Below are positions 1 through 59,562 of a stretch of 59,562 nt of DNA, piece after piece. The translations under genes were made by a program, and so were the position numbers. A model generated the notes under the pieces. It was not told the origin of the DNA. It did not search any database and was given only the letters and a program-made list of their open reading frames with translations. Source of the stretch: Acidimicrobiia bacterium (lineage in GTDB: Bacteria; Actinomycetota; Acidimicrobiia; Spongiisociales; ZC4RG35); the NCBI GenBank assembly GCA_041742825.1, contig JBGTNX010000062.1, positions 1 through 59,562 of the forward strand, in the 5' to 3' direction. The number at the start of each line of letters is the position of its first letter. Position 1 is the first letter of the stretch.

Positions 1-309
1 AAGACGATCGAAGTCGACAAGCCGAACAAGATCCGCGCCGTCGTGAGGGGTGACCTCGTGGGCACCGGGACCTATCACCTCGATGCGAACGGATCAGGCA
101 CCCATGTGAGGTTCAACTGGTATGTGTCAACGACCCAACCGTGGATGAACGTCGCCGGAGTGCTCGCCCGGCCGTTACTCGCCTGGTCCCATCACCATGT
201 CATGCGCGAGGGCTGCAAGGCAATCGCCCTGCATCTGGGCGCGGAGCTGATCTGGGCGCGAACTGATCTGGTCGGCTCGCCCACGCCGGTAGCAGCGGGT
301 CAGCAGTAG
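1..309 (+). CDS. SRPBCC/polyketide cyclase-like protein, 5'-truncated by window edge
   Basis: Frame open from base 1 (KTIEVDKPNKIRAVVRGDLVGTGTYHL...VRFNWYVSTTQPWMN...WSHHHVMREG), resembling actinobacterial SRPBCC C-termini. Confidence 0.65.
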   Translation, partial: KTIEVDKPNKIRAVVRGDLVGTGTYHLDANGSGTHVRFNWYVSTTQPWMNVAGVLARPLLAWSHHHVMREGCKAIALHLGAELIWARTDLVGSPTPVAAGQQ

Positions 310-390
310 GTTCGGATGCGCCAGAGAATCACTCGCCAAGGGCCGACCCCGTAACGATTTCGGGACGATCTCCGAGGAGAATCACACATC

Positions 391-1977
391 ATGTTCATGA
401 GAAAGCGGTCGAAGGGGAGCCAGACCAACGGGCAGTCCGTCCCAACTCCCGAGACCCCTAGCCAGACGCTCGACCCCATCGAGATACCTCCCGGTGACGT
501 CCTGGAGACACTGCTTCTGTCTGCCGGAGGGCCTGTCGAGCTGTCGTCGATCGAAGCCGAGTCGGACGCCATCGATCGGCTCCGCGCGGAAGGTATCGAG
601 TTGGTGGTGCCTTTGATCGGGCAGGGGGAGCTGCTCGGAGCGCTTTATCTGGGCCAGCGACTGTCAGACCAGCCCTATTCGACCGACGATCGTCGTCTAC
701 TCGGAAATCTCGCTGCTCAGGTTGCCCCGGCGATGAAGGTGGCCCAGTTGGTGCGCGAGCAGCAGGCTGAGGCCAAGGAGAGAGAACGCATTCAACAAGA
801 GCTCGAAGTCGCGGCACTGATCCAGCAGACCTTGCTCCCCAAGGAATTGCCTTCGATAAACGGCTGGAACGTGGACGCCTTTTACAGGCCGGCTCGAGCC
901 GTCGGCGGTGATTTCTACGATTTCATCGACCTGGGCAATTCCCGGCTTGGCGTTGTGATCGGGGATGTGACTGACAAAGGTGTTCCGGCGGCCCTCGTGA
1001 TGGCCACTTGCAGAGCGATGTTGCGGGCGGCAGCCTTCAACCACGAGTCGCCTTCGGCGGTGCTGGCTGACGTCAACAATGCGTTGGTGCCCGAGATTCC
1101 CCCGGCAATGTTCGTGACATGTCTCTACGCGATCATCGACACCGATGTCGGCGGGGTGGTATTTGCTAACGCCGGGCACAATCTGCCCTACGTTCGGACC
1201 GCTGATGGGGTAATCGAGCTGCGGGCGACAGGAATGCCGCTCGGGCTGATGCCGGATATGGGCTACGACGACAAGATTTACGAGCTATCTGCCGGTGACA
1301 TCATGGTCCTAACCAGCGACGGAATCACCGAGGCCCACAACCCGGACGGTGAGATGTACGGCTTTTCCCGGGTCATGGGGCGGGTCGCCGCCATTACCAA
1401 GAATGACGACATGGTCAACTCCCTCGTCGGCGATCTGGAGAGGTGGACAGGCACGGAGGCCGAGCAGGAAGACGACATCACTCTCGTGGTGGTGCGCAGG
1501 ACGGCATCTGCCGAGGGTTCGGCTGCGGTTTTCCATACTGATGGAGGAGAGCGGCTGCTCGCCGAGTTCAGCCTTCCCAGCGTCGAAGGGAATGAGCGTC
1601 TGGCCATAGAAAAGGTGTCAGCGGCATTGGCCGGGTTCGGTCTAAACGCGACTCGGCTCGAGCGTCTGAAGACCGCAGTCGGAGAAACGGTAATGAATGC
1701 GATCGAACACGGAAACGACAACGACGACTCACTTGACGTGGGCATTCGAGTAATAGCGGACACCAGTCGGGTTGTGGTGAGGGTCACGGACCACGGGGGG
1801 GACAAGGAGATCCCCGAGGCGGCTACCCCTGACATCGAAGCCAAGCTGGCCGGCGAGCAGACCCCCAGGGGTTGGGGCCTGTTCCTGATTGGCGAGATGG
1901 TGGATGAAGTCAACCGCGTCCGGGAGAACGGCTCTCGTGTCGTCGAGCTGGTTATGAACCGGGAAGGAGAAGCATGA
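391..1977 (+). CDS. SpoIIE/RsbU-type PP2C phosphatase fused to RsbW-type anti-sigma kinase (HATPase_c), with N-terminal GAF-like segment
   Basis: PP2C motifs VGGDFYD, IGDVTDKG, TSDGITEA, QEDDIT; C-terminal AVGETVMNAIEHG, VTDHG, RGWGLFLI; SD GAGGAG upstream. Confidence 0.9.
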   Translation: MFMRKRSKGSQTNGQSVPTPETPSQTLDPIEIPPGDVLETLLLSAGGPVELSSIEAESDAIDRLRAEGIELVVPLIGQGELLGALYLGQRLSDQPYSTDDRRLLGNLAAQVAPAMKVAQLVREQQAEAKERERIQQELEVAALIQQTLLPKELPSINGWNVDAFYRPARAVGGDFYDFIDLGNSRLGVVIGDVTDKGVPAALVMATCRAMLRAAAFNHESPSAVLADVNNALVPEIPPAMFVTCLYAIIDTDVGGVVFANAGHNLPYVRTADGVIELRATGMPLGLMPDMGYDDKIYELSAGDIMVLTSDGITEAHNPDGEMYGFSRVMGRVAAITKNDDMVNSLVGDLERWTGTEAEQEDDITLVVVRRTASAEGSAAVFHTDGGERLLAEFSLPSVEGNERLAIEKVSAALAGFGLNATRLERLKTAVGETVMNAIEHGNDNDDSLDVGIRVIADTSRVVVRVTDHGGDKEIPEAATPDIEAKLAGEQTPRGWGLFLIGEMVDEVNRVRENGSRVVELVMNREGEA

Positions 1978-2312
1978 TGTCGGAAGAAGGACTCGAGACG
2001 ATCGTCCAGGTCAACGGGAATAAAGCCGTCGTCGGATTGAGTGGCACGGTCAATCGTGGCGCCAAGGAGAAGATGGAAGCTGCCTACGTGGAGGCGTCAG
2101 CTGCCCCCGGTGAGATCGTCCTCGACTTTTCGAGAGTCGACTACATCAACTCCACAGGGATTGCGGTGATCGTCGGCGTGCTGGCGATGGCCAGGGCAGA
2201 CGACCGGCAGGTATCCGCCTTCGGTCTCACCGATCACTACCGGGAAGTCTTTGAGATCACCCGTCTCGCCGACTTCATGAACATTCGCGAAGACGCCTCA
2301 ACGGCTGATTGA
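1974..2312 (+). CDS. STAS-domain anti-sigma factor antagonist (RsbV-like)
   Basis: LDFSRVDYINSTGI phospho-Ser motif, EVFEITRL; ATGA overlap with upstream gene. Confidence 0.9.
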   Translation: MMSEEGLETIVQVNGNKAVVGLSGTVNRGAKEKMEAAYVEASAAPGEIVLDFSRVDYINSTGIAVIVGVLAMARADDRQVSAFGLTDHYREVFEITRLADFMNIREDASTAD

Positions 2313-2323
2313 AGGGAGCGACT

Positions 2324-2668
2324 ATGCCTACATCCAACTTGACTATGGACATTCGAGAAGTAGCCGACGGGGTTCGTGTCATCGACGTGCACGGAGAGAT
2401 CACCTCCTTCTCAGATCCACAGATCACCGAAGCCCACAAGAAGGCTGGCGACGGCGCCTCCGCCGTCATTCTCAACTTCGATGATCTCGAATATATGAAC
2501 AGTGGCGGCATCGGGTTGCTGGTCACGACGCTCATCCGAGCGCAAAGGGCAGGTCACGACCTGCGCGCTTACGGTCTCAATGATCATTACCGCCAGATCT
2601 TCACTCTGACCCGTCTCGACGAGGCGATCAGCATCCACGACGACGAGCGCTCGGCCATCGCCGGCTGA
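2324..2668 (+). CDS. Second STAS-domain anti-sigma factor antagonist
   Basis: LNFDDLEYMNSGGIG, QIFTLTRLD; ATG at 2324 after SD GGGAG. Confidence 0.9.
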   Translation: MPTSNLTMDIREVADGVRVIDVHGEITSFSDPQITEAHKKAGDGASAVILNFDDLEYMNSGGIGLLVTTLIRAQRAGHDLRAYGLNDHYRQIFTLTRLDEAISIHDDERSAIAG

Positions 2669-2679
2669 ATCCGCCCGGC

Positions 2680-4068
2680 TCAGTCGAGGGCGGCGCGCAC
2701 CGCGTGGTACCCGCACATCCCGTGCACGCCGGCGCCGGGAGGGGTTGCGGAGGAGCACAGGTAGACGCCCCCGCCCAGGTCATAAGGCGCCTTGTTCCCT
2801 AGTTGGAGTACCTTGCGCAAGCCATATCGGCCCCCGCCGATGTCGCCCCCTATGTAGTTCGGGTTGTATTGCTCATATGCCATGGCATTGCGCGATGAAC
2901 GGTCCAGGACGAGGTCGCGGAAACCTGGAGCGAAACGCTCGATCTGGCTCTCGATGGCCTCAGTCATGTCCACCCTCGACCCGTTGGGGACATGGCAGTA
3001 TCCCCAGGCGGTGTGTTTGCCGGCCGGGGCGCGGGTCTCGTCGAATAGAGACTGCTGGGCCAGGAGCACGAACGGCCGTTCGGGATGCTCACCACGGGCC
3101 ACCGAACGCTCGGCCGTTGCTATCTCCTCGTATGTGCCCCCGATATGGACGGTTGCTGTTCGCGAGCTCAAGGGATCGGCCCAGGGGATGGGGCCGTCGA
3201 GGGCCCAGTCGACCTTGAAGACCCCGGGGCCCGGTTTCCATCTGGAGAGTCGTCGGGCGTTGGCATCTGAGATCCGGCCCCGGGCAAGCGCTCTCGCGGC
3301 CGGGGGCATCACATCGAGAAACACCAGACCCGCCGGGAGTTCGTGGATCGACGTCACCCCGCGACCCAGTTCGACCTCACCACCCAAATCCACGAACCGA
3401 GCGAGGAGGGCGTTTGCGATGCCCTGTGACCCACCGCGAACGAGGGGCCAGCCGTGGCTGTGGGCGATCGCACCAAGCATGAGCCCGACGGCAGCGGTTG
3501 CCGGGGCATGAAAAGGCGCAATCGCATGGGCCGAGATGCCAGCGATCAGAGCCTTGCCCTCGTCGGTGCTGAAGCGCTTGGCGAGCAACGCCGCAGGAAG
3601 ACCACCGATCAGCGCTAGACGGGCGAAGGCAACTTTGTGCTCGGGGATGAGGGTGACTGGTCCAAGCGCCGATCCCACCATCTCGTCGATGTCCTCGACC
3701 AACGGCTTCATGATTGCCTCGTACTTCGAGCCGTCTTCACCGAGGGCGGAGGCGGTCTCTGAGACAGATCGATGCAGCGCGGCGACCCGGCCGCCTTCGA
3801 GGGGATGTGTGAGCGGAATTGGTGAATGTACCCAGTCAACCTCGAGGCCGATCTCGTTGAGATACGGCGAAGCGATGGCGGCAGGATGAATGGCGGAGCA
3901 CACGTCGTGTTTGAAGCCGGGCAGGGTGGACTCTGCGGTCCGGGTCCCCCCGCCAACCTCGTCCGCCGCCTCCACGAGGAGAGTCCTCTTGCCTGACCGG
4001 ACTAGTTCGATTGCCGCCGCCAGGCCGTTGGGCCCCGCGCCGACGACCGTGGCTTCGAAGTCTGACAT
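2680..4068 (-). CDS. Phytoene dehydrogenase-like NAD(P)/FAD-dependent oxidoreductase
   Basis: VVGAGPNGLAAA Rossmann motif, HDVCSAIHP, C-terminal YLCSSATPPGAGVHGMCG. Confidence 0.85.
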   Translation of the reverse strand: MSDFEATVVGAGPNGLAAAIELVRSGKRTLLVEAADEVGGGTRTAESTLPGFKHDVCSAIHPAAIASPYLNEIGLEVDWVHSPIPLTHPLEGGRVAALHRSVSETASALGEDGSKYEAIMKPLVEDIDEMVGSALGPVTLIPEHKVAFARLALIGGLPAALLAKRFSTDEGKALIAGISAHAIAPFHAPATAAVGLMLGAIAHSHGWPLVRGGSQGIANALLARFVDLGGEVELGRGVTSIHELPAGLVFLDVMPPAARALARGRISDANARRLSRWKPGPGVFKVDWALDGPIPWADPLSSRTATVHIGGTYEEIATAERSVARGEHPERPFVLLAQQSLFDETRAPAGKHTAWGYCHVPNGSRVDMTEAIESQIERFAPGFRDLVLDRSSRNAMAYEQYNPNYIGGDIGGGRYGLRKVLQLGNKAPYDLGGGVYLCSSATPPGAGVHGMCGYHAVRAALD

Positions 4069-4169
4069 CAGCCTGATTGTGCCCGATGACGCGTTACGAG
4101 AAGGTCATCTAGTGGTTCGTAACGCTTCGGGAACGCCCCCTCTGTACAAATCCACCATAAGGAGGAGTT

Positions 4170-4850
4170 GTGACAGAACCGAGAAACTTCGAGAACTGGG
4201 CCAAGCCGATAGAGACATTCCATGTCGAGGAGACTGTCGAAGGAGCTCATCGCGGAAACGTTGAAGGCAGGAAACCGACCGGGCCGATGCAAGGGTTCGG
4301 CCAGCTTTGGCAGAAGACATACGAGGTTGCGATCCCCGGTCCGACCCCGGAGCTCGTGATCCAAACCTGGAAGGAGCACTTCGGTGACTTCTGGTATCCG
4401 TCGAACAAATTCTATGCGCCCGCTGCTGGCATCGCGCCTGGAGAGATCGCGGTCATCGCGGGGGGACGGGGCCCGACGAAGGTGACCACCGGCGTTCGTG
4501 TCATCTACGCCGACGAGACGTCGTGGTCGTACATGACTCCGGAAGGTCATCCATGGGCAGCCATCATCACCTTCAGCGCCCATCAGGAGGCATCGACCAC
4601 AACCGCCCGTATCCATCTCCTGGTCCGGGCAAACGACCCTCTCTATGAGGCGTCATTCCGGGTGTACACCTCCCGTCTCGAGGACAAGATATGGAATCAC
4701 ACCCTCGGAAAGCTAGCCGGTCACTTCGGCAGCACCGAGCCTGTCCGTGTGGAAGCCGTTCTCATAGACCGGAAGCGCCAATGGCGGCATTTCGGCAACA
4801 TATGGAAAAACTCGGCAGTAAGGACACTGCTGCACCGCGATCGTCACTGA
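4170..4850 (+). CDS. Conserved hypothetical protein (possibly DUF1990/SRPBCC-like fold)
   Basis: 226-aa ORF with strong SD AGGAG before GTG; globular composition (GFGQLWQKTY, YMTPEGHPW). Confidence 0.65.
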   Translation: MTEPRNFENWAKPIETFHVEETVEGAHRGNVEGRKPTGPMQGFGQLWQKTYEVAIPGPTPELVIQTWKEHFGDFWYPSNKFYAPAAGIAPGEIAVIAGGRGPTKVTTGVRVIYADETSWSYMTPEGHPWAAIITFSAHQEASTTTARIHLLVRANDPLYEASFRVYTSRLEDKIWNHTLGKLAGHFGSTEPVRVEAVLIDRKRQWRHFGNIWKNSAVRTLLHRDRH

Positions 4851-4987
4851 AGACACGAAGAGAAGCGAGCCGCTGGCGAGGCCGGCGAACACCGATCTCG
4901 TGGAAATCCGGACGGGCGGGATTCGCCGGTCGCCCGGCCAACCGCGGTTCGGTGTCCCGGCCGATGCGCTCCGGAAACCCGGGCGAT

Positions 4988-7300
4988 TCAGGCGGTGACT
5001 TTGCTGGCGATCTGCAACCCCAACTCGGCCGCTTCCATCTCGACCGTGGGGCTCGGGACTACGTGGAATGTGTCAATGACTTCGCCCTCGCGGCTGTCGA
5101 GCTTGGCGAGCCGGATTTCGAGATCGAAGGCCTCCAGAACGCCAAGGATCTCGGCCAGCCTCCCGATGCGGTCGGAGCACTTCACAGTCAATACCAGGTC
5201 GCCGGTCGCAGGGTCGGTCGAGACATCGACGCTGGGCCTGGGGCGGGGTAGTTCCGACGTCGCATACGCGGCGGCACGCACAGCGACTTTGTCGTCGGTG
5301 TCGAGTTCCCCGCGCAGGCTGGCTCCGAGATCGTCTCGAACCCGCTCCCACCGCCCACCCGAGACCACCCCACCGGTGCGATCGTCCCTGACCCGGAACG
5401 AGTCAACCGCAAGACCGTCGGACCGGCCAAACATCCGGGCCTCCAACACGTCGACTCCGTTGGCAGCGAACACAGCTGCGACGATGCGACGAAAGCCCGG
5501 GACTGTGGGCCCCACAACGACCGCTGTCTCGAAGTGGGCTCTGACGCTCACTGCCAGGTTGGAAACCCCCACCAGGTCCTGGATCAGTTCGAGATGCCAG
5601 AGAGCATCTTCGACTGTGAGGCTGCGCAGATAGTCGTCGGGCATCATGTCGAGATGATCCCGCATTGCATCTGCCGCCTCGCCGGACCTGGCCAGCACCT
5701 CCTGCCGGGTGACTCCTCCGACGTCGCCGGTGGCCACCTCGCTACCGAATCTGGCCGCGCACCTCACGAACAGCGTTTTGAGCAAGATCGCTTTCCAGTT
5801 GTTCCACATCGAAGGGCCCGTCGCCCTGGAATCGGCGACAGTGAGCAGATAGAGCACCTGAAGCTGCTGGAGGCTTCCCACTTTTGATACGACTTCGTCG
5901 ATCACAGCCGGATCATCGAAATCACGTCTGGTCGCGGTCAGCGGCAAGAGAAGGTGGTGCCTCACCGCACCCACCAGGAGCTCGGTTGACTCGGCGTCGA
6001 GACCCATCCGTTTCGCAAACGCAGCAGCGATCCCGGCGCCGACCGTTGCATGTTCACCGCCGTGGCCCTTGCCGATGTCGTGCAGGAAGGCGGCAAGTCG
6101 GAGCAGTCGGGGCCGGTCCAACTCGAGCCCGACCCGACCGAGCAGGCCTTCGTCAGCCAGGATGATGCCCATCTCGGATACGGCCCGCCACAGATGAGCC
6201 GCGACCGGGTGCTGGTGGAATGGCTCGAGCTGGGGGAGGTTGGCGATTACGCCCCACTCAGGGAGCACATCTACGAGGTGTCCCTGCTCCCAGAGGCTGT
6301 CGAAGACGGCTCTCCCGCGGTCATCCGCCTCCAGGATTCGGTCGATGTCGTCGATCGTTGGCGCCGCGCCAGGATCGATCAACTCAGGTGAGTAGGTGGC
6401 GCGAGACCAGGCCCTGCGAACTGCAGGACCCGGTCGGGCTTCAAGGACCTCCGGCCATGCACGTTCAGCGAGCCGGTCGATCGATTGCATCGCGGTCGTG
6501 AGGCGTTCCGCTGTCTCGAATGTGTCGCGCCCGAGCCAACGCGCAACCGGCTCGCGGAGGTCGGGCGAGAACACGTCGTGGGCCCTGCCGGCGACGACAT
6601 GCAATGCATTGCGAACCTGGAGAAGAACCTCGAGGACAATGTCTTCCGCTTCCTCGTGTTGGGTGGAGAATCTACCGATCAGCTCCTGACGCCGGCGCTC
6701 CCAGCCGAAGCCCTGCAACACCCGCAGACCGCCGCGACCGGTCTTGACGTTGACAGACATGAGGCGAAACGGGGCTTCGGCGCGTCGTTCTCGCTCGGCA
6801 TCCACGAGGTACGAACGCAAGGGCCTTGCCTTCGTCACCCGGGTGACTGCGTCCATCATCTGGTCGAAGAGCTCCTCGGAACCGGTGACCAGACGACTTG
6901 TCAAGAGCGTCGTTTGGGTGTCGAATCTCTCTCGGGCGGCCTCCGAGGCCTCCCGGACTGTGCGCACCGAGTGCCCGACGCGGAGCTTTGCATCCCACAA
7001 GGGGCGGAATAGATCAGATGCCGCCGCCGAGGGGTCTCCTCCCGTGTGAAGGAGCATCAAGTCGACATCGGAGTAGGGGCTGAGCTCACCTCTGCCGTAC
7101 CCGCCGAGGGCAACGACCGACATCGGTGCCGATTCCCGGGCAACCAGCGTCGACAATGCACGGTCGAGGCTCGAGGTCAAGGCCGCACACACTTCAAGCC
7201 CTCCGTTGCCGATGCGCTTGTGATGCAGCGAATCACGGAGGTCGATGAAGTCGGAGAGGAACAGGTTCCCCGGGTCAGATGGCGTCGGCGCCCCGTTCAC
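4988..7300 (-). CDS. glnD: [Protein-PII] uridylyltransferase/adenylyltransferase GlnD
   Basis: NTase motif ALGGYGRGELSPYSDVDL, HD domain (HDIGKG), two C-terminal ACT domains (DRIGRLA, VIDTF); directly after PII gene; start (GTG 7300) uncertain. Confidence 0.9.
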   Translation of the reverse strand: MNGAPTPSDPGNLFLSDFIDLRDSLHHKRIGNGGLEVCAALTSSLDRALSTLVARESAPMSVVALGGYGRGELSPYSDVDLMLLHTGGDPSAAASDLFRPLWDAKLRVGHSVRTVREASEAARERFDTQTTLLTSRLVTGSEELFDQMMDAVTRVTKARPLRSYLVDAERERRAEAPFRLMSVNVKTGRGGLRVLQGFGWERRRQELIGRFSTQHEEAEDIVLEVLLQVRNALHVVAGRAHDVFSPDLREPVARWLGRDTFETAERLTTAMQSIDRLAERAWPEVLEARPGPAVRRAWSRATYSPELIDPGAAPTIDDIDRILEADDRGRAVFDSLWEQGHLVDVLPEWGVIANLPQLEPFHQHPVAAHLWRAVSEMGIILADEGLLGRVGLELDRPRLLRLAAFLHDIGKGHGGEHATVGAGIAAAFAKRMGLDAESTELLVGAVRHHLLLPLTATRRDFDDPAVIDEVVSKVGSLQQLQVLYLLTVADSRATGPSMWNNWKAILLKTLFVRCAARFGSEVATGDVGGVTRQEVLARSGEAADAMRDHLDMMPDDYLRSLTVEDALWHLELIQDLVGVSNLAVSVRAHFETAVVVGPTVPGFRRIVAAVFAANGVDVLEARMFGRSDGLAVDSFRVRDDRTGGVVSGGRWERVRDDLGASLRGELDTDDKVAVRAAAYATSELPRPRPSVDVSTDPATGDLVLTVKCSDRIGRLAEILGVLEAFDLEIRLAKLDSREGEVIDTFHVVPSPTVEMEAAELGLQIASKVTA

Positions 7301-7613
7301 TGGTACGGATCCGTACCACCTCCTCGACTGCCACCACGACAATCTTGCCGTCCCCGATGTCCCCGGTATGCGCCGCCGACTCGATGGCGGCTACGGCCGG
7401 CGCCGCCAGCTCGTCGGTGATAATGACTTCGAGCCGCACTTTGGGCACGAACTCAACGTGGTACTCGGCACCCCGGTAGACCTCGGTCTGGCCTCCCTGG
7501 CGGCCGAAACCGGAGACGTCGCTGACCGACATGCCGGAGACACCGAGGGCCTTCAGAGAGTCCCGCACCTCCTCGAGCTTGAAGGGCTTGATAAAGGCGA
7601 TGATCAGTTTCAT
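7275..7613 (-). CDS. glnK: P-II nitrogen regulatory protein GlnK/GlnB
   Basis: IKPFKLEEV, GFGRQGG, T-loop YRGAEY (Tyr51), TGDIGDGKI, 112 aa. Confidence 0.95.
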   Translation of the reverse strand: MKLIIAFIKPFKLEEVRDSLKALGVSGMSVSDVSGFGRQGGQTEVYRGAEYHVEFVPKVRLEVIITDELAAPAVAAIESAAHTGDIGDGKIVVVAVEEVVRIRTSERGADAI

Positions 7614-7777
7614 TCAGCTGTCCTTTCGAGCGTTGACCGTAGAGGCGCCTTTGGATTTTCTCGCATCGTCGGCCTTCCTGTCAGTGGCCGGCGAGGGTGC
7701 CGCTGCCGCTTGTGTACGCCGCCTCCCTGTGTTCGGCCAGGTCTCCTCAGAAACCGACTGGTTGTTGCCGGCGCATC

Positions 7778-7828
7778 GTTTCGAGGCAATGTTTCAGCAA
7801 TGTTTCTGGTTGCAAAAGAGATCGTGAA
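7778..7828 (-). promoter_or_regulatory. Putative GlnR box upstream of glnK-glnD
   Basis: Minus strand TTCAC(7828)...GAAAC(7806)-n6-GAAAC(7795) in 11-bp phase, then a further GAAAC; resembles the GTNAC-n6-GAAAC GlnR consensus. Confidence 0.55.
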
Positions 7829-7862
7829 CAGGGACGCACCGCAGCCGGTTCCAGGAACGGTG

Positions 7863-8260
7863 TTACTTGGTGCCGGGAGGGCCGGTCAGCACGGAGGGCG
7901 TGTACTCGAGGAGTTGGATACGACCATCGAACGTCCGGTGGGCGATCATTTCGAGAGCGACGTCGGGGTTACCATCGTAAATCCGGTCTTGCCCGGTTCT
8001 GCCGGTGATAACGGGAAACACGACGACCCGGAACCGGTCGACCAGTCCGGCCTGCAGGAGGGAACGGCAGAGAGAGACGCTTCCGAGGGTGCTCATGTTG
8101 ACGCCGTTCTGTTTCATTTCCTCGACAGCCTTCACTGCATCGCCCGTTTCCAGTCGGGTATTTGCCCATGCCAACGGTGACTCCAGTGTCGAGGAGAAGA
8201 CCACCTTCGAAGTCGCGGTGAGTTCATCTAGTGCCCCCGCCTCCTCACCTGTATTCTCCT
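7863..8260 (-). pseudogene. 5'-truncated dihydrofolate reductase-family (RibD_C) gene
   Basis: C-terminal half only (SKVVFSSTLESPLAW, GSVSLCRSLLQAGLVDRFRVVVFPVITG); N-terminal SLDG motif absent. Confidence 0.7.
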
Positions 8261-8262
8261 CG

Positions 8263-8466
8263 GACCCGCTCCTGAGCACTCTCACCGACAGAGAGACTGA
8301 AGTCCTGGCGCTGGTCGGTAGGGGTCTGTCCAACGATGAGATCGCCGAGGAGCTGTTCATGGGCCCTGCCACTGCCCGCACTCACGCGTCCCGGTCAATG
8401 ACCAAGCTCAATGCTCGCGCATGGCGCAACTCGTCGTGATCGCTTTTTCGATCCGGACTCGCTTAG
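8263..8466 (+). pseudogene. Remnant of NarL/LuxR-family response regulator (HTH only, frameshifted)
   Basis: LTDRETEVLALVGRGLSNDEIAEELFMGPATARTH; the expected AQLVVIAF...SGLA tail continues in shifted frames; no receiver domain or start. Confidence 0.75.
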
Positions 8467-8477
8467 CGGTCAACGGG

Positions 8478-9125
8478 TCATGAGCCCGAGCGTGTGAACG
8501 TCAGATGTGTAACGCCGCTGGGCGAGGAGGTGTTCTCGATTTGGAAGGTTTTCTCGAGGCCTTCCAGCCCGTCCCAGAGGCGTACACCCCGGCCGAGCAG
8601 GATGGGCACCACCGCGATGTGCATGTGGTCGATGAGGTTGGCGGAAAGGAAGTCACGGAGCATCGTTACACCGCCGCCGATGCGGACGTCCAACCCGTCC
8701 GCTGCCTCGCGTGCAGTCTCCAGCGCCTCCGCCGGGGAAGCAGCGATGAAGTGGAATGTCGTTCCACCTTCCATCTCGATTGACGGGCGCACATGGTGGG
8801 TGAGGATGAAGGTTGGTGTGTGGAACGGCGGGTTGAGGCCCCACGGGCCCTTCCATTCGGGTTCGTCGTGCCATCCCGGCGGGCCGAACTTTCCGGCACC
8901 CATGATCTCGGCTCCGACTCCCGGACCGTGTTGCCGGACGAAGACATTGTCGACGCCGCGAGTGCCGCCGGGCTCGCCGACCATCTCGGCCCACCACCGG
9001 GTGGCCATCATCCATTCGTGCAGCCTGTCGCCGGCGTGGCCGAAGTATGCCTCGCGACTCAGACCCTCCCCTGTACCGAAGCCGTCGAGGGAGATGGAGA
9101 AGTTGTGGACGCGGGCAAGTGACAT
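8478..9125 (-). CDS. Dihydrofolate reductase-family (RibD_C) protein
   Basis: NFSISLDGFG, GAEIMG, IGGG, VPILLGRG; SD AAGGAG. Confidence 0.85.
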   Translation of the reverse strand: MSLARVHNFSISLDGFGTGEGLSREAYFGHAGDRLHEWMMATRWWAEMVGEPGGTRGVDNVFVRQHGPGVGAEIMGAGKFGPPGWHDEPEWKGPWGLNPPFHTPTFILTHHVRPSIEMEGGTTFHFIAASPAEALETAREAADGLDVRIGGGVTMLRDFLSANLIDHMHIAVVPILLGRGVRLWDGLEGLEKTFQIENTSSPSGVTHLTFTRSGS

Positions 9126-9242
9126 GGCCTTATGCTCCTTTGCTGCTCTGGTGTTGCCCGAGTTTGCCCGATCACATCACCTGGAAGCAATTGAGTCAAC
9201 AATGACGACTGATCGCGATTCGCCTGTCCACGATTCTGATTG

Positions 9243-9315
9243 TGGTCAGGGACGGCGTCGATCCGTCGACCTCCGGTTTTTCAGACCGGCGCTCTACCGA
9301 CTGAGCTACCTGACC
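9243..9315 (-). tRNA. tRNA-Phe(GAA)
   Basis: GGTCAGG/CCTGACC acceptor stem, anticodon arm CCGGT-CTGAAAA-ACCGG, T-arm GACGG-ATCGACG-CCGTC; CCA not encoded. Confidence 0.93.
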
Positions 9316-9344
9316 TCCCAAACCGAACCCCGGAGGGATTCGGT

Positions 9345-9422
9345 TGGCGGGAACGACGGGATTTGAACCCGCGACCTTCGGCTTGACAGGCCGACGAACA
9401 CTCCAGACTGTTCTACGCTCCC
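9345..9422 (-). tRNA. tRNA-Asp(GTC)
   Basis: GGGAGCG...TCGGC-CTGTCAA-GCCGA...GGTTCAAATCC...CGTTCCC-G-CCA. Confidence 0.95.
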
Positions 9423-9549
9423 AGGAGTTGCACCTACAGAGTAGGCCCAGCGAAGTATATCTCCCACTGGTCTCGACTCAACATCGTCGAGGGCTGGGTC
9501 CGTCCGGTCCAGGATTGGCCCCTTGTGTATGTTCTAAGGCACCCCGGGG

Positions 9550-9706
9550 GTCGCTGGCGGCACCCTCAACGAGCGAAGTGATCTGGTACGACGTCGGCCA
9601 CGACGTCACCCCTGAGATGATCGCCGACCACTTCAGCTGGCTCGGAGAACTCGGACTCGATTCAGCCCGCGTCAGCGACTGTGTAACCCAAATGCCAAGT
9701 TCATAA
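9550..9706 (+). pseudogene. Possible C-terminal remnant of an alpha/beta-hydrolase-like gene
   Basis: EVIWYDVGHDVTPEMIADHFSWL resembles a hydrolase catalytic-His region; no convincing start. Confidence 0.3.
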
Positions 9707-9794
9707 CCTCCGACGGCCTCCACTCGACCTCGCCACCCGCCAGGAGGAGGGACCTAGCCGCAGGGTTCCAGCCCTGTTGGGTTGAGTCGGTGGG

Positions 9795-10226
9795 TTAAGC
9801 GGTTGCCATTGAGCCCTCGGTCACTTCGCTCTTGTGTGCAGCGAAAGCGGCCAGGACTTCGTCCTTCTCCTGGGCGGGAATGTTGAAGGCGTCGAGTGTT
9901 CGGGCGAGTTCAGCAGCCACCTCATCGAACTCTTCAGGCGATATCCGCAATTCCCGATGAGCTTCCTCGAGGCCGAGGGTGGTGCTGCCGCGTCTGGTGG
10001 CTGAATATTCGAAAGGCCCGCCTGCCACATTGCACACCCACAGCGTTCGCATGAACTTCAGGCCTGGAAGCCGACCCAGGTTGTTGGTGTGCCAGTCGCG
10101 GAGCGCCGGATTGGCCGAAGTCTGGCCCACGATCGGGTTCTCGATCAGGGCATCGCTGAATCTATCGACCACCGCCGCGATGGCGAACACCCCACCGAGT
10201 CTGTCGTACAAACTCGCATCGGTCAT
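9795..10226 (-). CDS. Group I truncated haemoglobin
   Basis: SLYDRLGG..AIAAVVDRF, AGGPFEY, proximal AHRELRISPEEFD; SD AGAGGAGG. Confidence 0.88.
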   Translation of the reverse strand: MTDASLYDRLGGVFAIAAVVDRFSDALIENPIVGQTSANPALRDWHTNNLGRLPGLKFMRTLWVCNVAGGPFEYSATRRGSTTLGLEEAHRELRISPEEFDEVAAELARTLDAFNIPAQEKDEVLAAFAAHKSEVTEGSMATA

Positions 10227-10429
10227 GAATAATCCTCCTCTGTGCTGCGATCGTTTTTCTATCGCCAACATGTTCCATTTTTACAAGACTTCGGGCCGGG
10301 AGTCAATGGCCTGATGTGTGAAGCAATCTTTTGAAGTCGCGCAGTGAAGATTTTTCACAAGCATCAACTTACGGGGGACATGATCAGGCGCCGTCCCATA
10401 GACTCTGGTCAACCCAACGAGGAGGAGTG

Positions 10430-10810
10430 TTGACTCAAGAAGAGAGACCCGTGGTCACATCGAGCGGAACGACGAAAGGACCAATGGGACTTCTGGTCAT
10501 CGGGGCGGGTTTGATAGTGGCTAACTGGGTGATCCTGGGGCTGATCGCCGGACGGTGGAGCCCAAGCACGTTCTACGTCGTTCTAGCGCTGATCGTGGTG
10601 CTTTCAGCATTCGGCGTTCTTGGGATCAGCATCGGGGTGAAGACCCAACAGTTCATCGGCTGGTTTTTCGGACTATCGGCCCTGGTGATCCTGCTCGAAA
10701 GCCTCCGCTATAACAGTTTCCCCGATGACGCCACGGGTTGGATCGCCACCCTCCTCTTCTACGCCGGATCGGTGTTGATGTTCGTCGGCGCCCGCCAACT
10801 CTCTGACTGA
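10430..10810 (+). CDS. Hypothetical membrane protein (about 4 TM)
   Basis: Four hydrophobic segments; SD GGAGGAG; exact start uncertain. Confidence 0.65.
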   Translation: MTQEERPVVTSSGTTKGPMGLLVIGAGLIVANWVILGLIAGRWSPSTFYVVLALIVVLSAFGVLGISIGVKTQQFIGWFFGLSALVILLESLRYNSFPDDATGWIATLLFYAGSVLMFVGARQLSD

Positions 10811-10825
10811 CGGGCGACGTCCCGG

Positions 10826-11623
10826 TCAATCGTCGAAGAAGGCCTGGAGTTGGGTGCCGAGGAAGTCGATGCCAACGTGATTGGGGTGGCATAGGTCCCG
10901 CCGGAGGTGCTCGGCGGTCAGCGGACCGAGTTCCGGACCGCTTTCCACCAACTCGTAGTTTGCGGCGAGTGTGTCTGCGATGACGGTGCCCTCAGTGGGA
11001 ATCTGGTTACCGTTGGTGACCTCACAATCCTCTCCCTCGTAGAAGTTCAGTGGTGAAACCCACACCGGGATGCCGGGGTCGATCTCCCAGATCTTCGCCA
11101 GCACGGTTTCGGCGTTTTCCAGGGTCAGCCCGGCGGCCGCACGCTCGCAGAGGTTGAGCCAGGCACCGTCGAAGCCGTCTTCGGGTCGAAGCGGAAGGTA
11201 GTGCTCCCCCCAACCATCGCTATTCACCGCCCAGTACTCGACCGTATGGCCTGCCCACGCCGTGTTGACCAACAGGTCGGACCCGGAAACTTCGAGATAA
11301 CCGGACGCGGCATGGTTCGTGTTTGAACAACCGATCACCGAGACCGCATCGAAGGGGTCTGCGGGGAGCGTTGTGGTGGTAGTGGGCTCTGGATCGGGGT
11401 CGGGGACGGAACTCGTCGTGGTGGTAGTCACTTGCGTGGGGGTTGTGGTTGGGGCGTCGGTGCTTGTTGTTGTCGTCGTCTCCGGATTCTCCTCGGGTGA
11501 CTGGCACTGGGGTCGATCCGGTTGCTTGTCACACCTCGGGTCAGCCGCCAGCGCCGGCAAAGCAGTGGCGAGCACTCCCAATAGGGCTGTCGCAAGCAGC
11601 CTCCGCGTCCATGCGGTTGTCAT
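10826..11623 (-). CDS. Secreted protein with Thr-rich linker and SGNH/GDSL-like hydrolase domain
   Basis: Signal peptide (ALA-A), T/P-rich linker, block-I-like VIGCSNT and block-V-like DLCHPN. Confidence 0.6.
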   Translation of the reverse strand: MTTAWTRRLLATALLGVLATALPALAADPRCDKQPDRPQCQSPEENPETTTTTSTDAPTTTPTQVTTTTTSSVPDPDPEPTTTTTLPADPFDAVSVIGCSNTNHAASGYLEVSGSDLLVNTAWAGHTVEYWAVNSDGWGEHYLPLRPEDGFDGAWLNLCERAAAGLTLENAETVLAKIWEIDPGIPVWVSPLNFYEGEDCEVTNGNQIPTEGTVIADTLAANYELVESGPELGPLTAEHLRRDLCHPNHVGIDFLGTQLQAFFDD

Positions 11624-11650
11624 CTGATGTTCCCTTCTCGGCTTGATGAC

Positions 11651-11705
11651 AACATGCCGGAGAAAGGGTCAAGGGCGCTTCAAGGAGAGGTGAAGGTCGT
11701 ATCAA
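11651..11705 (-). promoter_or_regulatory. Four 11-bp-phased direct repeats (TTGA/TTCA) plus -10-like CATGTT
   Basis: Plus-strand tcaa/tgaa at 11669, 11680, 11691, 11702; same architecture as 13070-13126. Confidence 0.65.
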
Positions 11706-11731
11706 CGCGGGCGGCGGGCCGGGCTAGCCGG

Positions 11732-12772
11732 TCAGGTCAGCGGCTTTTTGGCTTCGATCTCGCCGTCAACGATACGCCCGGTGGTTTCGAATCCCCTCTT
11801 GAGGTACATCGGCGCGGGTGACCCTTTGCCCTCCACCCAGCTCACGAAGAGGGTCGAGTCTCCACGAGAGCGCATCTGGGCTTCGACCAGGTCGAGAGCC
11901 TTGCTGCCGATGCCGCGGCGTTGGTGGCGACGGTCGATGAGCAGCCGCCAGAGGAATGGGTCCGGGTGGTGCTCGTTGCTCAAAGCCAACATTACGAAGC
12001 CAACGAGCTCACCATCGGCGCTTATCGCCCGCATCCAGGGAACCAACGGGGCACCCTCGTACACCTCCGGAAAGAGTGCGGCGGCATACGACCAGAGCAT
12101 CGGGGCGACAAAGCTCTCCTGAGACCTGTGAGTCGCCAGTTTGGCGACCTTGTCAGAGGTGTCGGGGGTGATCTCGACAAGTTCGATCTTCTTTGGCGTT
12201 CCCTGCGGGCGGTTCTTCCAGTCCTCCCAATCGGCGCGCAACAGCCCGTAAATCCAGTCGTCAGATACCTCGTCATTGAGCCAGAACGAAGACCGGGTGT
12301 GCCCTTCGAAGAGAAAGCCGTTTCGCTCGAGCACCATTGCCGACGCCGGGTTGTCGGGGTGGAGCATCGCGAAAACCCGGGTGACTCCAAGCTCTTCGAA
12401 GAGATATCCAAGGAAGGCATCGACTGCTTCGGAAGCGTATCCGTTTCCCCAATGCTCACTGGCGAAGGTGTATCCGATTTCCGCAGACCGTCCGTCTTCG
12501 CTCATGTGCAGGGCGAGGTCACCGAGAACTTCCTCATTGGAGCGGTCGCACACGGCTGCCATCCACCACTCGCCGTTTTCAGGGCCACCCATTGCGACGA
12601 TCGAGGCGACAATCGTCTCGGCGCGCTCGACGGGGTAGGGGAGGGCCCAATTCTGGTACTTCGCCACAAGGGGGTCGTTGCGGCGCCGCGCGAGTTCGGC
12701 GGCATCGTCGGGGACAAAGGGACGAATGAGCAGACGTGAGGTATGGATCGGGGTGAACACTGCGTTATTCAA
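11732..12772 (-). CDS. Tandem GNAT N-acetyltransferase (RimJ/RimL domain + second GNAT domain)
   Basis: AEIGYTF..HWGNGYA, NPASAMVLERNGF; second domain LLIDRRHQRRGIG. Confidence 0.85.
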   Translation of the reverse strand: MNNAVFTPIHTSRLLIRPFVPDDAAELARRRNDPLVAKYQNWALPYPVERAETIVASIVAMGGPENGEWWMAAVCDRSNEEVLGDLALHMSEDGRSAEIGYTFASEHWGNGYASEAVDAFLGYLFEELGVTRVFAMLHPDNPASAMVLERNGFLFEGHTRSSFWLNDEVSDDWIYGLLRADWEDWKNRPQGTPKKIELVEITPDTSDKVAKLATHRSQESFVAPMLWSYAAALFPEVYEGAPLVPWMRAISADGELVGFVMLALSNEHHPDPFLWRLLIDRRHQRRGIGSKALDLVEAQMRSRGDSTLFVSWVEGKGSPAPMYLKRGFETTGRIVDGEIEAKKPLT

Positions 12773-12811
12773 CCAATTCGCCGCCCTGAAAGTCGGCTGA
12801 TTTAACGCAGT

Positions 12812-12973
12812 TCAGTCGGAAGGGTGGTCCTCGGGATGTTCCCTGATGTCGCGGGCGTCCTTGCGCTCCTGCTCATGGCGCGCCCCGGACTCTTTGCGTT
12901 CTGTTTCGTAGCGTTCGTTCGACTCGATACGTTCGCGCTCGTGCCGCTCGGCTCTCTCTTGATCTGTTTCCAT
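12812..12973 (-). CDS. 53-aa highly charged small protein with 11-residue repeats (absent from ORF track)
   Basis: Hand translation METDQERAERHERERIESNERYETERKESGARHEQERKDARDIREHPEDHPSD*; fills the gap upstream of the GNAT gene; SD weak. Confidence 0.55.
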   Translation of the reverse strand: METDQERAERHERERIESNERYETERKESGARHEQERKDARDIREHPEDHPSD

Positions 12974-13069
12974 GAACCGGCCTTTGTTTCTGCGACGTCC
13001 TTGAGAATTGCTCCTCCAATCCTACCCGCGATTGGGCCGAAGCTTCCCAAGGCCCCCGACCGGCACTGA

Positions 13070-13126
13070 CCTTGAGGGCAGCTTGATCGTGTGTTGAAGC
13101 GCCCTTGAGTCGATCTGACGCATGGT
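13070..13126 (+). promoter_or_regulatory. Four 11-bp-phased TTGA direct repeats plus -10-like CATGGT (OmpR/PhoB-type operator)
   Basis: TTGA at 13072, 13083, 13094, 13105; 15-mer TTGAAGCGCCCTTGA identical to the minus-strand copy at 11669-11683. Confidence 0.7.
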
Positions 13127-13152
13127 GGTACTCAACCGTGAAAGGAACTGCA

Positions 13153-13428
13153 ATGGCAACTGTTTGGATCGACGCCGATGAATGCATGGGGGCCGGAACC
13201 TGCTCCCAGATCGCCCCACAGGTCTTCGTGGATCGCGGCGACGGAGTTTGGGCGGTGAAAGAGAGCGCTTCCCATTTCGACCGTGAAGTCGTCTTCGACG
13301 GTCTGGATGGGAACGGTCACGGGCCCGATGGCTACGAGGGCCGCGCCCGAATCCCCGATTCGCTGCTTGACCTGGTCATCGAGGCGGCAGAAGAGTGCCC
13401 GGGGGAGTGCATCCATGTCGACGCCTGA
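13153..13428 (+). CDS. Monocluster ferredoxin, probably [3Fe-4S]
   Basis: CMGAGTC...APQVF...ECPGECI; SD AAAGGA. Confidence 0.88.
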   Translation: MATVWIDADECMGAGTCSQIAPQVFVDRGDGVWAVKESASHFDREVVFDGLDGNGHGPDGYEGRARIPDSLLDLVIEAAEECPGECIHVDA

Positions 13429-13978
13429 ACCCAACGCCACTCCGGAGACACCCGGCCCGCGGAGCCCGACAACCCCTCGTACGAAGGCATCCGTGCCGAT
13501 CTCCGTTTTTCTAGGGATCATGGTGGTCCCCCTCGCCGCGGCGGCGTCCATGTTTGTGGTGTCACCACAGATCGAGGAGCCGGCTGCCCTCGCCGCCGAA
13601 CCGGCCAATGCCGAAGTCGTCGCGGCTGGTGCGCCCGACCTGACCCAGGACCTCCTCGTTTCCTGCGGCCCTGTCGCAACCGAGATGATTGCACTCGAGA
13701 AAATCGGCGGCTTGACCACCTTGCAGACGGCCGCCCTTGACGCGCTCCGCCCGATCTGCTCCCAGGAAGGGATGCCCCTACCTGAGGCCACAGATTCACA
13801 GACAGTGCAGGCCGTACTTGTCAGGTCGAATCCGGTCGTGAGCGGTGCTAGCTCCGGGTCGTTGGACGATGACGATCACGATGACGATTGGGACGACTCT
13901 GACGACAGCGACTGGGACGACTCCGACGACAGCGACGGGGACGATTCGCTTGACTCCGACGACTGGGACGATGACTGA
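13415..13978 (+). CDS. Membrane-anchored hypothetical protein with Asp-rich repeat tail
   Basis: One TM (VPISVFLGIMVVPLAAAASMFVV), Cys pair, VVSGASSGS, tail DDDDHDDDWDDSDDSDWDDSDDS...; overlaps both neighbours. Confidence 0.7.
   Translation: MSTPEPNATPETPGPRSPTTPRTKASVPISVFLGIMVVPLAAAASMFVVSPQIEEPAALAAEPANAEVVAAGAPDLTQDLLVSCGPVATEMIALEKIGGLTTLQTAALDALRPICSQEGMPLPEATDSQTVQAVLVRSNPVVSGASSGSLDDDDHDDDWDDSDDSDWDDSDDSDGDDSLDSDDWDDD
13886..13975 (+). repeat. 24-bp coding tandem repeat (DWDDSDDS), about 3.5 copies
   Basis: gattgggacgactctgacgacagc / gactgggacgactccgacgacagc / gacggggacgattcgcttgactcc / gactgggacgatgac. Confidence 0.8.
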
Positions 13979-14274
13979 TGGAAGATGCGACCACCCCTGT
14001 GATCAGTGGAATTGTTGTACTCCTCGCCGGTGTTCTGGCCTTCGTCGTTGTCGTCGCTGGTGAGTCCGACACCACCGAAACAGGGTCGGCTGAGATCCCC
14101 GTAGTTTCTAGTTCGTTGTCCGATCTCGAACCTGCGGTCGAGCGGGTGCTGCTCAGCACCGGAGACGCCTGGATCTATCAGGCAGATGCCGGACCCGGGC
14201 TCAGCGCCGAGCTGGCCCGCGTTCTCGACGCCTACCAGGTGCCGCTGATGGTCCCGTTGGGGGACAGCCAATGA
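13978..14274 (+). CDS. Small membrane-anchored hypothetical protein
   Basis: N-terminal TM (VISGIVVLLAGVLAFVVVV); TGATG and ATGA coupling to neighbours. Confidence 0.65.
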   Translation: MEDATTPVISGIVVLLAGVLAFVVVVAGESDTTETGSAEIPVVSSSLSDLEPAVERVLLSTGDAWIYQADAGPGLSAELARVLDAYQVPLMVPLGDSQ

Positions 14275-14573
14275 GCCGGTTTGGAGACGCCCGCTGGCAA
14301 CGGTTGGCTGCCTGGAGTGGTGCCGCCCTGGCCTGGGGTTCGACGATCACTGCGGTGGTCCTCGAACCAGCCCGCGTCCCGCCATCGGCCCCGCCTTCGC
14401 AGGCCGAGGTTTCCCCGACGCAGGCGGCGCTTCCCGTCCAACCAGCGTCGGGGCTGCTCGTCATCCGCTATCAACCCGATGAGGTAGAGGCCGTCCAGCC
14501 GACGGCGCTGGCACCGCCACCCGCCGCCCCTGCGGTGGCGGCCGCACCCCAGCCCACAAGCAGCGGCTCATGA
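14271..14573 (+). CDS. Small membrane-anchored Pro/Ala-rich protein ending in TSSGS
   Basis: N-terminal hydrophobic segment, P/A-rich linker, ATGA overlaps on both sides. Confidence 0.65.
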   Translation: MSRFGDARWQRLAAWSGAALAWGSTITAVVLEPARVPPSAPPSQAEVSPTQAALPVQPASGLLVIRYQPDEVEAVQPTALAPPPAAPAVAAAPQPTSSGS

Positions 14574-15421
14574 ACCCAGGAAGCTTCAGGGCGATGGGAA
14601 CGACAGTTGAATCCTGGTTCGACGCGTCCGACAACACCGCAGCAGTTGCCGCGTGGTTCGAGGAGGTGGAGGCTCGGTGTAGCCGGTTCCGGCCCGACAG
14701 CGAACTGTCTCGAATCAATCGCAACCCTTCGCCGGAGATGGGAATGTCGGAGATGATGTGGGAGGTGCTCTCAGCCGCCGATCGGGCGAGAACCCTGACC
14801 GGGGGATTGGTCGACGCAGGGGTCGGGTCTGCGGTAGTCGGTTGGGGCTACGACCGCACGTTCGACGAAGTCGCCGATATCGCATTCGCCAGCGGTCCGT
14901 TCTCGGCCGCCGGGTGGTCGTTGAATCCTGACGAACGGTCGCTACGCCGCTGCGCTGGCACACTTTTGGATCTGGGCGGTATCGCCAAGGGCTGGGCGTG
15001 TGACCGGGCGGTGGAGATGGACTTGGCCCGCGTGGTATCGGCGGGCGGGGATCTTCGCAGCGCCGACCCGGCAACCGTCACCAAAGTGATGGACAACAGC
15101 AACGGCATTGCTGCAAGGGTTCATGTTGGCATTGGCGCACTCGCTAGTTCATCGGTCACCAGACGCCGCTGGCGTGTTGGCGACCGCGAAGTTAGCCACG
15201 TGGTCGACCCCAGGACCATGGAGCCTGTCGAGACCCCTGTCCTGAGCGCCACGGTGGTTGCGGCAACTGCAGTTGAAGCTGAGATCGGCGCTAAAGCCAT
15301 CCTGATCAGTGGCGTAGACGGGCTGTCGTGGGCGGATGCAACGGGGTGGATCCGGTCGGCGCTAATCCAGTGGCACGACGGGTCCGTCTATGCGACAACA
15401 GGCACGGAGCTGGTGGCATGA
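14570..15421 (+). CDS. apbE: FAD:protein FMN transferase (ApbE family), no obvious signal peptide
   Basis: FRAMGT, SRFRPDSELSRIN, DLGGIAKGWACD, SAGGD, HVVDPRT. Confidence 0.92.
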   Translation: MNPGSFRAMGTTVESWFDASDNTAAVAAWFEEVEARCSRFRPDSELSRINRNPSPEMGMSEMMWEVLSAADRARTLTGGLVDAGVGSAVVGWGYDRTFDEVADIAFASGPFSAAGWSLNPDERSLRRCAGTLLDLGGIAKGWACDRAVEMDLARVVSAGGDLRSADPATVTKVMDNSNGIAARVHVGIGALASSSVTRRRWRVGDREVSHVVDPRTMEPVETPVLSATVVAATAVEAEIGAKAILISGVDGLSWADATGWIRSALIQWHDGSVYATTGTELVA

Positions 15422-15984
15422 GCGGCGAATGGCTGGTGATCCGCGGCTCGGGAATCGTTGCGTTCGCCCTACTCAGCGCAGCGGTGATCTGGGGGCTGCT
15501 GGCGTCGACGAAGCTGCTCCAGGCCGTGGTCAAAGCCAAACCTCTCACATGGTTCCATGAGTCGCTGGGAATAGGTGCACTTGCGGCAACCCTCGTTCAT
15601 GTATTTGTGCTCTCCATCCATGACTTTCTCGAGTTCAGCTGGGCAGAGATCCTCGTCCCCGGTCTGTCGGACTGGAAGCGACTCCCGATCGCTCTCGGGG
15701 TGGTGGCCTTTTACGGGCTTGTGGTTGTCTCGATGAGCTTTTACGTGAAGAAGCGCATCGGGCAGCGTGCGTGGCGATCGATCCATTACGGCTCGTTTGG
15801 AGTGTTCGTAGCATCACTGATCCATGGGATTCAGGCCGGTTCAGACTCAGCGCATCCAATGGTCATCGGCATGTATCTCGGCTCCGTCGTCGTGGTCATG
15901 TTGCTGCTGACCCATCGTCTTATTTCTGCGTCGACAGCTTCACCATCGCCGGGTGTTCCATCCCGATCCATGCCTTCGGAATAG
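15418..15984 (+). CDS. Ferric reductase-like transmembrane (MsrQ-like haem b) protein
   Basis: RGSGIVA, His residues in WFHESLG, LVHVF, WRSIHY, LIHGIQAGSD; 5-6 TM; ATGA overlap with apbE. Confidence 0.85.
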   Translation: MSGEWLVIRGSGIVAFALLSAAVIWGLLASTKLLQAVVKAKPLTWFHESLGIGALAATLVHVFVLSIHDFLEFSWAEILVPGLSDWKRLPIALGVVAFYGLVVVSMSFYVKKRIGQRAWRSIHYGSFGVFVASLIHGIQAGSDSAHPMVIGMYLGSVVVVMLLLTHRLISASTASPSPGVPSRSMPSE

Positions 15985-16086
15985 TTGAACGCTCAACGAG
16001 GTTGGTTTTGGTGAAGGTTTATCGAAGAGCCGGGCGGACGGTCATTCCCCTGCCGGCCCTTACGCTCTGCGTTGAAAGGAACAAAC

Positions 16087-17109
16087 ATGGAACTTGGACT
16101 CACCAGCTTTGCCGATGCCCGCCAGGACCCGGTGTCAGGGGAGGGGATCAGCCATGGCGAGCGCCTCCGGAACGTGGTCGAGGAGATCGTCAAAGCCGAC
16201 GAAGTTGGTCTCGATGCCTATGGCCTCGGCGAGCACCACCGCGCAGATATGGCTGCATCTGCACCGGCAATAGCTCTTGCCGCGGCTGCTGGTCGCACCG
16301 AGAACATCCGGCTCGGATCGGCCGTGATCGTTCTGAGTTCGGCCGACCCGGTACGAACATTCCAGGACTTCGCCACTCTGGACCAGATCTCATCGGGACG
16401 TGCTGAGCTGATGGTGGGCCGCGGTTCGTTTATCGAATCGTTCCCATTGTTCGGCTATTCGCTCCAGGACTACGACTCCCTGTTCACCGAGAAGCTCGAG
16501 TTGCTGCTGACCATCCGCGACAACGAGCGGGTCACCTGGAGCGGCGAGTTCCGGGCGCCGATCCAGGACCAGGGCGTCTACCCGCGGCCTTTCCAGGACC
16601 CGTTGCCGATCTCGGTCGGCGTGGGCGGCACTCCGGCATCCCTGGTGCGCGCCGGGCGTCTCGGCCTCCCGGTGGTGCTGGCAATAATCGGCGGGGAGCC
16701 GGCCCGGTTCCGCAGCCTGATCGACCTCTATCGCCAGACTCTGGTGGAGAACGACTACGACCCGGCAGACTTCCCGATTGCGGTCCACGCCCACGGCCAT
16801 GTCGCTGAAGACAGCGATCAGGCCGCTGAGGAAGTATTCCCCTCGTATGCGGCAATGATGACCAGAATCGGGCGCGAGCGCGGATGGCCACCGATGACGA
16901 GACAGCAGTACGACGCAATGCGAAGCCCGAACGGCTCGCTTGTGGTGGGCGATCCCGACCATGTCGCCTCCAAGATCCTGCAGTGGAAGGAGTGGCTCGA
17001 CATCGATAGGTTCATGCTTCACAACCCGGCCCAGCTTCCCCATGAGCAGAACTTGCGCTCTATCGAACTGCTCGGCAAGGAAGTTTCCTCCATCGTTCGT
17101 GGCCGCTGA
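16087..17109 (+). CDS. LLM-class (luciferase-like) flavin-dependent oxidoreductase
   Basis: GLGEHHR, IRLGSAVIVLSSADPVR, GRGSFIESFPLFG. Confidence 0.9.
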   Translation: MELGLTSFADARQDPVSGEGISHGERLRNVVEEIVKADEVGLDAYGLGEHHRADMAASAPAIALAAAAGRTENIRLGSAVIVLSSADPVRTFQDFATLDQISSGRAELMVGRGSFIESFPLFGYSLQDYDSLFTEKLELLLTIRDNERVTWSGEFRAPIQDQGVYPRPFQDPLPISVGVGGTPASLVRAGRLGLPVVLAIIGGEPARFRSLIDLYRQTLVENDYDPADFPIAVHAHGHVAEDSDQAAEEVFPSYAAMMTRIGRERGWPPMTRQQYDAMRSPNGSLVVGDPDHVASKILQWKEWLDIDRFMLHNPAQLPHEQNLRSIELLGKEVSSIVRGR

Positions 17110-17150
17110 CGCGTTCTCCTGTCGCGCGACGTCCTGCCAAACTGGCCGCC

Positions 17151-17546
17151 ATGGGATTCAATCCGGTCAACCTGACGTTCCGCTTCCTCCTCGAGATCAT
17201 CGGGCTCGTCGGTATCTTTCGGCTCGGGCTCGAGGTCGGAACCGGTGTCTGGCGATGGGTGCTAGCGGTCGGCTTCACCTTTGCGGCAATGACCCTCTGG
17301 GCTACTTTCCGGGTCCCCGGTGATCTAAGCGCCAAGGGTGACGCCCCCTATGCAGTGTCGGGGCAGGTGCGGCTGCTGATCGAGCTGGCAGTGTTCGGGG
17401 CCGGTGCTGTCGCTTGGTTTGTCACCGGCCCGAACTGGATGCGATGGGCCTATTTGGCGGCTCTGGCCCTCCATCACGCAATCTCCTACGACCGGATCGC
17501 CTGGTTGATTCGAGGCGGGACGGAGCCCGTCCCCAACACTAAGTAA
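17151..17546 (+). CDS. YrdB family (DUF2568) membrane protein
   Basis: NLTFRFLLE...LWATFRVPGD...RLLIELAVFG. Confidence 0.75.
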   Translation: MGFNPVNLTFRFLLEIIGLVGIFRLGLEVGTGVWRWVLAVGFTFAAMTLWATFRVPGDLSAKGDAPYAVSGQVRLLIELAVFGAGAVAWFVTGPNWMRWAYLAALALHHAISYDRIAWLIRGGTEPVPNTK

Positions 17547-19275
17547 TCGGCGCCGGCACCGCGGACAGGGGCAGGGACAGCTCGAAAACCGTCCATTGAT
17601 TGGATCTCCGGTACTCGAGGTCGCCGCCCATCAGGCGTGCAAGTTGGCGGGCGACGGCAAGGCCGAGCCCAACGGAGTCGGGTGCCGAACCCTCGCCCTG
17701 AGTCCGATAGTACGGCTCGAAGATCTGCTCGACATCGATGTGGCGCACTCCCAATCCGTTGTCCCGGACGCTGACCAGGGCGTTGCCATTGGCTTCGGCG
17801 ACTTCCACTTCGACGTTGTCTCCCCCGTACCGCGCCGCGTTGGTCAGGAGGTTGCGCAGAATCTGACGGGTGCGAAGCGGGTCGGCATGAGCAGAAATAG
17901 ACGCCCCCTGCACGGAGACTGAGATGCTGAGCCCTGTGGACTGGACGATGTCGAGGCACTCGTCGAGGAGGGAAATGTCAGTTGCCTGGATAGTCAGATT
18001 GCCCGAGGCGGCACGTTCGGAGGTGAGCAGGTCGTCGACCAGATGGGTCAGCTCAATGCTCTGGGCGTAGATGACCGAAGCCATCTCGGTCAGCTCTTCG
18101 GTCGAATAGTCTTCCACGCCGTCGGAAAGAGCTCCCGCAAAACCGACCACGGCGGAGAGCGGGGTGCGCAGCTCGTGGCTCACTGCGGCGATGAACCGGT
18201 CCTTGGCTTTGGCCAACTCCATGAGACCCTCTCGGGCCGCTTCCCTTTCCCAATAAGCGCCAACCATCTCGGCGGCCCGCATCAGACCTTCTACTTCGAT
18301 CCTGGACCATGTCCCTTCCCGGACGTGGTCGGTATAGCCGAGGGATCCCATCCAGCGACCTCCCGTGATGATCGGGGCTACGAGTTCGGCTCTGATTCCC
18401 TCGGACTCATAGCGCTCCCGAATTGGCATCGGAAGGTGAGCGGTGATGATCTCCACAGGCTTGCCGCTGCTCAGTGTCTCGGCAAAACTCTCCATCTGCG
18501 AATAGTCCCCGCTGACGAAGGTCACGTCCCGGTCGGGGTAGTCGGGATGCTGTGCTTCGGAGACGATCTCCCATCGGAGTGTGCCCCTCTGATCGACCCG
18601 GTTGACGTCGATGTATGCGTAGTAGGCCTCAGTTGCATCGAGCAATGCCAATAAGGCGGTATGCAGCGGGTCTTTGGTACCCCGGGTGAGCAACGCCTGG
18701 GAGCATTCGGCGAGGGCCTTTTGGATCCGCGCATGCTTTCGGGCGGTGATCGTTGCAGACGCGAGCGACCCGAACATGCGATGGACCACCCAGATGACTA
18801 CTCCCTGGCCCAGAGTTCCCACCAGGACGAAGCCGACGAGATTGGTGCCGGGGAATTCTGAATATGTGACGCTCAACAGTGCGAAGGCAGCAATCCCCCC
18901 GATCCAGATCTGAACGGGATGCGACGATCTGTTGTCGGTCATACCGATGTAGGTGATGGCGACGAGCACCAGAACCGTGAGGGTTGTCCCCGGGGTGGTC
19001 AAAGAGACCTGTCCGGAGGTGATTGCATCGGACAGCGACAGCACCGCGAACACCAGCCCGATGTAGATCGGGAGAAGCTGGATCTGGGAGAGCCTTCTGA
19101 GCAGAAACGTCGCCATGACTGCGATCGAGAGATATCCCGCGGACCGGATCATGGCCTCGCGTGAAGCCTCGTTGAGCCAAAGGTCGAGGGCCATGGCAAC
19201 CGGGGTGACCAGGATGCAGCTGATGAGGCCAGCGCGGCCGACTTGCTGCCGGTCACCGGCAGGGGCGATATCCAT
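17539..19275 (-). CDS. Membrane sensor histidine kinase with GAF domain (orphan)
   Basis: About 6 TM, GAF-like region, H-box VSHELRTPL, N-box NLLTNAARYG, DNGLG, GLGL. Confidence 0.9.
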   Translation of the reverse strand: MDIAPAGDRQQVGRAGLISCILVTPVAMALDLWLNEASREAMIRSAGYLSIAVMATFLLRRLSQIQLLPIYIGLVFAVLSLSDAITSGQVSLTTPGTTLTVLVLVAITYIGMTDNRSSHPVQIWIGGIAAFALLSVTYSEFPGTNLVGFVLVGTLGQGVVIWVVHRMFGSLASATITARKHARIQKALAECSQALLTRGTKDPLHTALLALLDATEAYYAYIDVNRVDQRGTLRWEIVSEAQHPDYPDRDVTFVSGDYSQMESFAETLSSGKPVEIITAHLPMPIRERYESEGIRAELVAPIITGGRWMGSLGYTDHVREGTWSRIEVEGLMRAAEMVGAYWEREAAREGLMELAKAKDRFIAAVSHELRTPLSAVVGFAGALSDGVEDYSTEELTEMASVIYAQSIELTHLVDDLLTSERAASGNLTIQATDISLLDECLDIVQSTGLSISVSVQGASISAHADPLRTRQILRNLLTNAARYGGDNVEVEVAEANGNALVSVRDNGLGVRHIDVEQIFEPYYRTQGEGSAPDSVGLGLAVARQLARLMGGDLEYRRSNQWTVFELSLPLSAVPAPIT

Positions 19276-19320
19276 GCTCGGGTTATCGGTGCCGTCGGCG
19301 CGATTCTGAAGAACACGCGA

Positions 19321-20331
19321 TCAACGGGAGATTGCTATTTTTCCGACCTGTTCGCCGGAATCGAGGTATGCCATCGCCTCTGGAAGTTCGGCGAAGGCGA
19401 AGGTCCGATCGACATAGCCGGTGGCTTGGCCCGAGCCGATGTAGTTGGTGGCCCTGGCGAACTGGGCATGTGTTCCCATCGAGGATCCAATGATCTCGAG
19501 TTGCTTGAAGAACAGGTAGGGCAGGCTCAGCTCGTACTTGGCTCCACTGGTTCCGCCGCAGATGGCGATCCGGCCACCGCGAACCGCCGCCTTCAACGAC
19601 TGGCCGAGTGTTGCCGGCCCGACATTCTCGATGATCACGTCCGCCCCACCGAGGGCCGACATCTCCTTGCCGAACTCATGGTCGGAGAGGAATCCGCCGG
19701 TGGCGCCCTGTTCGACTGCCCAATCGACCTTTTCCTGGGACCGGGAGGTGACATAGACCTCGGCGTCGAATGCGAGAGCCAGAGACATTGCGGCGGTCGA
19801 TACCCCACCGCCGATTCCCACCACCAGCACCCGTTCTCCTTGCTGGAGGTTGACCCGCTCCAGCATGCGCAAAGCGGTCACTGTCACCAGCCCGAATGTT
19901 CCCGCCACATCCCAGCCCATGGCTGTCGGCTTGCGGACCGCGTTGATTGTCGGGATCACTACCGACTCAGTTAGCGTCCCGTCGAGGTGCTCGCCGAGGA
20001 TCATGTAATCGGCGCAGTACACGATGTTGTCGCGGCCACAGTGGGCACATCTCCCGCAGGAGATGGTCGGGTCGATGATGATCTCGTCGCCGATGTCGAA
20101 CCCGGATACACCCTCGCCGATCGCGTCGACCCTGCCCGCCCCGTCGGCGCCGAGGATGTGCGGCAGGTGGTGCGGCTTGGGGAGCCCACGGCTCACCCAG
20201 AGATCGAGATGATTGAGCCCGCTCATCTCCAGCTTCACCCGGATCTGTCCGGGACCCGGCTGGGGCTCGTCGATCTCAACTGACTCGAGGGCTTCGGGTC
20301 CGGTGGTGTCGGTTAGGTGCCAGGCCTTCAT
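19321..20331 (-). CDS. Zinc-binding alcohol dehydrogenase/quinone oxidoreductase (MDR family)
   Basis: GLNHLDLW, LGADGAG, CGRCAHC..C structural Zn site, GIGGGV. Confidence 0.88.
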   Translation of the reverse strand: MKAWHLTDTTGPEALESVEIDEPQPGPGQIRVKLEMSGLNHLDLWVSRGLPKPHHLPHILGADGAGRVDAIGEGVSGFDIGDEIIIDPTISCGRCAHCGRDNIVYCADYMILGEHLDGTLTESVVIPTINAVRKPTAMGWDVAGTFGLVTVTALRMLERVNLQQGERVLVVGIGGGVSTAAMSLALAFDAEVYVTSRSQEKVDWAVEQGATGGFLSDHEFGKEMSALGGADVIIENVGPATLGQSLKAAVRGGRIAICGGTSGAKYELSLPYLFFKQLEIIGSSMGTHAQFARATNYIGSGQATGYVDRTFAFAELPEAMAYLDSGEQVGKIAISR

Positions 20332-20373
20332 GGAAGCGAGGGTAGCCTCTGGCCACAGGCTCACAGGAGAAGG

Positions 20374-20808
20374 ATGACTGTCCAGCTGCCCACCGATCGC
20401 GAGGTTCACGAAACGTCGCTGAAGGTTCGTTTCTACGAACTCGACCCGTACGACCATGTCAACCACACCAACTACTTCTCATACTTCGAGACGGCGCGTA
20501 TCGAATACCTGACCGACATGGGTTGGGGACTCGACGTCCTCAAGCAGAACGGGTGGCAGTTCGTCGTCGTCGAGCTGCGCGCCCGCTTCCTCGCTGCGGC
20601 GCGCTACGGCCAGGAACTGGTGATCCACACCTGGGTCGAAGACGTGGGCCGGGTGAAGTCGACGTGGCAACAACTGATGTTCCGCGACGACAAGGTGGTC
20701 GCCGAACTGGAAGTCTCCGCGGCATTTACCGACCTCGAAGGGCGTCCCCGCCGGATCCCGCGCGAGTTCGTTGATGAAATGGAGCGCATCAAAAGCACGG
20801 GAGGCTGA
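20374..20808 (+). CDS. Acyl-CoA thioesterase (YbgC/4HBT hotdog family)
   Basis: ELDPYDHVNHTNYFSYFETAR. Confidence 0.88.
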   Translation: MTVQLPTDREVHETSLKVRFYELDPYDHVNHTNYFSYFETARIEYLTDMGWGLDVLKQNGWQFVVVELRARFLAAARYGQELVIHTWVEDVGRVKSTWQQLMFRDDKVVAELEVSAAFTDLEGRPRRIPREFVDEMERIKSTGG

Positions 20809-20898
20809 TCCCTGTTCTTACCGAAGCGGGACATCCCCTTCACCTCCATTTAACAATTGACACCGATACTTCTCCTTGTCAGATCACAAGGAGTGTCC

Positions 20899-21552
20899 GT
20901 GAAGCAAAAACTCTTGGCCGCAACAGTTGCCGGAGGTCTCATGGTTGGAGCCGGTTTTGTGGCCGCGGCAATCTCCAATCCCGGGGTTGCCTCGGCTCAG
21001 GACGACTCACCAGACTCAACGGAGGAAACAAATGTCGGACCGGTCAAAAATCACGGCTCCGTTCTCGAAGATGTGCTTTCCGACCTCGTCGAAGACGGGA
21101 CCATCGATCAGGGACAGGCTGATGCAATTGTCGAAGCTCTCGATGCGAAGACCGCCGAATTCCGGACCGCGGCCCAGGACCTCAGAGGCCTGATCGCAGG
21201 TTTCCTCGAGGACGGGGTCATCACCGCTGACGAACTGGACCAACTGCCCGACGTTTTCCCCTTCAACGATCTGGCGGGTGTCTTCGGCGATGCCCTCGAC
21301 GACGGGGAACTCACTCTCGAAGAATTCCAGGAGGCGTTCCCCCAGCCGAAAGCGGCCCCGTTCTGGTCCGGCGCCAGGTTCGGCGCCCTGCTCGACGACG
21401 GTGGCATCGACCAGGAGGAATACGACTCACTCGCCGAAGTCCACCCTCTGCAGCAGTTGGACATGACCGAGCCCCTGGCCGACGGAATCATCACCCTCGA
21501 CGAGCTCAGAGAGTTAAAGAAGTCGCAGTCAGACTCGGGCGACGCCGCCTGA
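20899..21552 (+). CDS. Secreted acidic protein with five DG-x-[IL]-[TD]-x-x-[EQ] (EF-hand-like) repeats
   Basis: Signal peptide ending ASA-Q; DGTIDQGQ, DGVITADE, DGELTLEE, DGGIDQEE, DGIITLDE; SD AAGGAG. Confidence 0.7.
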   Translation: MKQKLLAATVAGGLMVGAGFVAAAISNPGVASAQDDSPDSTEETNVGPVKNHGSVLEDVLSDLVEDGTIDQGQADAIVEALDAKTAEFRTAAQDLRGLIAGFLEDGVITADELDQLPDVFPFNDLAGVFGDALDDGELTLEEFQEAFPQPKAAPFWSGARFGALLDDGGIDQEEYDSLAEVHPLQQLDMTEPLADGIITLDELRELKKSQSDSGDAA

Positions 21553-21576
21553 TTCTCCCCTCTCCCTGCGACGAGA

Positions 21577-21610
21577 AAGACCCCGGTTCCCCGACCGGGG
21601 TCTTCTCTTT
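21577..21610 (+). terminator. Intrinsic terminator hairpin
   Basis: AAGACCCCGGT-tccccg-ACCGGGGTCTT followed by CTCTTT, between convergent genes. Confidence 0.75.
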
Positions 21611-21612
21611 CC

Positions 21613-21660
21613 GTTCCTAAGGCGTGGCGTATCACATGTGATACCTGGCGCGTACAGAAC
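21613..21660. repeat. 48-bp imperfect palindrome with perfect 16-bp core GTATCACATGTGATAC
   Basis: Core at 21629-21644 is self-complementary; flanks GTTC...GCG / CGC...GAAC are symmetric about the same centre. Confidence 0.55.
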
Positions 21661-21666
21661 GGGGGC

Positions 21667-22350
21667 TCAGCTGAGGAAGTCGGCCACCCAGGCGTCGGCC
21701 GGGGAGGCAACCAGTGCGCTGAGCGTGCCGGTCTGCACAATCCGCCCATCCCTGAGCAAGGCGAGCCGGTCACAAATGGCGTCAGCCTCCGCGGCGTCGT
21801 GGGTGACGACAATCGCAGTTGCCTCCCGGTCCTTCAAGAGGGCCCGGGTCTCGGTAACGAGACGACTGCGAAGGTTTCGGTCGAGCGCCCCGAGGGGCTC
21901 ATCGAGCATCACCAGCCGCGGCCGCGGGGCGAGGGTGCGCGCCAGCGCTACCCGTTGCTTCTCGCCTCCGGATAGGTCATCGACAGTCCGTTCGGAGAAC
22001 CCGTTCATCCCCACCCACGCCAGTGCCTCGTCGACCTGGCGATCTGCCCCCTTGTCGAGCCCGAAGGCAACATTCTCGCCGACCGTTAGATGAGGAAAGA
22101 GGGCGTAGCCCTGGAACATAAGGCCGAATCGGCGTCTGTGAGTGGGTAATTGGGTGATGTCCTCGCCGTCCCAATAGATCGCACCCGAAGATGGTTCGAT
22201 GATTCCGGCGATGGCGCGGAGGAGGGTCGACTTACCGGAACCGGACGGGCCGAGAATCCCGACGATCTCACCGTCCGCCACCTCGAGGTCGACGTCGCTG
22301 AGGATCCCGCTTTCTTCGATCGTGACATGGAGGTTCTCTACGCGGAGCAT
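21667..22350 (-). CDS. thiQ: Thiamine ABC transporter ATP-binding subunit (ThiQ-like)
   Basis: GPSGSGKS, LSGGEKQR, MLDEP; third gene of TPP-riboswitch operon. Confidence 0.8.
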   Translation of the reverse strand: MLRVENLHVTIEESGILSDVDLEVADGEIVGILGPSGSGKSTLLRAIAGIIEPSSGAIYWDGEDITQLPTHRRRFGLMFQGYALFPHLTVGENVAFGLDKGADRQVDEALAWVGMNGFSERTVDDLSGGEKQRVALARTLAPRPRLVMLDEPLGALDRNLRSRLVTETRALLKDREATAIVVTHDAAEADAICDRLALLRDGRIVQTGTLSALVASPADAWVADFLS

Positions 22351-23903
22351 CAGAATGAGCCTATGTCGCCGGCGCGGAACCGGTCGACCCAGAGAATGAT
22401 TCCGGCGGTCAGTGCCGCAAGGATCACCGACAGTGCCATCGCCATCCCGAACGAACTTTGCCCCGGCCTGGAAAGCAGCCGGAAAATCAGAGTTGGGATG
22501 GTGGCGGTATTGGGCCGGGCCACGAATGAGGTCGCACCGAATTCACCAAGCGAAATCACGAGGGAGAACCCCGTGGCAACCAGAGCGGCCTTGCTGACCA
22601 GGGGCAGGTCGACCCGGCGCCACACCCGCCACGGCGATGCTCCCAGGGTCGATGCCGCGTTCCTGAGGTCGGGGTCGATGGAACGCATTGCGGGCAGGGT
22701 GATGCGGACCACGAAAGGAATGGCGATGAGGGCATGGGCCATGGGCACGAGGATCAGCGATGCCCTGAGATCGAAAGGCCAGTCGAGGGCCACGATGAAA
22801 CCCAGCCCGATTGCAACAGCCGAGGTTCCTAGCGGGAGCATCAGGGTGGTGTCGAACCACCGCGACAGCTTTCCGGAGCGATGACTGACGAGGGTGGCGG
22901 CCATCATCCCGATGACCAGGGCGACTATGGCGGCCACCGCTGCGGTGAGGAGGCTGTTGCGGATCGCGGCACCGGGATCTCCGACCACCAGATCAGCACC
23001 GAACAGGTCGCGGTACGAGCCCATCGAGCCCCGGACCAGCGTGAAGAGCGGCACTGCCAGCGCCGCAAGCGTTCCGGCAACTGCTGTGTACACCCACAAT
23101 CTCGAACGCCCGGTCGGTAATGGAACCGAAGCGTCGGAACTCACCTCCCAAGAGGCCGAATGTCGCTCCTGGTAGCGGGAATACAGGTAGAGAGCGGTGC
23201 TCACCCCGATCAGCTGGACGACCGCCATAACCGCAGCGAGAGGTATGTCGAATAGGACAACTGCCTGCCGGTAGATCTCGACCTCGAGTGTGGCGAACTG
23301 GTACCCGCCGAGGATCAGGATCACACCGAAGGACGTGAAAGTGAAGAGGAACACGATCGAGGCTGCCGCGGCCAGCGATGGCCGGAGCAGGGGGAGGGTG
23401 ACCCTCCGCATCACCTGGCGCGGGGACGCACCGAGGGAGGCGGCAGCATGCAAGAGGTCCGGGTCGAGCCGGCGCCATTGCGAGCCGACAGTGCGCACGA
23501 CAACAGCCACGTTGAAGAAGACATGGGCAGCGAGGATCGCGCCGATCGAGTCCCGCCAGCCGAGTGCAACGAAAGCAGTCCCGACGACGACTGTCGGAAG
23601 GACAAACGGGACCGTCACCAACGCCATCGCCAGCTTCCTCCCTTTGAACTCGTACCTGCCCACCGCCCAGGTCATCGGGGCGGCGGCTACGAAGGTGAGG
23701 GCAGTCGACACTATTGCCTGCCAGAAGGTGAACCAGCCGACCCGGAATAGACGGTCCTCCACCCCGGATGCGCCCACCCCGAGTTCGGACAAACCCAGTG
23801 CCAGGATGCGGGCGAGCGGGTAGAGGAAGAAGTAGCCGAGAAAGAGTGCGGGGACAGCCGCAACGGCCAACCAACCCCACCGGATCCTCGATCGACGGAC
23901 CAC
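22350..23903 (-). CDS. thiP: Thiamine ABC transporter permease (ThiP-like, two BPD_transp_1 domains)
   Basis: About 12 TM, two EAA-like loops (AAASLGASP, AASTLGASP), FTSFG, LGEFGAT. Confidence 0.82.
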   Translation of the reverse strand: MVRRSRIRWGWLAVAAVPALFLGYFFLYPLARILALGLSELGVGASGVEDRLFRVGWFTFWQAIVSTALTFVAAAPMTWAVGRYEFKGRKLAMALVTVPFVLPTVVVGTAFVALGWRDSIGAILAAHVFFNVAVVVRTVGSQWRRLDPDLLHAAASLGASPRQVMRRVTLPLLRPSLAAAASIVFLFTFTSFGVILILGGYQFATLEVEIYRQAVVLFDIPLAAVMAVVQLIGVSTALYLYSRYQERHSASWEVSSDASVPLPTGRSRLWVYTAVAGTLAALAVPLFTLVRGSMGSYRDLFGADLVVGDPGAAIRNSLLTAAVAAIVALVIGMMAATLVSHRSGKLSRWFDTTLMLPLGTSAVAIGLGFIVALDWPFDLRASLILVPMAHALIAIPFVVRITLPAMRSIDPDLRNAASTLGASPWRVWRRVDLPLVSKAALVATGFSLVISLGEFGATSFVARPNTATIPTLIFRLLSRPGQSSFGMAMALSVILAALTAGIILWVDRFRAGDIGSF

Positions 23904-24943
23904 TAACTATCCATCAGATCGGACCAAAGCTGGACCCAGGTCTCCCGGTTCTCGGCGATATATGCCGGGTCGAATTGGGCCGGTGACTCGGGTATTACCG
24001 TGTGCTCGACGAATTCCTGGGGGAGGGCAGCGTCGCCGTTGGCCGGGAAAACGAACCAGTTGAGGGGGATCGTCTCCTGGAACTCGACCGACAGCATGAA
24101 GTCGATCAGGTCGCCCGCTGCCTCGGGATAGTCGGTCCCGTCCAGAACTCCGGCGAATTCGACCTGGCGGTAACAACCGGCCTCGATGACACCGGTCGGC
24201 GCCTCTACGATCGGCTCTTCGGCGAAGATCACCTCGGCCGGTGGTGACGACGCGTAAGACACAACGAGGGAGCGATCCCCTCCGTATCGGGTGAAGTCGC
24301 CGTAGTAGGCAGAGTTCCAGTCCGGCGCCACCTTGACCCCTCCAGCCTTCAAGTCGGTCCAGTAGTCGATCCAACCGTCCTCACCGAACTCTTCGATCGT
24401 CGCGAGCAAGAAAGCCAGGCCCGGGGACGAGGTCGCCGGATGCTCGACGACCATGGCGCCGGCGTAGACGTTCACCCGGAGGTCGTCGAGGCGGGTGGGG
24501 ACGTGAAGTTGGGCGGTCGCGAACCACTCCTTGTCGTAGTTCAGGCAGACATCGCCGTAGCTGACCGGGGTCACCAGGTTTTCGGGGCCGAGTCTCAGGC
24601 TCTCCGGGACGCTCTCGATCAAATTCGAGGTGTGTTCTGTGAACACGTCTTCTTCCAGAGCCCTGGACAGGAACGTGTCGTCGACGCCGAACATGACATC
24701 GGCAATCGGGTTGCCCGCGGTGAGTGCGGCCTGGGTCACCATGCCCCCGGCATCGCCGGCAGCGAGCACGTCGACCGCTATCCCCGTTTCTTCGGTGAAG
24801 GATGCAAACGTCTCCTCGGTGACTGCATCGGCAAACGAGTCGTGAGCGACCAGGGTGAGGCTATCGGGTGTCTCTGCCGTCTCGCCACCACAGGCCGCGA
24901 CGAGTAAGGCAAGCCCGATGAGGGCCGTCGATATTTTCCGCAT
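23903..24943 (-). CDS. thiB: Thiamine ABC transporter substrate-binding lipoprotein (TbpA/ThiB)
   Basis: Lipobox VAAC, HDSF, GDAG, ADVMFGVDDT, TSSPGLAFL, SYASSP, RQVEFAG. Confidence 0.9.
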   Translation of the reverse strand: MRKISTALIGLALLVAACGGETAETPDSLTLVAHDSFADAVTEETFASFTEETGIAVDVLAAGDAGGMVTQAALTAGNPIADVMFGVDDTFLSRALEEDVFTEHTSNLIESVPESLRLGPENLVTPVSYGDVCLNYDKEWFATAQLHVPTRLDDLRVNVYAGAMVVEHPATSSPGLAFLLATIEEFGEDGWIDYWTDLKAGGVKVAPDWNSAYYGDFTRYGGDRSLVVSYASSPPAEVIFAEEPIVEAPTGVIEAGCYRQVEFAGVLDGTDYPEAAGDLIDFMLSVEFQETIPLNWFVFPANGDAALPQEFVEHTVIPESPAQFDPAYIAENRETWVQLWSDLMDS

Positions 24944-24979
24944 GATCTCAACTCCTAAAAACGGGAGCCAATTGCGGTG

Positions 24980-25075
<96 letters not shown>

Positions 25076-25110
25076 TCAAGGGTAGTGCGCCCGCGGAGTA
25101 CCGGAAAAGT

Positions 25111-26286
25111 TCAGGCCGGGCCGAAGGCGAGAACCGTGTTGTGTCCGCCGAAGCCGAACGAGTTGGAGAGAGTTGGCCCCGGTGTCCACTCCCTGGGCTC
25201 GAGGACGATGTCCGTGAGCGGGATGTCGGGGTCCTGGTTGTCGAGACCGAGGTTGGGGAGCAACTCACGGCGGAGCATAGACTCGACGACCATCACCGCC
25301 TCGATCGAACCCGAAGCCCCCAGACCGTGCCCGGTTGTCCCCTTGATCGACGAGACCGCGGGTTGGTTGCTGCCGAAGATCCTTTCGATGACAGCCCCTT
25401 CGGTCCGGTCGTTGAGGTCGGTGCCGGTGCCGTGGGCGTTTATGTACGCGACATCACCAGGAGTCAGCCCGGCATCTTCGAGGGCGAGCCGCATCGCACG
25501 TTCGGCCCCGTCGCCCTCCGGGTGAGGAGCGGTGATGTGGTAGGCATCGGCGGTGGACGCTCCTCCAAGCACTTCGGCAAGGATTGTCGCGCCGCGGGCG
25601 CGTGCCCTTTCCATGTCCTCCAGGACCAGGACGGCGCCACCTTCCCCCATCACGAAACCGTCACGGTCGACGTCGAACGGCTTGGCCACTGATGTCTTCG
25701 ACAGGGCTCGTGCCGAGGCGAAGCCCTCCCGTGCCGACTTGCGGGCTGCTGCTTCGGTCCCTCCGACGATGGCGACATCGGCGTATCCCCACTGGATCAT
25801 CCGCATCCCGTCGAGGATCGCCTGTGCTCCAGCGGCGCAGGCAACGACCGGGGTGTTCGCCTGCCCGCCAAATCCGTATTTGATTGAGATTGCTGCTGCA
25901 GCGGCATTGGCCATCATCATCGGGACCAGGAACGGTGAGACCCTGGGGTCGTCCTTCTGGCTCTCGTTGACCAGGATCTCCAGAGACTCGAGCCCTCCAA
26001 TACCGGTTGCGACCGAGACGGTCACACGGTTCGGATCGGCCGCGAATTCTCCTGCCTGCTTGAAGGCCTCGTCTGCCGCGACCAGGGCGAACTCGGTAAA
26101 CCTGTCGAGCCGGCGCGACTCGCGTTTGGGGACGATCGGTTCGGGATCCCAGTTCTCGATGACATGGGGCCCCGGCCCGGATGGACCGGCCATCAAACCT
26201 TTCCAGAGTGCGTCGACATTGAGGCCTGGTGCAGCCACCGCGCCGGTGCCGGTTACCACGACACGTTTCTTTTCCATGGAAGTCAT
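25111..26286 (-). CDS. fabF: 3-oxoacyl-ACP synthase II (FabF-like)
   Basis: Catalytic VACAAG, NAHGTGT, TGHGLGA, SNSFGFGGHN. Confidence 0.85.
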   Translation of the reverse strand: MTSMEKKRVVVTGTGAVAAPGLNVDALWKGLMAGPSGPGPHVIENWDPEPIVPKRESRRLDRFTEFALVAADEAFKQAGEFAADPNRVTVSVATGIGGLESLEILVNESQKDDPRVSPFLVPMMMANAAAAAISIKYGFGGQANTPVVACAAGAQAILDGMRMIQWGYADVAIVGGTEAAARKSAREGFASARALSKTSVAKPFDVDRDGFVMGEGGAVLVLEDMERARARGATILAEVLGGASTADAYHITAPHPEGDGAERAMRLALEDAGLTPGDVAYINAHGTGTDLNDRTEGAVIERIFGSNQPAVSSIKGTTGHGLGASGSIEAVMVVESMLRRELLPNLGLDNQDPDIPLTDIVLEPREWTPGPTLSNSFGFGGHNTVLAFGPA

Positions 26287-26311
26287 CCTGCTCTTGTCGG
26301 TTATTACTTAG

Positions 26312-27082
26312 TCAATCAGGGAACACGGAACGTTGCAGCTTCCGCATACCCCCGAGCCAGCGTTCGTAGTCGTTGGCCTTGTTCTGGAAGAACTTTCCCA
26401 CATCGCCGTGCGGAAGTATCAGGAACTCTTCGGAGGCGATCCCGGCAACCACTGCGTCGGCCACTTTTTCGGGGGAGATGGCGTGCGGTGAGAGTAGGTC
26501 ATGAAACTCGGTTGCGACATCGAGGAGGGGAGTGTCGACCCCCATCGGGCAGAGACAGCTCACCTTTACTCCCTTGTCGCCGTAGGTGATGGCAAGCCAC
26601 TCGGCAAAGGCGACAGCAGCATGTTTTGTCACCGTGTATTGGGCTGCCTTGAGGTTGGTGAGAAGCCCGGCGGCCGACGCTGTGGACAGGAAGTACCCCT
26701 CGCCGCGGGCGATCCATCCGGGGATGAGTGCTTTTGCGGCGTGGACGTGGGACATCGTGTTGATCTGCCACATCCGGTCCCATTCCGAAGGATCGGTTTG
26801 CTCGTCTCCGACGAACCCGATTCCAGCGTTGGCACAGAAGAGGTCGACAGGGCCGAATTTCTCCTCGGTTGTGTCCACCAGCGTCTGGTTGTCATCGGGA
26901 GAGCCAACGTCGACACGCATTCCGAATGCCCCGAGGTCCGAAGCTACCCGCTGCACCGAGTCCCCATTGATGTCAGCAAGCACGAGGCCGGCCGGTGACT
27001 CTCTGGCGAATCGCCGGGCGAGAGCTTCGCCGATCCCGCTCCCGGCACCGGTGACAACTATGACGCGGTCGTTTAGTTTCAC
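26312..27082 (-). CDS. Short-chain dehydrogenase/reductase
   Basis: TGAGSGIG, ANAG, YTVTK. Confidence 0.9.
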   Translation of the reverse strand: MKLNDRVIVVTGAGSGIGEALARRFARESPAGLVLADINGDSVQRVASDLGAFGMRVDVGSPDDNQTLVDTTEEKFGPVDLFCANAGIGFVGDEQTDPSEWDRMWQINTMSHVHAAKALIPGWIARGEGYFLSTASAAGLLTNLKAAQYTVTKHAAVAFAEWLAITYGDKGVKVSCLCPMGVDTPLLDVATEFHDLLSPHAISPEKVADAVVAGIASEEFLILPHGDVGKFFQNKANDYERWLGGMRKLQRSVFPD

Positions 27083-27132
27083 ATCGGTACGTTAGTGATG
27101 ATCAGTCGCCGCGCCGTCTGACACTGGTAGGA

Positions 27133-28911
27133 CTAGAAGACGGCGTTCTCCAGGAGTCCGGCGCCGCCCTTGATCGTCGAGAGCAGCCCTGTGGTCTGGG
27201 GGAGCAGGTGTTCGCCGTAGAACCGGGCGGTATTGACGAGGTCCCGGCTGAATTCGGTCTCGTTGTCTGTCGAGTTGAGCGCGGCCAGGGCTCCCCGGGC
27301 AACGAGCCATCCGGAGACGACGCTGGCAAAGAGCTGGAGATATGGTGTGGCGCCGGCGAGGGCGTCGTCGATGTTCTTCCCGCTCAGCGCTCCCAATAGC
27401 CATGTCGACGCGTCCTCGAGCGCCCCGATGGCGCTGGTGAGCTCGTAGCCGAAGCCTTTGAGCTCAGGATGGGCTTCCATCTCTACGAGCACAGCCTTCA
27501 TCTCATCGACCAATCCCTTGACTACAGCACCATCCTCCATCGGCAGCTTTCGGGTGAGGAGGTCGATTGCCTGGATCCCGTTGGTGCCTTCGTAGATGGG
27601 CGCGATCCGGCTGTCACGGAAATACTGCGCAGCGCCCGTCTCCTCGATGTAACCCATTCCACCGTGAACCTGGATTCCCAGTGACGCCATCTCGACCCCG
27701 ACGTCGGTGCACCAAGCCTTGACCAGCGGTGTCAGCACCGCCACCCGGTCGTCGGCGAGCTTGCGACGGGCGTCGTCGTCGGAGTTGTCGGCGAAGTCGG
27801 ATGCGGCCGCCGTGTAATAGAGGAGCGCTCGCATCGCCATCGCATACGCCTTCATTGTGAGCAGCATCCGCCTCACATCGGGATGTTCGACGATCGGTAC
27901 CTCCTCGTGAGAGTCCGAGCCGGTTTTGCGGCCCTGGACCCGGTCGCGGGCGTATCCGACGGCTTGCTGGTAGGCGGCTTCGGTGATGGCGAGGCCTTCG
28001 AGGCCCACGCCGATGCGGGCGATGTTCATCATCGTGAACATGTTGCGCATCCCCTTCCGCTCTTCGCCGAGCAGGTACCCAACCGCTCCGTCGCCGTCTT
28101 CGCCAAATGAGACGACACAAGTGGGGGAGGCGTGGATGCCGAGTTTGTGCTCGAGCGAGACGATCTTGATGTCGTTGCGCTCACCGGGATTGCCTTCGGA
28201 GTCGGGCAGGAACTTGGGCACGATGAACATAGAGATGCCTTTTGTCCCGGGTGGTGCGTGCGGTGTCCGCGCCAGTACCAGATGGATCACGTTCTCGGTG
28301 AGGTCCTGGTCACCCCAGGTGATGAAGATCTTGGTTCCGAACAGACGGTAGGAACCGTCCTCCTGCGGTTCAGCCTTGGTTCTGATGGTTCCGAGGTCGG
28401 AACCCGATTGCGGCTCGGTGAGGTTCATCGTGCCCGACCACTGTGCTGTGGCCAGCTTGTCGATGTAGGTCGCCTGCTGTGCGGGCGTGCCGTGCTCGAT
28501 CAGCGCGTCGACAGCACTCTGGGTGAGCATGGCGCAGAGCGAGAAGGCCATGTTGGCGGTCTTGAACATCTCCTGGACGACAATTCCGACCGTGTAGGGG
28601 AGGCCACCCCCGGACCACGCCTCAGGGAAGTGGACGGAGGACCATCCCGACTTGACGTATTTTGCGTAGGCGTCCTTGAACCCTTCGGGGGTGACGACGC
28701 CACTATCGGTCAGGGTCGAACCCTGTTGGTCGCCGGACTGGTTGAGTGGGGCGATGACTTCGGAGAAGAATCGACCCGCCTCTTCGAGTATCCCCCGTAC
28801 CGTCGTCGGGTCGGCATGCTGGTAGCCGTTGAGCTGTGCCACATCTTCGAGCCCTGCGATGTGGTTGAGCGTGAAGTTGATCTCGTCGAGCGGCGGCTGG
28901 TATCCGGACAT
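27133..28911 (-). CDS. Acyl-CoA dehydrogenase (DmdC/FadE5-like long form)
   Basis: GTMNLTEPQSGSDLG, GTKIFIT, EHKLGIHASPTC, QVHGGMGYIEE, IYEGTNGIQA. Confidence 0.9.
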   Translation of the reverse strand: MSGYQPPLDEINFTLNHIAGLEDVAQLNGYQHADPTTVRGILEEAGRFFSEVIAPLNQSGDQQGSTLTDSGVVTPEGFKDAYAKYVKSGWSSVHFPEAWSGGGLPYTVGIVVQEMFKTANMAFSLCAMLTQSAVDALIEHGTPAQQATYIDKLATAQWSGTMNLTEPQSGSDLGTIRTKAEPQEDGSYRLFGTKIFITWGDQDLTENVIHLVLARTPHAPPGTKGISMFIVPKFLPDSEGNPGERNDIKIVSLEHKLGIHASPTCVVSFGEDGDGAVGYLLGEERKGMRNMFTMMNIARIGVGLEGLAITEAAYQQAVGYARDRVQGRKTGSDSHEEVPIVEHPDVRRMLLTMKAYAMAMRALLYYTAAASDFADNSDDDARRKLADDRVAVLTPLVKAWCTDVGVEMASLGIQVHGGMGYIEETGAAQYFRDSRIAPIYEGTNGIQAIDLLTRKLPMEDGAVVKGLVDEMKAVLVEMEAHPELKGFGYELTSAIGALEDASTWLLGALSGKNIDDALAGATPYLQLFASVVSGWLVARGALAALNSTDNETEFSRDLVNTARFYGEHLLPQTTGLLSTIKGGAGLLENAVF

Positions 28912-28943
28912 GGCTCCCAGGATACAGGAGCCGTTGAGATCTC

Positions 28944-29981
28944 CTAGAGGGTGGCGAGAGCGACGTTCGTGATGGTTCGACCGTAGGCCGCCCGCAGCTC
29001 GCACTTCTGCTCCAGGGCCGTGAGCACCGCGTCGGCGAAGTTGACCTCGGCGTAATGCCCCGCGCTTCCCAGCCCTCCGGGGCTGAAGACGTTGACTTCC
29101 ATCAGCTTGTCTCCGACGATGTCGAGGCCAACGAGGAACATGCCGTCCTTGATCAGTTTGGGTTTGACGATATTCACCAGTCGCAGCATTTCGTCAGTCA
29201 CCTTGACAGCAACGGCCTCGCCCCCGGCGTGCATGTTCGAGCGGACATCGGAACTCGCGTTGACCCGGCGGAACGCAGCGTATTTGCCTTCGTGCTCCAG
29301 GGCCTCTCCATTCATCACAAACATCCGGACGTCGCCCTCTTCGGCAGACTCCAGATATTCCTGAGCAACCACGTATCCGTCCCGGCTTATGGTCTCGATG
29401 ATCTGGTTCACGTTTGCCTCGCCGTCACCTCCGACGAGGAATACACCCTGGCCGCCCGAACCTTGCAGCGGCTTCAGAACGGCACGGTTGCCGCAGTCGG
29501 CGATGAATTCCTTGATGTCCTCGGCGTTGCGCGAGATGAGGGTCTTCGGCCGCACCTCCTCGGGGAAGTGCTGGAAATAGGCCTTGTTGATCGCGTCGGC
29601 GAGGTGGACCGGGTCATTGACAACGATCACTCCATTAGCCGCGGCAATCTGGCCGAAGAGGACTCCTGACGTTTGTGCCCAGGGCCGATCGATTGCATCT
29701 GACGCCGGGTCGTTGCGGAGCATCAACACATCGAGGTCGTCGACGACGATTGGCTCCGATCCGTCCTGCACGTCGCCCAGGTAGGTCTCGAGCGACCTGT
29801 AGGTCTTGGCCTGCGGAGCAGACGCCATTGCGACGACCCGCCCTTCCGGATCCTGTCCCAGATCCCCGACACCCATCACCCAGGTCTCGTGATCGTGGTT
29901 TGTCGCGGCCATGGCAAGCCGGGTTGTCGAATATCCGGCTTCTTCGGTGCTGACGTTGTTGACGACAAATCCAATTTTCAT
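28944..29981 (-). CDS. gshB: Glutathione synthetase-like ATP-grasp ligase
   Basis: DVLMLRNDP, VVNDP, KPLQGSGGQGVF, GDVR, RSNMHAGG, GLDIVGDKLMEVNVFSPGG; substrate not certain. Confidence 0.75.
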   Translation of the reverse strand: MKIGFVVNNVSTEEAGYSTTRLAMAATNHDHETWVMGVGDLGQDPEGRVVAMASAPQAKTYRSLETYLGDVQDGSEPIVVDDLDVLMLRNDPASDAIDRPWAQTSGVLFGQIAAANGVIVVNDPVHLADAINKAYFQHFPEEVRPKTLISRNAEDIKEFIADCGNRAVLKPLQGSGGQGVFLVGGDGEANVNQIIETISRDGYVVAQEYLESAEEGDVRMFVMNGEALEHEGKYAAFRRVNASSDVRSNMHAGGEAVAVKVTDEMLRLVNIVKPKLIKDGMFLVGLDIVGDKLMEVNVFSPGGLGSAGHYAEVNFADAVLTALEQKCELRAAYGRTITNVALATL

Positions 29982-31135
29982 GCTGCAAGCTCTCCTAGCT
30001 CGAGTACGTCCAAACCTTGTTGCACCTTTTTCATCCTCTGTCGTGCCTCGGGGTCCACCAGATATCGCGGGACCAGCGGAGGCGTCGTGAGTATGGACCG
30101 ATCGAGGAGCTCGCGCACCAACGGGAGTGCTTCGAATGAGACCTTGCCGACCAACAGCGGAGTCATATCGAGCTCATCCATCTTCTCGATGAGAGCGAGC
30201 AATCGGATCAACCCTCGCAGGTAGACGGCGTCCTTCGTGATCCCACCTGAGCGGTAGGTCCTCATCACCGTGGTGAACGCGACCCGCTTCGAGCAGCCGA
30301 GGCCGGCCAGGTGCCCGTAGGCTTCACGGAAGGTGGCGTTTTGCCCGCGGAGATGGGCAGTTATCACCCGGTAGGCGAGCACACGCAGACGCGAAGCGGG
30401 CAAGCCGCCACCTGCCAGATACTCGGCGAGGACCCCGAGGGCTTCCTGCAACTCGTCGTAGCGGGCCAGGCCCACTGAGAGCATGTGCAACGGCTGGGAG
30501 CGACCGTTCTCGAAAGTGACAATGTGGGTTCCGACTTCGTGCTGGAGCAACGGGTACACCCGCGCCCGGATCACTTTGATATCACTTGCGATGAAGAGAT
30601 GGCCGGCCTCGACCATTACCCCGGTGGTTGTCGAGCTCACGTTCACGGTCGCCGCAAGCTCCGGGAACTGCTCCTGGTAGTAGTCGAGCTCCTTCAGGGC
30701 CTCAGCGGCCAACTGAGTGGCTCCAATCCTCCCACCGGTCGTCTTGGTTTCGGGCACCCGCTCCACGATTCGATTGGCCGCTTCCAAAGTCTCATCCTCG
30801 ACATGTCCGAACATCTCGATAGAGCTGAGAAAGAAGTCGGGTGAGTTTCTCCTCGAGAGCATTTCGACCTTCAACTTCAGCTCGTGGATCAATCCCTCGG
30901 CCATATGGGCGATTGTGGGGTCGGTCGCCTGCTCCGAGCTCAGCCCATCCAACTCATGACTGATTTGCTCGAGATCGGGGAGGGCGCGGTAGGAAAAGAT
31001 CGGCTCCTCTCCGGCGAGGAACACCGCCCTGGCCTCAGTTACGTTGGTCGGGGTGACCAGTCGGAGCAGGGGCAATCGCCCGGAGAGTTCCGACAACTTG
31101 TGGTCGAGAGTGAGATCAGCCTCACTTACTGACAT
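29978..31135 (-). CDS. DUF1704 (QEGLA-motif) zinc metallopeptidase
   Basis: HEVGTH (HExxxH), ENGRSQPL, ELQEALGVLAEY, RSGGITKDAVYLRGL. Confidence 0.85.
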   Translation of the reverse strand: MSVSEADLTLDHKLSELSGRLPLLRLVTPTNVTEARAVFLAGEEPIFSYRALPDLEQISHELDGLSSEQATDPTIAHMAEGLIHELKLKVEMLSRRNSPDFFLSSIEMFGHVEDETLEAANRIVERVPETKTTGGRIGATQLAAEALKELDYYQEQFPELAATVNVSSTTTGVMVEAGHLFIASDIKVIRARVYPLLQHEVGTHIVTFENGRSQPLHMLSVGLARYDELQEALGVLAEYLAGGGLPASRLRVLAYRVITAHLRGQNATFREAYGHLAGLGCSKRVAFTTVMRTYRSGGITKDAVYLRGLIRLLALIEKMDELDMTPLLVGKVSFEALPLVRELLDRSILTTPPLVPRYLVDPEARQRMKKVQQGLDVLELGELAA

Positions 31136-31892
31136 TGGCACGCCAGTTGGCGAGAACGGGATTGACCGAAGCTTCGAGGAATGCACCGAGCCTATCGAAC
31201 TCCTCAGTGAAGACCTCGTCGCTCCACTCGTCCATGAAGGTCTTCTTGAACTCGATGGCAAGGGCGCACCCAACATCCCCGAACTGCTCATGGACCCAGG
31301 CGGCAACCTGTCTGCCTTCGAACTTCACATTCTCACGCGCATCGAAGCCGGCCCCGTGGGCAGTCGCCAGAAACACTTCGGCGACTGACTTCCATTTCGG
31401 GGGGAGTGAACCTGTGCCCAGATTCAAGTCTGGGTTCTCCTCCTGGGGCGCGGGCGCGGCGGAGGCTCCATCGCGACGGTGGTTGTAGGAATGAATGTCG
31501 TAGAGGACGAAACCACCGTGACGGAGCACCAGGCTATCGAGGAGCTCACCAAGTTCCGTGTAGAAATCGTCGTAGAGCTCGATTGACTCGCCGATGGTTT
31601 CAGGCCCTGGTTCTGTGTTCCAAAGCTGGAGGCCCCAGGCGTCGTCGGGCCTGACATATACAGCCTCCTCGGGCGGACGGTTCAAGTCCACTTCGAACCG
31701 CGACCTCTGAACCACGATCGAACTCGGCAGACGTGTCGCTAGGACGCCGGTGTAGGGGTCTTCCTCGCGGAACCTTGTCGCCTCGTCGAGGACCATGTTT
31801 GCCGCCACTTCAGGACGCAGCTCATGGCCGTTGTGAACGGCGACGCCGACGACGGGTATATCCAGATTGGTTTTGCGGGTTGCGAAGGGCAC
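31122..31892 (-). CDS. N-formylglutamate amidohydrolase family protein
   Basis: AVHNGH, EEDPYT, SRFEVDLNR, DIHSYN, NLGTG, AIEFKK. Confidence 0.88.
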   Translation of the reverse strand: MPFATRKTNLDIPVVGVAVHNGHELRPEVAANMVLDEATRFREEDPYTGVLATRLPSSIVVQRSRFEVDLNRPPEEAVYVRPDDAWGLQLWNTEPGPETIGESIELYDDFYTELGELLDSLVLRHGGFVLYDIHSYNHRRDGASAAPAPQEENPDLNLGTGSLPPKWKSVAEVFLATAHGAGFDARENVKFEGRQVAAWVHEQFGDVGCALAIEFKKTFMDEWSDEVFTEEFDRLGAFLEASVNPVLANWRANVSK

Positions 31893-31931
31893 CCGCCCAT
31901 TTGCCCCGCAGGTCCATCCGGTAAACTGACA

Positions 31932-32888
31932 TCACTTCCGGGGGGCTATCTCCAGCTCACTCGTAATCGACCGGTGAGTGGTCTCGAACCCGAGGCCGGT
32001 ATATAACTTCAGCGCATCGTTGGGGTTCTCGGTGTCCACTCCGAGGGCGGCATGGGTGAACCCGGAATCGATGAAAGTGTTGAATGATGCCTTCAAGAGT
32101 GCCGTCGCCACTCCCTTCCGGCGCCACTCCCTGACCACGCCGACGGTCTCGATCCAGCCGTCACGGCGTCCGAGCAGCTCTTCGTCTTCGGGGAAATGGG
32201 CGTTGAGACTGAGCCCGATCACTTGCCCTTTGAAAAGGGCAAGGAATGACTTGTCGAGGGCGATCCCTTGCCCTTCGAGGCGGTGTTGGTAGCTGACCAT
32301 GTCTGTGGGGGCTGAGCCCCAGTGGTCGGCAAAGGAACGGTTGAGGGCTTCAAGGGCCGACGCATCCCGGGCCCGGTCATAAGAGACGATATCGACTCCG
32401 TGGGCGATCTCGATCTCCTCAGGCGCGGTGAGAGGTTTGATCATCTCGGTGAAGTACCGGACTGGCTTCATCCCGAACCGCCGATACATCCGGTGCACCT
32501 CCTCGATCCAGTCCCATTCGTCGGCGCGCATGAATCGAGGAATGGGCCCCGCGATGTGTTGGAGGATGAGCGTTGCCGTCTCCACTTGCCAGGCGAGTAG
32601 GGCCCGCCCGATCCCGCGGCCCCGGTATTCAGGATCAACCCGGCCTTGCAGGTAGGCGCGCTCGAGGATAACCCCGCTGGGCCGATGCCAGATCCGCCCG
32701 TAGGCGACCATCCGGTCGTCGTCCCAAACTCCGCGAGTGTGCGTTTCGAGGTCCATGTGCGGCTCGGTCAGCTCCTCCTCCACCTCATGGAACGGCGTGA
32801 CCAGGGGAGCGTTCCAGAACGTCTCCCAGCGTCGAGTCAGTTGGTGGATGTCGCTGGCATCCCCGAGGCGGACAGGTCTCGTTTCCAC
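31932..32888 (-). CDS. Tandem GNAT acetyltransferase
   Basis: VDPEYRGRGIG and VVREWRRKGVA; GVDTENPNDALKLYTGLGF. Confidence 0.85.
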   Translation of the reverse strand: METRPVRLGDASDIHQLTRRWETFWNAPLVTPFHEVEEELTEPHMDLETHTRGVWDDDRMVAYGRIWHRPSGVILERAYLQGRVDPEYRGRGIGRALLAWQVETATLILQHIAGPIPRFMRADEWDWIEEVHRMYRRFGMKPVRYFTEMIKPLTAPEEIEIAHGVDIVSYDRARDASALEALNRSFADHWGSAPTDMVSYQHRLEGQGIALDKSFLALFKGQVIGLSLNAHFPEDEELLGRRDGWIETVGVVREWRRKGVATALLKASFNTFIDSGFTHAALGVDTENPNDALKLYTGLGFETTHRSITSELEIAPRK

Positions 32889-32929
32889 CGGCGGAACTGT
32901 AGGAAGCCGGGCGCCGTGTGCGGGCGAAA

Positions 32930-33694
32930 TTATTCGAGGATCGCCGCGACGAGGTCAGGCAGGTGCTCCCCGATCGACCCGTCGATCCTGGCTGAGGCGA
33001 GGTGGTCGGCTTCGGTCTCGCCTTTGTTGATGATGACTATCGGTACCGGTAGGAACGCCGCCCGGAGCACCACGTCGGAAGCTGGTGAAACTGCGACTGT
33101 CGAACCGAGCACCAAAAGCGCATCCGATTGGCTGAGGAACATGAACGCCCGGCTCATGGTCTCAGGGTCGAGCACCTCTCCAAACATGACCACGCTGGTC
33201 TTGATGACTCCGCCACATCGATCGCACCCGGGGTCTTCTTCACCAGCGTCGACGCGTAACAGCACCTCCTCGGTAGACCATGCCGCGCCACATTCGACGC
33301 AGTGGCAGGACTTCACGTTTCCGTGCAGCTCGGACACTGCCTCATCGGGCAGGCCCGCCGCCTGGTGGAGGCCATCGACGTTCTGGGTGACCACACCCGA
33401 AATCCTCCCCTCGTCCCAGAGCCGGACCACCGCGTCGTGGCCCCGATTGGGCAGAACCCCGGACCGGGCTCCCCATCGCTCGCCGTTGACGTGCATTTGC
33501 CAACCCTTGACCCTGAGCTCCGGGCGGGTCCGGTAGCGGCTGATGTGGAAGTCGTCGGGATCGACCTTGGTCCATATGCCATCCGGGCCTCTGAAGTCGG
33601 GGATTCCCGATTCGGTGGAGATCCCGGCACCGCTGAACACGAGGATCCTCTGCTTATCGACGAGAACCGCCTTTGCCTCCTCGAATGCACTCAC
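32930..33694 (-). CDS. cobB: Sir2-family NAD-dependent protein deacylase
   Basis: GAGISTESGIPDFRG, TQNVDGLH, ELHG, CxxC...CxxC; GTG start after SD GAGGAG. Confidence 0.88.
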   Translation of the reverse strand: MSAFEEAKAVLVDKQRILVFSGAGISTESGIPDFRGPDGIWTKVDPDDFHISRYRTRPELRVKGWQMHVNGERWGARSGVLPNRGHDAVVRLWDEGRISGVVTQNVDGLHQAAGLPDEAVSELHGNVKSCHCVECGAAWSTEEVLLRVDAGEEDPGCDRCGGVIKTSVVMFGEVLDPETMSRAFMFLSQSDALLVLGSTVAVSPASDVVLRAAFLPVPIVIINKGETEADHLASARIDGSIGEHLPDLVAAILE

Positions 33695-33777
33695 GGTCGG
33701 ACTCCTCACAAAGTTCAAGTTTCCCTTTTTTCCAGACGATAGAAGATGAGACGTCCGCACTATGTAGGAGATTTTTC

Positions 33778-36606
33778 ATGAAACGCCTGCGCCTCTCAGC
33801 CAAGCTGGCACTGGCAATCATCCCGATCGGCCTCGTCGCACTGGTTGCGGCAGGGTTCATCGCGTTTACCTTCTTGATCGACTCCCGGGAACAGAACGAA
33901 AGCGCGTACGCCGCAACTGTGGCCGCCGATGCCATCGACACCCTGAATGCAGTATGGGAGGAGGAGGGGGATGCTCGCCAGTTGTACATATTTGGCGACG
34001 CAGACAGCGCCGACGAACTTGCGGCCGCCATCCAGCAGACCGACGCCGCCCTCCAGGAATTGAGAGACTCCACCGCAGAGCTCGGGGAGAACACCGGCGG
34101 CTTCTTCAATGAGGTTGCCTTCAGTGCTTCGGACGACGTCCGCAGGGTTTCCGACACTCTCAACGCGATGCGATCGATCAGCTCACCGGACGCCACCGAG
34201 ATCCGTGGGTATCACGAAGTCGCAAGTGCCATCCTCGCCGTCCTCCCCAAGACTTCGTCGATTATCTCCGACCGGCTCCAGTCACGTGATCTCTCAACCG
34301 CCTACTTCCTCGCCGAGGGCGGACAGGTCTCGCTGATTCAGGAGCAGCTGATCGAGGAGTTCCGGGCGTCTGTCCTTGACGATTCCGAGTTCGACAACCC
34401 GACCTCCCGGGGGAACTTGCAGTCGACGCTGGAAGTCCTCGAGGGTGAGTTCGGCGCCTGGGCGCTGCGCGCCAACCAGACGGCAAATCAGATGTCTGCC
34501 GCAATTCTGCGTTACACCCGACTCCCCGATGTCGACCTCAATACCTTCCCTCTCCGCCGCAACGAGGACATCATGAACACCTCCGAGTCAATGGCTCAGA
34601 GGGTTGCTGACGACTCGCAGGTGGCCGCGGCTGATTCTCAACGGGAGGCCTACATCGTCGCCGGTGTGGCCGCCGCAATCCTTCTCATCGCACTCTGGGG
34701 ATCGTACGCAGTCATCCGCTCTGTGGTGCGCAGGGTCCGTGGTGTCACCGAAGCGGCGGTCCGTGTCTCCGAAGAGGACCTTCCCGCTCTGGTCGATGCC
34801 CTGCAGAACCCCAACGAGGACATCGGCGACCTCAAGCCGACCAGGATCGAGGCAGCCGGTTCTGACGAAGTCGGTGAGCTCGCCGCTTCGTTTACCAACC
34901 TTCACGCCACGCTGATCGACGTAGCCAGCCAGCAGATGGACATCTTGCGCAAGGGCGTGTCCGAGATCTTCGTGACGCTTGCACGGCGCAACAGGAGCCT
35001 CGTCGATCGTCAGCTCGCCCTTCTCGACGAGCTCGAGTCCAGGGAGGAAGACCCCGAAACCCTTGGCGGCTATTACAACCTCGACCACCTCGCAACGAGG
35101 ATGCGCCGCAACGCGGAGAGTCTTCTCGTGCTTGCTGGCTCCGAGCCGACCCGGATTTGGTCGAAGCCTCTCGAAGTGAGCGAAATCATTCGAGCTGCCC
35201 TGGGAGAAGTCGACGACTACCAGCGCGTTGACATCATGGCTCTCGAGCCTGCCCTGGTTTCAGGGAGGGCGGTCGCCGACGTCGCCCACCTGATGTCAGA
35301 ACTTCTCGACAACGGGACCCAGTTCTCCTCGCCTGTCGATCGGGTCCGGGTTGCCGGCCTCTATGACCCGGATGGCTACATGCTCACCGTTTCCGACAGC
35401 GGCATCGGGATCTCCAAAGAGAAGATCTCCGAGTTCAATGCACTGCTGGAGAATCCTCCCGTTCTCGGCCTTGCCCTGCAACCAACTCTCGGTATGTACG
35501 TCGTGGCGCGTCTTGCTGCCCGCCACGGGATCCGGGTCAAGCTCATCTCGGGCTCTCCGGGAGTCACCGTGCGCGTCTTCCTGCCCAAGGTGCTTCTGGA
35601 AGCGGCCAACGCTGACAACGACGGAAGAGATTCGCTGCCCCCGGTTGCATACAAGCCGGCGATCTCTTCGGCTGTGTACAACGGCGCCCGGAGCCAGAGC
35701 GACGAGGCTGTCTCGGACCCGGATGACGACGATCTCGCCGCGCCCGCCGCCGACGGGAGTCCTTCGCTCCCCGGGAATATCAAGGGTCGTCACGAACACC
35801 CCGGTCGCTCCAGGTCGGTCAAGGTCGACGGGGAGAGAGAAGCGAGACAGGGGAGCCCGTTTGCCGACGAACTCGGATCGGGTTCGCGAATCGGCGAGCT
35901 GAAAAAGCGAGTTCCGGGCGAAGCGCTGTGGCTCGAACAGAGCGATGAGGCCGAAGTTGCGGAGAGTACCGTGCCCCGGGTTTCGTGGCAGGTCCACGCC
36001 GCCCCCGCTGATACAGGTGACGAACTTTCGCACGAAGACGGGCATGCACAGGAGGAGAACGCAGTGACCGACCCCCAAGCCGCCGCCGACTCTGAATGGG
36101 TCAGCGCCGAGCAGGCCAATTCCGAGGATTTCGCCGACGCGGTCGAGGTGGAGGCTGAAGAAGCGACTCCCTCGGACGAGTCGGAGGTAGGGGATAACAG
36201 CAGCGCCCCGGCGGAGCAGCCGTGGTGGGTCGAAAAAGAGACTCAAAGGGCGGCGGCCGTCGATTCGCCCCTGGACGCCCAATGGGACGAGCAAGGTTCT
36301 CCAGCTGCCGTCCAAGTCGAAGACGGCGTGACTGTCGATAGCACTGTGACACCGGATGTGGCCCCAGCGGGCGAGCATGTCGAGGAGAGGCGCACCAAGA
36401 TAACCCCGGTCGGCCTTCCGGTTCGCACCCCCGGAGTCTCGTTCCGGGACACCGACGAGACTGCGTCCAGTTCCTCAGCTTCTCGCTCCGGCGCAATAGG
36501 TATCAAGTCAGCCCTCACCGACTTCAACGATGGTCGTGCTCTGGCGACCCAAAAGCTCGATGCCCGGGAAGATGACACCGACCAAGAGGAAGGGAGCGAC
36601 GAGTGA
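33778..36606 (+). CDS. Conservon sensor histidine kinase-like protein (CvnA type)
   Basis: Two TM with extracellular domain, HAMP (DEVGELA), DHLATRMRRNAESLLVLAG, ELLDNG..FS, DSGIG, long acidic tail with GLPVRTPG. Confidence 0.9.
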   Translation: MKRLRLSAKLALAIIPIGLVALVAAGFIAFTFLIDSREQNESAYAATVAADAIDTLNAVWEEEGDARQLYIFGDADSADELAAAIQQTDAALQELRDSTAELGENTGGFFNEVAFSASDDVRRVSDTLNAMRSISSPDATEIRGYHEVASAILAVLPKTSSIISDRLQSRDLSTAYFLAEGGQVSLIQEQLIEEFRASVLDDSEFDNPTSRGNLQSTLEVLEGEFGAWALRANQTANQMSAAILRYTRLPDVDLNTFPLRRNEDIMNTSESMAQRVADDSQVAAADSQREAYIVAGVAAAILLIALWGSYAVIRSVVRRVRGVTEAAVRVSEEDLPALVDALQNPNEDIGDLKPTRIEAAGSDEVGELAASFTNLHATLIDVASQQMDILRKGVSEIFVTLARRNRSLVDRQLALLDELESREEDPETLGGYYNLDHLATRMRRNAESLLVLAGSEPTRIWSKPLEVSEIIRAALGEVDDYQRVDIMALEPALVSGRAVADVAHLMSELLDNGTQFSSPVDRVRVAGLYDPDGYMLTVSDSGIGISKEKISEFNALLENPPVLGLALQPTLGMYVVARLAARHGIRVKLISGSPGVTVRVFLPKVLLEAANADNDGRDSLPPVAYKPAISSAVYNGARSQSDEAVSDPDDDDLAAPAADGSPSLPGNIKGRHEHPGRSRSVKVDGEREARQGSPFADELGSGSRIGELKKRVPGEALWLEQSDEAEVAESTVPRVSWQVHAAPADTGDELSHEDGHAQEENAVTDPQAAADSEWVSAEQANSEDFADAVEVEAEEATPSDESEVGDNSSAPAEQPWWVEKETQRAAAVDSPLDAQWDEQGSPAAVQVEDGVTVDSTVTPDVAPAGEHVEERRTKITPVGLPVRTPGVSFRDTDETASSSSASRSGAIGIKSALTDFNDGRALATQKLDAREDDTDQEEGSDE

Positions 36607-37022
36607 GCACTTCAACAAGCAACCTCAACTGGCTGATCGATCGATTCGCTCAGACGGTTCCTTCGATGAGGCATGCTGTCGTCGTATCTTCCGATGGGCT
36701 CGCCCTTGCCCTCTCCAACGGAGTGGACCGGGAGACAGCCGATCGCCTCTCGGCGGTCTCGTCCGGCATGATCGGGCTCGCTTATGGCTCCGCCGGGCGC
36801 TTCGGCTCCGGTTCGGTGTCCAATGTGATCGTTGAGATGACAAACGGCTGGCTCTTCGTCACGGGGATCCGGGACGGCAGCCTGCTCTGTGTGCTCACCA
36901 AGCGGGAGACAGACATCGGCGCCGTCGCCTACGAAATGGCAGTGTTCTCGGAGAAGGCTGGAGATATCCTCACGCCTGAGGTCCGAGAAGAGCTGAAAGC
37001 GGACTTGATAGGTATCGATTGA
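36603..37022 (+). CDS. Roadblock/LC7 (MglB-like) conservon protein CvnB
   Basis: LNWLIDRF, VVSSDGL, DRLSAVSSG, VAYEM. Confidence 0.92.
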   Translation: MSTSTSNLNWLIDRFAQTVPSMRHAVVVSSDGLALALSNGVDRETADRLSAVSSGMIGLAYGSAGRFGSGSVSNVIVEMTNGWLFVTGIRDGSLLCVLTKRETDIGAVAYEMAVFSEKAGDILTPEVREELKADLIGID

Positions 37023-37399
37023 GCGACATGGCACGTCATTCGTCTGAAGGGCGCCTGGTAAGGCCCTACACAATGACTGGTGGTCGAACCGGTCAGGACG
37101 TGCCTGCTATCGCCCTCGAAAGCCTCATATCGGCAACCGAGGAGGGCAGGGCCACCAAACACCAGTTCCGCTGGGAAGCCTCCCGCGTCATCGAATACGC
37201 CGGTCAAGGCACAGCCCTGATCGAGCTCGCTGCCCTCATCGATGTGCCGATTGGCGTCATCCGGGTTGTTGTGGCAGATCTCGCCCAACGCGGGGCGGTC
37301 GAAATCGTCGACTCGGTCGGCGGCATGTCCACAGATCTCGACGCAGTTGCATACACAGACCTCTTGAAGAAGGTGCTCGATGGCATCCGAAGCCTCTAA
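37019..37399 (+). CDS. DUF742 conservon protein CvnC
   Basis: VRPYTMTGGRT, ELAALIDVPIGVIRVVVADL, LLKKVLDGIRSL. Confidence 0.92.
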   Translation: MSDMARHSSEGRLVRPYTMTGGRTGQDVPAIALESLISATEEGRATKHQFRWEASRVIEYAGQGTALIELAALIDVPIGVIRVVVADLAQRGAVEIVDSVGGMSTDLDAVAYTDLLKKVLDGIRSL

Positions 37400-37967
37400 C
37401 AAACCCAGACAGACCCCGGTAAAGATCGTCGTCGCCGGCGGATTTGGCGTGGGCAAGACCACCTTCGTCGGCGCAATCTCGGAGATCGAACCGCTGCGCA
37501 GTGAGGCCCTGATCACCCAGGCGAGCGCCGGGGTCGACGAGCTGTTTGAGAATGGTTCGAAGACAACGACAACTGTCGCCATGGACTTCGGGAGGATCTC
37601 GCTGAAAGACGGCCTGGTGCTGTACCTGTTCGGGACTCCGGGACAGGACCGTTTCCATTTCATGTGGCACGAACTGGCCAAAGGCGCCATCGGTGCCGTG
37701 GTGTTGGTCGACACCCGCCGACTCGATGCTTGTTTCGCAGCTGTCGACTTTTTCGAGCAACGGGACACTCCCTTTATGGTCGTTGTCAATACCTTTGATG
37801 GCAGGCTGAACCACAGCCTGGAAGATGTCCGTGAGGCGCTGAACGTCTCGCCAGAGGTCCCGATGGCCTATTGCGATGCCAGAGTCAGAGTCGATGTGCA
37901 GAGCACGCTCTATCAGCTTGTCGAATATGCGCTCCTGCGGGCATTGCAGGGAATTCCGGTCTCATGA
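37380..37967 (+). CDS. Small GTPase (MglA-like) conservon protein CvnD
   Basis: KIVVAGGFGVGKTT, TTTVAMDFGR, LFGTPGQDRF. Confidence 0.93.
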   Translation: MASEASNKPRQTPVKIVVAGGFGVGKTTFVGAISEIEPLRSEALITQASAGVDELFENGSKTTTTVAMDFGRISLKDGLVLYLFGTPGQDRFHFMWHELAKGAIGAVVLVDTRRLDACFAAVDFFEQRDTPFMVVVNTFDGRLNHSLEDVREALNVSPEVPMAYCDARVRVDVQSTLYQLVEYALLRALQGIPVS

Positions 37968-38698
37968 CCGGTAAGAAGTACAAACCAGCGCCACCGGTGG
38001 AGCCCAAGACTCCAGTTGAACCCGCTGAAACACAGTCGCAAATCGAGGCGGTCGAGTTCACTCTCGCCAGCCTCGCCGAGAACTCTGACGGGGAGATCGA
38101 CACCAGGCTGAAGAGCGTGATCGATGCCGCGATCGTCGAGGTGGAACGCATCCTCGGCGAGGGAAAGCGGAAGGCTGAGTCCCTGGTCCAGGACGCCGAA
38201 CGGCTCCATGCCATCGCCAGCACTCAGGCCGACGAGGCGGAGTCACGCGCCCGCAACGCAGTGGCCGGGGAAGCCCGGGAGCTCCTCGAGAACGTCCAAC
38301 GTCTTCAATCCCAAGCTGAGGAGAAGGCAGCGAGGGTCATCGCGGAGGCGAAAGCGCGCACCGCTCAGACGGACAAGGAGATCGACGAGCGTCTCGCCGA
38401 GGCTGAGGCCGTCTACGAGAAGGTCGAACGACATATAGCGGCCCGTGAGGAGATCCTCGCCGAAGTCCGGAAGAAAGCGGACGCAATTATCCGGACGGCC
38501 AAGGCCACCGCAGAAACTGTGAAAGACGAGGCCCGTGAGACAGCTCGCAAGACCACTCAGAATGCTTCGATCGAGGCCGAGCGCATCATCCAAGTGGCCA
38601 AGGAAGAGGCCCGCCTGCACATGGACCGGGTAACTATCCAGGAGCGGGATGCCAAAGAGCGTCTCGAAGCAGCGAGAGCCCGCTCACAAACCGGTTGA
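37964..38698 (+). CDS. Ala/Glu-rich coiled-coil protein (DivIVA/Scy-like repeats)
   Basis: Recurrent A-x-x-[IL]-[IL]-x-x-A pattern (AESLVQDA, ARELLENV, AARVIAEA, ADAIIRTA, AERIIQVA); ATGA-coupled to cvnD. Confidence 0.7.
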   Translation: MTGKKYKPAPPVEPKTPVEPAETQSQIEAVEFTLASLAENSDGEIDTRLKSVIDAAIVEVERILGEGKRKAESLVQDAERLHAIASTQADEAESRARNAVAGEARELLENVQRLQSQAEEKAARVIAEAKARTAQTDKEIDERLAEAEAVYEKVERHIAAREEILAEVRKKADAIIRTAKATAETVKDEARETARKTTQNASIEAERIIQVAKEEARLHMDRVTIQERDAKERLEAARARSQTG

Positions 38699-38719
38699 CC
38701 GATAAAACGAAAATGACGC

Positions 38720-39684
38720 TCAGTCGTCGACGTGTCGTGGGGGAAGGCCGACCCGTTCCGCCAGCGCCTCTTCCCGATCCCTGACTATGCGGCGTCCGAT
38801 CTGGCGGGCGGCGTTGGTGATCCACATCGAGGTCTGGACGCCGCCGTGTAGTCGGCTTCGCCGAAAGCATCGATGCGCCGCTGTTCGAGAAGCCGGTTGG
38901 CTTGTCCGAACTCCACTTCCGATCCAGGGCGGTAGACGGCGTACGTCTTGCCACCGTTGGCGCCGACTACGGAGAAGACGGGCACATCTGAGGGGCCGTC
39001 GGCGATGTAGATCATGTTCTGGAACGGAACTCGCCGGTCTTCTGGAGCGATCTTGGAATTGACGTCGATGTTCGGGTTCCGGTTTGTCCCCTTGTTGATC
39101 TCGAAGATGGCCCGGGTCTTGGTCGTATTGTCGATTGTGTAGACCAGCTGGCGGATCTCCCGATCCGGGGAGAACAACGGCTCCTGGCCCTCGGAGTAAC
39201 CCGGAGGCGCAACCAATTCGGCGAACTCACACGCCCAAATCTCCGACATGTATGGGGCGATCGAGGAGCCCATGATCATCTGACGCAGGCCCGTCGATAC
39301 CACATAGTGCTCGACGACGATCTGGTGCTCGGCGAAACCGGGCTCGGACTCGACGGTCTTATCGAGAAGGTCGAAGAAGTCAGGGAGGCCGGGGTAGAAC
39401 TCGATCTCGGCGCCCAGTTCGAACAGGACGTCGTTGCTCAAACCAGCCATCTTCCCTTCTCGGACGTAGGTGAGGATGTGGTGCAGATACAGAGCGTCCC
39501 GTGCCACAAGGTGGGCGCCATGGTTGATGTAGAAGTCCTCGAGACCATCGACCTCGGCCCAGAAGTCGGGCTCATTGAGCTCGAAGCGACGGAACAACGG
39601 GCCTTGCATATTGCCGGGGATGAGGGTCTTGTCGAAGTCCCAGATGACCGCAATGACGTTTTGGGGGAAGAGCTGGCGGTTCAT
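38720..39684 (-). CDS. HAD-like hydrolase with apparent frameshift near the 3' end
   Basis: WDFDKTL, VVSTG, IADGPSDVP; after GEADYT a shifted frame reads GVQTSMWITNAARQIGRRIVRDREEALAERVGLPPRHVDD* to 38720. Confidence 0.75.
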
Positions 39685-39762
39685 TGTTTTCTCTAAGGCT
39701 ATCCACAACCCCGGAAATGGCAATGGGTAGCCCCCTTTGCGCCGGGCCGTTAGCGTGGGTGC

Positions 39763-40668
39763 ATGGAGTGGTTCACTGACACCACGGGCATCTCGGCCTC
39801 GGACCAGATGAAGATCCTTGCCTCGTTGGCGGTCATCGTCGGCGCGATAGTGCTCCGATCGCTTGTGTTGCGATACATCCAGTCCCGGGTTGACGACGAC
39901 AGTGAGTCCCAGGTCCTCTATCGAGCCCGGAAGATAGCCAGCTACACAGCGACTCTGGTGGTCCTGGTGTCGCTGGCATTCATCTGGATCGACGCCTTCG
40001 ACAACCTGGCGACATTCCTCGGGCTGCTTTCGGCCGGTATCGCCATTGCGCTGTCGGACCTGCTGAAGAACATGGCAGGCTGGGCATACATACTCACCCG
40101 GCGTCCGCTGAGCGTTGGCGACCGGATCGAAGTCGATGGCACCGTCGGCGACGTCGTCGATGTGAGGCTGTTCCGCTTTTCACTGATGGAGGTCGGTCAT
40201 TGGGTAGATGCCGAGCAGGCGACGGGCAGGCTCGTCCACGTGCCCAACGGGATCGTGTTCAGCCAGCAGCTCGCCAACTACACCGAAGGCTTCAGCCACA
40301 TCTGGGAGGACCTCCCGGTATTGCTCACATTCGAGTCCGACTACGAGCTTGCCGAACAGATCATCCGCAGGATCCTGGCCGAAAAGGCACCCGACGTCGA
40401 AGCCACGGCGGGGGCGAAGATTCGCCAGACGGCTCGCACTTATCAGATCAGGGTGGGCACCCTGACTCCCACCGTATACCTCTCCGTGCGTGACAGCGGT
40501 GTGCTGCTCACCGCCCGGTACCTCGTCGAAGCCCGATCCCGCCGCGGGGTGTCGGAGGCGATCTGGAGGGCATTGCTCGAAGCTTTCTCAGGTGAGGACA
40601 CCATCGACTTTGCCTACCCGACGTATCGCATCGTTGGCGGAGGCGCCCCACCGGAGCGAGACGCCTAG
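39763..40668 (+). CDS. MscS-family mechanosensitive channel
   Basis: 3 TM, GLLSAGIAIAL, RPLSVGDRIEV..GDVVD, FAYPT. Confidence 0.9.
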   Translation: MEWFTDTTGISASDQMKILASLAVIVGAIVLRSLVLRYIQSRVDDDSESQVLYRARKIASYTATLVVLVSLAFIWIDAFDNLATFLGLLSAGIAIALSDLLKNMAGWAYILTRRPLSVGDRIEVDGTVGDVVDVRLFRFSLMEVGHWVDAEQATGRLVHVPNGIVFSQQLANYTEGFSHIWEDLPVLLTFESDYELAEQIIRRILAEKAPDVEATAGAKIRQTARTYQIRVGTLTPTVYLSVRDSGVLLTARYLVEARSRRGVSEAIWRALLEAFSGEDTIDFAYPTYRIVGGGAPPERDA

Positions 40669-40669
40669 C

Positions 40670-40960
40670 TCACTTCTTCAGCTCGCAGAAGCGCCAGTCG
40701 CCGCGTCGTATGTGCCCCGGACTCCACCGGCAGCACGTAGCCGTCGTCAGTGACCTCCGGGCATGCCTTGGCGATGGCCATCGCCGACCACCCTTCACCG
40801 CATCCAAGGTCTGCGACACGTGCGGGGCCAGAGAGACTTTCGTGAACGTGGGGCACCGACGGGAACCAGCTCGTCTCCAGGTCGCTGGCAAACCAGGGGC
40901 GGTTCTTATTCCCCTGGCCGGTTCGCATTTCCGGTCCGAACCGGCCCTTGTCCGCGCCAC
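40670..40960 (-). pseudogene. Degraded class I SAM-dependent methyltransferase
   Basis: RVADLGCGEGWS motif I jumps almost directly to a C-terminal-like VLPVE...WRFCEL split across frames; most of the domain is missing. Confidence 0.65.
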
Positions 40961-41052
40961 CGATAACCCGATCATCTGCGTCGCCAACCATCTCCGGCAC
41001 TTACCTCGAGCTGCTCCTCGAGGTGGACGCCACAGCTGCTGTCTGAACGAAC

Positions 41053-41460
41053 TCAGCCCTTCAGGAACGAGAGCAGGACCTTCCTGGTGTGATTGTCGAC
41101 GTTTGTGTCTACCAGGACCAGGGACTGCCAGGTGCCCAATTGGAGTTGTCCATCGAGGACGGGGACGGTCACCGAGGGACTGATGAAGGCCGGCAGCACA
41201 TGATCCCGCCCGTGGCCCGGAGTGCCGTGGTCATGGCGCCATCTGCCGGGCTCCGGCGGTAGGAGGGTGTCCAGCGTCTGGAGCAGGTCGGTATCGCTGC
41301 CGGCACCTGTCTCGAAGATGGCGATCCCCGCGGTGGCGTGGGGCACAAAAACGGAGACAAGCCCGTCACCGAGATCAGCGCAGAAGACGGCGACCTCGGA
41401 TGTGATGTCGGTTGCATCCGGGTCCGACCCGGTGCGGATCTCGAGAGTTGCGGTCTCCAC
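41053..41460 (-). CDS. YjbQ/UPF0047 family protein
   Basis: FVPHATAG, GHGRDH, LGTWQSLVLVD. Confidence 0.9.
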   Translation of the reverse strand: METATLEIRTGSDPDATDITSEVAVFCADLGDGLVSVFVPHATAGIAIFETGAGSDTDLLQTLDTLLPPEPGRWRHDHGTPGHGRDHVLPAFISPSVTVPVLDGQLQLGTWQSLVLVDTNVDNHTRKVLLSFLKG

Positions 41461-41474
41461 GACTGGTTCGAGCG

Positions 41475-42020
41475 TTAGCTCTCGCAGTTTTCCTCGAACC
41501 AGGCGTTGATGTTGTCGCTTGCCTCCTCGAAGGCATCGTTGTCCATCGATTCCGCCAGTGCTGAAAGTTCGGCCAGCTGTTCGGCGTCGGGTGTGGTTCC
41601 TGCCTCGTAGCCGGACTCGGCGAGTGCGGTGTAGAAAGCGGCGAGCTGTTCGGCGATTACATCCAGATCGTCTTTGATCTCATCCGGAGCGGCTTCGGCC
41701 ATCGCCTCGAGCTGGTCTGCAGAGAGCTGCAGAGACTCTTCGTCGAGACTTCCGCCAAATGCCTGCGCCATTCCTGTCGTATAGGCGCCCATCGCTGCGG
41801 CCATCCCCTGCGCGGCGTCGAGGCAAGTTGACGAGAAATCATCGATTCCGACGCTGCCGTCGTTGCCGTCGTCGGGCGTTGTTGTCGTAGTCGTGGTGAC
41901 GTTGCCGTCGTCAGACGACGCAGGGGTCGTGTCATCGCTCCCGGCTCCGCCGCCGCATGACACGACGACGAGGGCAACCAACAACACGCCAAGGACCCGG
42001 ACTCCAGCAAATTTCTTCAT
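41475..42020 (-). CDS. Acidic lipoprotein with Thr-rich linker
   Basis: Lipobox VVSC, poly-Thr linker, helical acidic domain (APDEIKDD) with Cys pair. Confidence 0.75.
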   Translation of the reverse strand: MKKFAGVRVLGVLLVALVVVSCGGGAGSDDTTPASSDDGNVTTTTTTTPDDGNDGSVGIDDFSSTCLDAAQGMAAAMGAYTTGMAQAFGGSLDEESLQLSADQLEAMAEAAPDEIKDDLDVIAEQLAAFYTALAESGYEAGTTPDAEQLAELSALAESMDNDAFEEASDNINAWFEENCES

Positions 42021-42086
42021 GAGTTCCCCACTAGATCGAACAGTCCGGACACTCTAGCGACGGCGATCGACCCTGGATGGCCGGGG

Positions 42087-42806
42087 TCAGTCTGCCTCGT
42101 GGATGCTCCGCATCGACCACAGGAGTGTTCGCATCGTCCGCGGCTGCTTGAGGACCGTGACCACGGCCGAGGCGACGTCTTCGGGGCGCATCATGTCGGC
42201 GAGGCCCGGCATGTCCGGGGTGCGTCCGGAGCCCATGGCGAATTCGGTTGCGGTCCCTCCCGGGCTCAGAGTCGACACCCTGATGCCGTGCTCGCGCAGC
42301 TCCCGGTCGAGAGCTCCGGCCAGGCCGACCTGGGCGAACTTGGTGGCAGCATAAACGGCTTCGTCAGCTGCGCCGCGCAGTCCGGCGACGGACGCAACGA
42401 TCAAAATGTCACCCGCGCCGGCTTCTATGAACCCGGGCACGGCAGCCCGGATCGGCCATACCGTCCCGGCGATATTGGTTTCCATCATCTCGTTGAGCTG
42501 CTCGTCGCTCAGGTCCATGATCCCGCCGTATGCACCGATCCCGGCGTTGGCGACCAGCGCATCGAGCCGCCCGAACTTCTCGTACGCCTGCGCGATGAGA
42601 CGACCCGAATCTTCGGGCTTGGTCACATCCATCTCTACCACAGCCACGGTCTCCCCTAATTCGGATGCGAGCTCATCGAGGCGGTCGGTGCGCCTGGCTC
42701 CGAGCACCAGAGACACTCCTTCGGCTGCAAGAGCGCGGGCGCTGGCGGCCCCGATCCCCGCACTGGCTCCGGTGATGGCTGCGACTGTTCCGCTGATGTC
42801 TCTCAT
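42087..42806 (-). CDS. Short-chain dehydrogenase/reductase (sugar-alcohol dehydrogenase-like)
   Basis: TGASAGIG, ANAG, YAATK. Confidence 0.88.
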   Translation of the reverse strand: MRDISGTVAAITGASAGIGAASARALAAEGVSLVLGARRTDRLDELASELGETVAVVEMDVTKPEDSGRLIAQAYEKFGRLDALVANAGIGAYGGIMDLSDEQLNEMMETNIAGTVWPIRAAVPGFIEAGAGDILIVASVAGLRGAADEAVYAATKFAQVGLAGALDRELREHGIRVSTLSPGGTATEFAMGSGRTPDMPGLADMMRPEDVASAVVTVLKQPRTMRTLLWSMRSIHEAD

Positions 42807-42932
42807 TTGGACTCCTGTGCTGGTTGGCGATGCTGAGTGTTGCCCGTTTATCCCACCATATTTGGTAGCCGGTGGATGGGCGAACAGGTCGCCGGCGCCG
42901 AAGGTGTGGCGACGGTTCTAGGCTCACCGGAA

Positions 42933-44513
42933 ATGGCCATCACAAGCTCCCGGTTTGTGCAGATGGGCGACCGGCAGGTCCCGGTGGTGCTGCCCAATAC
43001 CCGCGACCCCCGCCTGCACACGGCCTCGGTCATCATCTCGGTGCACGTCATCGGGATCACTGCTCTCGGGTTCAGGGTCTCGGTACCGCAAATATTCTCT
43101 GCGATTGTGACGGCCGCCGCGATCGACGTGGTCCTGGCCTACCGCAGCACCGGCAAACTGGTCTGGCCGGCTAGCGGAATGCTCACCGGAAGCGGGGTGG
43201 CGCTGATCCTGCGGCTGGTCGGGATGGAGAGCGGCAACTACTGGAGTTGGGAAGGCTGGTACCTGTTCTCTGCAATTGCCGGGATCTCGCTGCTCACCAA
43301 ACACCTGATCCGCTTCGGCGGAACCCACGTCTTCAACCCGTCGAACGTGGGCCTGGTGGCGGCCTTCCTCATTCTGGGTAGCGGCGTGGTCGAGCCCCTC
43401 GACTTCTGGTGGGCACCGATGGGTTTTTGGATGGGGTTGGCGTATCTCGTGATCATTGTCGGAGGGATCCTCATCACCCGTCGGCTCCGGCTCCTCGAGA
43501 TGGCAGTCGGCTACTGGGCGGCCCTCACCGGTGGCCTCGCGGTCCTGGCCGGTTCCGGCCACTGCATGACCGCGGCTTGGTCGGTCGACCCAGTCTGCGG
43601 GACCAGGTTCTGGACTGCTCTGGTCACCTCCCCGGAGATTCTCATCTTCATGTTCTTCATGATCACCGACCCCAAGACCGTCCCGTCCGGGCGCCTGGCC
43701 CGTCTTGTCTTCGCGTTGAGCCTCGGCGCGGTGACGACAATGCTCATGGCGCCGCAAACCGTCGAGTTCGGGACGAAGGTGGCTCTGCTGGGAAGCCTTG
43801 TGTTGTGGAGCCCAATCCGCGGTGCTTTCGATCGGTACCTCCCTGACGCGGATCCGAACCGCACGGCGTTCACCGAACTTCTCGACCGGTCGACCGGAGT
43901 GAGCCGACGCGCGGCGAAAGTCTTCGCCAGTGGGCTTGCAGTTGGTTCGTTCGTCGTCGTACTCACTGTTGTGATCGTTCTCGCCGGCGCTCCGGCCCGG
44001 GCTCCCATCGATTCGGGATCGGTGCCGTCGGCCCCGGGAATTGTCGCTGACATCGATCCGGCCGGCCTGCCCGAAGTGGTCGTCGGCCCAGGCATGGAGG
44101 CAGTCAGCATCGATGTCGACGGGGAGTTCTCCCGGAGTCTCGCCGTCAACCTCGTAGAGAACCTATGGATCGAAGGCGAAGCAATCCGCCTTGGGGACGG
44201 GAGCTTTCTCGCCGGGGCCGACGCCGCCAATCGGCTGGTGGAGATGCAACAGAGGGTCGACGACGCGATCGCAACCGGTGAGCGGGTGGTCCACGAGTAC
44301 CGGTTCGAATCTCTCACCCTCGGTGTGGCAGACAACGGGGGAGACCAGCTGGGGGCAGCCCTGTCTTTGGCGGCCACCGGCACCCTCGGAGTCGTCAGCT
44401 ACGACGCCTTCGGTACCGAGCAGGACCGGAGCGAGGCACCGTTCGCCGCCACCTTCATCATGCGCCAGCTGGGTGGAGACAGGTGGCTCCTGGTCGAAGT
44501 GCGTCAGGATTAG
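42933..44513 (+). CDS. Stand-alone RnfD/NqrB-like (UnbU-like) membrane protein with C-terminal soluble domain
   Basis: RDPRL, SLLTKH...HVFNPSNVG, FMFFMITDPKT; about 10 TM. Confidence 0.75.
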   Translation: MAITSSRFVQMGDRQVPVVLPNTRDPRLHTASVIISVHVIGITALGFRVSVPQIFSAIVTAAAIDVVLAYRSTGKLVWPASGMLTGSGVALILRLVGMESGNYWSWEGWYLFSAIAGISLLTKHLIRFGGTHVFNPSNVGLVAAFLILGSGVVEPLDFWWAPMGFWMGLAYLVIIVGGILITRRLRLLEMAVGYWAALTGGLAVLAGSGHCMTAAWSVDPVCGTRFWTALVTSPEILIFMFFMITDPKTVPSGRLARLVFALSLGAVTTMLMAPQTVEFGTKVALLGSLVLWSPIRGAFDRYLPDADPNRTAFTELLDRSTGVSRRAAKVFASGLAVGSFVVVLTVVIVLAGAPARAPIDSGSVPSAPGIVADIDPAGLPEVVVGPGMEAVSIDVDGEFSRSLAVNLVENLWIEGEAIRLGDGSFLAGADAANRLVEMQQRVDDAIATGERVVHEYRFESLTLGVADNGGDQLGAALSLAATGTLGVVSYDAFGTEQDRSEAPFAATFIMRQLGGDRWLLVEVRQD

Positions 44514-44535
44514 CCCGCTTCGGTAACCAACCTCA

Positions 44536-46200
44536 TCACCCCAGCGGAGACCACTCCTCGTAGGTCGCCTCGTTGCGGTCCACTACAATGAATCGGTCGG
44601 CGTCGACTTCTATCCACGGCCCCGCTTCACCGTCAGGCCAAACGACGCGAATCTCGGCTTCGGAGGCACCACCAAGCCCGATGTGGATCCAGCCGAGTTG
44701 GCCGCCGGCGTGGCCACCGCCCACCGTTATCTCGCGGCGGATGATCCCGTCGTCGTGTCGGACCTCGATCCATGAGCCGATAGCGTCAGAATTGGGACCG
44801 GGCTGCTTGATGTCGACAACAATCCAGTGTCCCGGCGCCACCTCGTCTCCGGGCGTGGCCGGCCCGAGGTTTCTCCATAGCTTCACGTTCTCACGGCGGT
44901 CGACTACAACGACGTCGAGGAGACCGTCGAGATTCAGGTCGACAACTGCTGCACCCCGGCTCCGTCCCATGCTTGCGAGCCGGGCCACACCGGCCCCTTC
45001 GACAAAGGTCCCATCGGGTTGCCCGAGGAGGAGGTTGTTGGGATCTTGCATCGCGAACTCGGGCACGGCATCGACGTTCCCCTTCGTGACGAAAAGGTCC
45101 ATGAAGCCGTCATTGTTGACGTCTTCGAACTCGGCATGCCAGGCCGTCGAAGGTCGGGTCGTATCGCCCGCAAAGGGGCGGTGTGCGGTAGCACCCGAAG
45201 AAAGTGCGATGTCTTCGTACGTCGGGTTCTCCGGCCCGTCGACGAGCGTCTGCAGCTTGTTGTCACCCTGGCTCGTCAGAAAGATTTCAGGTAGAGCGTC
45301 TCCGTCGATGTCGTGGCTGGCGATGCCCATGCCCCAGATCTGAGTCTCTTGCCACCCGTCCTCGCGGGTGTAGAGCGTGGGCGCCTCGCCCTCCACAATG
45401 CGCCAAAGCTGCTCCTCGCCATCGCGGTAGTAGTGGCGGTCATTGGTCATCCTCAAGTCGCGTTGTCCGCTCCGACCCCAGTCGCTGAAGAGGATCGAAA
45501 GTGTGCACCACCCGGGTGTGAGCCGCTCCGGGGTGCCGTAGCCGCTTTCATCCGGACGAAACATGAAGTGATCGGCGCATCCTTCGGCCCGCTGACCCTC
45601 CTCGGGGATCTCTAGATAGTTCCCGAAGGCGAGGGTCGGGAGGGCGGCATCCCCCTCCCAGGTGGCGCTGAACGAAGCTGTCCAATCATCGCCTCCGTCC
45701 ACTCCCCATATCTCATTTGCCCGTTCGAATCGGCAGTCGCCGAGACCTCGGAGCATGAGATTTTCTCCGACCCGGAGCACCGCCAGGTCGGTGACTCCGT
45801 CCGAGTCGACATCGAGCGGGTAGGCCCCGCTGACCCCGTCGACGTCCGTGAGCGGGTCGGACCGCTTCGAGAATCGGAGTTCGCCACCGGCTTTGCCTTC
45901 GTTGCGGAACAGTGACGCGGCGCGGGAACCACCGGCAAAGTACAGGTCGGGCATCCCGTCGTCGTCACAATCGAAGGAGGCGACTCCGCCGCCGACGAAG
46001 AACAGGAACTCTCCGTCGTAGACATGCTCCACTACGGATTCCTCGCCAAATAGCGGGGGCCCTGCCGCCTCCCGGCTCCCCTCACCCTCGATTAGTTGCA
46101 TGGCTGCGAGGGCGAGACCCGAGGTGACGACGGCGCCCAAGACCAGACCGGCCAGTAGGAGGAGGACGTTCCTCGATCGCCGAACCGCTGCTTCGGTCAT
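44536..46200 (-). CDS. CRTAC1-family protein (FG-GAP/VCBS repeats + ASPIC/UnbV domain)
   Basis: Repeats DCDDDGMPDL, DVDSDGVTDL, DIDGDALPEI, DVNNDGFMDL, DLNLDGLLDV; C-terminal DAIGSWI...HIGLG...IRVVWPDG; N-terminal TM. Confidence 0.88.
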   Translation of the reverse strand: MTEAAVRRSRNVLLLLAGLVLGAVVTSGLALAAMQLIEGEGSREAAGPPLFGEESVVEHVYDGEFLFFVGGGVASFDCDDDGMPDLYFAGGSRAASLFRNEGKAGGELRFSKRSDPLTDVDGVSGAYPLDVDSDGVTDLAVLRVGENLMLRGLGDCRFERANEIWGVDGGDDWTASFSATWEGDAALPTLAFGNYLEIPEEGQRAEGCADHFMFRPDESGYGTPERLTPGWCTLSILFSDWGRSGQRDLRMTNDRHYYRDGEEQLWRIVEGEAPTLYTREDGWQETQIWGMGIASHDIDGDALPEIFLTSQGDNKLQTLVDGPENPTYEDIALSSGATAHRPFAGDTTRPSTAWHAEFEDVNNDGFMDLFVTKGNVDAVPEFAMQDPNNLLLGQPDGTFVEGAGVARLASMGRSRGAAVVDLNLDGLLDVVVVDRRENVKLWRNLGPATPGDEVAPGHWIVVDIKQPGPNSDAIGSWIEVRHDDGIIRREITVGGGHAGGQLGWIHIGLGGASEAEIRVVWPDGEAGPWIEVDADRFIVVDRNEATYEEWSPLG

Positions 46201-46265
46201 CGCGCTTGCCGGGTGGGGGCGGGAGGTGGACAATGCGACGAAGCCGTCACAGAGAGAGAGCCAGA

Positions 46266-47252
46266 GTGGAAAAGACCCAGAATCCGCTGAGGTGGGGTGT
46301 TCTTGGCGCCGCCGACATCGCGGTGCACAAAGTGATCCCTGCGATCAATGCGTCCCGGGAGGGCCGTGTCGATGCCATCGCGTCGCGGACGGAAGATCGG
46401 GCTAGGAGCGCTGCCGGAGCCCTCGGAATTCCCAGGTGGTTCGGGTCGTATCAGGGTCTCCTCGACGATCCGGACATCGAAGCCGTTTACATCCCCCTGC
46501 CCAACCATCTCCACAAGGAGTGGACTCTCGCCGCGGCCGCGGCGGGAAAGCACGTCCTCTGTGAGAAGCCGCTGGCGATGTCGTCCCAGGATGCAAGGAA
46601 GATGATCGATGCATGCGAGGCGGCCGGGGTGAAGCTGATGGAGGCCTTCATGTACCGGCTCCACCCGATGTGGCTCGAGGTACGGAGCCTCGTCGACGGG
46701 GGAGCTATCGGTGACCTCGTTGCCATCCAATCCTTCTTCTCCTATTACAACGACGACGCATCCGACATACGCAACATCCCCGAAGTCGGGGGTGGCGCCC
46801 TCTACGACATCGGCTGCTATCCGGTGAACGTGGGTCGGATGCTGTTCGGTTCCGAACCGACGGTGGTCAAGGCGTCGATCCGGCGCGATGCCGACTTCGG
46901 TACCGACACCATGACTTCGGCCGTCCTCGATTTCGGGGGCCGGCACATGACCTTCACCTGTTCGACCCGCATGGCAGACCATCAGTGGGTGGGGATCCAG
47001 GGGACTACGGGCCGACTGGTGGTTGAAATCCCGTTCAACATCCCGCCCGATCGCTCCACCCGCATCCTGCAGTACGAAAACGGATCGCCATCGGCAAAGG
47101 TTCACGAGATTCCCCCGACCGACCAGTACGGGGTCCAGGCCGACGGGTTTGCACGAGCGATACGCAATGACACCGCCGTTCCGACCCCGGTCGTCGATGC
47201 CATCGGGAATCTGGTTGTCATCGAGCAAATCTTCGCCGATGGAGCCAGCTAA
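46266..47252 (+). CDS. Gfo/Idh/MocA oxidoreductase (xylose/glucose dehydrogenase-like)
   Basis: WGVLGAADIA, YIPLPNHLH, GKHVLCEKP, GGALYDIGCY; start uncertain. Confidence 0.88.
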   Translation: MEKTQNPLRWGVLGAADIAVHKVIPAINASREGRVDAIASRTEDRARSAAGALGIPRWFGSYQGLLDDPDIEAVYIPLPNHLHKEWTLAAAAAGKHVLCEKPLAMSSQDARKMIDACEAAGVKLMEAFMYRLHPMWLEVRSLVDGGAIGDLVAIQSFFSYYNDDASDIRNIPEVGGGALYDIGCYPVNVGRMLFGSEPTVVKASIRRDADFGTDTMTSAVLDFGGRHMTFTCSTRMADHQWVGIQGTTGRLVVEIPFNIPPDRSTRILQYENGSPSAKVHEIPPTDQYGVQADGFARAIRNDTAVPTPVVDAIGNLVVIEQIFADGAS

Positions 47253-47257
47253 CCCAC

Positions 47258-48520
47258 TCACGCACTCGCCGGAGCGGCAACGGCCGCATCTGTTACCACC
47301 GTTCCATCGCTGCCTGCAACAGCGTTCTTGCCGTTGAAGGCGGCGGGACTGGCGATCACTTCAGCGAAAACCAGCTCCGCTGCCCCCACCAGAGGGGCAT
47401 CGACACCCAACTCGCAGCGACGGATCGTTGCCATTTCTGCGGGCGCTTCAAGTGAGGACTCCTTTGCCCCTCGTCGAACCGAGTTCTCCAGATACTCGAA
47501 CAGCTGCGAATGGAAACCCCCGATGACGACCACCTCAGGATTGAAGCTGTTGATCAAGTTGCCGATCCCGATCCCCAGCCATCGCCCGATATCGTCCAGC
47601 GCTGCGAGAGTCGCGGAGTCGCCCTTGTCGGCTCTGGACACCAACTCCTCGAGTAGTGCCTGACCAACCATTCCGTCCGGGAGCCCGGCGCGGCGAGCCA
47701 GTGCCTCCTCCCCCGCTTCAGTCTCCCAACATCCCATCGAACCACAGCGGCACCGGTGTCCGGCAGGGTTGATCATGTTGTGTCCCGATTCACCGGCGTA
47801 ACCGGCCGACCCCAGCATCGGGGTGCCGTTGATGATGATCCCGGTCCCGATACCCACCTCCCCGGCGACGTAAATCAGGTGGCCGACCCCCCTGCCCGCG
47901 CCCCGCCGGTATTCGCCGAGGGCACCGAGGTCCGCTTCATTGGCGAGCATGATGCGCTCGATCGCGAGTTCTTCAGCGGCGATCTCGCCCAAGGGCACAT
48001 CGCGCCACCCCAGGTTGGGAGCGATGTGGATGAATCCGTCCGAGCGCCGAACCACCCCGGCGACTGCGATGCCGGCACCCACGAGAGTGTGACCTGCCGG
48101 CAGCGCGGCGAGAAGAGGTGCGGCCAGACCAGCCGCATGTTCGATTGCCTCCCTTGGAGACGATGTTCCTCGGGGTCGGGCGACGCGTATCTCGTCGTAC
48201 ACCTTTCCACCGAGGCCAACGGTTCGCGCCGCCACCGAGTCAACGGTCAATTCGAGGGCGAGCACTACCGCCCCATCCGGTCGGGCGCTGGCGACGGGGG
48301 AGGGCCGGCCCGGCCCGACGCTGGCCACGCCGGGACCCTCGGTAACGAGCTCGAGTGCGACCAACTCTCCGATCAGGTCACGGATCGTGGAACGGTTGAG
48401 TCCGGTCCTCACCGCGAGATCGGAGCGGGACAGGGGCCCGGAATGGTGGAGACGGTCGAGGACGGCGGCGAGATTATGCCGCCTCAGCTCGTCGGCGGCG
48501 ACACCACGGCGACGGTTCAC
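47258..48520 (-). CDS. xylR: ROK-family repressor (XylR-like)
   Basis: N-terminal HTH (SRSDLAVRTGLNRSTI), GRP, NEADLGA, GESGH, CRCGSMGCWE; divergent from xylF; start uncertain. Confidence 0.8.
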   Translation of the reverse strand: MNRRRGVAADELRRHNLAAVLDRLHHSGPLSRSDLAVRTGLNRSTIRDLIGELVALELVTEGPGVASVGPGRPSPVASARPDGAVVLALELTVDSVAARTVGLGGKVYDEIRVARPRGTSSPREAIEHAAGLAAPLLAALPAGHTLVGAGIAVAGVVRRSDGFIHIAPNLGWRDVPLGEIAAEELAIERIMLANEADLGALGEYRRGAGRGVGHLIYVAGEVGIGTGIIINGTPMLGSAGYAGESGHNMINPAGHRCRCGSMGCWETEAGEEALARRAGLPDGMVGQALLEELVSRADKGDSATLAALDDIGRWLGIGIGNLINSFNPEVVVIGGFHSQLFEYLENSVRRGAKESSLEAPAEMATIRRCELGVDAPLVGAAELVFAEVIASPAAFNGKNAVAGSDGTVVTDAAVAAPASA

Positions 48521-48566
48521 AGAGCTTCCATCTGAAATCCGACTCGGATTCTGCAACACAGCGCCT

Positions 48567-48676
48567 TTTGTTGTGGACACCACAATATAGATTGCACCAA
48601 TCGCCGAAAGGGAAACGAGATGCTTTCCCAGCAGTTCGCGAAACTCACAGGCTAATTTGTTGCAGAGCAGAACAAT
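48567..48676. promoter_or_regulatory. Two putative ROK operator sites
   Basis: TTTGTTGTGGACACCACAAT (48567) and TTTGTTGCAGAGCAGAACAAT (48656); related motifs precede xylA. Confidence 0.6.
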
Positions 48677-48828
48677 TGGTGGGTATTCTCGTCCGAGCCG
48701 AATCATCAGATGCGGCCGCTGCCCGCCAGCAGCTGCAATTACCCGATCTGATGATGCCCCCGGGTCCGACCCGTAGGGCAAGGTGTCGGGCTTCGTCCCG
48801 GCCGAGGGAGTTACTACGAGGAGGAATA

Positions 48829-49941
48829 TTGAAGACGAAGAAGAACATTTGGGCTCTGCTGGCCGTGCTTGCACTGCTAGCTGCTGCCTGTGGCGACGGA
48901 GGAACCACCGAGACCACCGTCGGTTCCGGCGGCGAGACGACAACAACAGTTGAAGGTGGCGGAGGTGACGACGACATCGTCATCGGCGTCTCCTGGAACA
49001 ACTACAACGAAGAGCGCTGGGCACGTTGGGATGAGCCTGCGATCCGGGATGCCATCGAGGCAGCCGGAGGGACCTACATCTCTACCGACGCCGGCTCTTC
49101 GGCTGAGCAACAAGTCACTGATGTCGAGCAGTTGATCACCGATGGCGCAGACGCGTTGATCATCCTCGCCCAGGACGGAACGGCAATCTTGCCGGCCGTC
49201 GAGAGCGCGCTCGAGCAGGGCATCCCCGTGATCGCCTACGACAGATTGATCGAGGACCCGGAAGCGCTCTATGTCACCTTCGACAACATCGGAGTGGGGC
49301 GGCTTCAAGCCGAGGTCGTGTTTGAGATGGTGCCCGAGGGCAACTACGTGATTATCAAGGGCGACTCCGGCGACGCCAATGCCGACTTCCTCCGTGAAGG
49401 ATTCGAGCAGGTGATCGGTGAGGCTGTCGCGGCTGGCGATATCACAATCGTTGGTGAGAGCTACACCGACAACTGGGACCCGGCGCTCGCGCAGACCCAG
49501 ATGGAGCAGTTCCTCACCCAGGCCAACAACGAGGTCGATGCAGTTCTCTCCGAGAACGACGGCATGGCCAGTGGTGTGGTCTCGGCCCTCGAGGCCCAGG
49601 GCCTTGCCGGTGAAGTGCCGGTCTCGGGCCAGGATGGCGATCTCGCCGCCCTGAACCGGGTTGCTCTGGGAACCCAGTCAGTGTCCGTCTGGAAGGACGC
49701 CCGCGAACTCGGCACAGCAGCCGGCGAGGCTGCCGTAGCCCTGGCACAGGGCACCGCCCTCGCCGACGTCGCTGGCGTGATCCAGTTCGACTCACCGGGC
49801 GGGAACTCCATGACGTCGATCCTCCTCGAGCCGATCGCCATCGTTCAGGACAACCTGAACCTTGTAGTCGACGCAGGATGGATCGAACTCGAGGCCCTGT
49901 GCCAGAACGTCGAAGCAGGCACGGTGGACGTCTGCGAATAG
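48829..49941 (+). CDS. xylF: D-xylose ABC transporter substrate-binding lipoprotein
   Basis: Lipobox AAAC, EERWARWD, IAYDRLI, SENDGMA, SGQDGD, VWKD; TTG start after SD GAGGAGG. Confidence 0.85.
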   Translation: MKTKKNIWALLAVLALLAAACGDGGTTETTVGSGGETTTTVEGGGGDDDIVIGVSWNNYNEERWARWDEPAIRDAIEAAGGTYISTDAGSSAEQQVTDVEQLITDGADALIILAQDGTAILPAVESALEQGIPVIAYDRLIEDPEALYVTFDNIGVGRLQAEVVFEMVPEGNYVIIKGDSGDANADFLREGFEQVIGEAVAAGDITIVGESYTDNWDPALAQTQMEQFLTQANNEVDAVLSENDGMASGVVSALEAQGLAGEVPVSGQDGDLAALNRVALGTQSVSVWKDARELGTAAGEAAVALAQGTALADVAGVIQFDSPGGNSMTSILLEPIAIVQDNLNLVVDAGWIELEALCQNVEAGTVDVCE

Positions 49942-49976
49942 CAGTCGAATCACCCGAAACAGGTAAATGACTATGC

Positions 49977-50010
49977 ACAACGCCCCCGGCCCAGATGCCG
50001 GGGGCGTTGT
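49977..50010 (+). terminator. Strong stem-loop between xylF and xylH (mRNA stabiliser/partial terminator)
   Basis: ACAACGCCCCCGGC-ccagat-GCCGGGGGCGTTGT perfect 14-bp stem. Confidence 0.75.
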
Positions 50011-50034
50011 CTATTCTTCGACGGCGGTGAGCAG

Positions 50035-51357
50035 ATGAGCATTACTGAGTTACCACCCAAGGACTCCGAGCAACTCCACGAGGACTCCCCGCGCGGGTCG
50101 TTGAAGGGAATAATCCGATCCACCGAGATCGATACCCGCATGCTGGGCATGGTCGGGTTGCTGCTTGTGATCTGGGTGGGATTCAACATCATGTCCGGCG
50201 GCACATTCCTGTCGCCCCGGAACCTCTGGAACCTCTCGGTGCAGTTTGCGCCCGTGGCGATCATGGCCACAGGGATGGTGCTCATAATCGTGTCGCGGAA
50301 CATCGACCTCTCGGTCGGTTCGATGCTCGGCTTCGTGGGAATGGCCATGGCGCTGATCCAGGCCGAGATCCTGCCTCGATCGATCGGCTTCGACCACCCG
50401 CTCACGTGGGTCATCGTTCTCCTTGTCGGGCTGCTCCTCGGCGCCCTCGTGGGCATGTTCCAGGGTTTCATCGTCGCCTACGTCGGGGTCCCGTCATTCA
50501 TCGTCACACTCGGCGGGCTCCTGGTCTGGCGGGGAGTCGCCTGGTCGCTCGCCAGCGGGCGGACCGTGGCACCGATGGACTCGACGTTCCAATTGCTCGG
50601 CGGCGGCTCGCGGGGCTCGATCGGCGAGGTTGGAAGCTGGGTGGTAGGCGCCATCGCGTGCGCTGCCATCATATTTGGTCTCATCAGCAGCCGGAGGCGC
50701 CGTATCAAATTCGGGTTCCGCCTCCGTCCGATGTGGGCAGTTGTGGGTCTGGGTGTAGTCGGTTGCCTGGCCGTGCTCGGAGCGGTGTGGGTGATGAACA
50801 GCTACTACCTGCCCGAGAACGTGGCCCGCCAGGTTGCAGAAGATCAAGGGATCGCCTGGCCCGCGGGAGGGCTGCAGATTCCGCTCGGAATTTCCTATCC
50901 CGTGCTCATCGCCATCGGGATGATGTTGATCATGGGTTTCATCGCCAATCGCCGACGATTCGGACGGTACGTTTTCTCCATCGGCGGCAATCCCGAAGCA
51001 GCGGAACTCGGTGGCATCAATACCAAGTGGACCGTGGTCAAAGCGTTCATGGTCATGGGCATCCTCGTCGGAGTCGCTGCAGCGGTGACGATCGCCCGGC
51101 TCAACGCGGCTACAAGCGGTCTTGGCACGCTCTCGGAGCTCTACGTGATTGCAGCTGCGGTAATCGGAGGCACGTCCCTCGCCGGGGGCATCGGAACTGT
51201 GCAGGGTGCAGTGCTCGGTGCTCTCGTCATGCAGTCGCTGCAGTCGGGCATGGTGCTGATGCGTGTCGATGCGCCGCTTCAGGACATCGTGGTGGGAATC
51301 GTGCTGGTAGCGGCCGTGGCGGTTGATGTGTTCTTCCGGAGGAGGTCGGAGCGATGA
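50035..51357 (+). CDS. xylH: Xylose ABC transporter permease
   Basis: [49 protein letters not shown]. Confidence 0.85.
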
Positions 51358-52139
51358 ACGACCAGGTGACACCGTTGGTCGAGATGCGGGAAATGAGCGT
51401 CAGTTTCGGTGGTGTGCACGCCGTCGAAAACGTGAACTTCAACCTGATGCCGGGAGAGATCCATGCCCTGGTTGGTGGGAACGGTGCCGGAAAGTCCACC
51501 CTGGTGAAGACACTGGCCGGGGCGCAGCGTGCCGACTCCGGGCAGATCTACGTCGACGGAGAGCCGGTTTCGATCGCCAACCCGAGAGATGCGAAGGCAT
51601 TGGGAATCGAGACGATCTATCAGAACCTTGCCCTGGCGGAGAACATCGACGCTCCCGGAAACATGTTCCTCGGGAGGGAGCTCACCACCGGCTTCGGCAA
51701 CCTCGACGACTCGGCGATGGAGAACGCGACCCGAAAGATCATGGGACGCCTCAACCCGAAATTCGAGAACTTCACCCGCCCGGTCGCATTTCTCTCCGGA
51801 GGCCAGCGACAGTCCGTTGCCATCGCCCGGGCCGTCCACTTCAACGCCCGCATCCTCATCATGGATGAGCCGACGGCAGCGCTTGGCCCCTCAGAGACCG
51901 AGCAGGTGCGCAACCTGATCCGACAGCTCAAAACCGAGGGCATAGGGATCGTCCTCATCAGCCACGACATCCACGACGTGTTCGACCTGGCCGACCGGAC
52001 CACTGTCATGCTCCAGGGCAAGGTCGTCGGCACCGTGTCCAAGGGCGAGGTGACGATGGATGAGATCCTGGCCATGATCATCATCGGCAAAGCCCCCCAG
52101 GACCTGACCCAGAGCGAGATTGCCGAAATCCGCGGCTGA
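51354..52139 (+). CDS. xylG: Sugar ABC transporter ATP-binding subunit (single NBD)
   Basis: [24 protein letters not shown]. Confidence 0.8.
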
Positions 52140-52142
52140 TCT

Positions 52143-53651
52143 CTAGCCGGCGGACCTTTCGCCGGAAATAATCGCGTTGAAGCTTGGGCTCAGCGCCGGA
52201 TACAGGTCGCGGTAGACCCGATGAGCTGCTTGATACTTGCCGGTATCTTCCGAGGGGCTGGCCGCAGGTTGGATGGTGACAACATCGGCGCACGCGGCTT
52301 CCACGCTCTCGAACCATCCTGAGCCAGTTGCCGCAAGCAGTCCCGCCCCGTAGGCGGCTCCTTCTTCTGTCGCTACGGTGGCAATCTCGGCTCGAAGAAC
52401 GTCGGCGAGGATCTGGCGCCACAGACTGCTCCGTGTTCCTCCACCGGAAGCCCTGATCTGGACCGGGGTGTCAAGACCGGCCTCCTGCATGAGGTCGAGG
52501 CCGTCCCGCAAGCCAAACGCTACCCCCTCCAATACGGCGCGGGTCAGGTGCCGGATGTCGTGTCTGATGGTCAAACCGACGAAGGCACCCCTGGCCGCCG
52601 GGTCGGCATGGGGTGTCCGTTCCCCGGTGAGATAGGGAAGGAAGAAGAGCCCGTCGCTGCCGGCCTCGACTTCGGCCGCACCGGCGGTCAGTTCGTCGAA
52701 CGACTTCCCGGGAGCGATAGCATCCCGGAACCAACGGAAACTTCCTGCCGCGGAGAGCATCACGCCCATCATGTGCCAGCGGCCGGGGACCGCATGGCAG
52801 AAGGAGTGGACGCGGCCACCGGCTTCGATAGAAGGGCCGTCTGTGGTGGCGAAGACCACACCGGAGGTACCCAAAGAGAGGGCAACCACGCCCGACTCGA
52901 CAGCACCCACTCCTACAGCATTTGCCGACTGGTCGCCGCCACCGGCGATAACCGGTGTTCCGGCCGCCAGGCCAGTAGCGGCAGCGGCGTCGTGGTGGAT
53001 GGTCCCGGTGATCTCCGGGCCCTCAAAAGTCGGTGGCAGTAGGGCGCGGTCGATGCCCAGGGCGTCGAGCACCTCCAGAGACCACGTCCGGCGGGCGAGG
53101 TCGAAAAGGATTGTCCCCGATCCGCCGGCGACATCCATTGCGTATTCCCCGGTCAGCCGATAACGGAGGTAGTCCTTCGGTAGCAAAACGTGTCTTACCT
53201 TCGCCCAGTTCTCCGGCTCGTTGTTCGCCACCCAGAGCAGCTTCGGCGCGGTGAAACCGGTGAGGGCATCGTTTCCGGTGATCTGGATCAAGCGTTCGGC
53301 ACCCACCTTCTGGCGGATTTCGTCGCACTCTGCCGCGGTCCGCTGGTCGTTCCAGAGGATTGCCGGCCTGACCACATCGCCGTTTTCGTCGAGGAGAACC
53401 GAACCGTGCATCTGCCCGGTGAGGCCGACCGCCTCCACATCTGAGCCCTTTACGTTGCTGGCAGCGAGGACGTTTCCGACGGCCTCGATGGCGCCTTCCC
53501 ACCACCGAGCGGGTTCCTGTTCCGTCCAGAGTGGCCGGGGGGTCTCGTATCCGTAGGACGCCGTTCCGACGCCTCTGACTGCGCCCGCGTCGTCGACGAG
53601 GATCGCTTTGGTGGCGGTCGTCGAGACATCGAGGCCAATGACAAAGCTCAT
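52143..53651 (-). CDS. xylB: Xylulokinase
   Basis: GLDVSTTATK, TGQMHG, ILWNDQR, GGGDQ, PYLTGERTPH. Confidence 0.92.
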   Translation of the reverse strand: MSFVIGLDVSTTATKAILVDDAGAVRGVGTASYGYETPRPLWTEQEPARWWEGAIEAVGNVLAASNVKGSDVEAVGLTGQMHGSVLLDENGDVVRPAILWNDQRTAAECDEIRQKVGAERLIQITGNDALTGFTAPKLLWVANNEPENWAKVRHVLLPKDYLRYRLTGEYAMDVAGGSGTILFDLARRTWSLEVLDALGIDRALLPPTFEGPEITGTIHHDAAAATGLAAGTPVIAGGGDQSANAVGVGAVESGVVALSLGTSGVVFATTDGPSIEAGGRVHSFCHAVPGRWHMMGVMLSAAGSFRWFRDAIAPGKSFDELTAGAAEVEAGSDGLFFLPYLTGERTPHADPAARGAFVGLTIRHDIRHLTRAVLEGVAFGLRDGLDLMQEAGLDTPVQIRASGGGTRSSLWRQILADVLRAEIATVATEEGAAYGAGLLAATGSGWFESVEAACADVVTIQPAASPSEDTGKYQAAHRVYRDLYPALSPSFNAIISGERSAG

Positions 53652-54499
53652 GCGGTCACCGTGGCGATTGCGGATTCGAGATCGCCACAGGGGACTACTT
53701 CCCAGACCTCGGTGTGCGTGACATCCTCGCCAGGCTCGAGGCGGACCAGAGGCCCGACGCTCTCCACTTCACAGAACAGTTCGTTGGCGTAGACCTGGGC
53801 GATTGCGCCGCGGTCGGGATATTCCCCGGTTGGGGCAGAGAAACGCTTGGTGAACAAATGGCCGTCTCTGAAGTATCCGGCGCAGCGGGGGTCCGGCCCG
53901 GAGCCCAGCTTGACCGGCTTCCCGGGTGAGGCATGGATCAACGCTGCTTCCCCGGCCCAGGATATCCGTTCGTCGTCGAGGCGGGTGTACGGCCACACGA
54001 CGAGGCTCCTGTCTGCTCCGGGACCTTCGCCGGAACCCACGACGGGGAGGATGGCGACACCCCCCAGGGCGACCTGCGTGATTGCCCATGGGCTGGCTTC
54101 GATCGGTTTCTCTCCTACCCAGCCCAGGCGATGATCGACTTTGAGCCCGGACTTCGACCAGTGGAGTTGGATCGCCTTCTCGAAGCCGGCCATATCCGCC
54201 GGGGCGGTGATGGTGAGGCTGTCGGTCCCCGAAGTGATTGTGCATTCCCGGTCGTCGGGTGCGTAGGTGATAGGGGGGTCCTCCGGAGACACCCAGAGCC
54301 GATGCCCGCCCCGGAACTGGTACTCCGATCCGGAGGGGTGGGTGGCTGACACTTCCGGGTCGAGTGTGACGAAAATCTCAGGGCTGTCGGTGTGCTTGAA
54401 GCCGACGACTCGGGGTCCAAACGCTGTTGCAACAGCCACCTCAAACGGTCCTAGCCGGTGAGTTACCTCGCTCGGGTTCTCGGATCCGGGCCTTGCCAA
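53648..54499 (-). CDS. Hypothetical protein, galactose mutarotase-like (DUF4380-like)
   Basis: GPRVV, GGHRLWVSPE...YAPD, PWAITQ, YPDRG, EVESVGPL..LEPGE..THTEVW; TTG start inferred. Confidence 0.65.
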   Translation of the reverse strand: MARPGSENPSEVTHRLGPFEVAVATAFGPRVVGFKHTDSPEIFVTLDPEVSATHPSGSEYQFRGGHRLWVSPEDPPITYAPDDRECTITSGTDSLTITAPADMAGFEKAIQLHWSKSGLKVDHRLGWVGEKPIEASPWAITQVALGGVAILPVVGSGEGPGADRSLVVWPYTRLDDERISWAGEAALIHASPGKPVKLGSGPDPRCAGYFRDGHLFTKRFSAPTGEYPDRGAIAQVYANELFCEVESVGPLVRLEPGEDVTHTEVWEVVPCGDLESAIATVTA

Positions 54500-54503
54500 A
54501 CCT

Positions 54504-55841
54504 CTACTTCTCCTGTGACCAGATGACGCGGTTGGTCCTGTTTTCGAGTAGCTCCTGGCTTCCGGAAACGGGCGCCGGATCGACGTCGCCGGACATGACT
54601 TTGTCTTCGAGGGTTTCGAGGGTCTCGGTTCCCTCCAGAATCTGTCTGCCGAGATCGTCGGACCACCCGGCATACCTCTCCGCGAGCGGCCCGGAGAGTG
54701 TCTCTTGTTCGACGAGGTCGGCGGCGACGAGTAGTGCTTTGGCGAGGGTGTCGATTCCGCCGATGTGGCCATGGAAGAGATCGGTGCGGTCGATCGACTG
54801 ACGGCGCAGTTTGGTGTCGAAATTGAAGCCGCCGGTGGTGAACCCCCCACCACGCAGGATCTCATAGAGCACCAAGGAGAGCTCGTCGACCGAGTTGGGG
54901 AACTGGTCGGTGTCCCAACCGTTCTGGTAGTCGCCGCGGTTGGCGTCGACCGACCCGAAGATGCCGTTGGCGACGGCGTACGCCACCTCATGGTGGAAGC
55001 TGTGCCCGGCGAGGGTTGCGTGGTTCCCCTCGATGTTCACCTTGTATTCGTCGACCAGGTCGAAGCCCTCGAGGAAGCCATGGACAGATTGGCTGTCGTA
55101 GTCGTATTGATGCTTGGTGGGCTCGGCCGGCTTCGGCTCGATGAGGAGGGTCCCTTCGAAGCCGATCCTGTGCTTGTGGGCGGCGACCAGCGTGAGAAAC
55201 CGGGCGAACTGCTCCCGTTCCTGTTTGAGGTCGGTGTTGAGCAGCGTCTCATAGCCCTCGCGCCCTCCCCAGAGCACGTAGTTGGCGCCACCGAGGCGGT
55301 GGGTCGCTTCGAGGACGTGCTTGACCTGGGCTGCGGCGTAGGCGAACACTTCCGGATCGGGGTTTGTGGCGGCGCCCGCTGCATAGCGGGGATGGCTGAA
55401 CAGGTTGGCAGTGCCCCACAGAAGTTGGATACCGGTTTCTGCCATCTTCTCCTCGGCGTAGCCGACCATCTCCTCGAGGTTCCGGGCCGTCCCCGCAAAG
55501 GTGTCGGCCTCAGGGGCGATGTCGACGTCGTGAAAGCAGAAGAAGGGGACGCCGAGCTTGGTCACGAATTCGAAGGCTGTGTCCATCTTCTGACGCGCGG
55601 CTGCGATCGGGTCCCCCGTGCCCGCCAGCCAGGGCCGGTCGAAAGTTCCCGCGCCGAACACGTCACTACCCGGCCAGTTGAACGAATGCCAGTAACACAC
55701 CGCGATGCGAAGATGGTCCTCCATCCGCTTCCCGAGGACGATGCGATCCGGTTCGTACACCTGGAAAGCCAGATCGTTGTCTGACCCAAGCCCCTCGAAC
55801 CCGATGCGATCGGTAATCCCGACAAAGAACTCATCCGCCAT
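54504..55841 (-). CDS. xylA: Xylose isomerase (class II)
   Basis: [52 protein letters not shown]; SD GGAGGAG. Confidence 0.96.
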
Positions 55842-55893
55842 AACAACTCCTCCGAACGCCCCGACGATACCGGGATCACTTGATTTGCCCTTT

Positions 55894-55956
55894 TTTGTCG
55901 GGCCAATTCCGACAATTGTCGTTCTCCACAACAAATTGACTGGATGCTGCAACAAA
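55894..55956. promoter_or_regulatory. Cluster of putative ROK operator sites upstream of xylA
   Basis: TTTGTCGGGCCAATTCCGACAAT; minus-strand TTTGTTGTGGAGAACGACAAT and TTTGTTGCAGCATCCAGTCAAT. Confidence 0.6.
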
Positions 55957-56031
55957 ATCACCGGTATGTCAAACGGGCTCCGACTCCTGCAAATAGCGCC
56001 GGATAGCCTCCCGGTCCGACGCTTCGAGGCC

Positions 56032-56496
56032 TTAGTGGGCTTCTTCGATGTCTTCGGGGTCGATATCGATGATTTCGCCCCCGCCCGGGGCCAGGTCTGG
56101 ACGCCCGGCGCGGAAGGTCTGGCCCGCTGCCGTAAACACCGTGAACCTCGAGCTCAGCCGTTTCGAAACCACCCCGTGGATCCCGTGACGCACTGCCGGC
56201 ACCAGGAGCAGGAAACCGATGGCGTCGGTGATGAAACCCGGCGAGATCAGGAAGGCCCCGGCGACCAGGACTGCTGCCCCATCGCTCAATTCCCGGCCCG
56301 GCATCTGACTCTGTCCGATCCGCTGCTGGATCCGGTCGAGAACCGAGAGGCCAGCCCGTTTTACCAGGATGGACCCGATTACGGCGGTGGCCAGAGCTAT
56401 CCCCAGAGCCCAGCCCAGTCCGATCCAGTACTGGACCCAGAAGAACGTCGCCATCTCAGCAAGGGCGATCAGACCGAACAAAGCGAAAAAACGCAT
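56032..56496 (-). CDS. fxsA: FxsA family membrane protein
   Basis: [25 protein letters not shown]-terminal EIID. Confidence 0.88.
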
Positions 56497-56550
56497 TAGG
56501 TAACGGTAGAGCGGCGACGGGGTAACCCGCAGCTACGAGGGGGCGATGAG

Positions 56551-57420
56551 CTAGGCCCGGCTCAATGGCATGGCCTCGTTCAAAAAAGCGAGCTTGTTGG
56601 GGTTGCGGATGGCGTAGAGGTGGGTGATCAGCCCGTCGTCGACAGTGAGGCCGATGGCGGTGTCGAGCTTGCCATTGAGCTCGATGTAGAGTGCCGGGGC
56701 ACCGTTCATGAACGTGCTCGAGACGACTGCGCCCGACGACCGGGCGGCGAAGGCTGCAAGCAGTTGGGCGACTTTTTCGGCTCCGCTGACCGGTTGACGC
56801 ACTGCTGGCACAAGGCCACCCCCGTCGGCGACCAGGACCACATCAGGGGCCAGCACCGCGATGAGCGCCAGGATGTCGCCGGTCTCGGCTGCTGCCCGGA
56901 ACGAGTCAACCGCTGCCTGTTGCTCATCCTGGCTCGGCGTCATCCGGGGGCGCCGTGCTGAAACATGGTTTCGGGCCCGGTGGGCGATCTGTCGAACGGC
57001 CGTCGGGGACTTGTCGACAGCCTCGGCGATCTCCTCATAGGGAACTCCGAATACCTCACGGAGCACGAATACGACCCGCTCGTCTGGACCGAGGGTCTCG
57101 AGCACGGTGAGCACTGCGATCGAGACGCTCTCGGCGAGTTCGACGTCGTCGGCGACATCTGGTGTTGTCAGCAGCGGCTCGGGCAGCCACTCTCCGACGT
57201 AGGTCTCCCGACGCCGGCTCACAGTTCGGAGCCGGTCGAGAGCTTGTCTGGTGACGATCCGCACCAGGTACGCCCGGGGATTGAGTACCTCGGTTTGATC
57301 GACGCCGGTCCACCGCAGCCAGGTCTCCTGGACGACGTCTTCGGCGTCGGCTGCCGAGCCCAACATCTCGTAGGCGACCGTGAACAGAAGACTGCGGTGG
57401 GTTACGAACGGATCGGTCAT
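56551..57420 (-). CDS. ECF41 sigma factor (SigJ-like) with SnoaL-like C-terminal extension
   Basis: DAEDVVQE, YVGEWLPEP linker, DGGG, RNPNKL. Confidence 0.92.
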   Translation of the reverse strand: MTDPFVTHRSLLFTVAYEMLGSAADAEDVVQETWLRWTGVDQTEVLNPRAYLVRIVTRQALDRLRTVSRRRETYVGEWLPEPLLTTPDVADDVELAESVSIAVLTVLETLGPDERVVFVLREVFGVPYEEIAEAVDKSPTAVRQIAHRARNHVSARRPRMTPSQDEQQAAVDSFRAAAETGDILALIAVLAPDVVLVADGGGLVPAVRQPVSGAEKVAQLLAAFAARSSGAVVSSTFMNGAPALYIELNGKLDTAIGLTVDDGLITHLYAIRNPNKLAFLNEAMPLSRA

Positions 57421-57421
57421 G

Positions 57422-58006
57422 TCACGAGGCTAGGTACGAAGGCGCGGCGAGTGGTTCCAGCCCGCAGGAGGCGGCAAGCCCCTGGGACTCGATGCCGAAT
57501 GCGACACTGGTCCTCGTGTAGACGTTGGCGAGGGCGATGAATGCAGAGAGCTCCACCAGAGCCGGTGCCCCGAGTTGATCCAGCAGCCGTGCCGAAAGCT
57601 CATCGGTGACGGTGGGCGGAGTCTCGCTCATCGCTTCGGAGTACTCCATCACGTCACGTTCCAGAGCGGTGAAGACGTCCGATTCGCGCCAGATCGGCAC
57701 CTGGCGGGCCTTCGCCTCGTCGAGGCCCTCGTTGTGTGCCATGAAGTAGCCGAAGTCGAGGCACCACGTGCATCCGAGCAACGACGCGACCGCCATGTGC
57801 GCGAACGACTTCAGGTCCTCGTCGCAAGCGTCCCACTTTCTCGACTTCTGCCCGAGGACGAAGTAGAACTTGAGCACCGGCTTGTTATGCCAGTACACCC
57901 CGATCGGTTCGGCCACGTTGCCGAACATCTTCTTGCTGAACCGCTTCACGATCGCGCCGTAGATGCCGGAGATCTCGGTCTTGGGAATTCGGGAAGTGTC
58001 TGTCAT
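57422..58006 (-). CDS. Carboxymuconolactone decarboxylase/AhpD-like protein
   Basis: GCTWCLDFG CxxC, WRESDVFTALER; canonical ECF41 partner. Confidence 0.88.
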   Translation of the reverse strand: MTDTSRIPKTEISGIYGAIVKRFSKKMFGNVAEPIGVYWHNKPVLKFYFVLGQKSRKWDACDEDLKSFAHMAVASLLGCTWCLDFGYFMAHNEGLDEAKARQVPIWRESDVFTALERDVMEYSEAMSETPPTVTDELSARLLDQLGAPALVELSAFIALANVYTRTSVAFGIESQGLAASCGLEPLAAPSYLAS

Positions 58007-58040
58007 GTCTGTCTCCTGTACTGGATGGTTTCGACATAGA

Positions 58041-58067
58041 GACGCCGGCCGACCCCGTTTTGTGACA
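58041..58067 (-). promoter_or_regulatory. ECF41-dependent promoter
   Basis: Minus strand TGTCACA-n16-CGTC, an exact match to the ECF41 consensus, 35 bp upstream of the CMD gene. Confidence 0.88.
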
Positions 58068-58106
58068 TCCGGGTCTCAGAAGGGCTCCCGCCTCACAGCG
58101 GAGGAG

Positions 58107-59324
58107 TCACCGGTTTCCTGGAGAACCCGGGAGATCAGACGCCGGAGTCCGGTATTCCATGAGAAGCATCGTGGCGTCGTCGCGCAGGCCCGCGCCGGAA
58201 AAGCTGATGATGCTGTCTGCAAGGTTTCGAACGGTCTCTTCGACAGGCAGGTCCTCCAGCGATACTCGGACCAGCAAGTCGGCCAGTCGGTCGTTGCCAA
58301 AGAAGGATCCGTCCGTGGATCGAGCGTCGGTAATTCCGTCTGTGTAGAAAAGTACTCGGTCGCCTGGCTGGAGTTTCTGCTCGGCAATCTCCGCTACCGA
58401 GCCGCCGAGACCGAACGGCGTTGACGGCCTGCAGAGCAGCGGTCCGGCGTATGTGCCGTTGCGTACCAGCATCGGCAGGACGTGACCGGCGCTGATCCAC
58501 GTGAGGGTTCCACTCTGCAGGTCCAACGTTCCGATGAGGCCGGTGACGAAATAGGAATCTCCGAACTGCGTTGCGATGGCACGGTCGGCGTTTTCGAAAG
58601 CGGCGGCGATGCCGGTTCGAGCGCGGCGCGAGTTCCGCAGGCTGTTTATCGCAGCCGCTGACATAAGTACTGCTGACATACCGCGACCGATCGCATCAAC
58701 AATCGTGAAGTCCACACATGATGCATCGAACGCATAGTCGAACGAGTCCCCACCGATTTCGTATGCGGGCTCGAGGATGCCGCCGAGGGCTACATGTTCG
58801 GTCGAGCAAGCCAGCGGCGGTAGCAGGTGCCATTGCAGCTCTGAGGCGACCGACAGCGGTTGAGATCGGCGGGCACGATCGGCTGTATCTGTATAGCGAT
58901 CCTTAACGATCCACGCCATCACAAAGACCGCGACGATCGGGTCAAGAAGGCGGGGCGGGGTGCCGTTCCACACCGCGAAGTCAAGCTCTAAGACGCCGAT
59001 TGGGCTCGATCCTTCGGCCAGTGGAACCAGCACAACTGTCGGGTCCGTTCCCACGATCTGGATCTGACCGCTGGTGAACACTCGTCCGATATGGGTTCCG
59101 GCGACCGCTTGCGGGGCACCCACATGGCCCTGCCTGTCGATCTGCTGCAAATATCGGAGCGAGTAGTCGGCCACATAAAACCGCGCCGCGTTTGCCCTGA
59201 GGAGTTCACACATCAGATCGAGAAGCTCAAGCACTTCAGCCGGCGACTTCCGAGTTGACTCGTCCACCATCCGTGCGAGGTCAGCTTCGATCTGGTCCGT
59301 CGTCACAGGCTCCCTCTGGTCCAC
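58107..59324 (-). CDS. SpoIIE/PP2C-family phosphatase with degenerate GAF-like N-terminus
   Basis: ASELQWHLLPP, IGGDSFD, VDAIGRG, FYTDGITD, RDDATML. Confidence 0.88.
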   Translation of the reverse strand: MDQREPVTTDQIEADLARMVDESTRKSPAEVLELLDLMCELLRANAARFYVADYSLRYLQQIDRQGHVGAPQAVAGTHIGRVFTSGQIQIVGTDPTVVLVPLAEGSSPIGVLELDFAVWNGTPPRLLDPIVAVFVMAWIVKDRYTDTADRARRSQPLSVASELQWHLLPPLACSTEHVALGGILEPAYEIGGDSFDYAFDASCVDFTIVDAIGRGMSAVLMSAAAINSLRNSRRARTGIAAAFENADRAIATQFGDSYFVTGLIGTLDLQSGTLTWISAGHVLPMLVRNGTYAGPLLCRPSTPFGLGGSVAEIAEQKLQPGDRVLFYTDGITDARSTDGSFFGNDRLADLLVRVSLEDLPVEETVRNLADSIISFSGAGLRDDATMLLMEYRTPASDLPGSPGNR

Positions 59325-59408
59325 TCTTGATCGCCGAGGGTAACATTCGGGGCTCCATCCCCTTTTCTCTCAACTACGACTCATTCGACCTGGCCTCTTG
59401 AGATGGGG

Positions 59409-59481
59409 TGGGTCCCGAGGGAATCGAACCCTCAACCTTCGGGTTAAAAGCCCGCTGCTCTGCCAATTGAGCTAGGGACCC
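59409..59481 (-). tRNA. tRNA-Lys(TTT)
   Basis: GGGTCCC acceptor stem, anticodon loop CTTTTAA closed by CGGG/CCCG, GGTTCGATTCC. Confidence 0.95.
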
Positions 59482-59562
59482 AGTGATCTGCGGATCGCAG
59501 AACGCGCACAGGTTACCCAATGCCATAAGCTGTTCCACACTGTGATCCGATTCGGCGTTTCG

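Follow-up and report, generated by a model that had tools for sequence, protein, structure and literature searches.

The window, by which we mean the whole analysed stretch of 59,562 nucleotides, belongs to a genome of 2.38 Mb in 126 contigs (G000) and carries two transcription units on opposite strands (Table 1). The forward unit opens with a ferredoxin gene and continues through three genes without a recognised family to genes for an ApbE-family transferase and an MsrQ-like transmembrane di-haem protein, the last of which closes the overlapping set (its start is uncertain, the ORF opening at 15328). Pfam thus finds ApbE and PF01794 together in the operon, a combination for which passages of PMC8238504 use the class name 'MsrQ-like flavinylation cluster', and detects neither an FMN-binding domain gene nor an NAD-binding domain there. 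The one [S/T]GA[S/T]-like match, SGAS in the product of 13445–13978, was considered as a target of ApbE flavinylation and discarded, since an alignment with six orthologues showed no conservation of it.

The reverse unit encodes a secreted protein that matches nothing in Pfam or NCBIfam. The C-terminal domain of its AF2 model has a pLDDT above 90, and its top Foldseek matches, one designed protein among them, are almost without exception GDSL/SGNH-type esterases; they include 2hsj (the best, E 1e-3, TM 0.48/0.58), TesA and Axe2. G98-C99-S100 and D243/H246 (D-x-x-H) are invariant in 14 sequences. The modelled product is assigned to the SGNH/GDSL hydrolases at the fold level only, since sequence models miss the protein, with the predicted block I Ser and block V Asp-x-x-His.

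Table 1. Promoter elements and genes in the window, and the candidate regulator locus on contig C65
Feature	Position	Strand	Basis or remark
Secreted protein of 265 aa with a signal peptide, a Thr/Pro-rich linker and an SGNH/GDSL-fold domain at the C-terminus	10826..11623	-	
Weak -10 hexamer CATGTT	11651..11656	-	12 nt past box 4; predicted TSS ~11644
Four boxes TTGA/TTCA/TTGA/TTGA, 11-bp phase, promoter of the secreted SGNH-fold gene	11669..11705	-	62.1 bits
Four TTGA boxes, 11-bp phase, promoter of the ferredoxin operon	13072..13108	+	69.2 bits with the 59-nt PWM
Weak -10 hexamer CATGGT	13121..13126	+	12 nt past box 4; predicted TSS ~13133
Shine-Dalgarno-like GAAAGGAA of the ferredoxin gene	13140-13147	+	sequence
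Ferredoxin, 91 aa, single-cluster Fer4_15, first operon gene	13153..13428	+	Pfam PF13459, E 4.9e-14
Membrane-anchored protein, two invariant Cys, long Asp-rich C-terminal tail	13445..13978	+	start codon uncertain; aligned with 6 orthologues; no family match in Pfam or NCBIfam
Small membrane protein, 98 aa	13978..14274	+	no family (Pfam, NCBIfam); start overlaps previous stop
Small Pro/Ala-rich protein, 100 aa	14271..14573	+	no family (Pfam, NCBIfam); 4-nt overlap on each side
ApbE-family FAD:protein FMN transferase	14570..15421	+	Pfam PF02424, E 1.2e-39
MsrQ-like / ferric-reductase-type transmembrane di-haem protein	15418..15984	+	Pfam PF01794, E 2.5e-7
Kinase partner of the C65 response regulator	C65:29670-30971		
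Response regulator, OmpR family	C65:30971-31642	-	receiver + Trans_reg_C; PF00486 at 83.7 bits
Array ahead of the C65 divergent gene	C65:31683-31723		
Divergent leaderless target gene (DIV), membrane-anchored beta-domain protein	C65:31745-32239		

Two phased box arrays and their promoters

Sequence reading and pattern search located TTGA at 13072, 13083, 13094 and 13105 of the plus strand with no mismatch, and TTGA/TTCA/TTGA/TTGA at lowest coordinates 11702, 11691, 11680 and 11669 of the minus strand, with one mismatch in the 16 box positions. The two promoters have an identical 15-mer in common (13094–13108 and 11669–11683, respectively), the gap between box 4 and the following hexamer is exactly 12 nt at both, and 45 nt (13108 to 13153) and 46 nt (11669 to 11623) separate the last base of box 4 from the first base of the ATG. 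The first-pass annotation, made from the letters of the window, had all of these right: the box coordinates, the shared 15-mer, the gap and the distance to the start codons.

A chance origin of the four-box arrays is excluded, because none of 100 dinucleotide shuffles of the window contained a match at ≤1 mismatch, and because composition predicts 5.8e-3 such matches on both strands of the whole genome (9.5e-5 exact ones), of which two were found. The scan of all 126 contigs returned just these two at ≤1 mismatch, together with one further AT-rich site at 2 mismatches (C75:41960–41996) that is unrelated, and the best background PWM score anywhere in G000 was 13.0 bits. The 15-mer by itself is weaker evidence: one of 100 shuffles gave two matches at ≤2 mismatches.

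The array is kept upstream of the SGNH-like orthologues in all six genomes, with ≤3 mismatches of 16 in five and a score of 27.7 PWM bits in the sixth. Upstream of the ferredoxin orthologues it scores above background in 8/9 genomes and is weak in the ninth; arrays were counted at 7/9 loci, and the G008 locus scores 25.0 bits. The two units are unlinked in G011 (0.85 Mb apart) and in G008 (different contigs), and each retains its array. The comparison among orthologous promoters and across the genome, suggested in the first-pass annotation, thus came out in favour of the motif, and the four-box PWM added a third site on C65. The arrays can be taken, on this comparative evidence, as real cis-elements, because they are retained upstream of orthologues, even when unlinked, while the spacers diverge. 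The ferredoxin operon stands behind ppc in G011, G012 and G008; the ~900 aa genes upstream of its array there were suspected as regulators and dropped, since they encode PEP carboxylase.

Seventeen sites, taken solely from ferredoxin and SGNH loci, were aligned into profile R1, three weak ones (G008, G005, G024) having been picked by position. The TT of every box is invariant in 17/17 of them, and so are the second and sixth hexamer positions, A and T (A53 and T57 of the alignment). The hexamer CATG(G/T)T had been recognised at its correct place 12 nt after box 4, and reads more accurately as a -10 hexamer whose sole fixed positions are A(-11) and T(-7); most aligned sites lack the first T. 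In regulator-divergent genes of several genera the hexamer lies 6–7 nt ahead of the start codon, a leaderless geometry that provides independent support for the -10 assignment. Sigma-70-type promoter prediction across 11550–13250 gave no canonical -35/-10 pair, and no -35-like hexamer is present at 16–18 bp from the -10.

Judged from the letters, the geometry is that of an OmpR/PhoB-type class II promoter, with four direct repeats one helical turn apart that end ~10 bp before a weak -10. The features of that class were found in turn: direct repeats at ~11 bp, a proximal repeat ~10 bp from the -10, no functional -35 and, by association with the response regulator on C65, a putative cognate regulator with receiver and Trans_reg_C domains. 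The four repeats, the weak -10 and the missing -35 lend comparative support to the OmpR/PhoB-type activator that had been proposed.

A candidate regulator and its proposed regulon

The first pass had also placed the regulator outside the window, which holds: the best candidate is an OmpR-family response regulator–kinase pair on contig C65. In five genera R1 matches close to an orthologue of this one regulator: at 41 or 42 bp in G011 and G030, and within 2.3 kb (distances of 2.2, 2.2 and 1.9 kb) in G017, G018 and G024. Five adjacencies were observed against 0.11 expected (Poisson 1.3e-7, an overstatement given the kinship of the genomes). On the divergent strand upstream of C65-type regulators, at least 10 of 12 three-box matches occur in 13/30 loci, and in 12/19 within the family; by the same box count, the control regulator on C80 reached this in 1/12 loci. 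The four-box PWM has exactly three matches above 11 bits in G000, namely the two window sites and the C65 array, which scores 27.2 bits with a matrix that included it. By simple box count the C65 array has just 8 of 12 in G000, a value that 53% of shuffles reach. The array adjoining the regulator gene has a degenerate fourth box. The same module with phased boxes occurs in further Acidimicrobiia MAGs and Geodermatophilus, and in Cellulomonas with more degenerate boxes.

The C65 regulator falls below every curated NCBIfam equivalog cut-off tested (PhoB 170.4 vs 296.2; MtrA 171.6 vs 300; CseB 178.9 vs 350) and outside the heavy-metal cztR_silR_copR subfamily (TIGR01387, 146.7 bits vs a cut-off of 279.2). 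A Pho regulon (PhoB/PhoP/RegX3) was rejected on the PhoB score and on finding no site above 11 bits before pst or pho genes. A full-text search that covered few subscription journals found no literature on this motif, this regulator or Acidimicrobiia regulation.

In relatives, R1 finds arrays ahead of a ~200 aa secreted protein, T3, in seven genomes, ahead of a protein with five cupredoxin domains (G011) and ahead of a CLC channel. T3 is a paralogue of the membrane-anchored beta-domain protein divergent from the C65 regulator, and its promoter in G000 is lost at the assembly gap between contigs C67 and C15, where C15 begins. NCBIfam has no match for either of these beta-domain proteins, Pfam gives only sub-cut-off CCB1 matches for T3, and a protein atlas search returned unnamed Actinomycetota clusters only. 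The regulon would accordingly comprise at least four units in this genus: the beta-domain protein, T3, the ferredoxin-ApbE-MsrQ-like operon and the SGNH-fold protein. Of the earlier proposal of one regulon for both window units, the shared and conserved array supports the common membership, and two units would be too few.

Alternatives and proposed mechanism

We consider it probable that both arrays are activator-dependent promoters for an OmpR/PhoB-family response regulator, most likely the one on C65. G000 encodes seven Trans_reg_C proteins, and another OmpR-family regulator (C69, C80, the RegX3-like C82, C31 or the GlnR-like C108) might bind instead, in which case a common target, and not autoregulation, would account for the adjacency to the C65 regulator. 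Repeats of the form CTGAC-N6-CTGAC, similar to box 3, precede the gene of the C80-type regulator itself, making cross-recognition possible, and in two genomes with strong arrays, G003 (82% complete) and G019 (92% complete), neither a C65-type regulator nor its divergent gene was found. Phyletic profiling nevertheless led us to reject C69 and C80, neither of which tracks the arrays: searches for orthologues of both drew a blank in G004 (95% complete) and G009, which have the strongest arrays, and for C80 also in G005 (100% complete) and G011. The C80 box count given above, the sole adjacency check among these alternative regulators, points the same way, and a global many-target regulator (phosphate, nitrogen) is disfavoured because no other G000 site exceeds 11 bits. 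We therefore hold a different family member to be unlikely.

Repression, in which the bound array would overlap the RNA polymerase region and occlude promoters that otherwise fire unaided, is improbable. OmpR-family regulators are able to do either, and a repression complex of M. tuberculosis PhoP figures in passages of PMC11825685; against this, unaided initiation should be poor because there is no -35-like hexamer at the usable distance and the -10 mostly lacks its first T, and the array ends upstream of the -10 at a spacing typical of activation. Still less probably, the repeats are bound by a SARP, a regulator with an OmpR-like winged helix and a BTAD domain, of which the 1837-aa SARP-kinase protein on C39, the one SARP-like protein found in G000, would be an example. 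SARPs likewise use direct repeats 11 bp apart near the -35, the C39 protein has a SARP-like N-terminus, and its paralogues are common in the group; PMC5930380 and PMC10936776 deal with heptameric direct repeats of SARPs, as far as excerpts of the two indicate. The distribution of the C39 protein, however, does not match the arrays, and it was rejected: of the 24 relatives searched, two have a close orthologue (G004, 94%; G015, 72%), other array-bearing genomes hold just 44–51% paralogues, the array-bearing G003 has none at E ≤1e-20, and no co-localisation of a SARP gene with arrays was seen. The identical 15-mer in two neighbouring intergenic regions could also stem from a recent duplication or gene conversion confined to these two promoters, which are 1.4 kb apart, with no trans-factor in common. 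This reading is scarcely credible, being contradicted by the persistence of arrays at unlinked units (G011, G008) and unrelated genes, by the differences between the two promoters outside the boxes and by G004, in which the corresponding 15-mers differ while the boxes persist.

With the -10 hexamer counted from -12 to -7, the four TTGA-core repeats of each array cover about -61 to -25 and are followed after 12 nt by the weak -10 (C/G-A-n-n-n-T), with no -35 at a usable distance. Under activation by the C65-type regulator, two head-to-tail dimers of its phosphorylated form may fill the four boxes, 13072..13108 being the proposed array for two such tandem dimers, and the promoter-proximal dimer could substitute for the -35/sigma region 4 contact and recruit RNA polymerase. 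Both activation, as opposed to repression, and the transcription start sites are predictions from this arrangement. Five sequencing runs checked for transcripts of the locus proved to be DNA contigs only. Judging by the cargo, the signal may be extracytoplasmic and concern redox state or a metal.

More tentatively, the C65 regulator, its kinase and the divergent leaderless beta-domain gene may act together as a sensory module of three genes that has an 11-bp-phased TTGA-type operator to itself; in this genus the module would have recruited the ferredoxin-ApbE-MsrQ-like operon and the secreted SGNH hydrolase, and in relatives the five-domain cupredoxin. Conservation of the three genes extends from hot-spring Acidimicrobiia to the cultured genera Geodermatophilus, Cellulomonas and Micromonospora; if this proposal is true, the module would serve specifically to sense a redox or metal condition of the envelope. 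What is new here is the motif, together with the proposed regulator and regulon; the mechanism is textbook. The value accordingly lies in annotation and testability and not in a new principle, since the mechanism is standard: a two-component system without described function, widespread in Actinomycetota including culturable genera, would gain its operator sequence and promoter architecture as well as a first regulon, and the Actinobacteria-typical ApbE/MsrQ-like transmembrane electron-transfer cluster a first regulatory handle.

Comparison with known systems

Like the MsrQ-like ApbE clusters of Actinobacteria, the operon here pairs ApbE with a PF01794 membrane protein, a pairing that passages of PMC8238504 describe as broadly conserved in Actinobacteria and proposed to carry electrons across the membrane; it differs in being headed by a ferredoxin and in that Pfam detects in it no gene for an FMN-binding domain and no NAD-binding domain. 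Those passages do not address regulation.

Among regulatory systems, CopRS of Corynebacterium glutamicum, as presented in parts of PMC3353115, is likewise an OmpR-type regulator–kinase operon divergent from its main target, with a tandem repeat of 11-bp period in the shared intergenic region, and its repeat core TGAAGATTT (as printed there) has TGAAG in common with box 3. Among its targets are a copper oxidase and functionally uncharacterised secreted proteins, to be set beside the five-cupredoxin target in G011. CopR, however, has one dimer site in that account, against three to four boxes here, and the regulon of G000 contains no copper exporter or oxidase; a copper link of the regulon is speculation.

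Sections of PMC11825685 describe how OmpR-family proteins, as tandem dimers or tetramers, displace the -35 contact. The M. tuberculosis PhoP and GlnR activation complexes in those sections resemble the proposed arrangement in repeats one turn apart, four half-sites and two head-to-tail dimers, and in downstream sites over the -35 region that replace the sigma region 4 / -35 contact. They differ in box sequence, the core here being TTGA with a third unit TTGAAGCG, and in scope, the regulon here being tiny (three visible sites in 2.38 Mb) and not global. ArcA operators of E. coli, in the portions of PMC3798270 and PMC4173790 that deal with them, likewise consist of direct repeats that vary in number, with three in the case of icdA, and are bound by an OmpR-family protein; ArcA is mainly the repressor of a global regulon, whereas the architecture and the weakness of the promoters here point to the activation of a handful of genes.

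Phased TTGA boxes at two promoters

The first-pass annotation had read four TTGA boxes with an 11-bp phase upstream of both a ferredoxin operon and a secreted SGNH-like gene. Sequence reading and pattern search confirmed the boxes on both strands, the 15-mer common to both arrays, the 12 nt from the box nearest the start codon (box 4) to a CATG(G/T)T hexamer, and the distances of 45 and 46 nt that separate box 4's end from the start codons at 13153 (+) and 11623 (-), respectively. A four-box match with at most one mismatch occurred in 0 of 100 shuffles of the window; composition predicts 5.8e-3 matches across the 2.38 Mb of the window's own genome (G000), and in a scan of all its 126 contigs the two window sites were the sole matches. 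The only further one, with two mismatches (C75:41960-41996, minus strand), has AT-rich surroundings with repeated TGTGACA words and looks like a different element.

Coordinates of the arrays, their genes and the candidate regulator (window positions unless a contig is named)
Feature	Position	Strand	Remark
TTGA boxes, ferredoxin side	13072, 13083, 13094, 13105	+	sequence reading and pattern search
TTGA/TTCA/TTGA/TTGA, SGNH side	11702, 11691, 11680, 11669 (lowest coordinates)	-	sequence reading and pattern search
Common 15-mer	13094-13108	+	
Common 15-mer	11669-11683	-	
CATGGT hexamer	13121-13126	+	12 nt past box 4
CATGTT hexamer	11651-11656	-	12 nt past box 4
SGNH-like secreted protein, 265 aa	10826-11623	-	signal peptide, Thr/Pro-rich linker
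Two-domain GNAT gene	11732-12772	-	between the two promoters
Ferredoxin	13153-13428	+	first in rightward unit
Three small membrane or anchored proteins	between ferredoxin and ApbE	+	family-less
ApbE	14570-15421	+	
PF01794 membrane protein	ends 15984	+	MsrQ-like / ferric-reductase-type
T3 of G000	C15:24-632		
Candidate response regulator	C65:30971-31642	-	74-75% identity to G011 orthologue
Kinase after candidate regulator	C65:29670-30971		
Intergenic array next to candidate regulator	C65:31683-31723		

A generic scan found no sigma-70-type promoter in 11550-13250. Alignment of 17 ferredoxin and SGNH sites revealed that the TT of every box is invariant, as are a single A and a single T within the hexamer, with spacers free to vary. 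This A and T fit -11 and -7 of a weak -10 hexamer, the first base of which is usually C or G. With the hexamer set at -12 to -7, the box starts fall near -61, -50, -39 and -28, and neither box 3 nor box 4, with spacers to the -10 of 21 nt and 10 nt, respectively, is usable as a -35 element. Array sites adjacent to the candidate regulator carry the same hexamer type 6-7 nt ahead of the start codon in several genera, the geometry expected for leaderless actinobacterial transcripts, and this position backs the -10 assignment independently. Transcription is predicted to start at about 13133 (+) and 11644 (-).

Genes flanking the arrays

The leftward product matched no family in Pfam or NCBIfam. 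Its label 'SGNH-like', taken from the first-pass annotation, is fair at the fold level because G-C-S and D-x-x-H are invariant among 14 homologues, the AlphaFold model has pLDDT >90 across most of the domain, and the top Foldseek matches, weak as they are (best E 1e-3), consist almost entirely of GDSL/SGNH-type esterases, the exception being a single designed protein. The rightward unit is a run of overlapping genes starting with the ferredoxin. Its ApbE/PF01794 pair corresponds to the 'MsrQ-like' flavinylation cluster, which PMC8238504 presents as typical of Actinobacteria; in the window operon no FMN-binding substrate is detectable. The 13445-13978 (+) product ends in a tail of about 45 residues, nearly all Asp with some Trp and Ser; the acidic tail is kept in 6/6 orthologues (one Glu/His-rich), two Cys are invariant, and the protein may serve the ApbE/MsrQ-like module as a cation-binding or redox partner. 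The space separating the ferredoxin array from the GNAT gene is taken up by small overlapping ORFs at 12824-13069 (+) and 12802-13050 (-); G009 has a counterpart of the former, 70% identical and ending close to the array, and both are left as putative genes only.

As had been supposed, the regulator lies outside the window: Pfam found no response regulator across about 1-36600, and none of the genome-wide Trans_reg_C matches falls on the window's contig. An orphan GAF-HisKA-HATPase kinase (17539-19275, minus strand), with no adjoining regulator, stays close to regulon genes in relatives, namely to the ferredoxin operon in G004, G009 and G005 and, as an immediate neighbour, to the SGNH-like gene in G008; it might feed a second input into the regulator of the arrays. 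The window also encodes a partner-switching set (391-2668, plus strand), in which two STAS proteins follow a GAF-SpoIIE phosphatase that has a kinase-like ATPase domain, and a 442 aa protein (29978-31306, minus strand) of the microtubule-associated tyrosine carboxypeptidase family (MATCAP, E 3.5e-62), a name unexpected in a bacterium.

Conservation and further members of the proposed regulon

SGNH-like orthologues (62-84% identity) are present in 6 of 41 related genomes, and in 5/6 the array lies immediately upstream in the same register with at most 3/16 mismatches; the sixth locus (G005) scored 27.7 bits with a 59-nt matrix built from the remaining sites. Nine genomes have a ferredoxin orthologue (67-90% identity), preceded in 7/9 by an array at no more than three mismatches. 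G008 scored 25.0 bits, and G024 scored 9.2 bits, within the background (at most 13.0 bits over the whole of G000), with three phased boxes discernible by eye. The motif is thus kept upstream of the orthologues, as the first-pass reading had called for. Local duplication as the origin of the paired arrays is countered by the arrays staying with their genes when the units are unlinked, with 0.85 Mb between them in G011 and separate contigs holding them in G008, which argues for a trans-acting factor; in G011, G012 and G008, PEP carboxylase and not the GNAT gene precedes the ferredoxin operon.

A sequence-only profile of the 17 sites (R1) was run over 41 genomes and, beyond its training sites, revealed well-formed four-box arrays at several genes. 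One encodes T3, a secreted Ser/Thr/Asp-rich protein of about 190-203 aa with arrays of 17.8-31.1 bits in G001, G003, G004, G006, G008, G009 (two copies) and G011; in G001, G003 and G006 this array is present and both window units are absent. Other arrays precede a protein of 632 aa that carries five cupredoxin domains (G011) and, in G017, both a CLC channel and a protein of 291 aa that has a pair of T3-like domains. The T3 array of G000 is missing because of an assembly gap, contig C15 starting two bases past the expected end of box 4. The T3 promoter is the exact break point of the assembly (C67:1-140, C15:1-45), and a short CTCCCTCCGCTTGC-like repeat, present several times at the C67 end, probably caused the break.

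The candidate regulator and comparison with known systems

In G011, an R1 match lies 41 bp from an OmpR-family regulator in divergent orientation, the orthologue of which in G000 is encoded on contig C65 with an adjacent kinase. Orthologues of the C65 regulator occur in 29/40 relatives, with further R1 matches at 42 bp (G030), 2.2 kb (G017), 2.2 kb (G018) and 1.9 kb (G024); these five matches within 3 kb, in five genera, compare with 0.11 expected (Poisson 1.3e-7, a generous figure since the genomes are related). When three phased boxes were counted in the 200 nt upstream of the regulator, 13/30 loci (12/19 within the family) reached at least 10/12, every one on the same strand as the divergent gene; this score was attained by 1/12 loci of a control regulator (C80 type) and by no more than 1% of shuffles. 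G027 is one of the 17 misses, and neither it nor G038 underlies any positive claim. The divergent gene's product is membrane-anchored, has a linker rich in Ser and Thr, and carries a C-terminal domain of about 65 aa homologous to the T3 C-terminus. A four-box matrix of all site classes gave exactly three matches above 11 bits in G000, the window sites (40.0 and 33.1) and the C65 site (27.2, itself included in the matrix). Consistent with the C65 assignment, G010, G015 and G022 have neither regulator nor divergent gene and no array match better than E about 0.2, and G013 has neither regulator nor array match. Against it, searches of array-bearing G003 (82% complete) and G019 (92% complete) detected neither the regulator nor the divergent gene, the fourth box of regulator-adjacent arrays is degenerate, and by simple count the C65 array of G000 is unremarkable (8/12).

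Other regulators fare less well. Those on C108, C82 and C31 presumably resemble, judging from their sequences, GlnR, RegX3 and PhoP/MtrA types, and the presence of three sites in the entire genome sits poorly with a global regulator. No orthologue of the C69 or C80 regulator was detected in G004 and G009, carriers of the best arrays, nor one of C80 in G005 and G011. A SARP-kinase giant on C39 has close orthologues only in G004 and G015. By eye, the C80 regulator (C80:13343-14020; orthologous loci L067-L078) is CopR/CusR-like, and CTGAC-N6-CTGAC direct repeats upstream of it in several genomes are probably its own operator, separate from the TTGA array. The C39 protein (4258-9771, plus strand; 1837 aa) has a SARP-like N-terminus followed by an apparent Ser/Thr kinase motif, and many paralogues of 1000-1900 aa across related genomes.

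A scan of species-representative genomes placed the closest relatives of the C65 regulator in Acidimicrobiia MAGs, with 55-65% identical regulators in Geodermatophilus, Micromonospora, Cellulomonas and Aeromicrobium. At least 11/12 box matches on the divergent strand were found at 19/59 loci, a set that may share genomes with the related genomes used here. Among the loci examined, the divergent beta-domain gene is kept in Geodermatophilus, Cellulomonas and Micromonospora, and phased TTGx/TTAx boxes are kept in Geodermatophilus and Cellulomonas and not at the Aeromicrobium locus. The C65 regulator reached no curated equivalog cut-off, and the beta-domain protein matched no named family.

Taken together, the two window promoters carry a real, conserved operator in common, probably of the activator type, and the regulon is small. 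The proposal of an uncharacterised regulon under one regulator is supported as to operator and regulon; its two units were too few, the count being at least four, and on sequence grounds their control is most probably by the C65 two-component system. Membership tests placed the system in none of the Pho, heavy-metal and SARP groups. The repeat signature had been ascribed to the OmpR/PhoB family, and the array architecture indeed equals that of its class II promoters: in the PhoP and GlnR complexes of M. tuberculosis (PMC11825685), head-to-tail dimers in tandem (tetramers on four sites) take the place of the contact that sigma region 4 makes with the -35 element. The closest analogue in layout is CopRS of C. 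glutamicum; a review (PMC3353115) describes a regulator-kinase operon and its target as divergent, the intergenic region common to them holding a tandem repeat of 11-bp period, and the repeat core as printed there shares TGAAG with box 3 of the window arrays. The mechanism is of a known kind; the motif, the regulator-operator assignment and the regulon are new.
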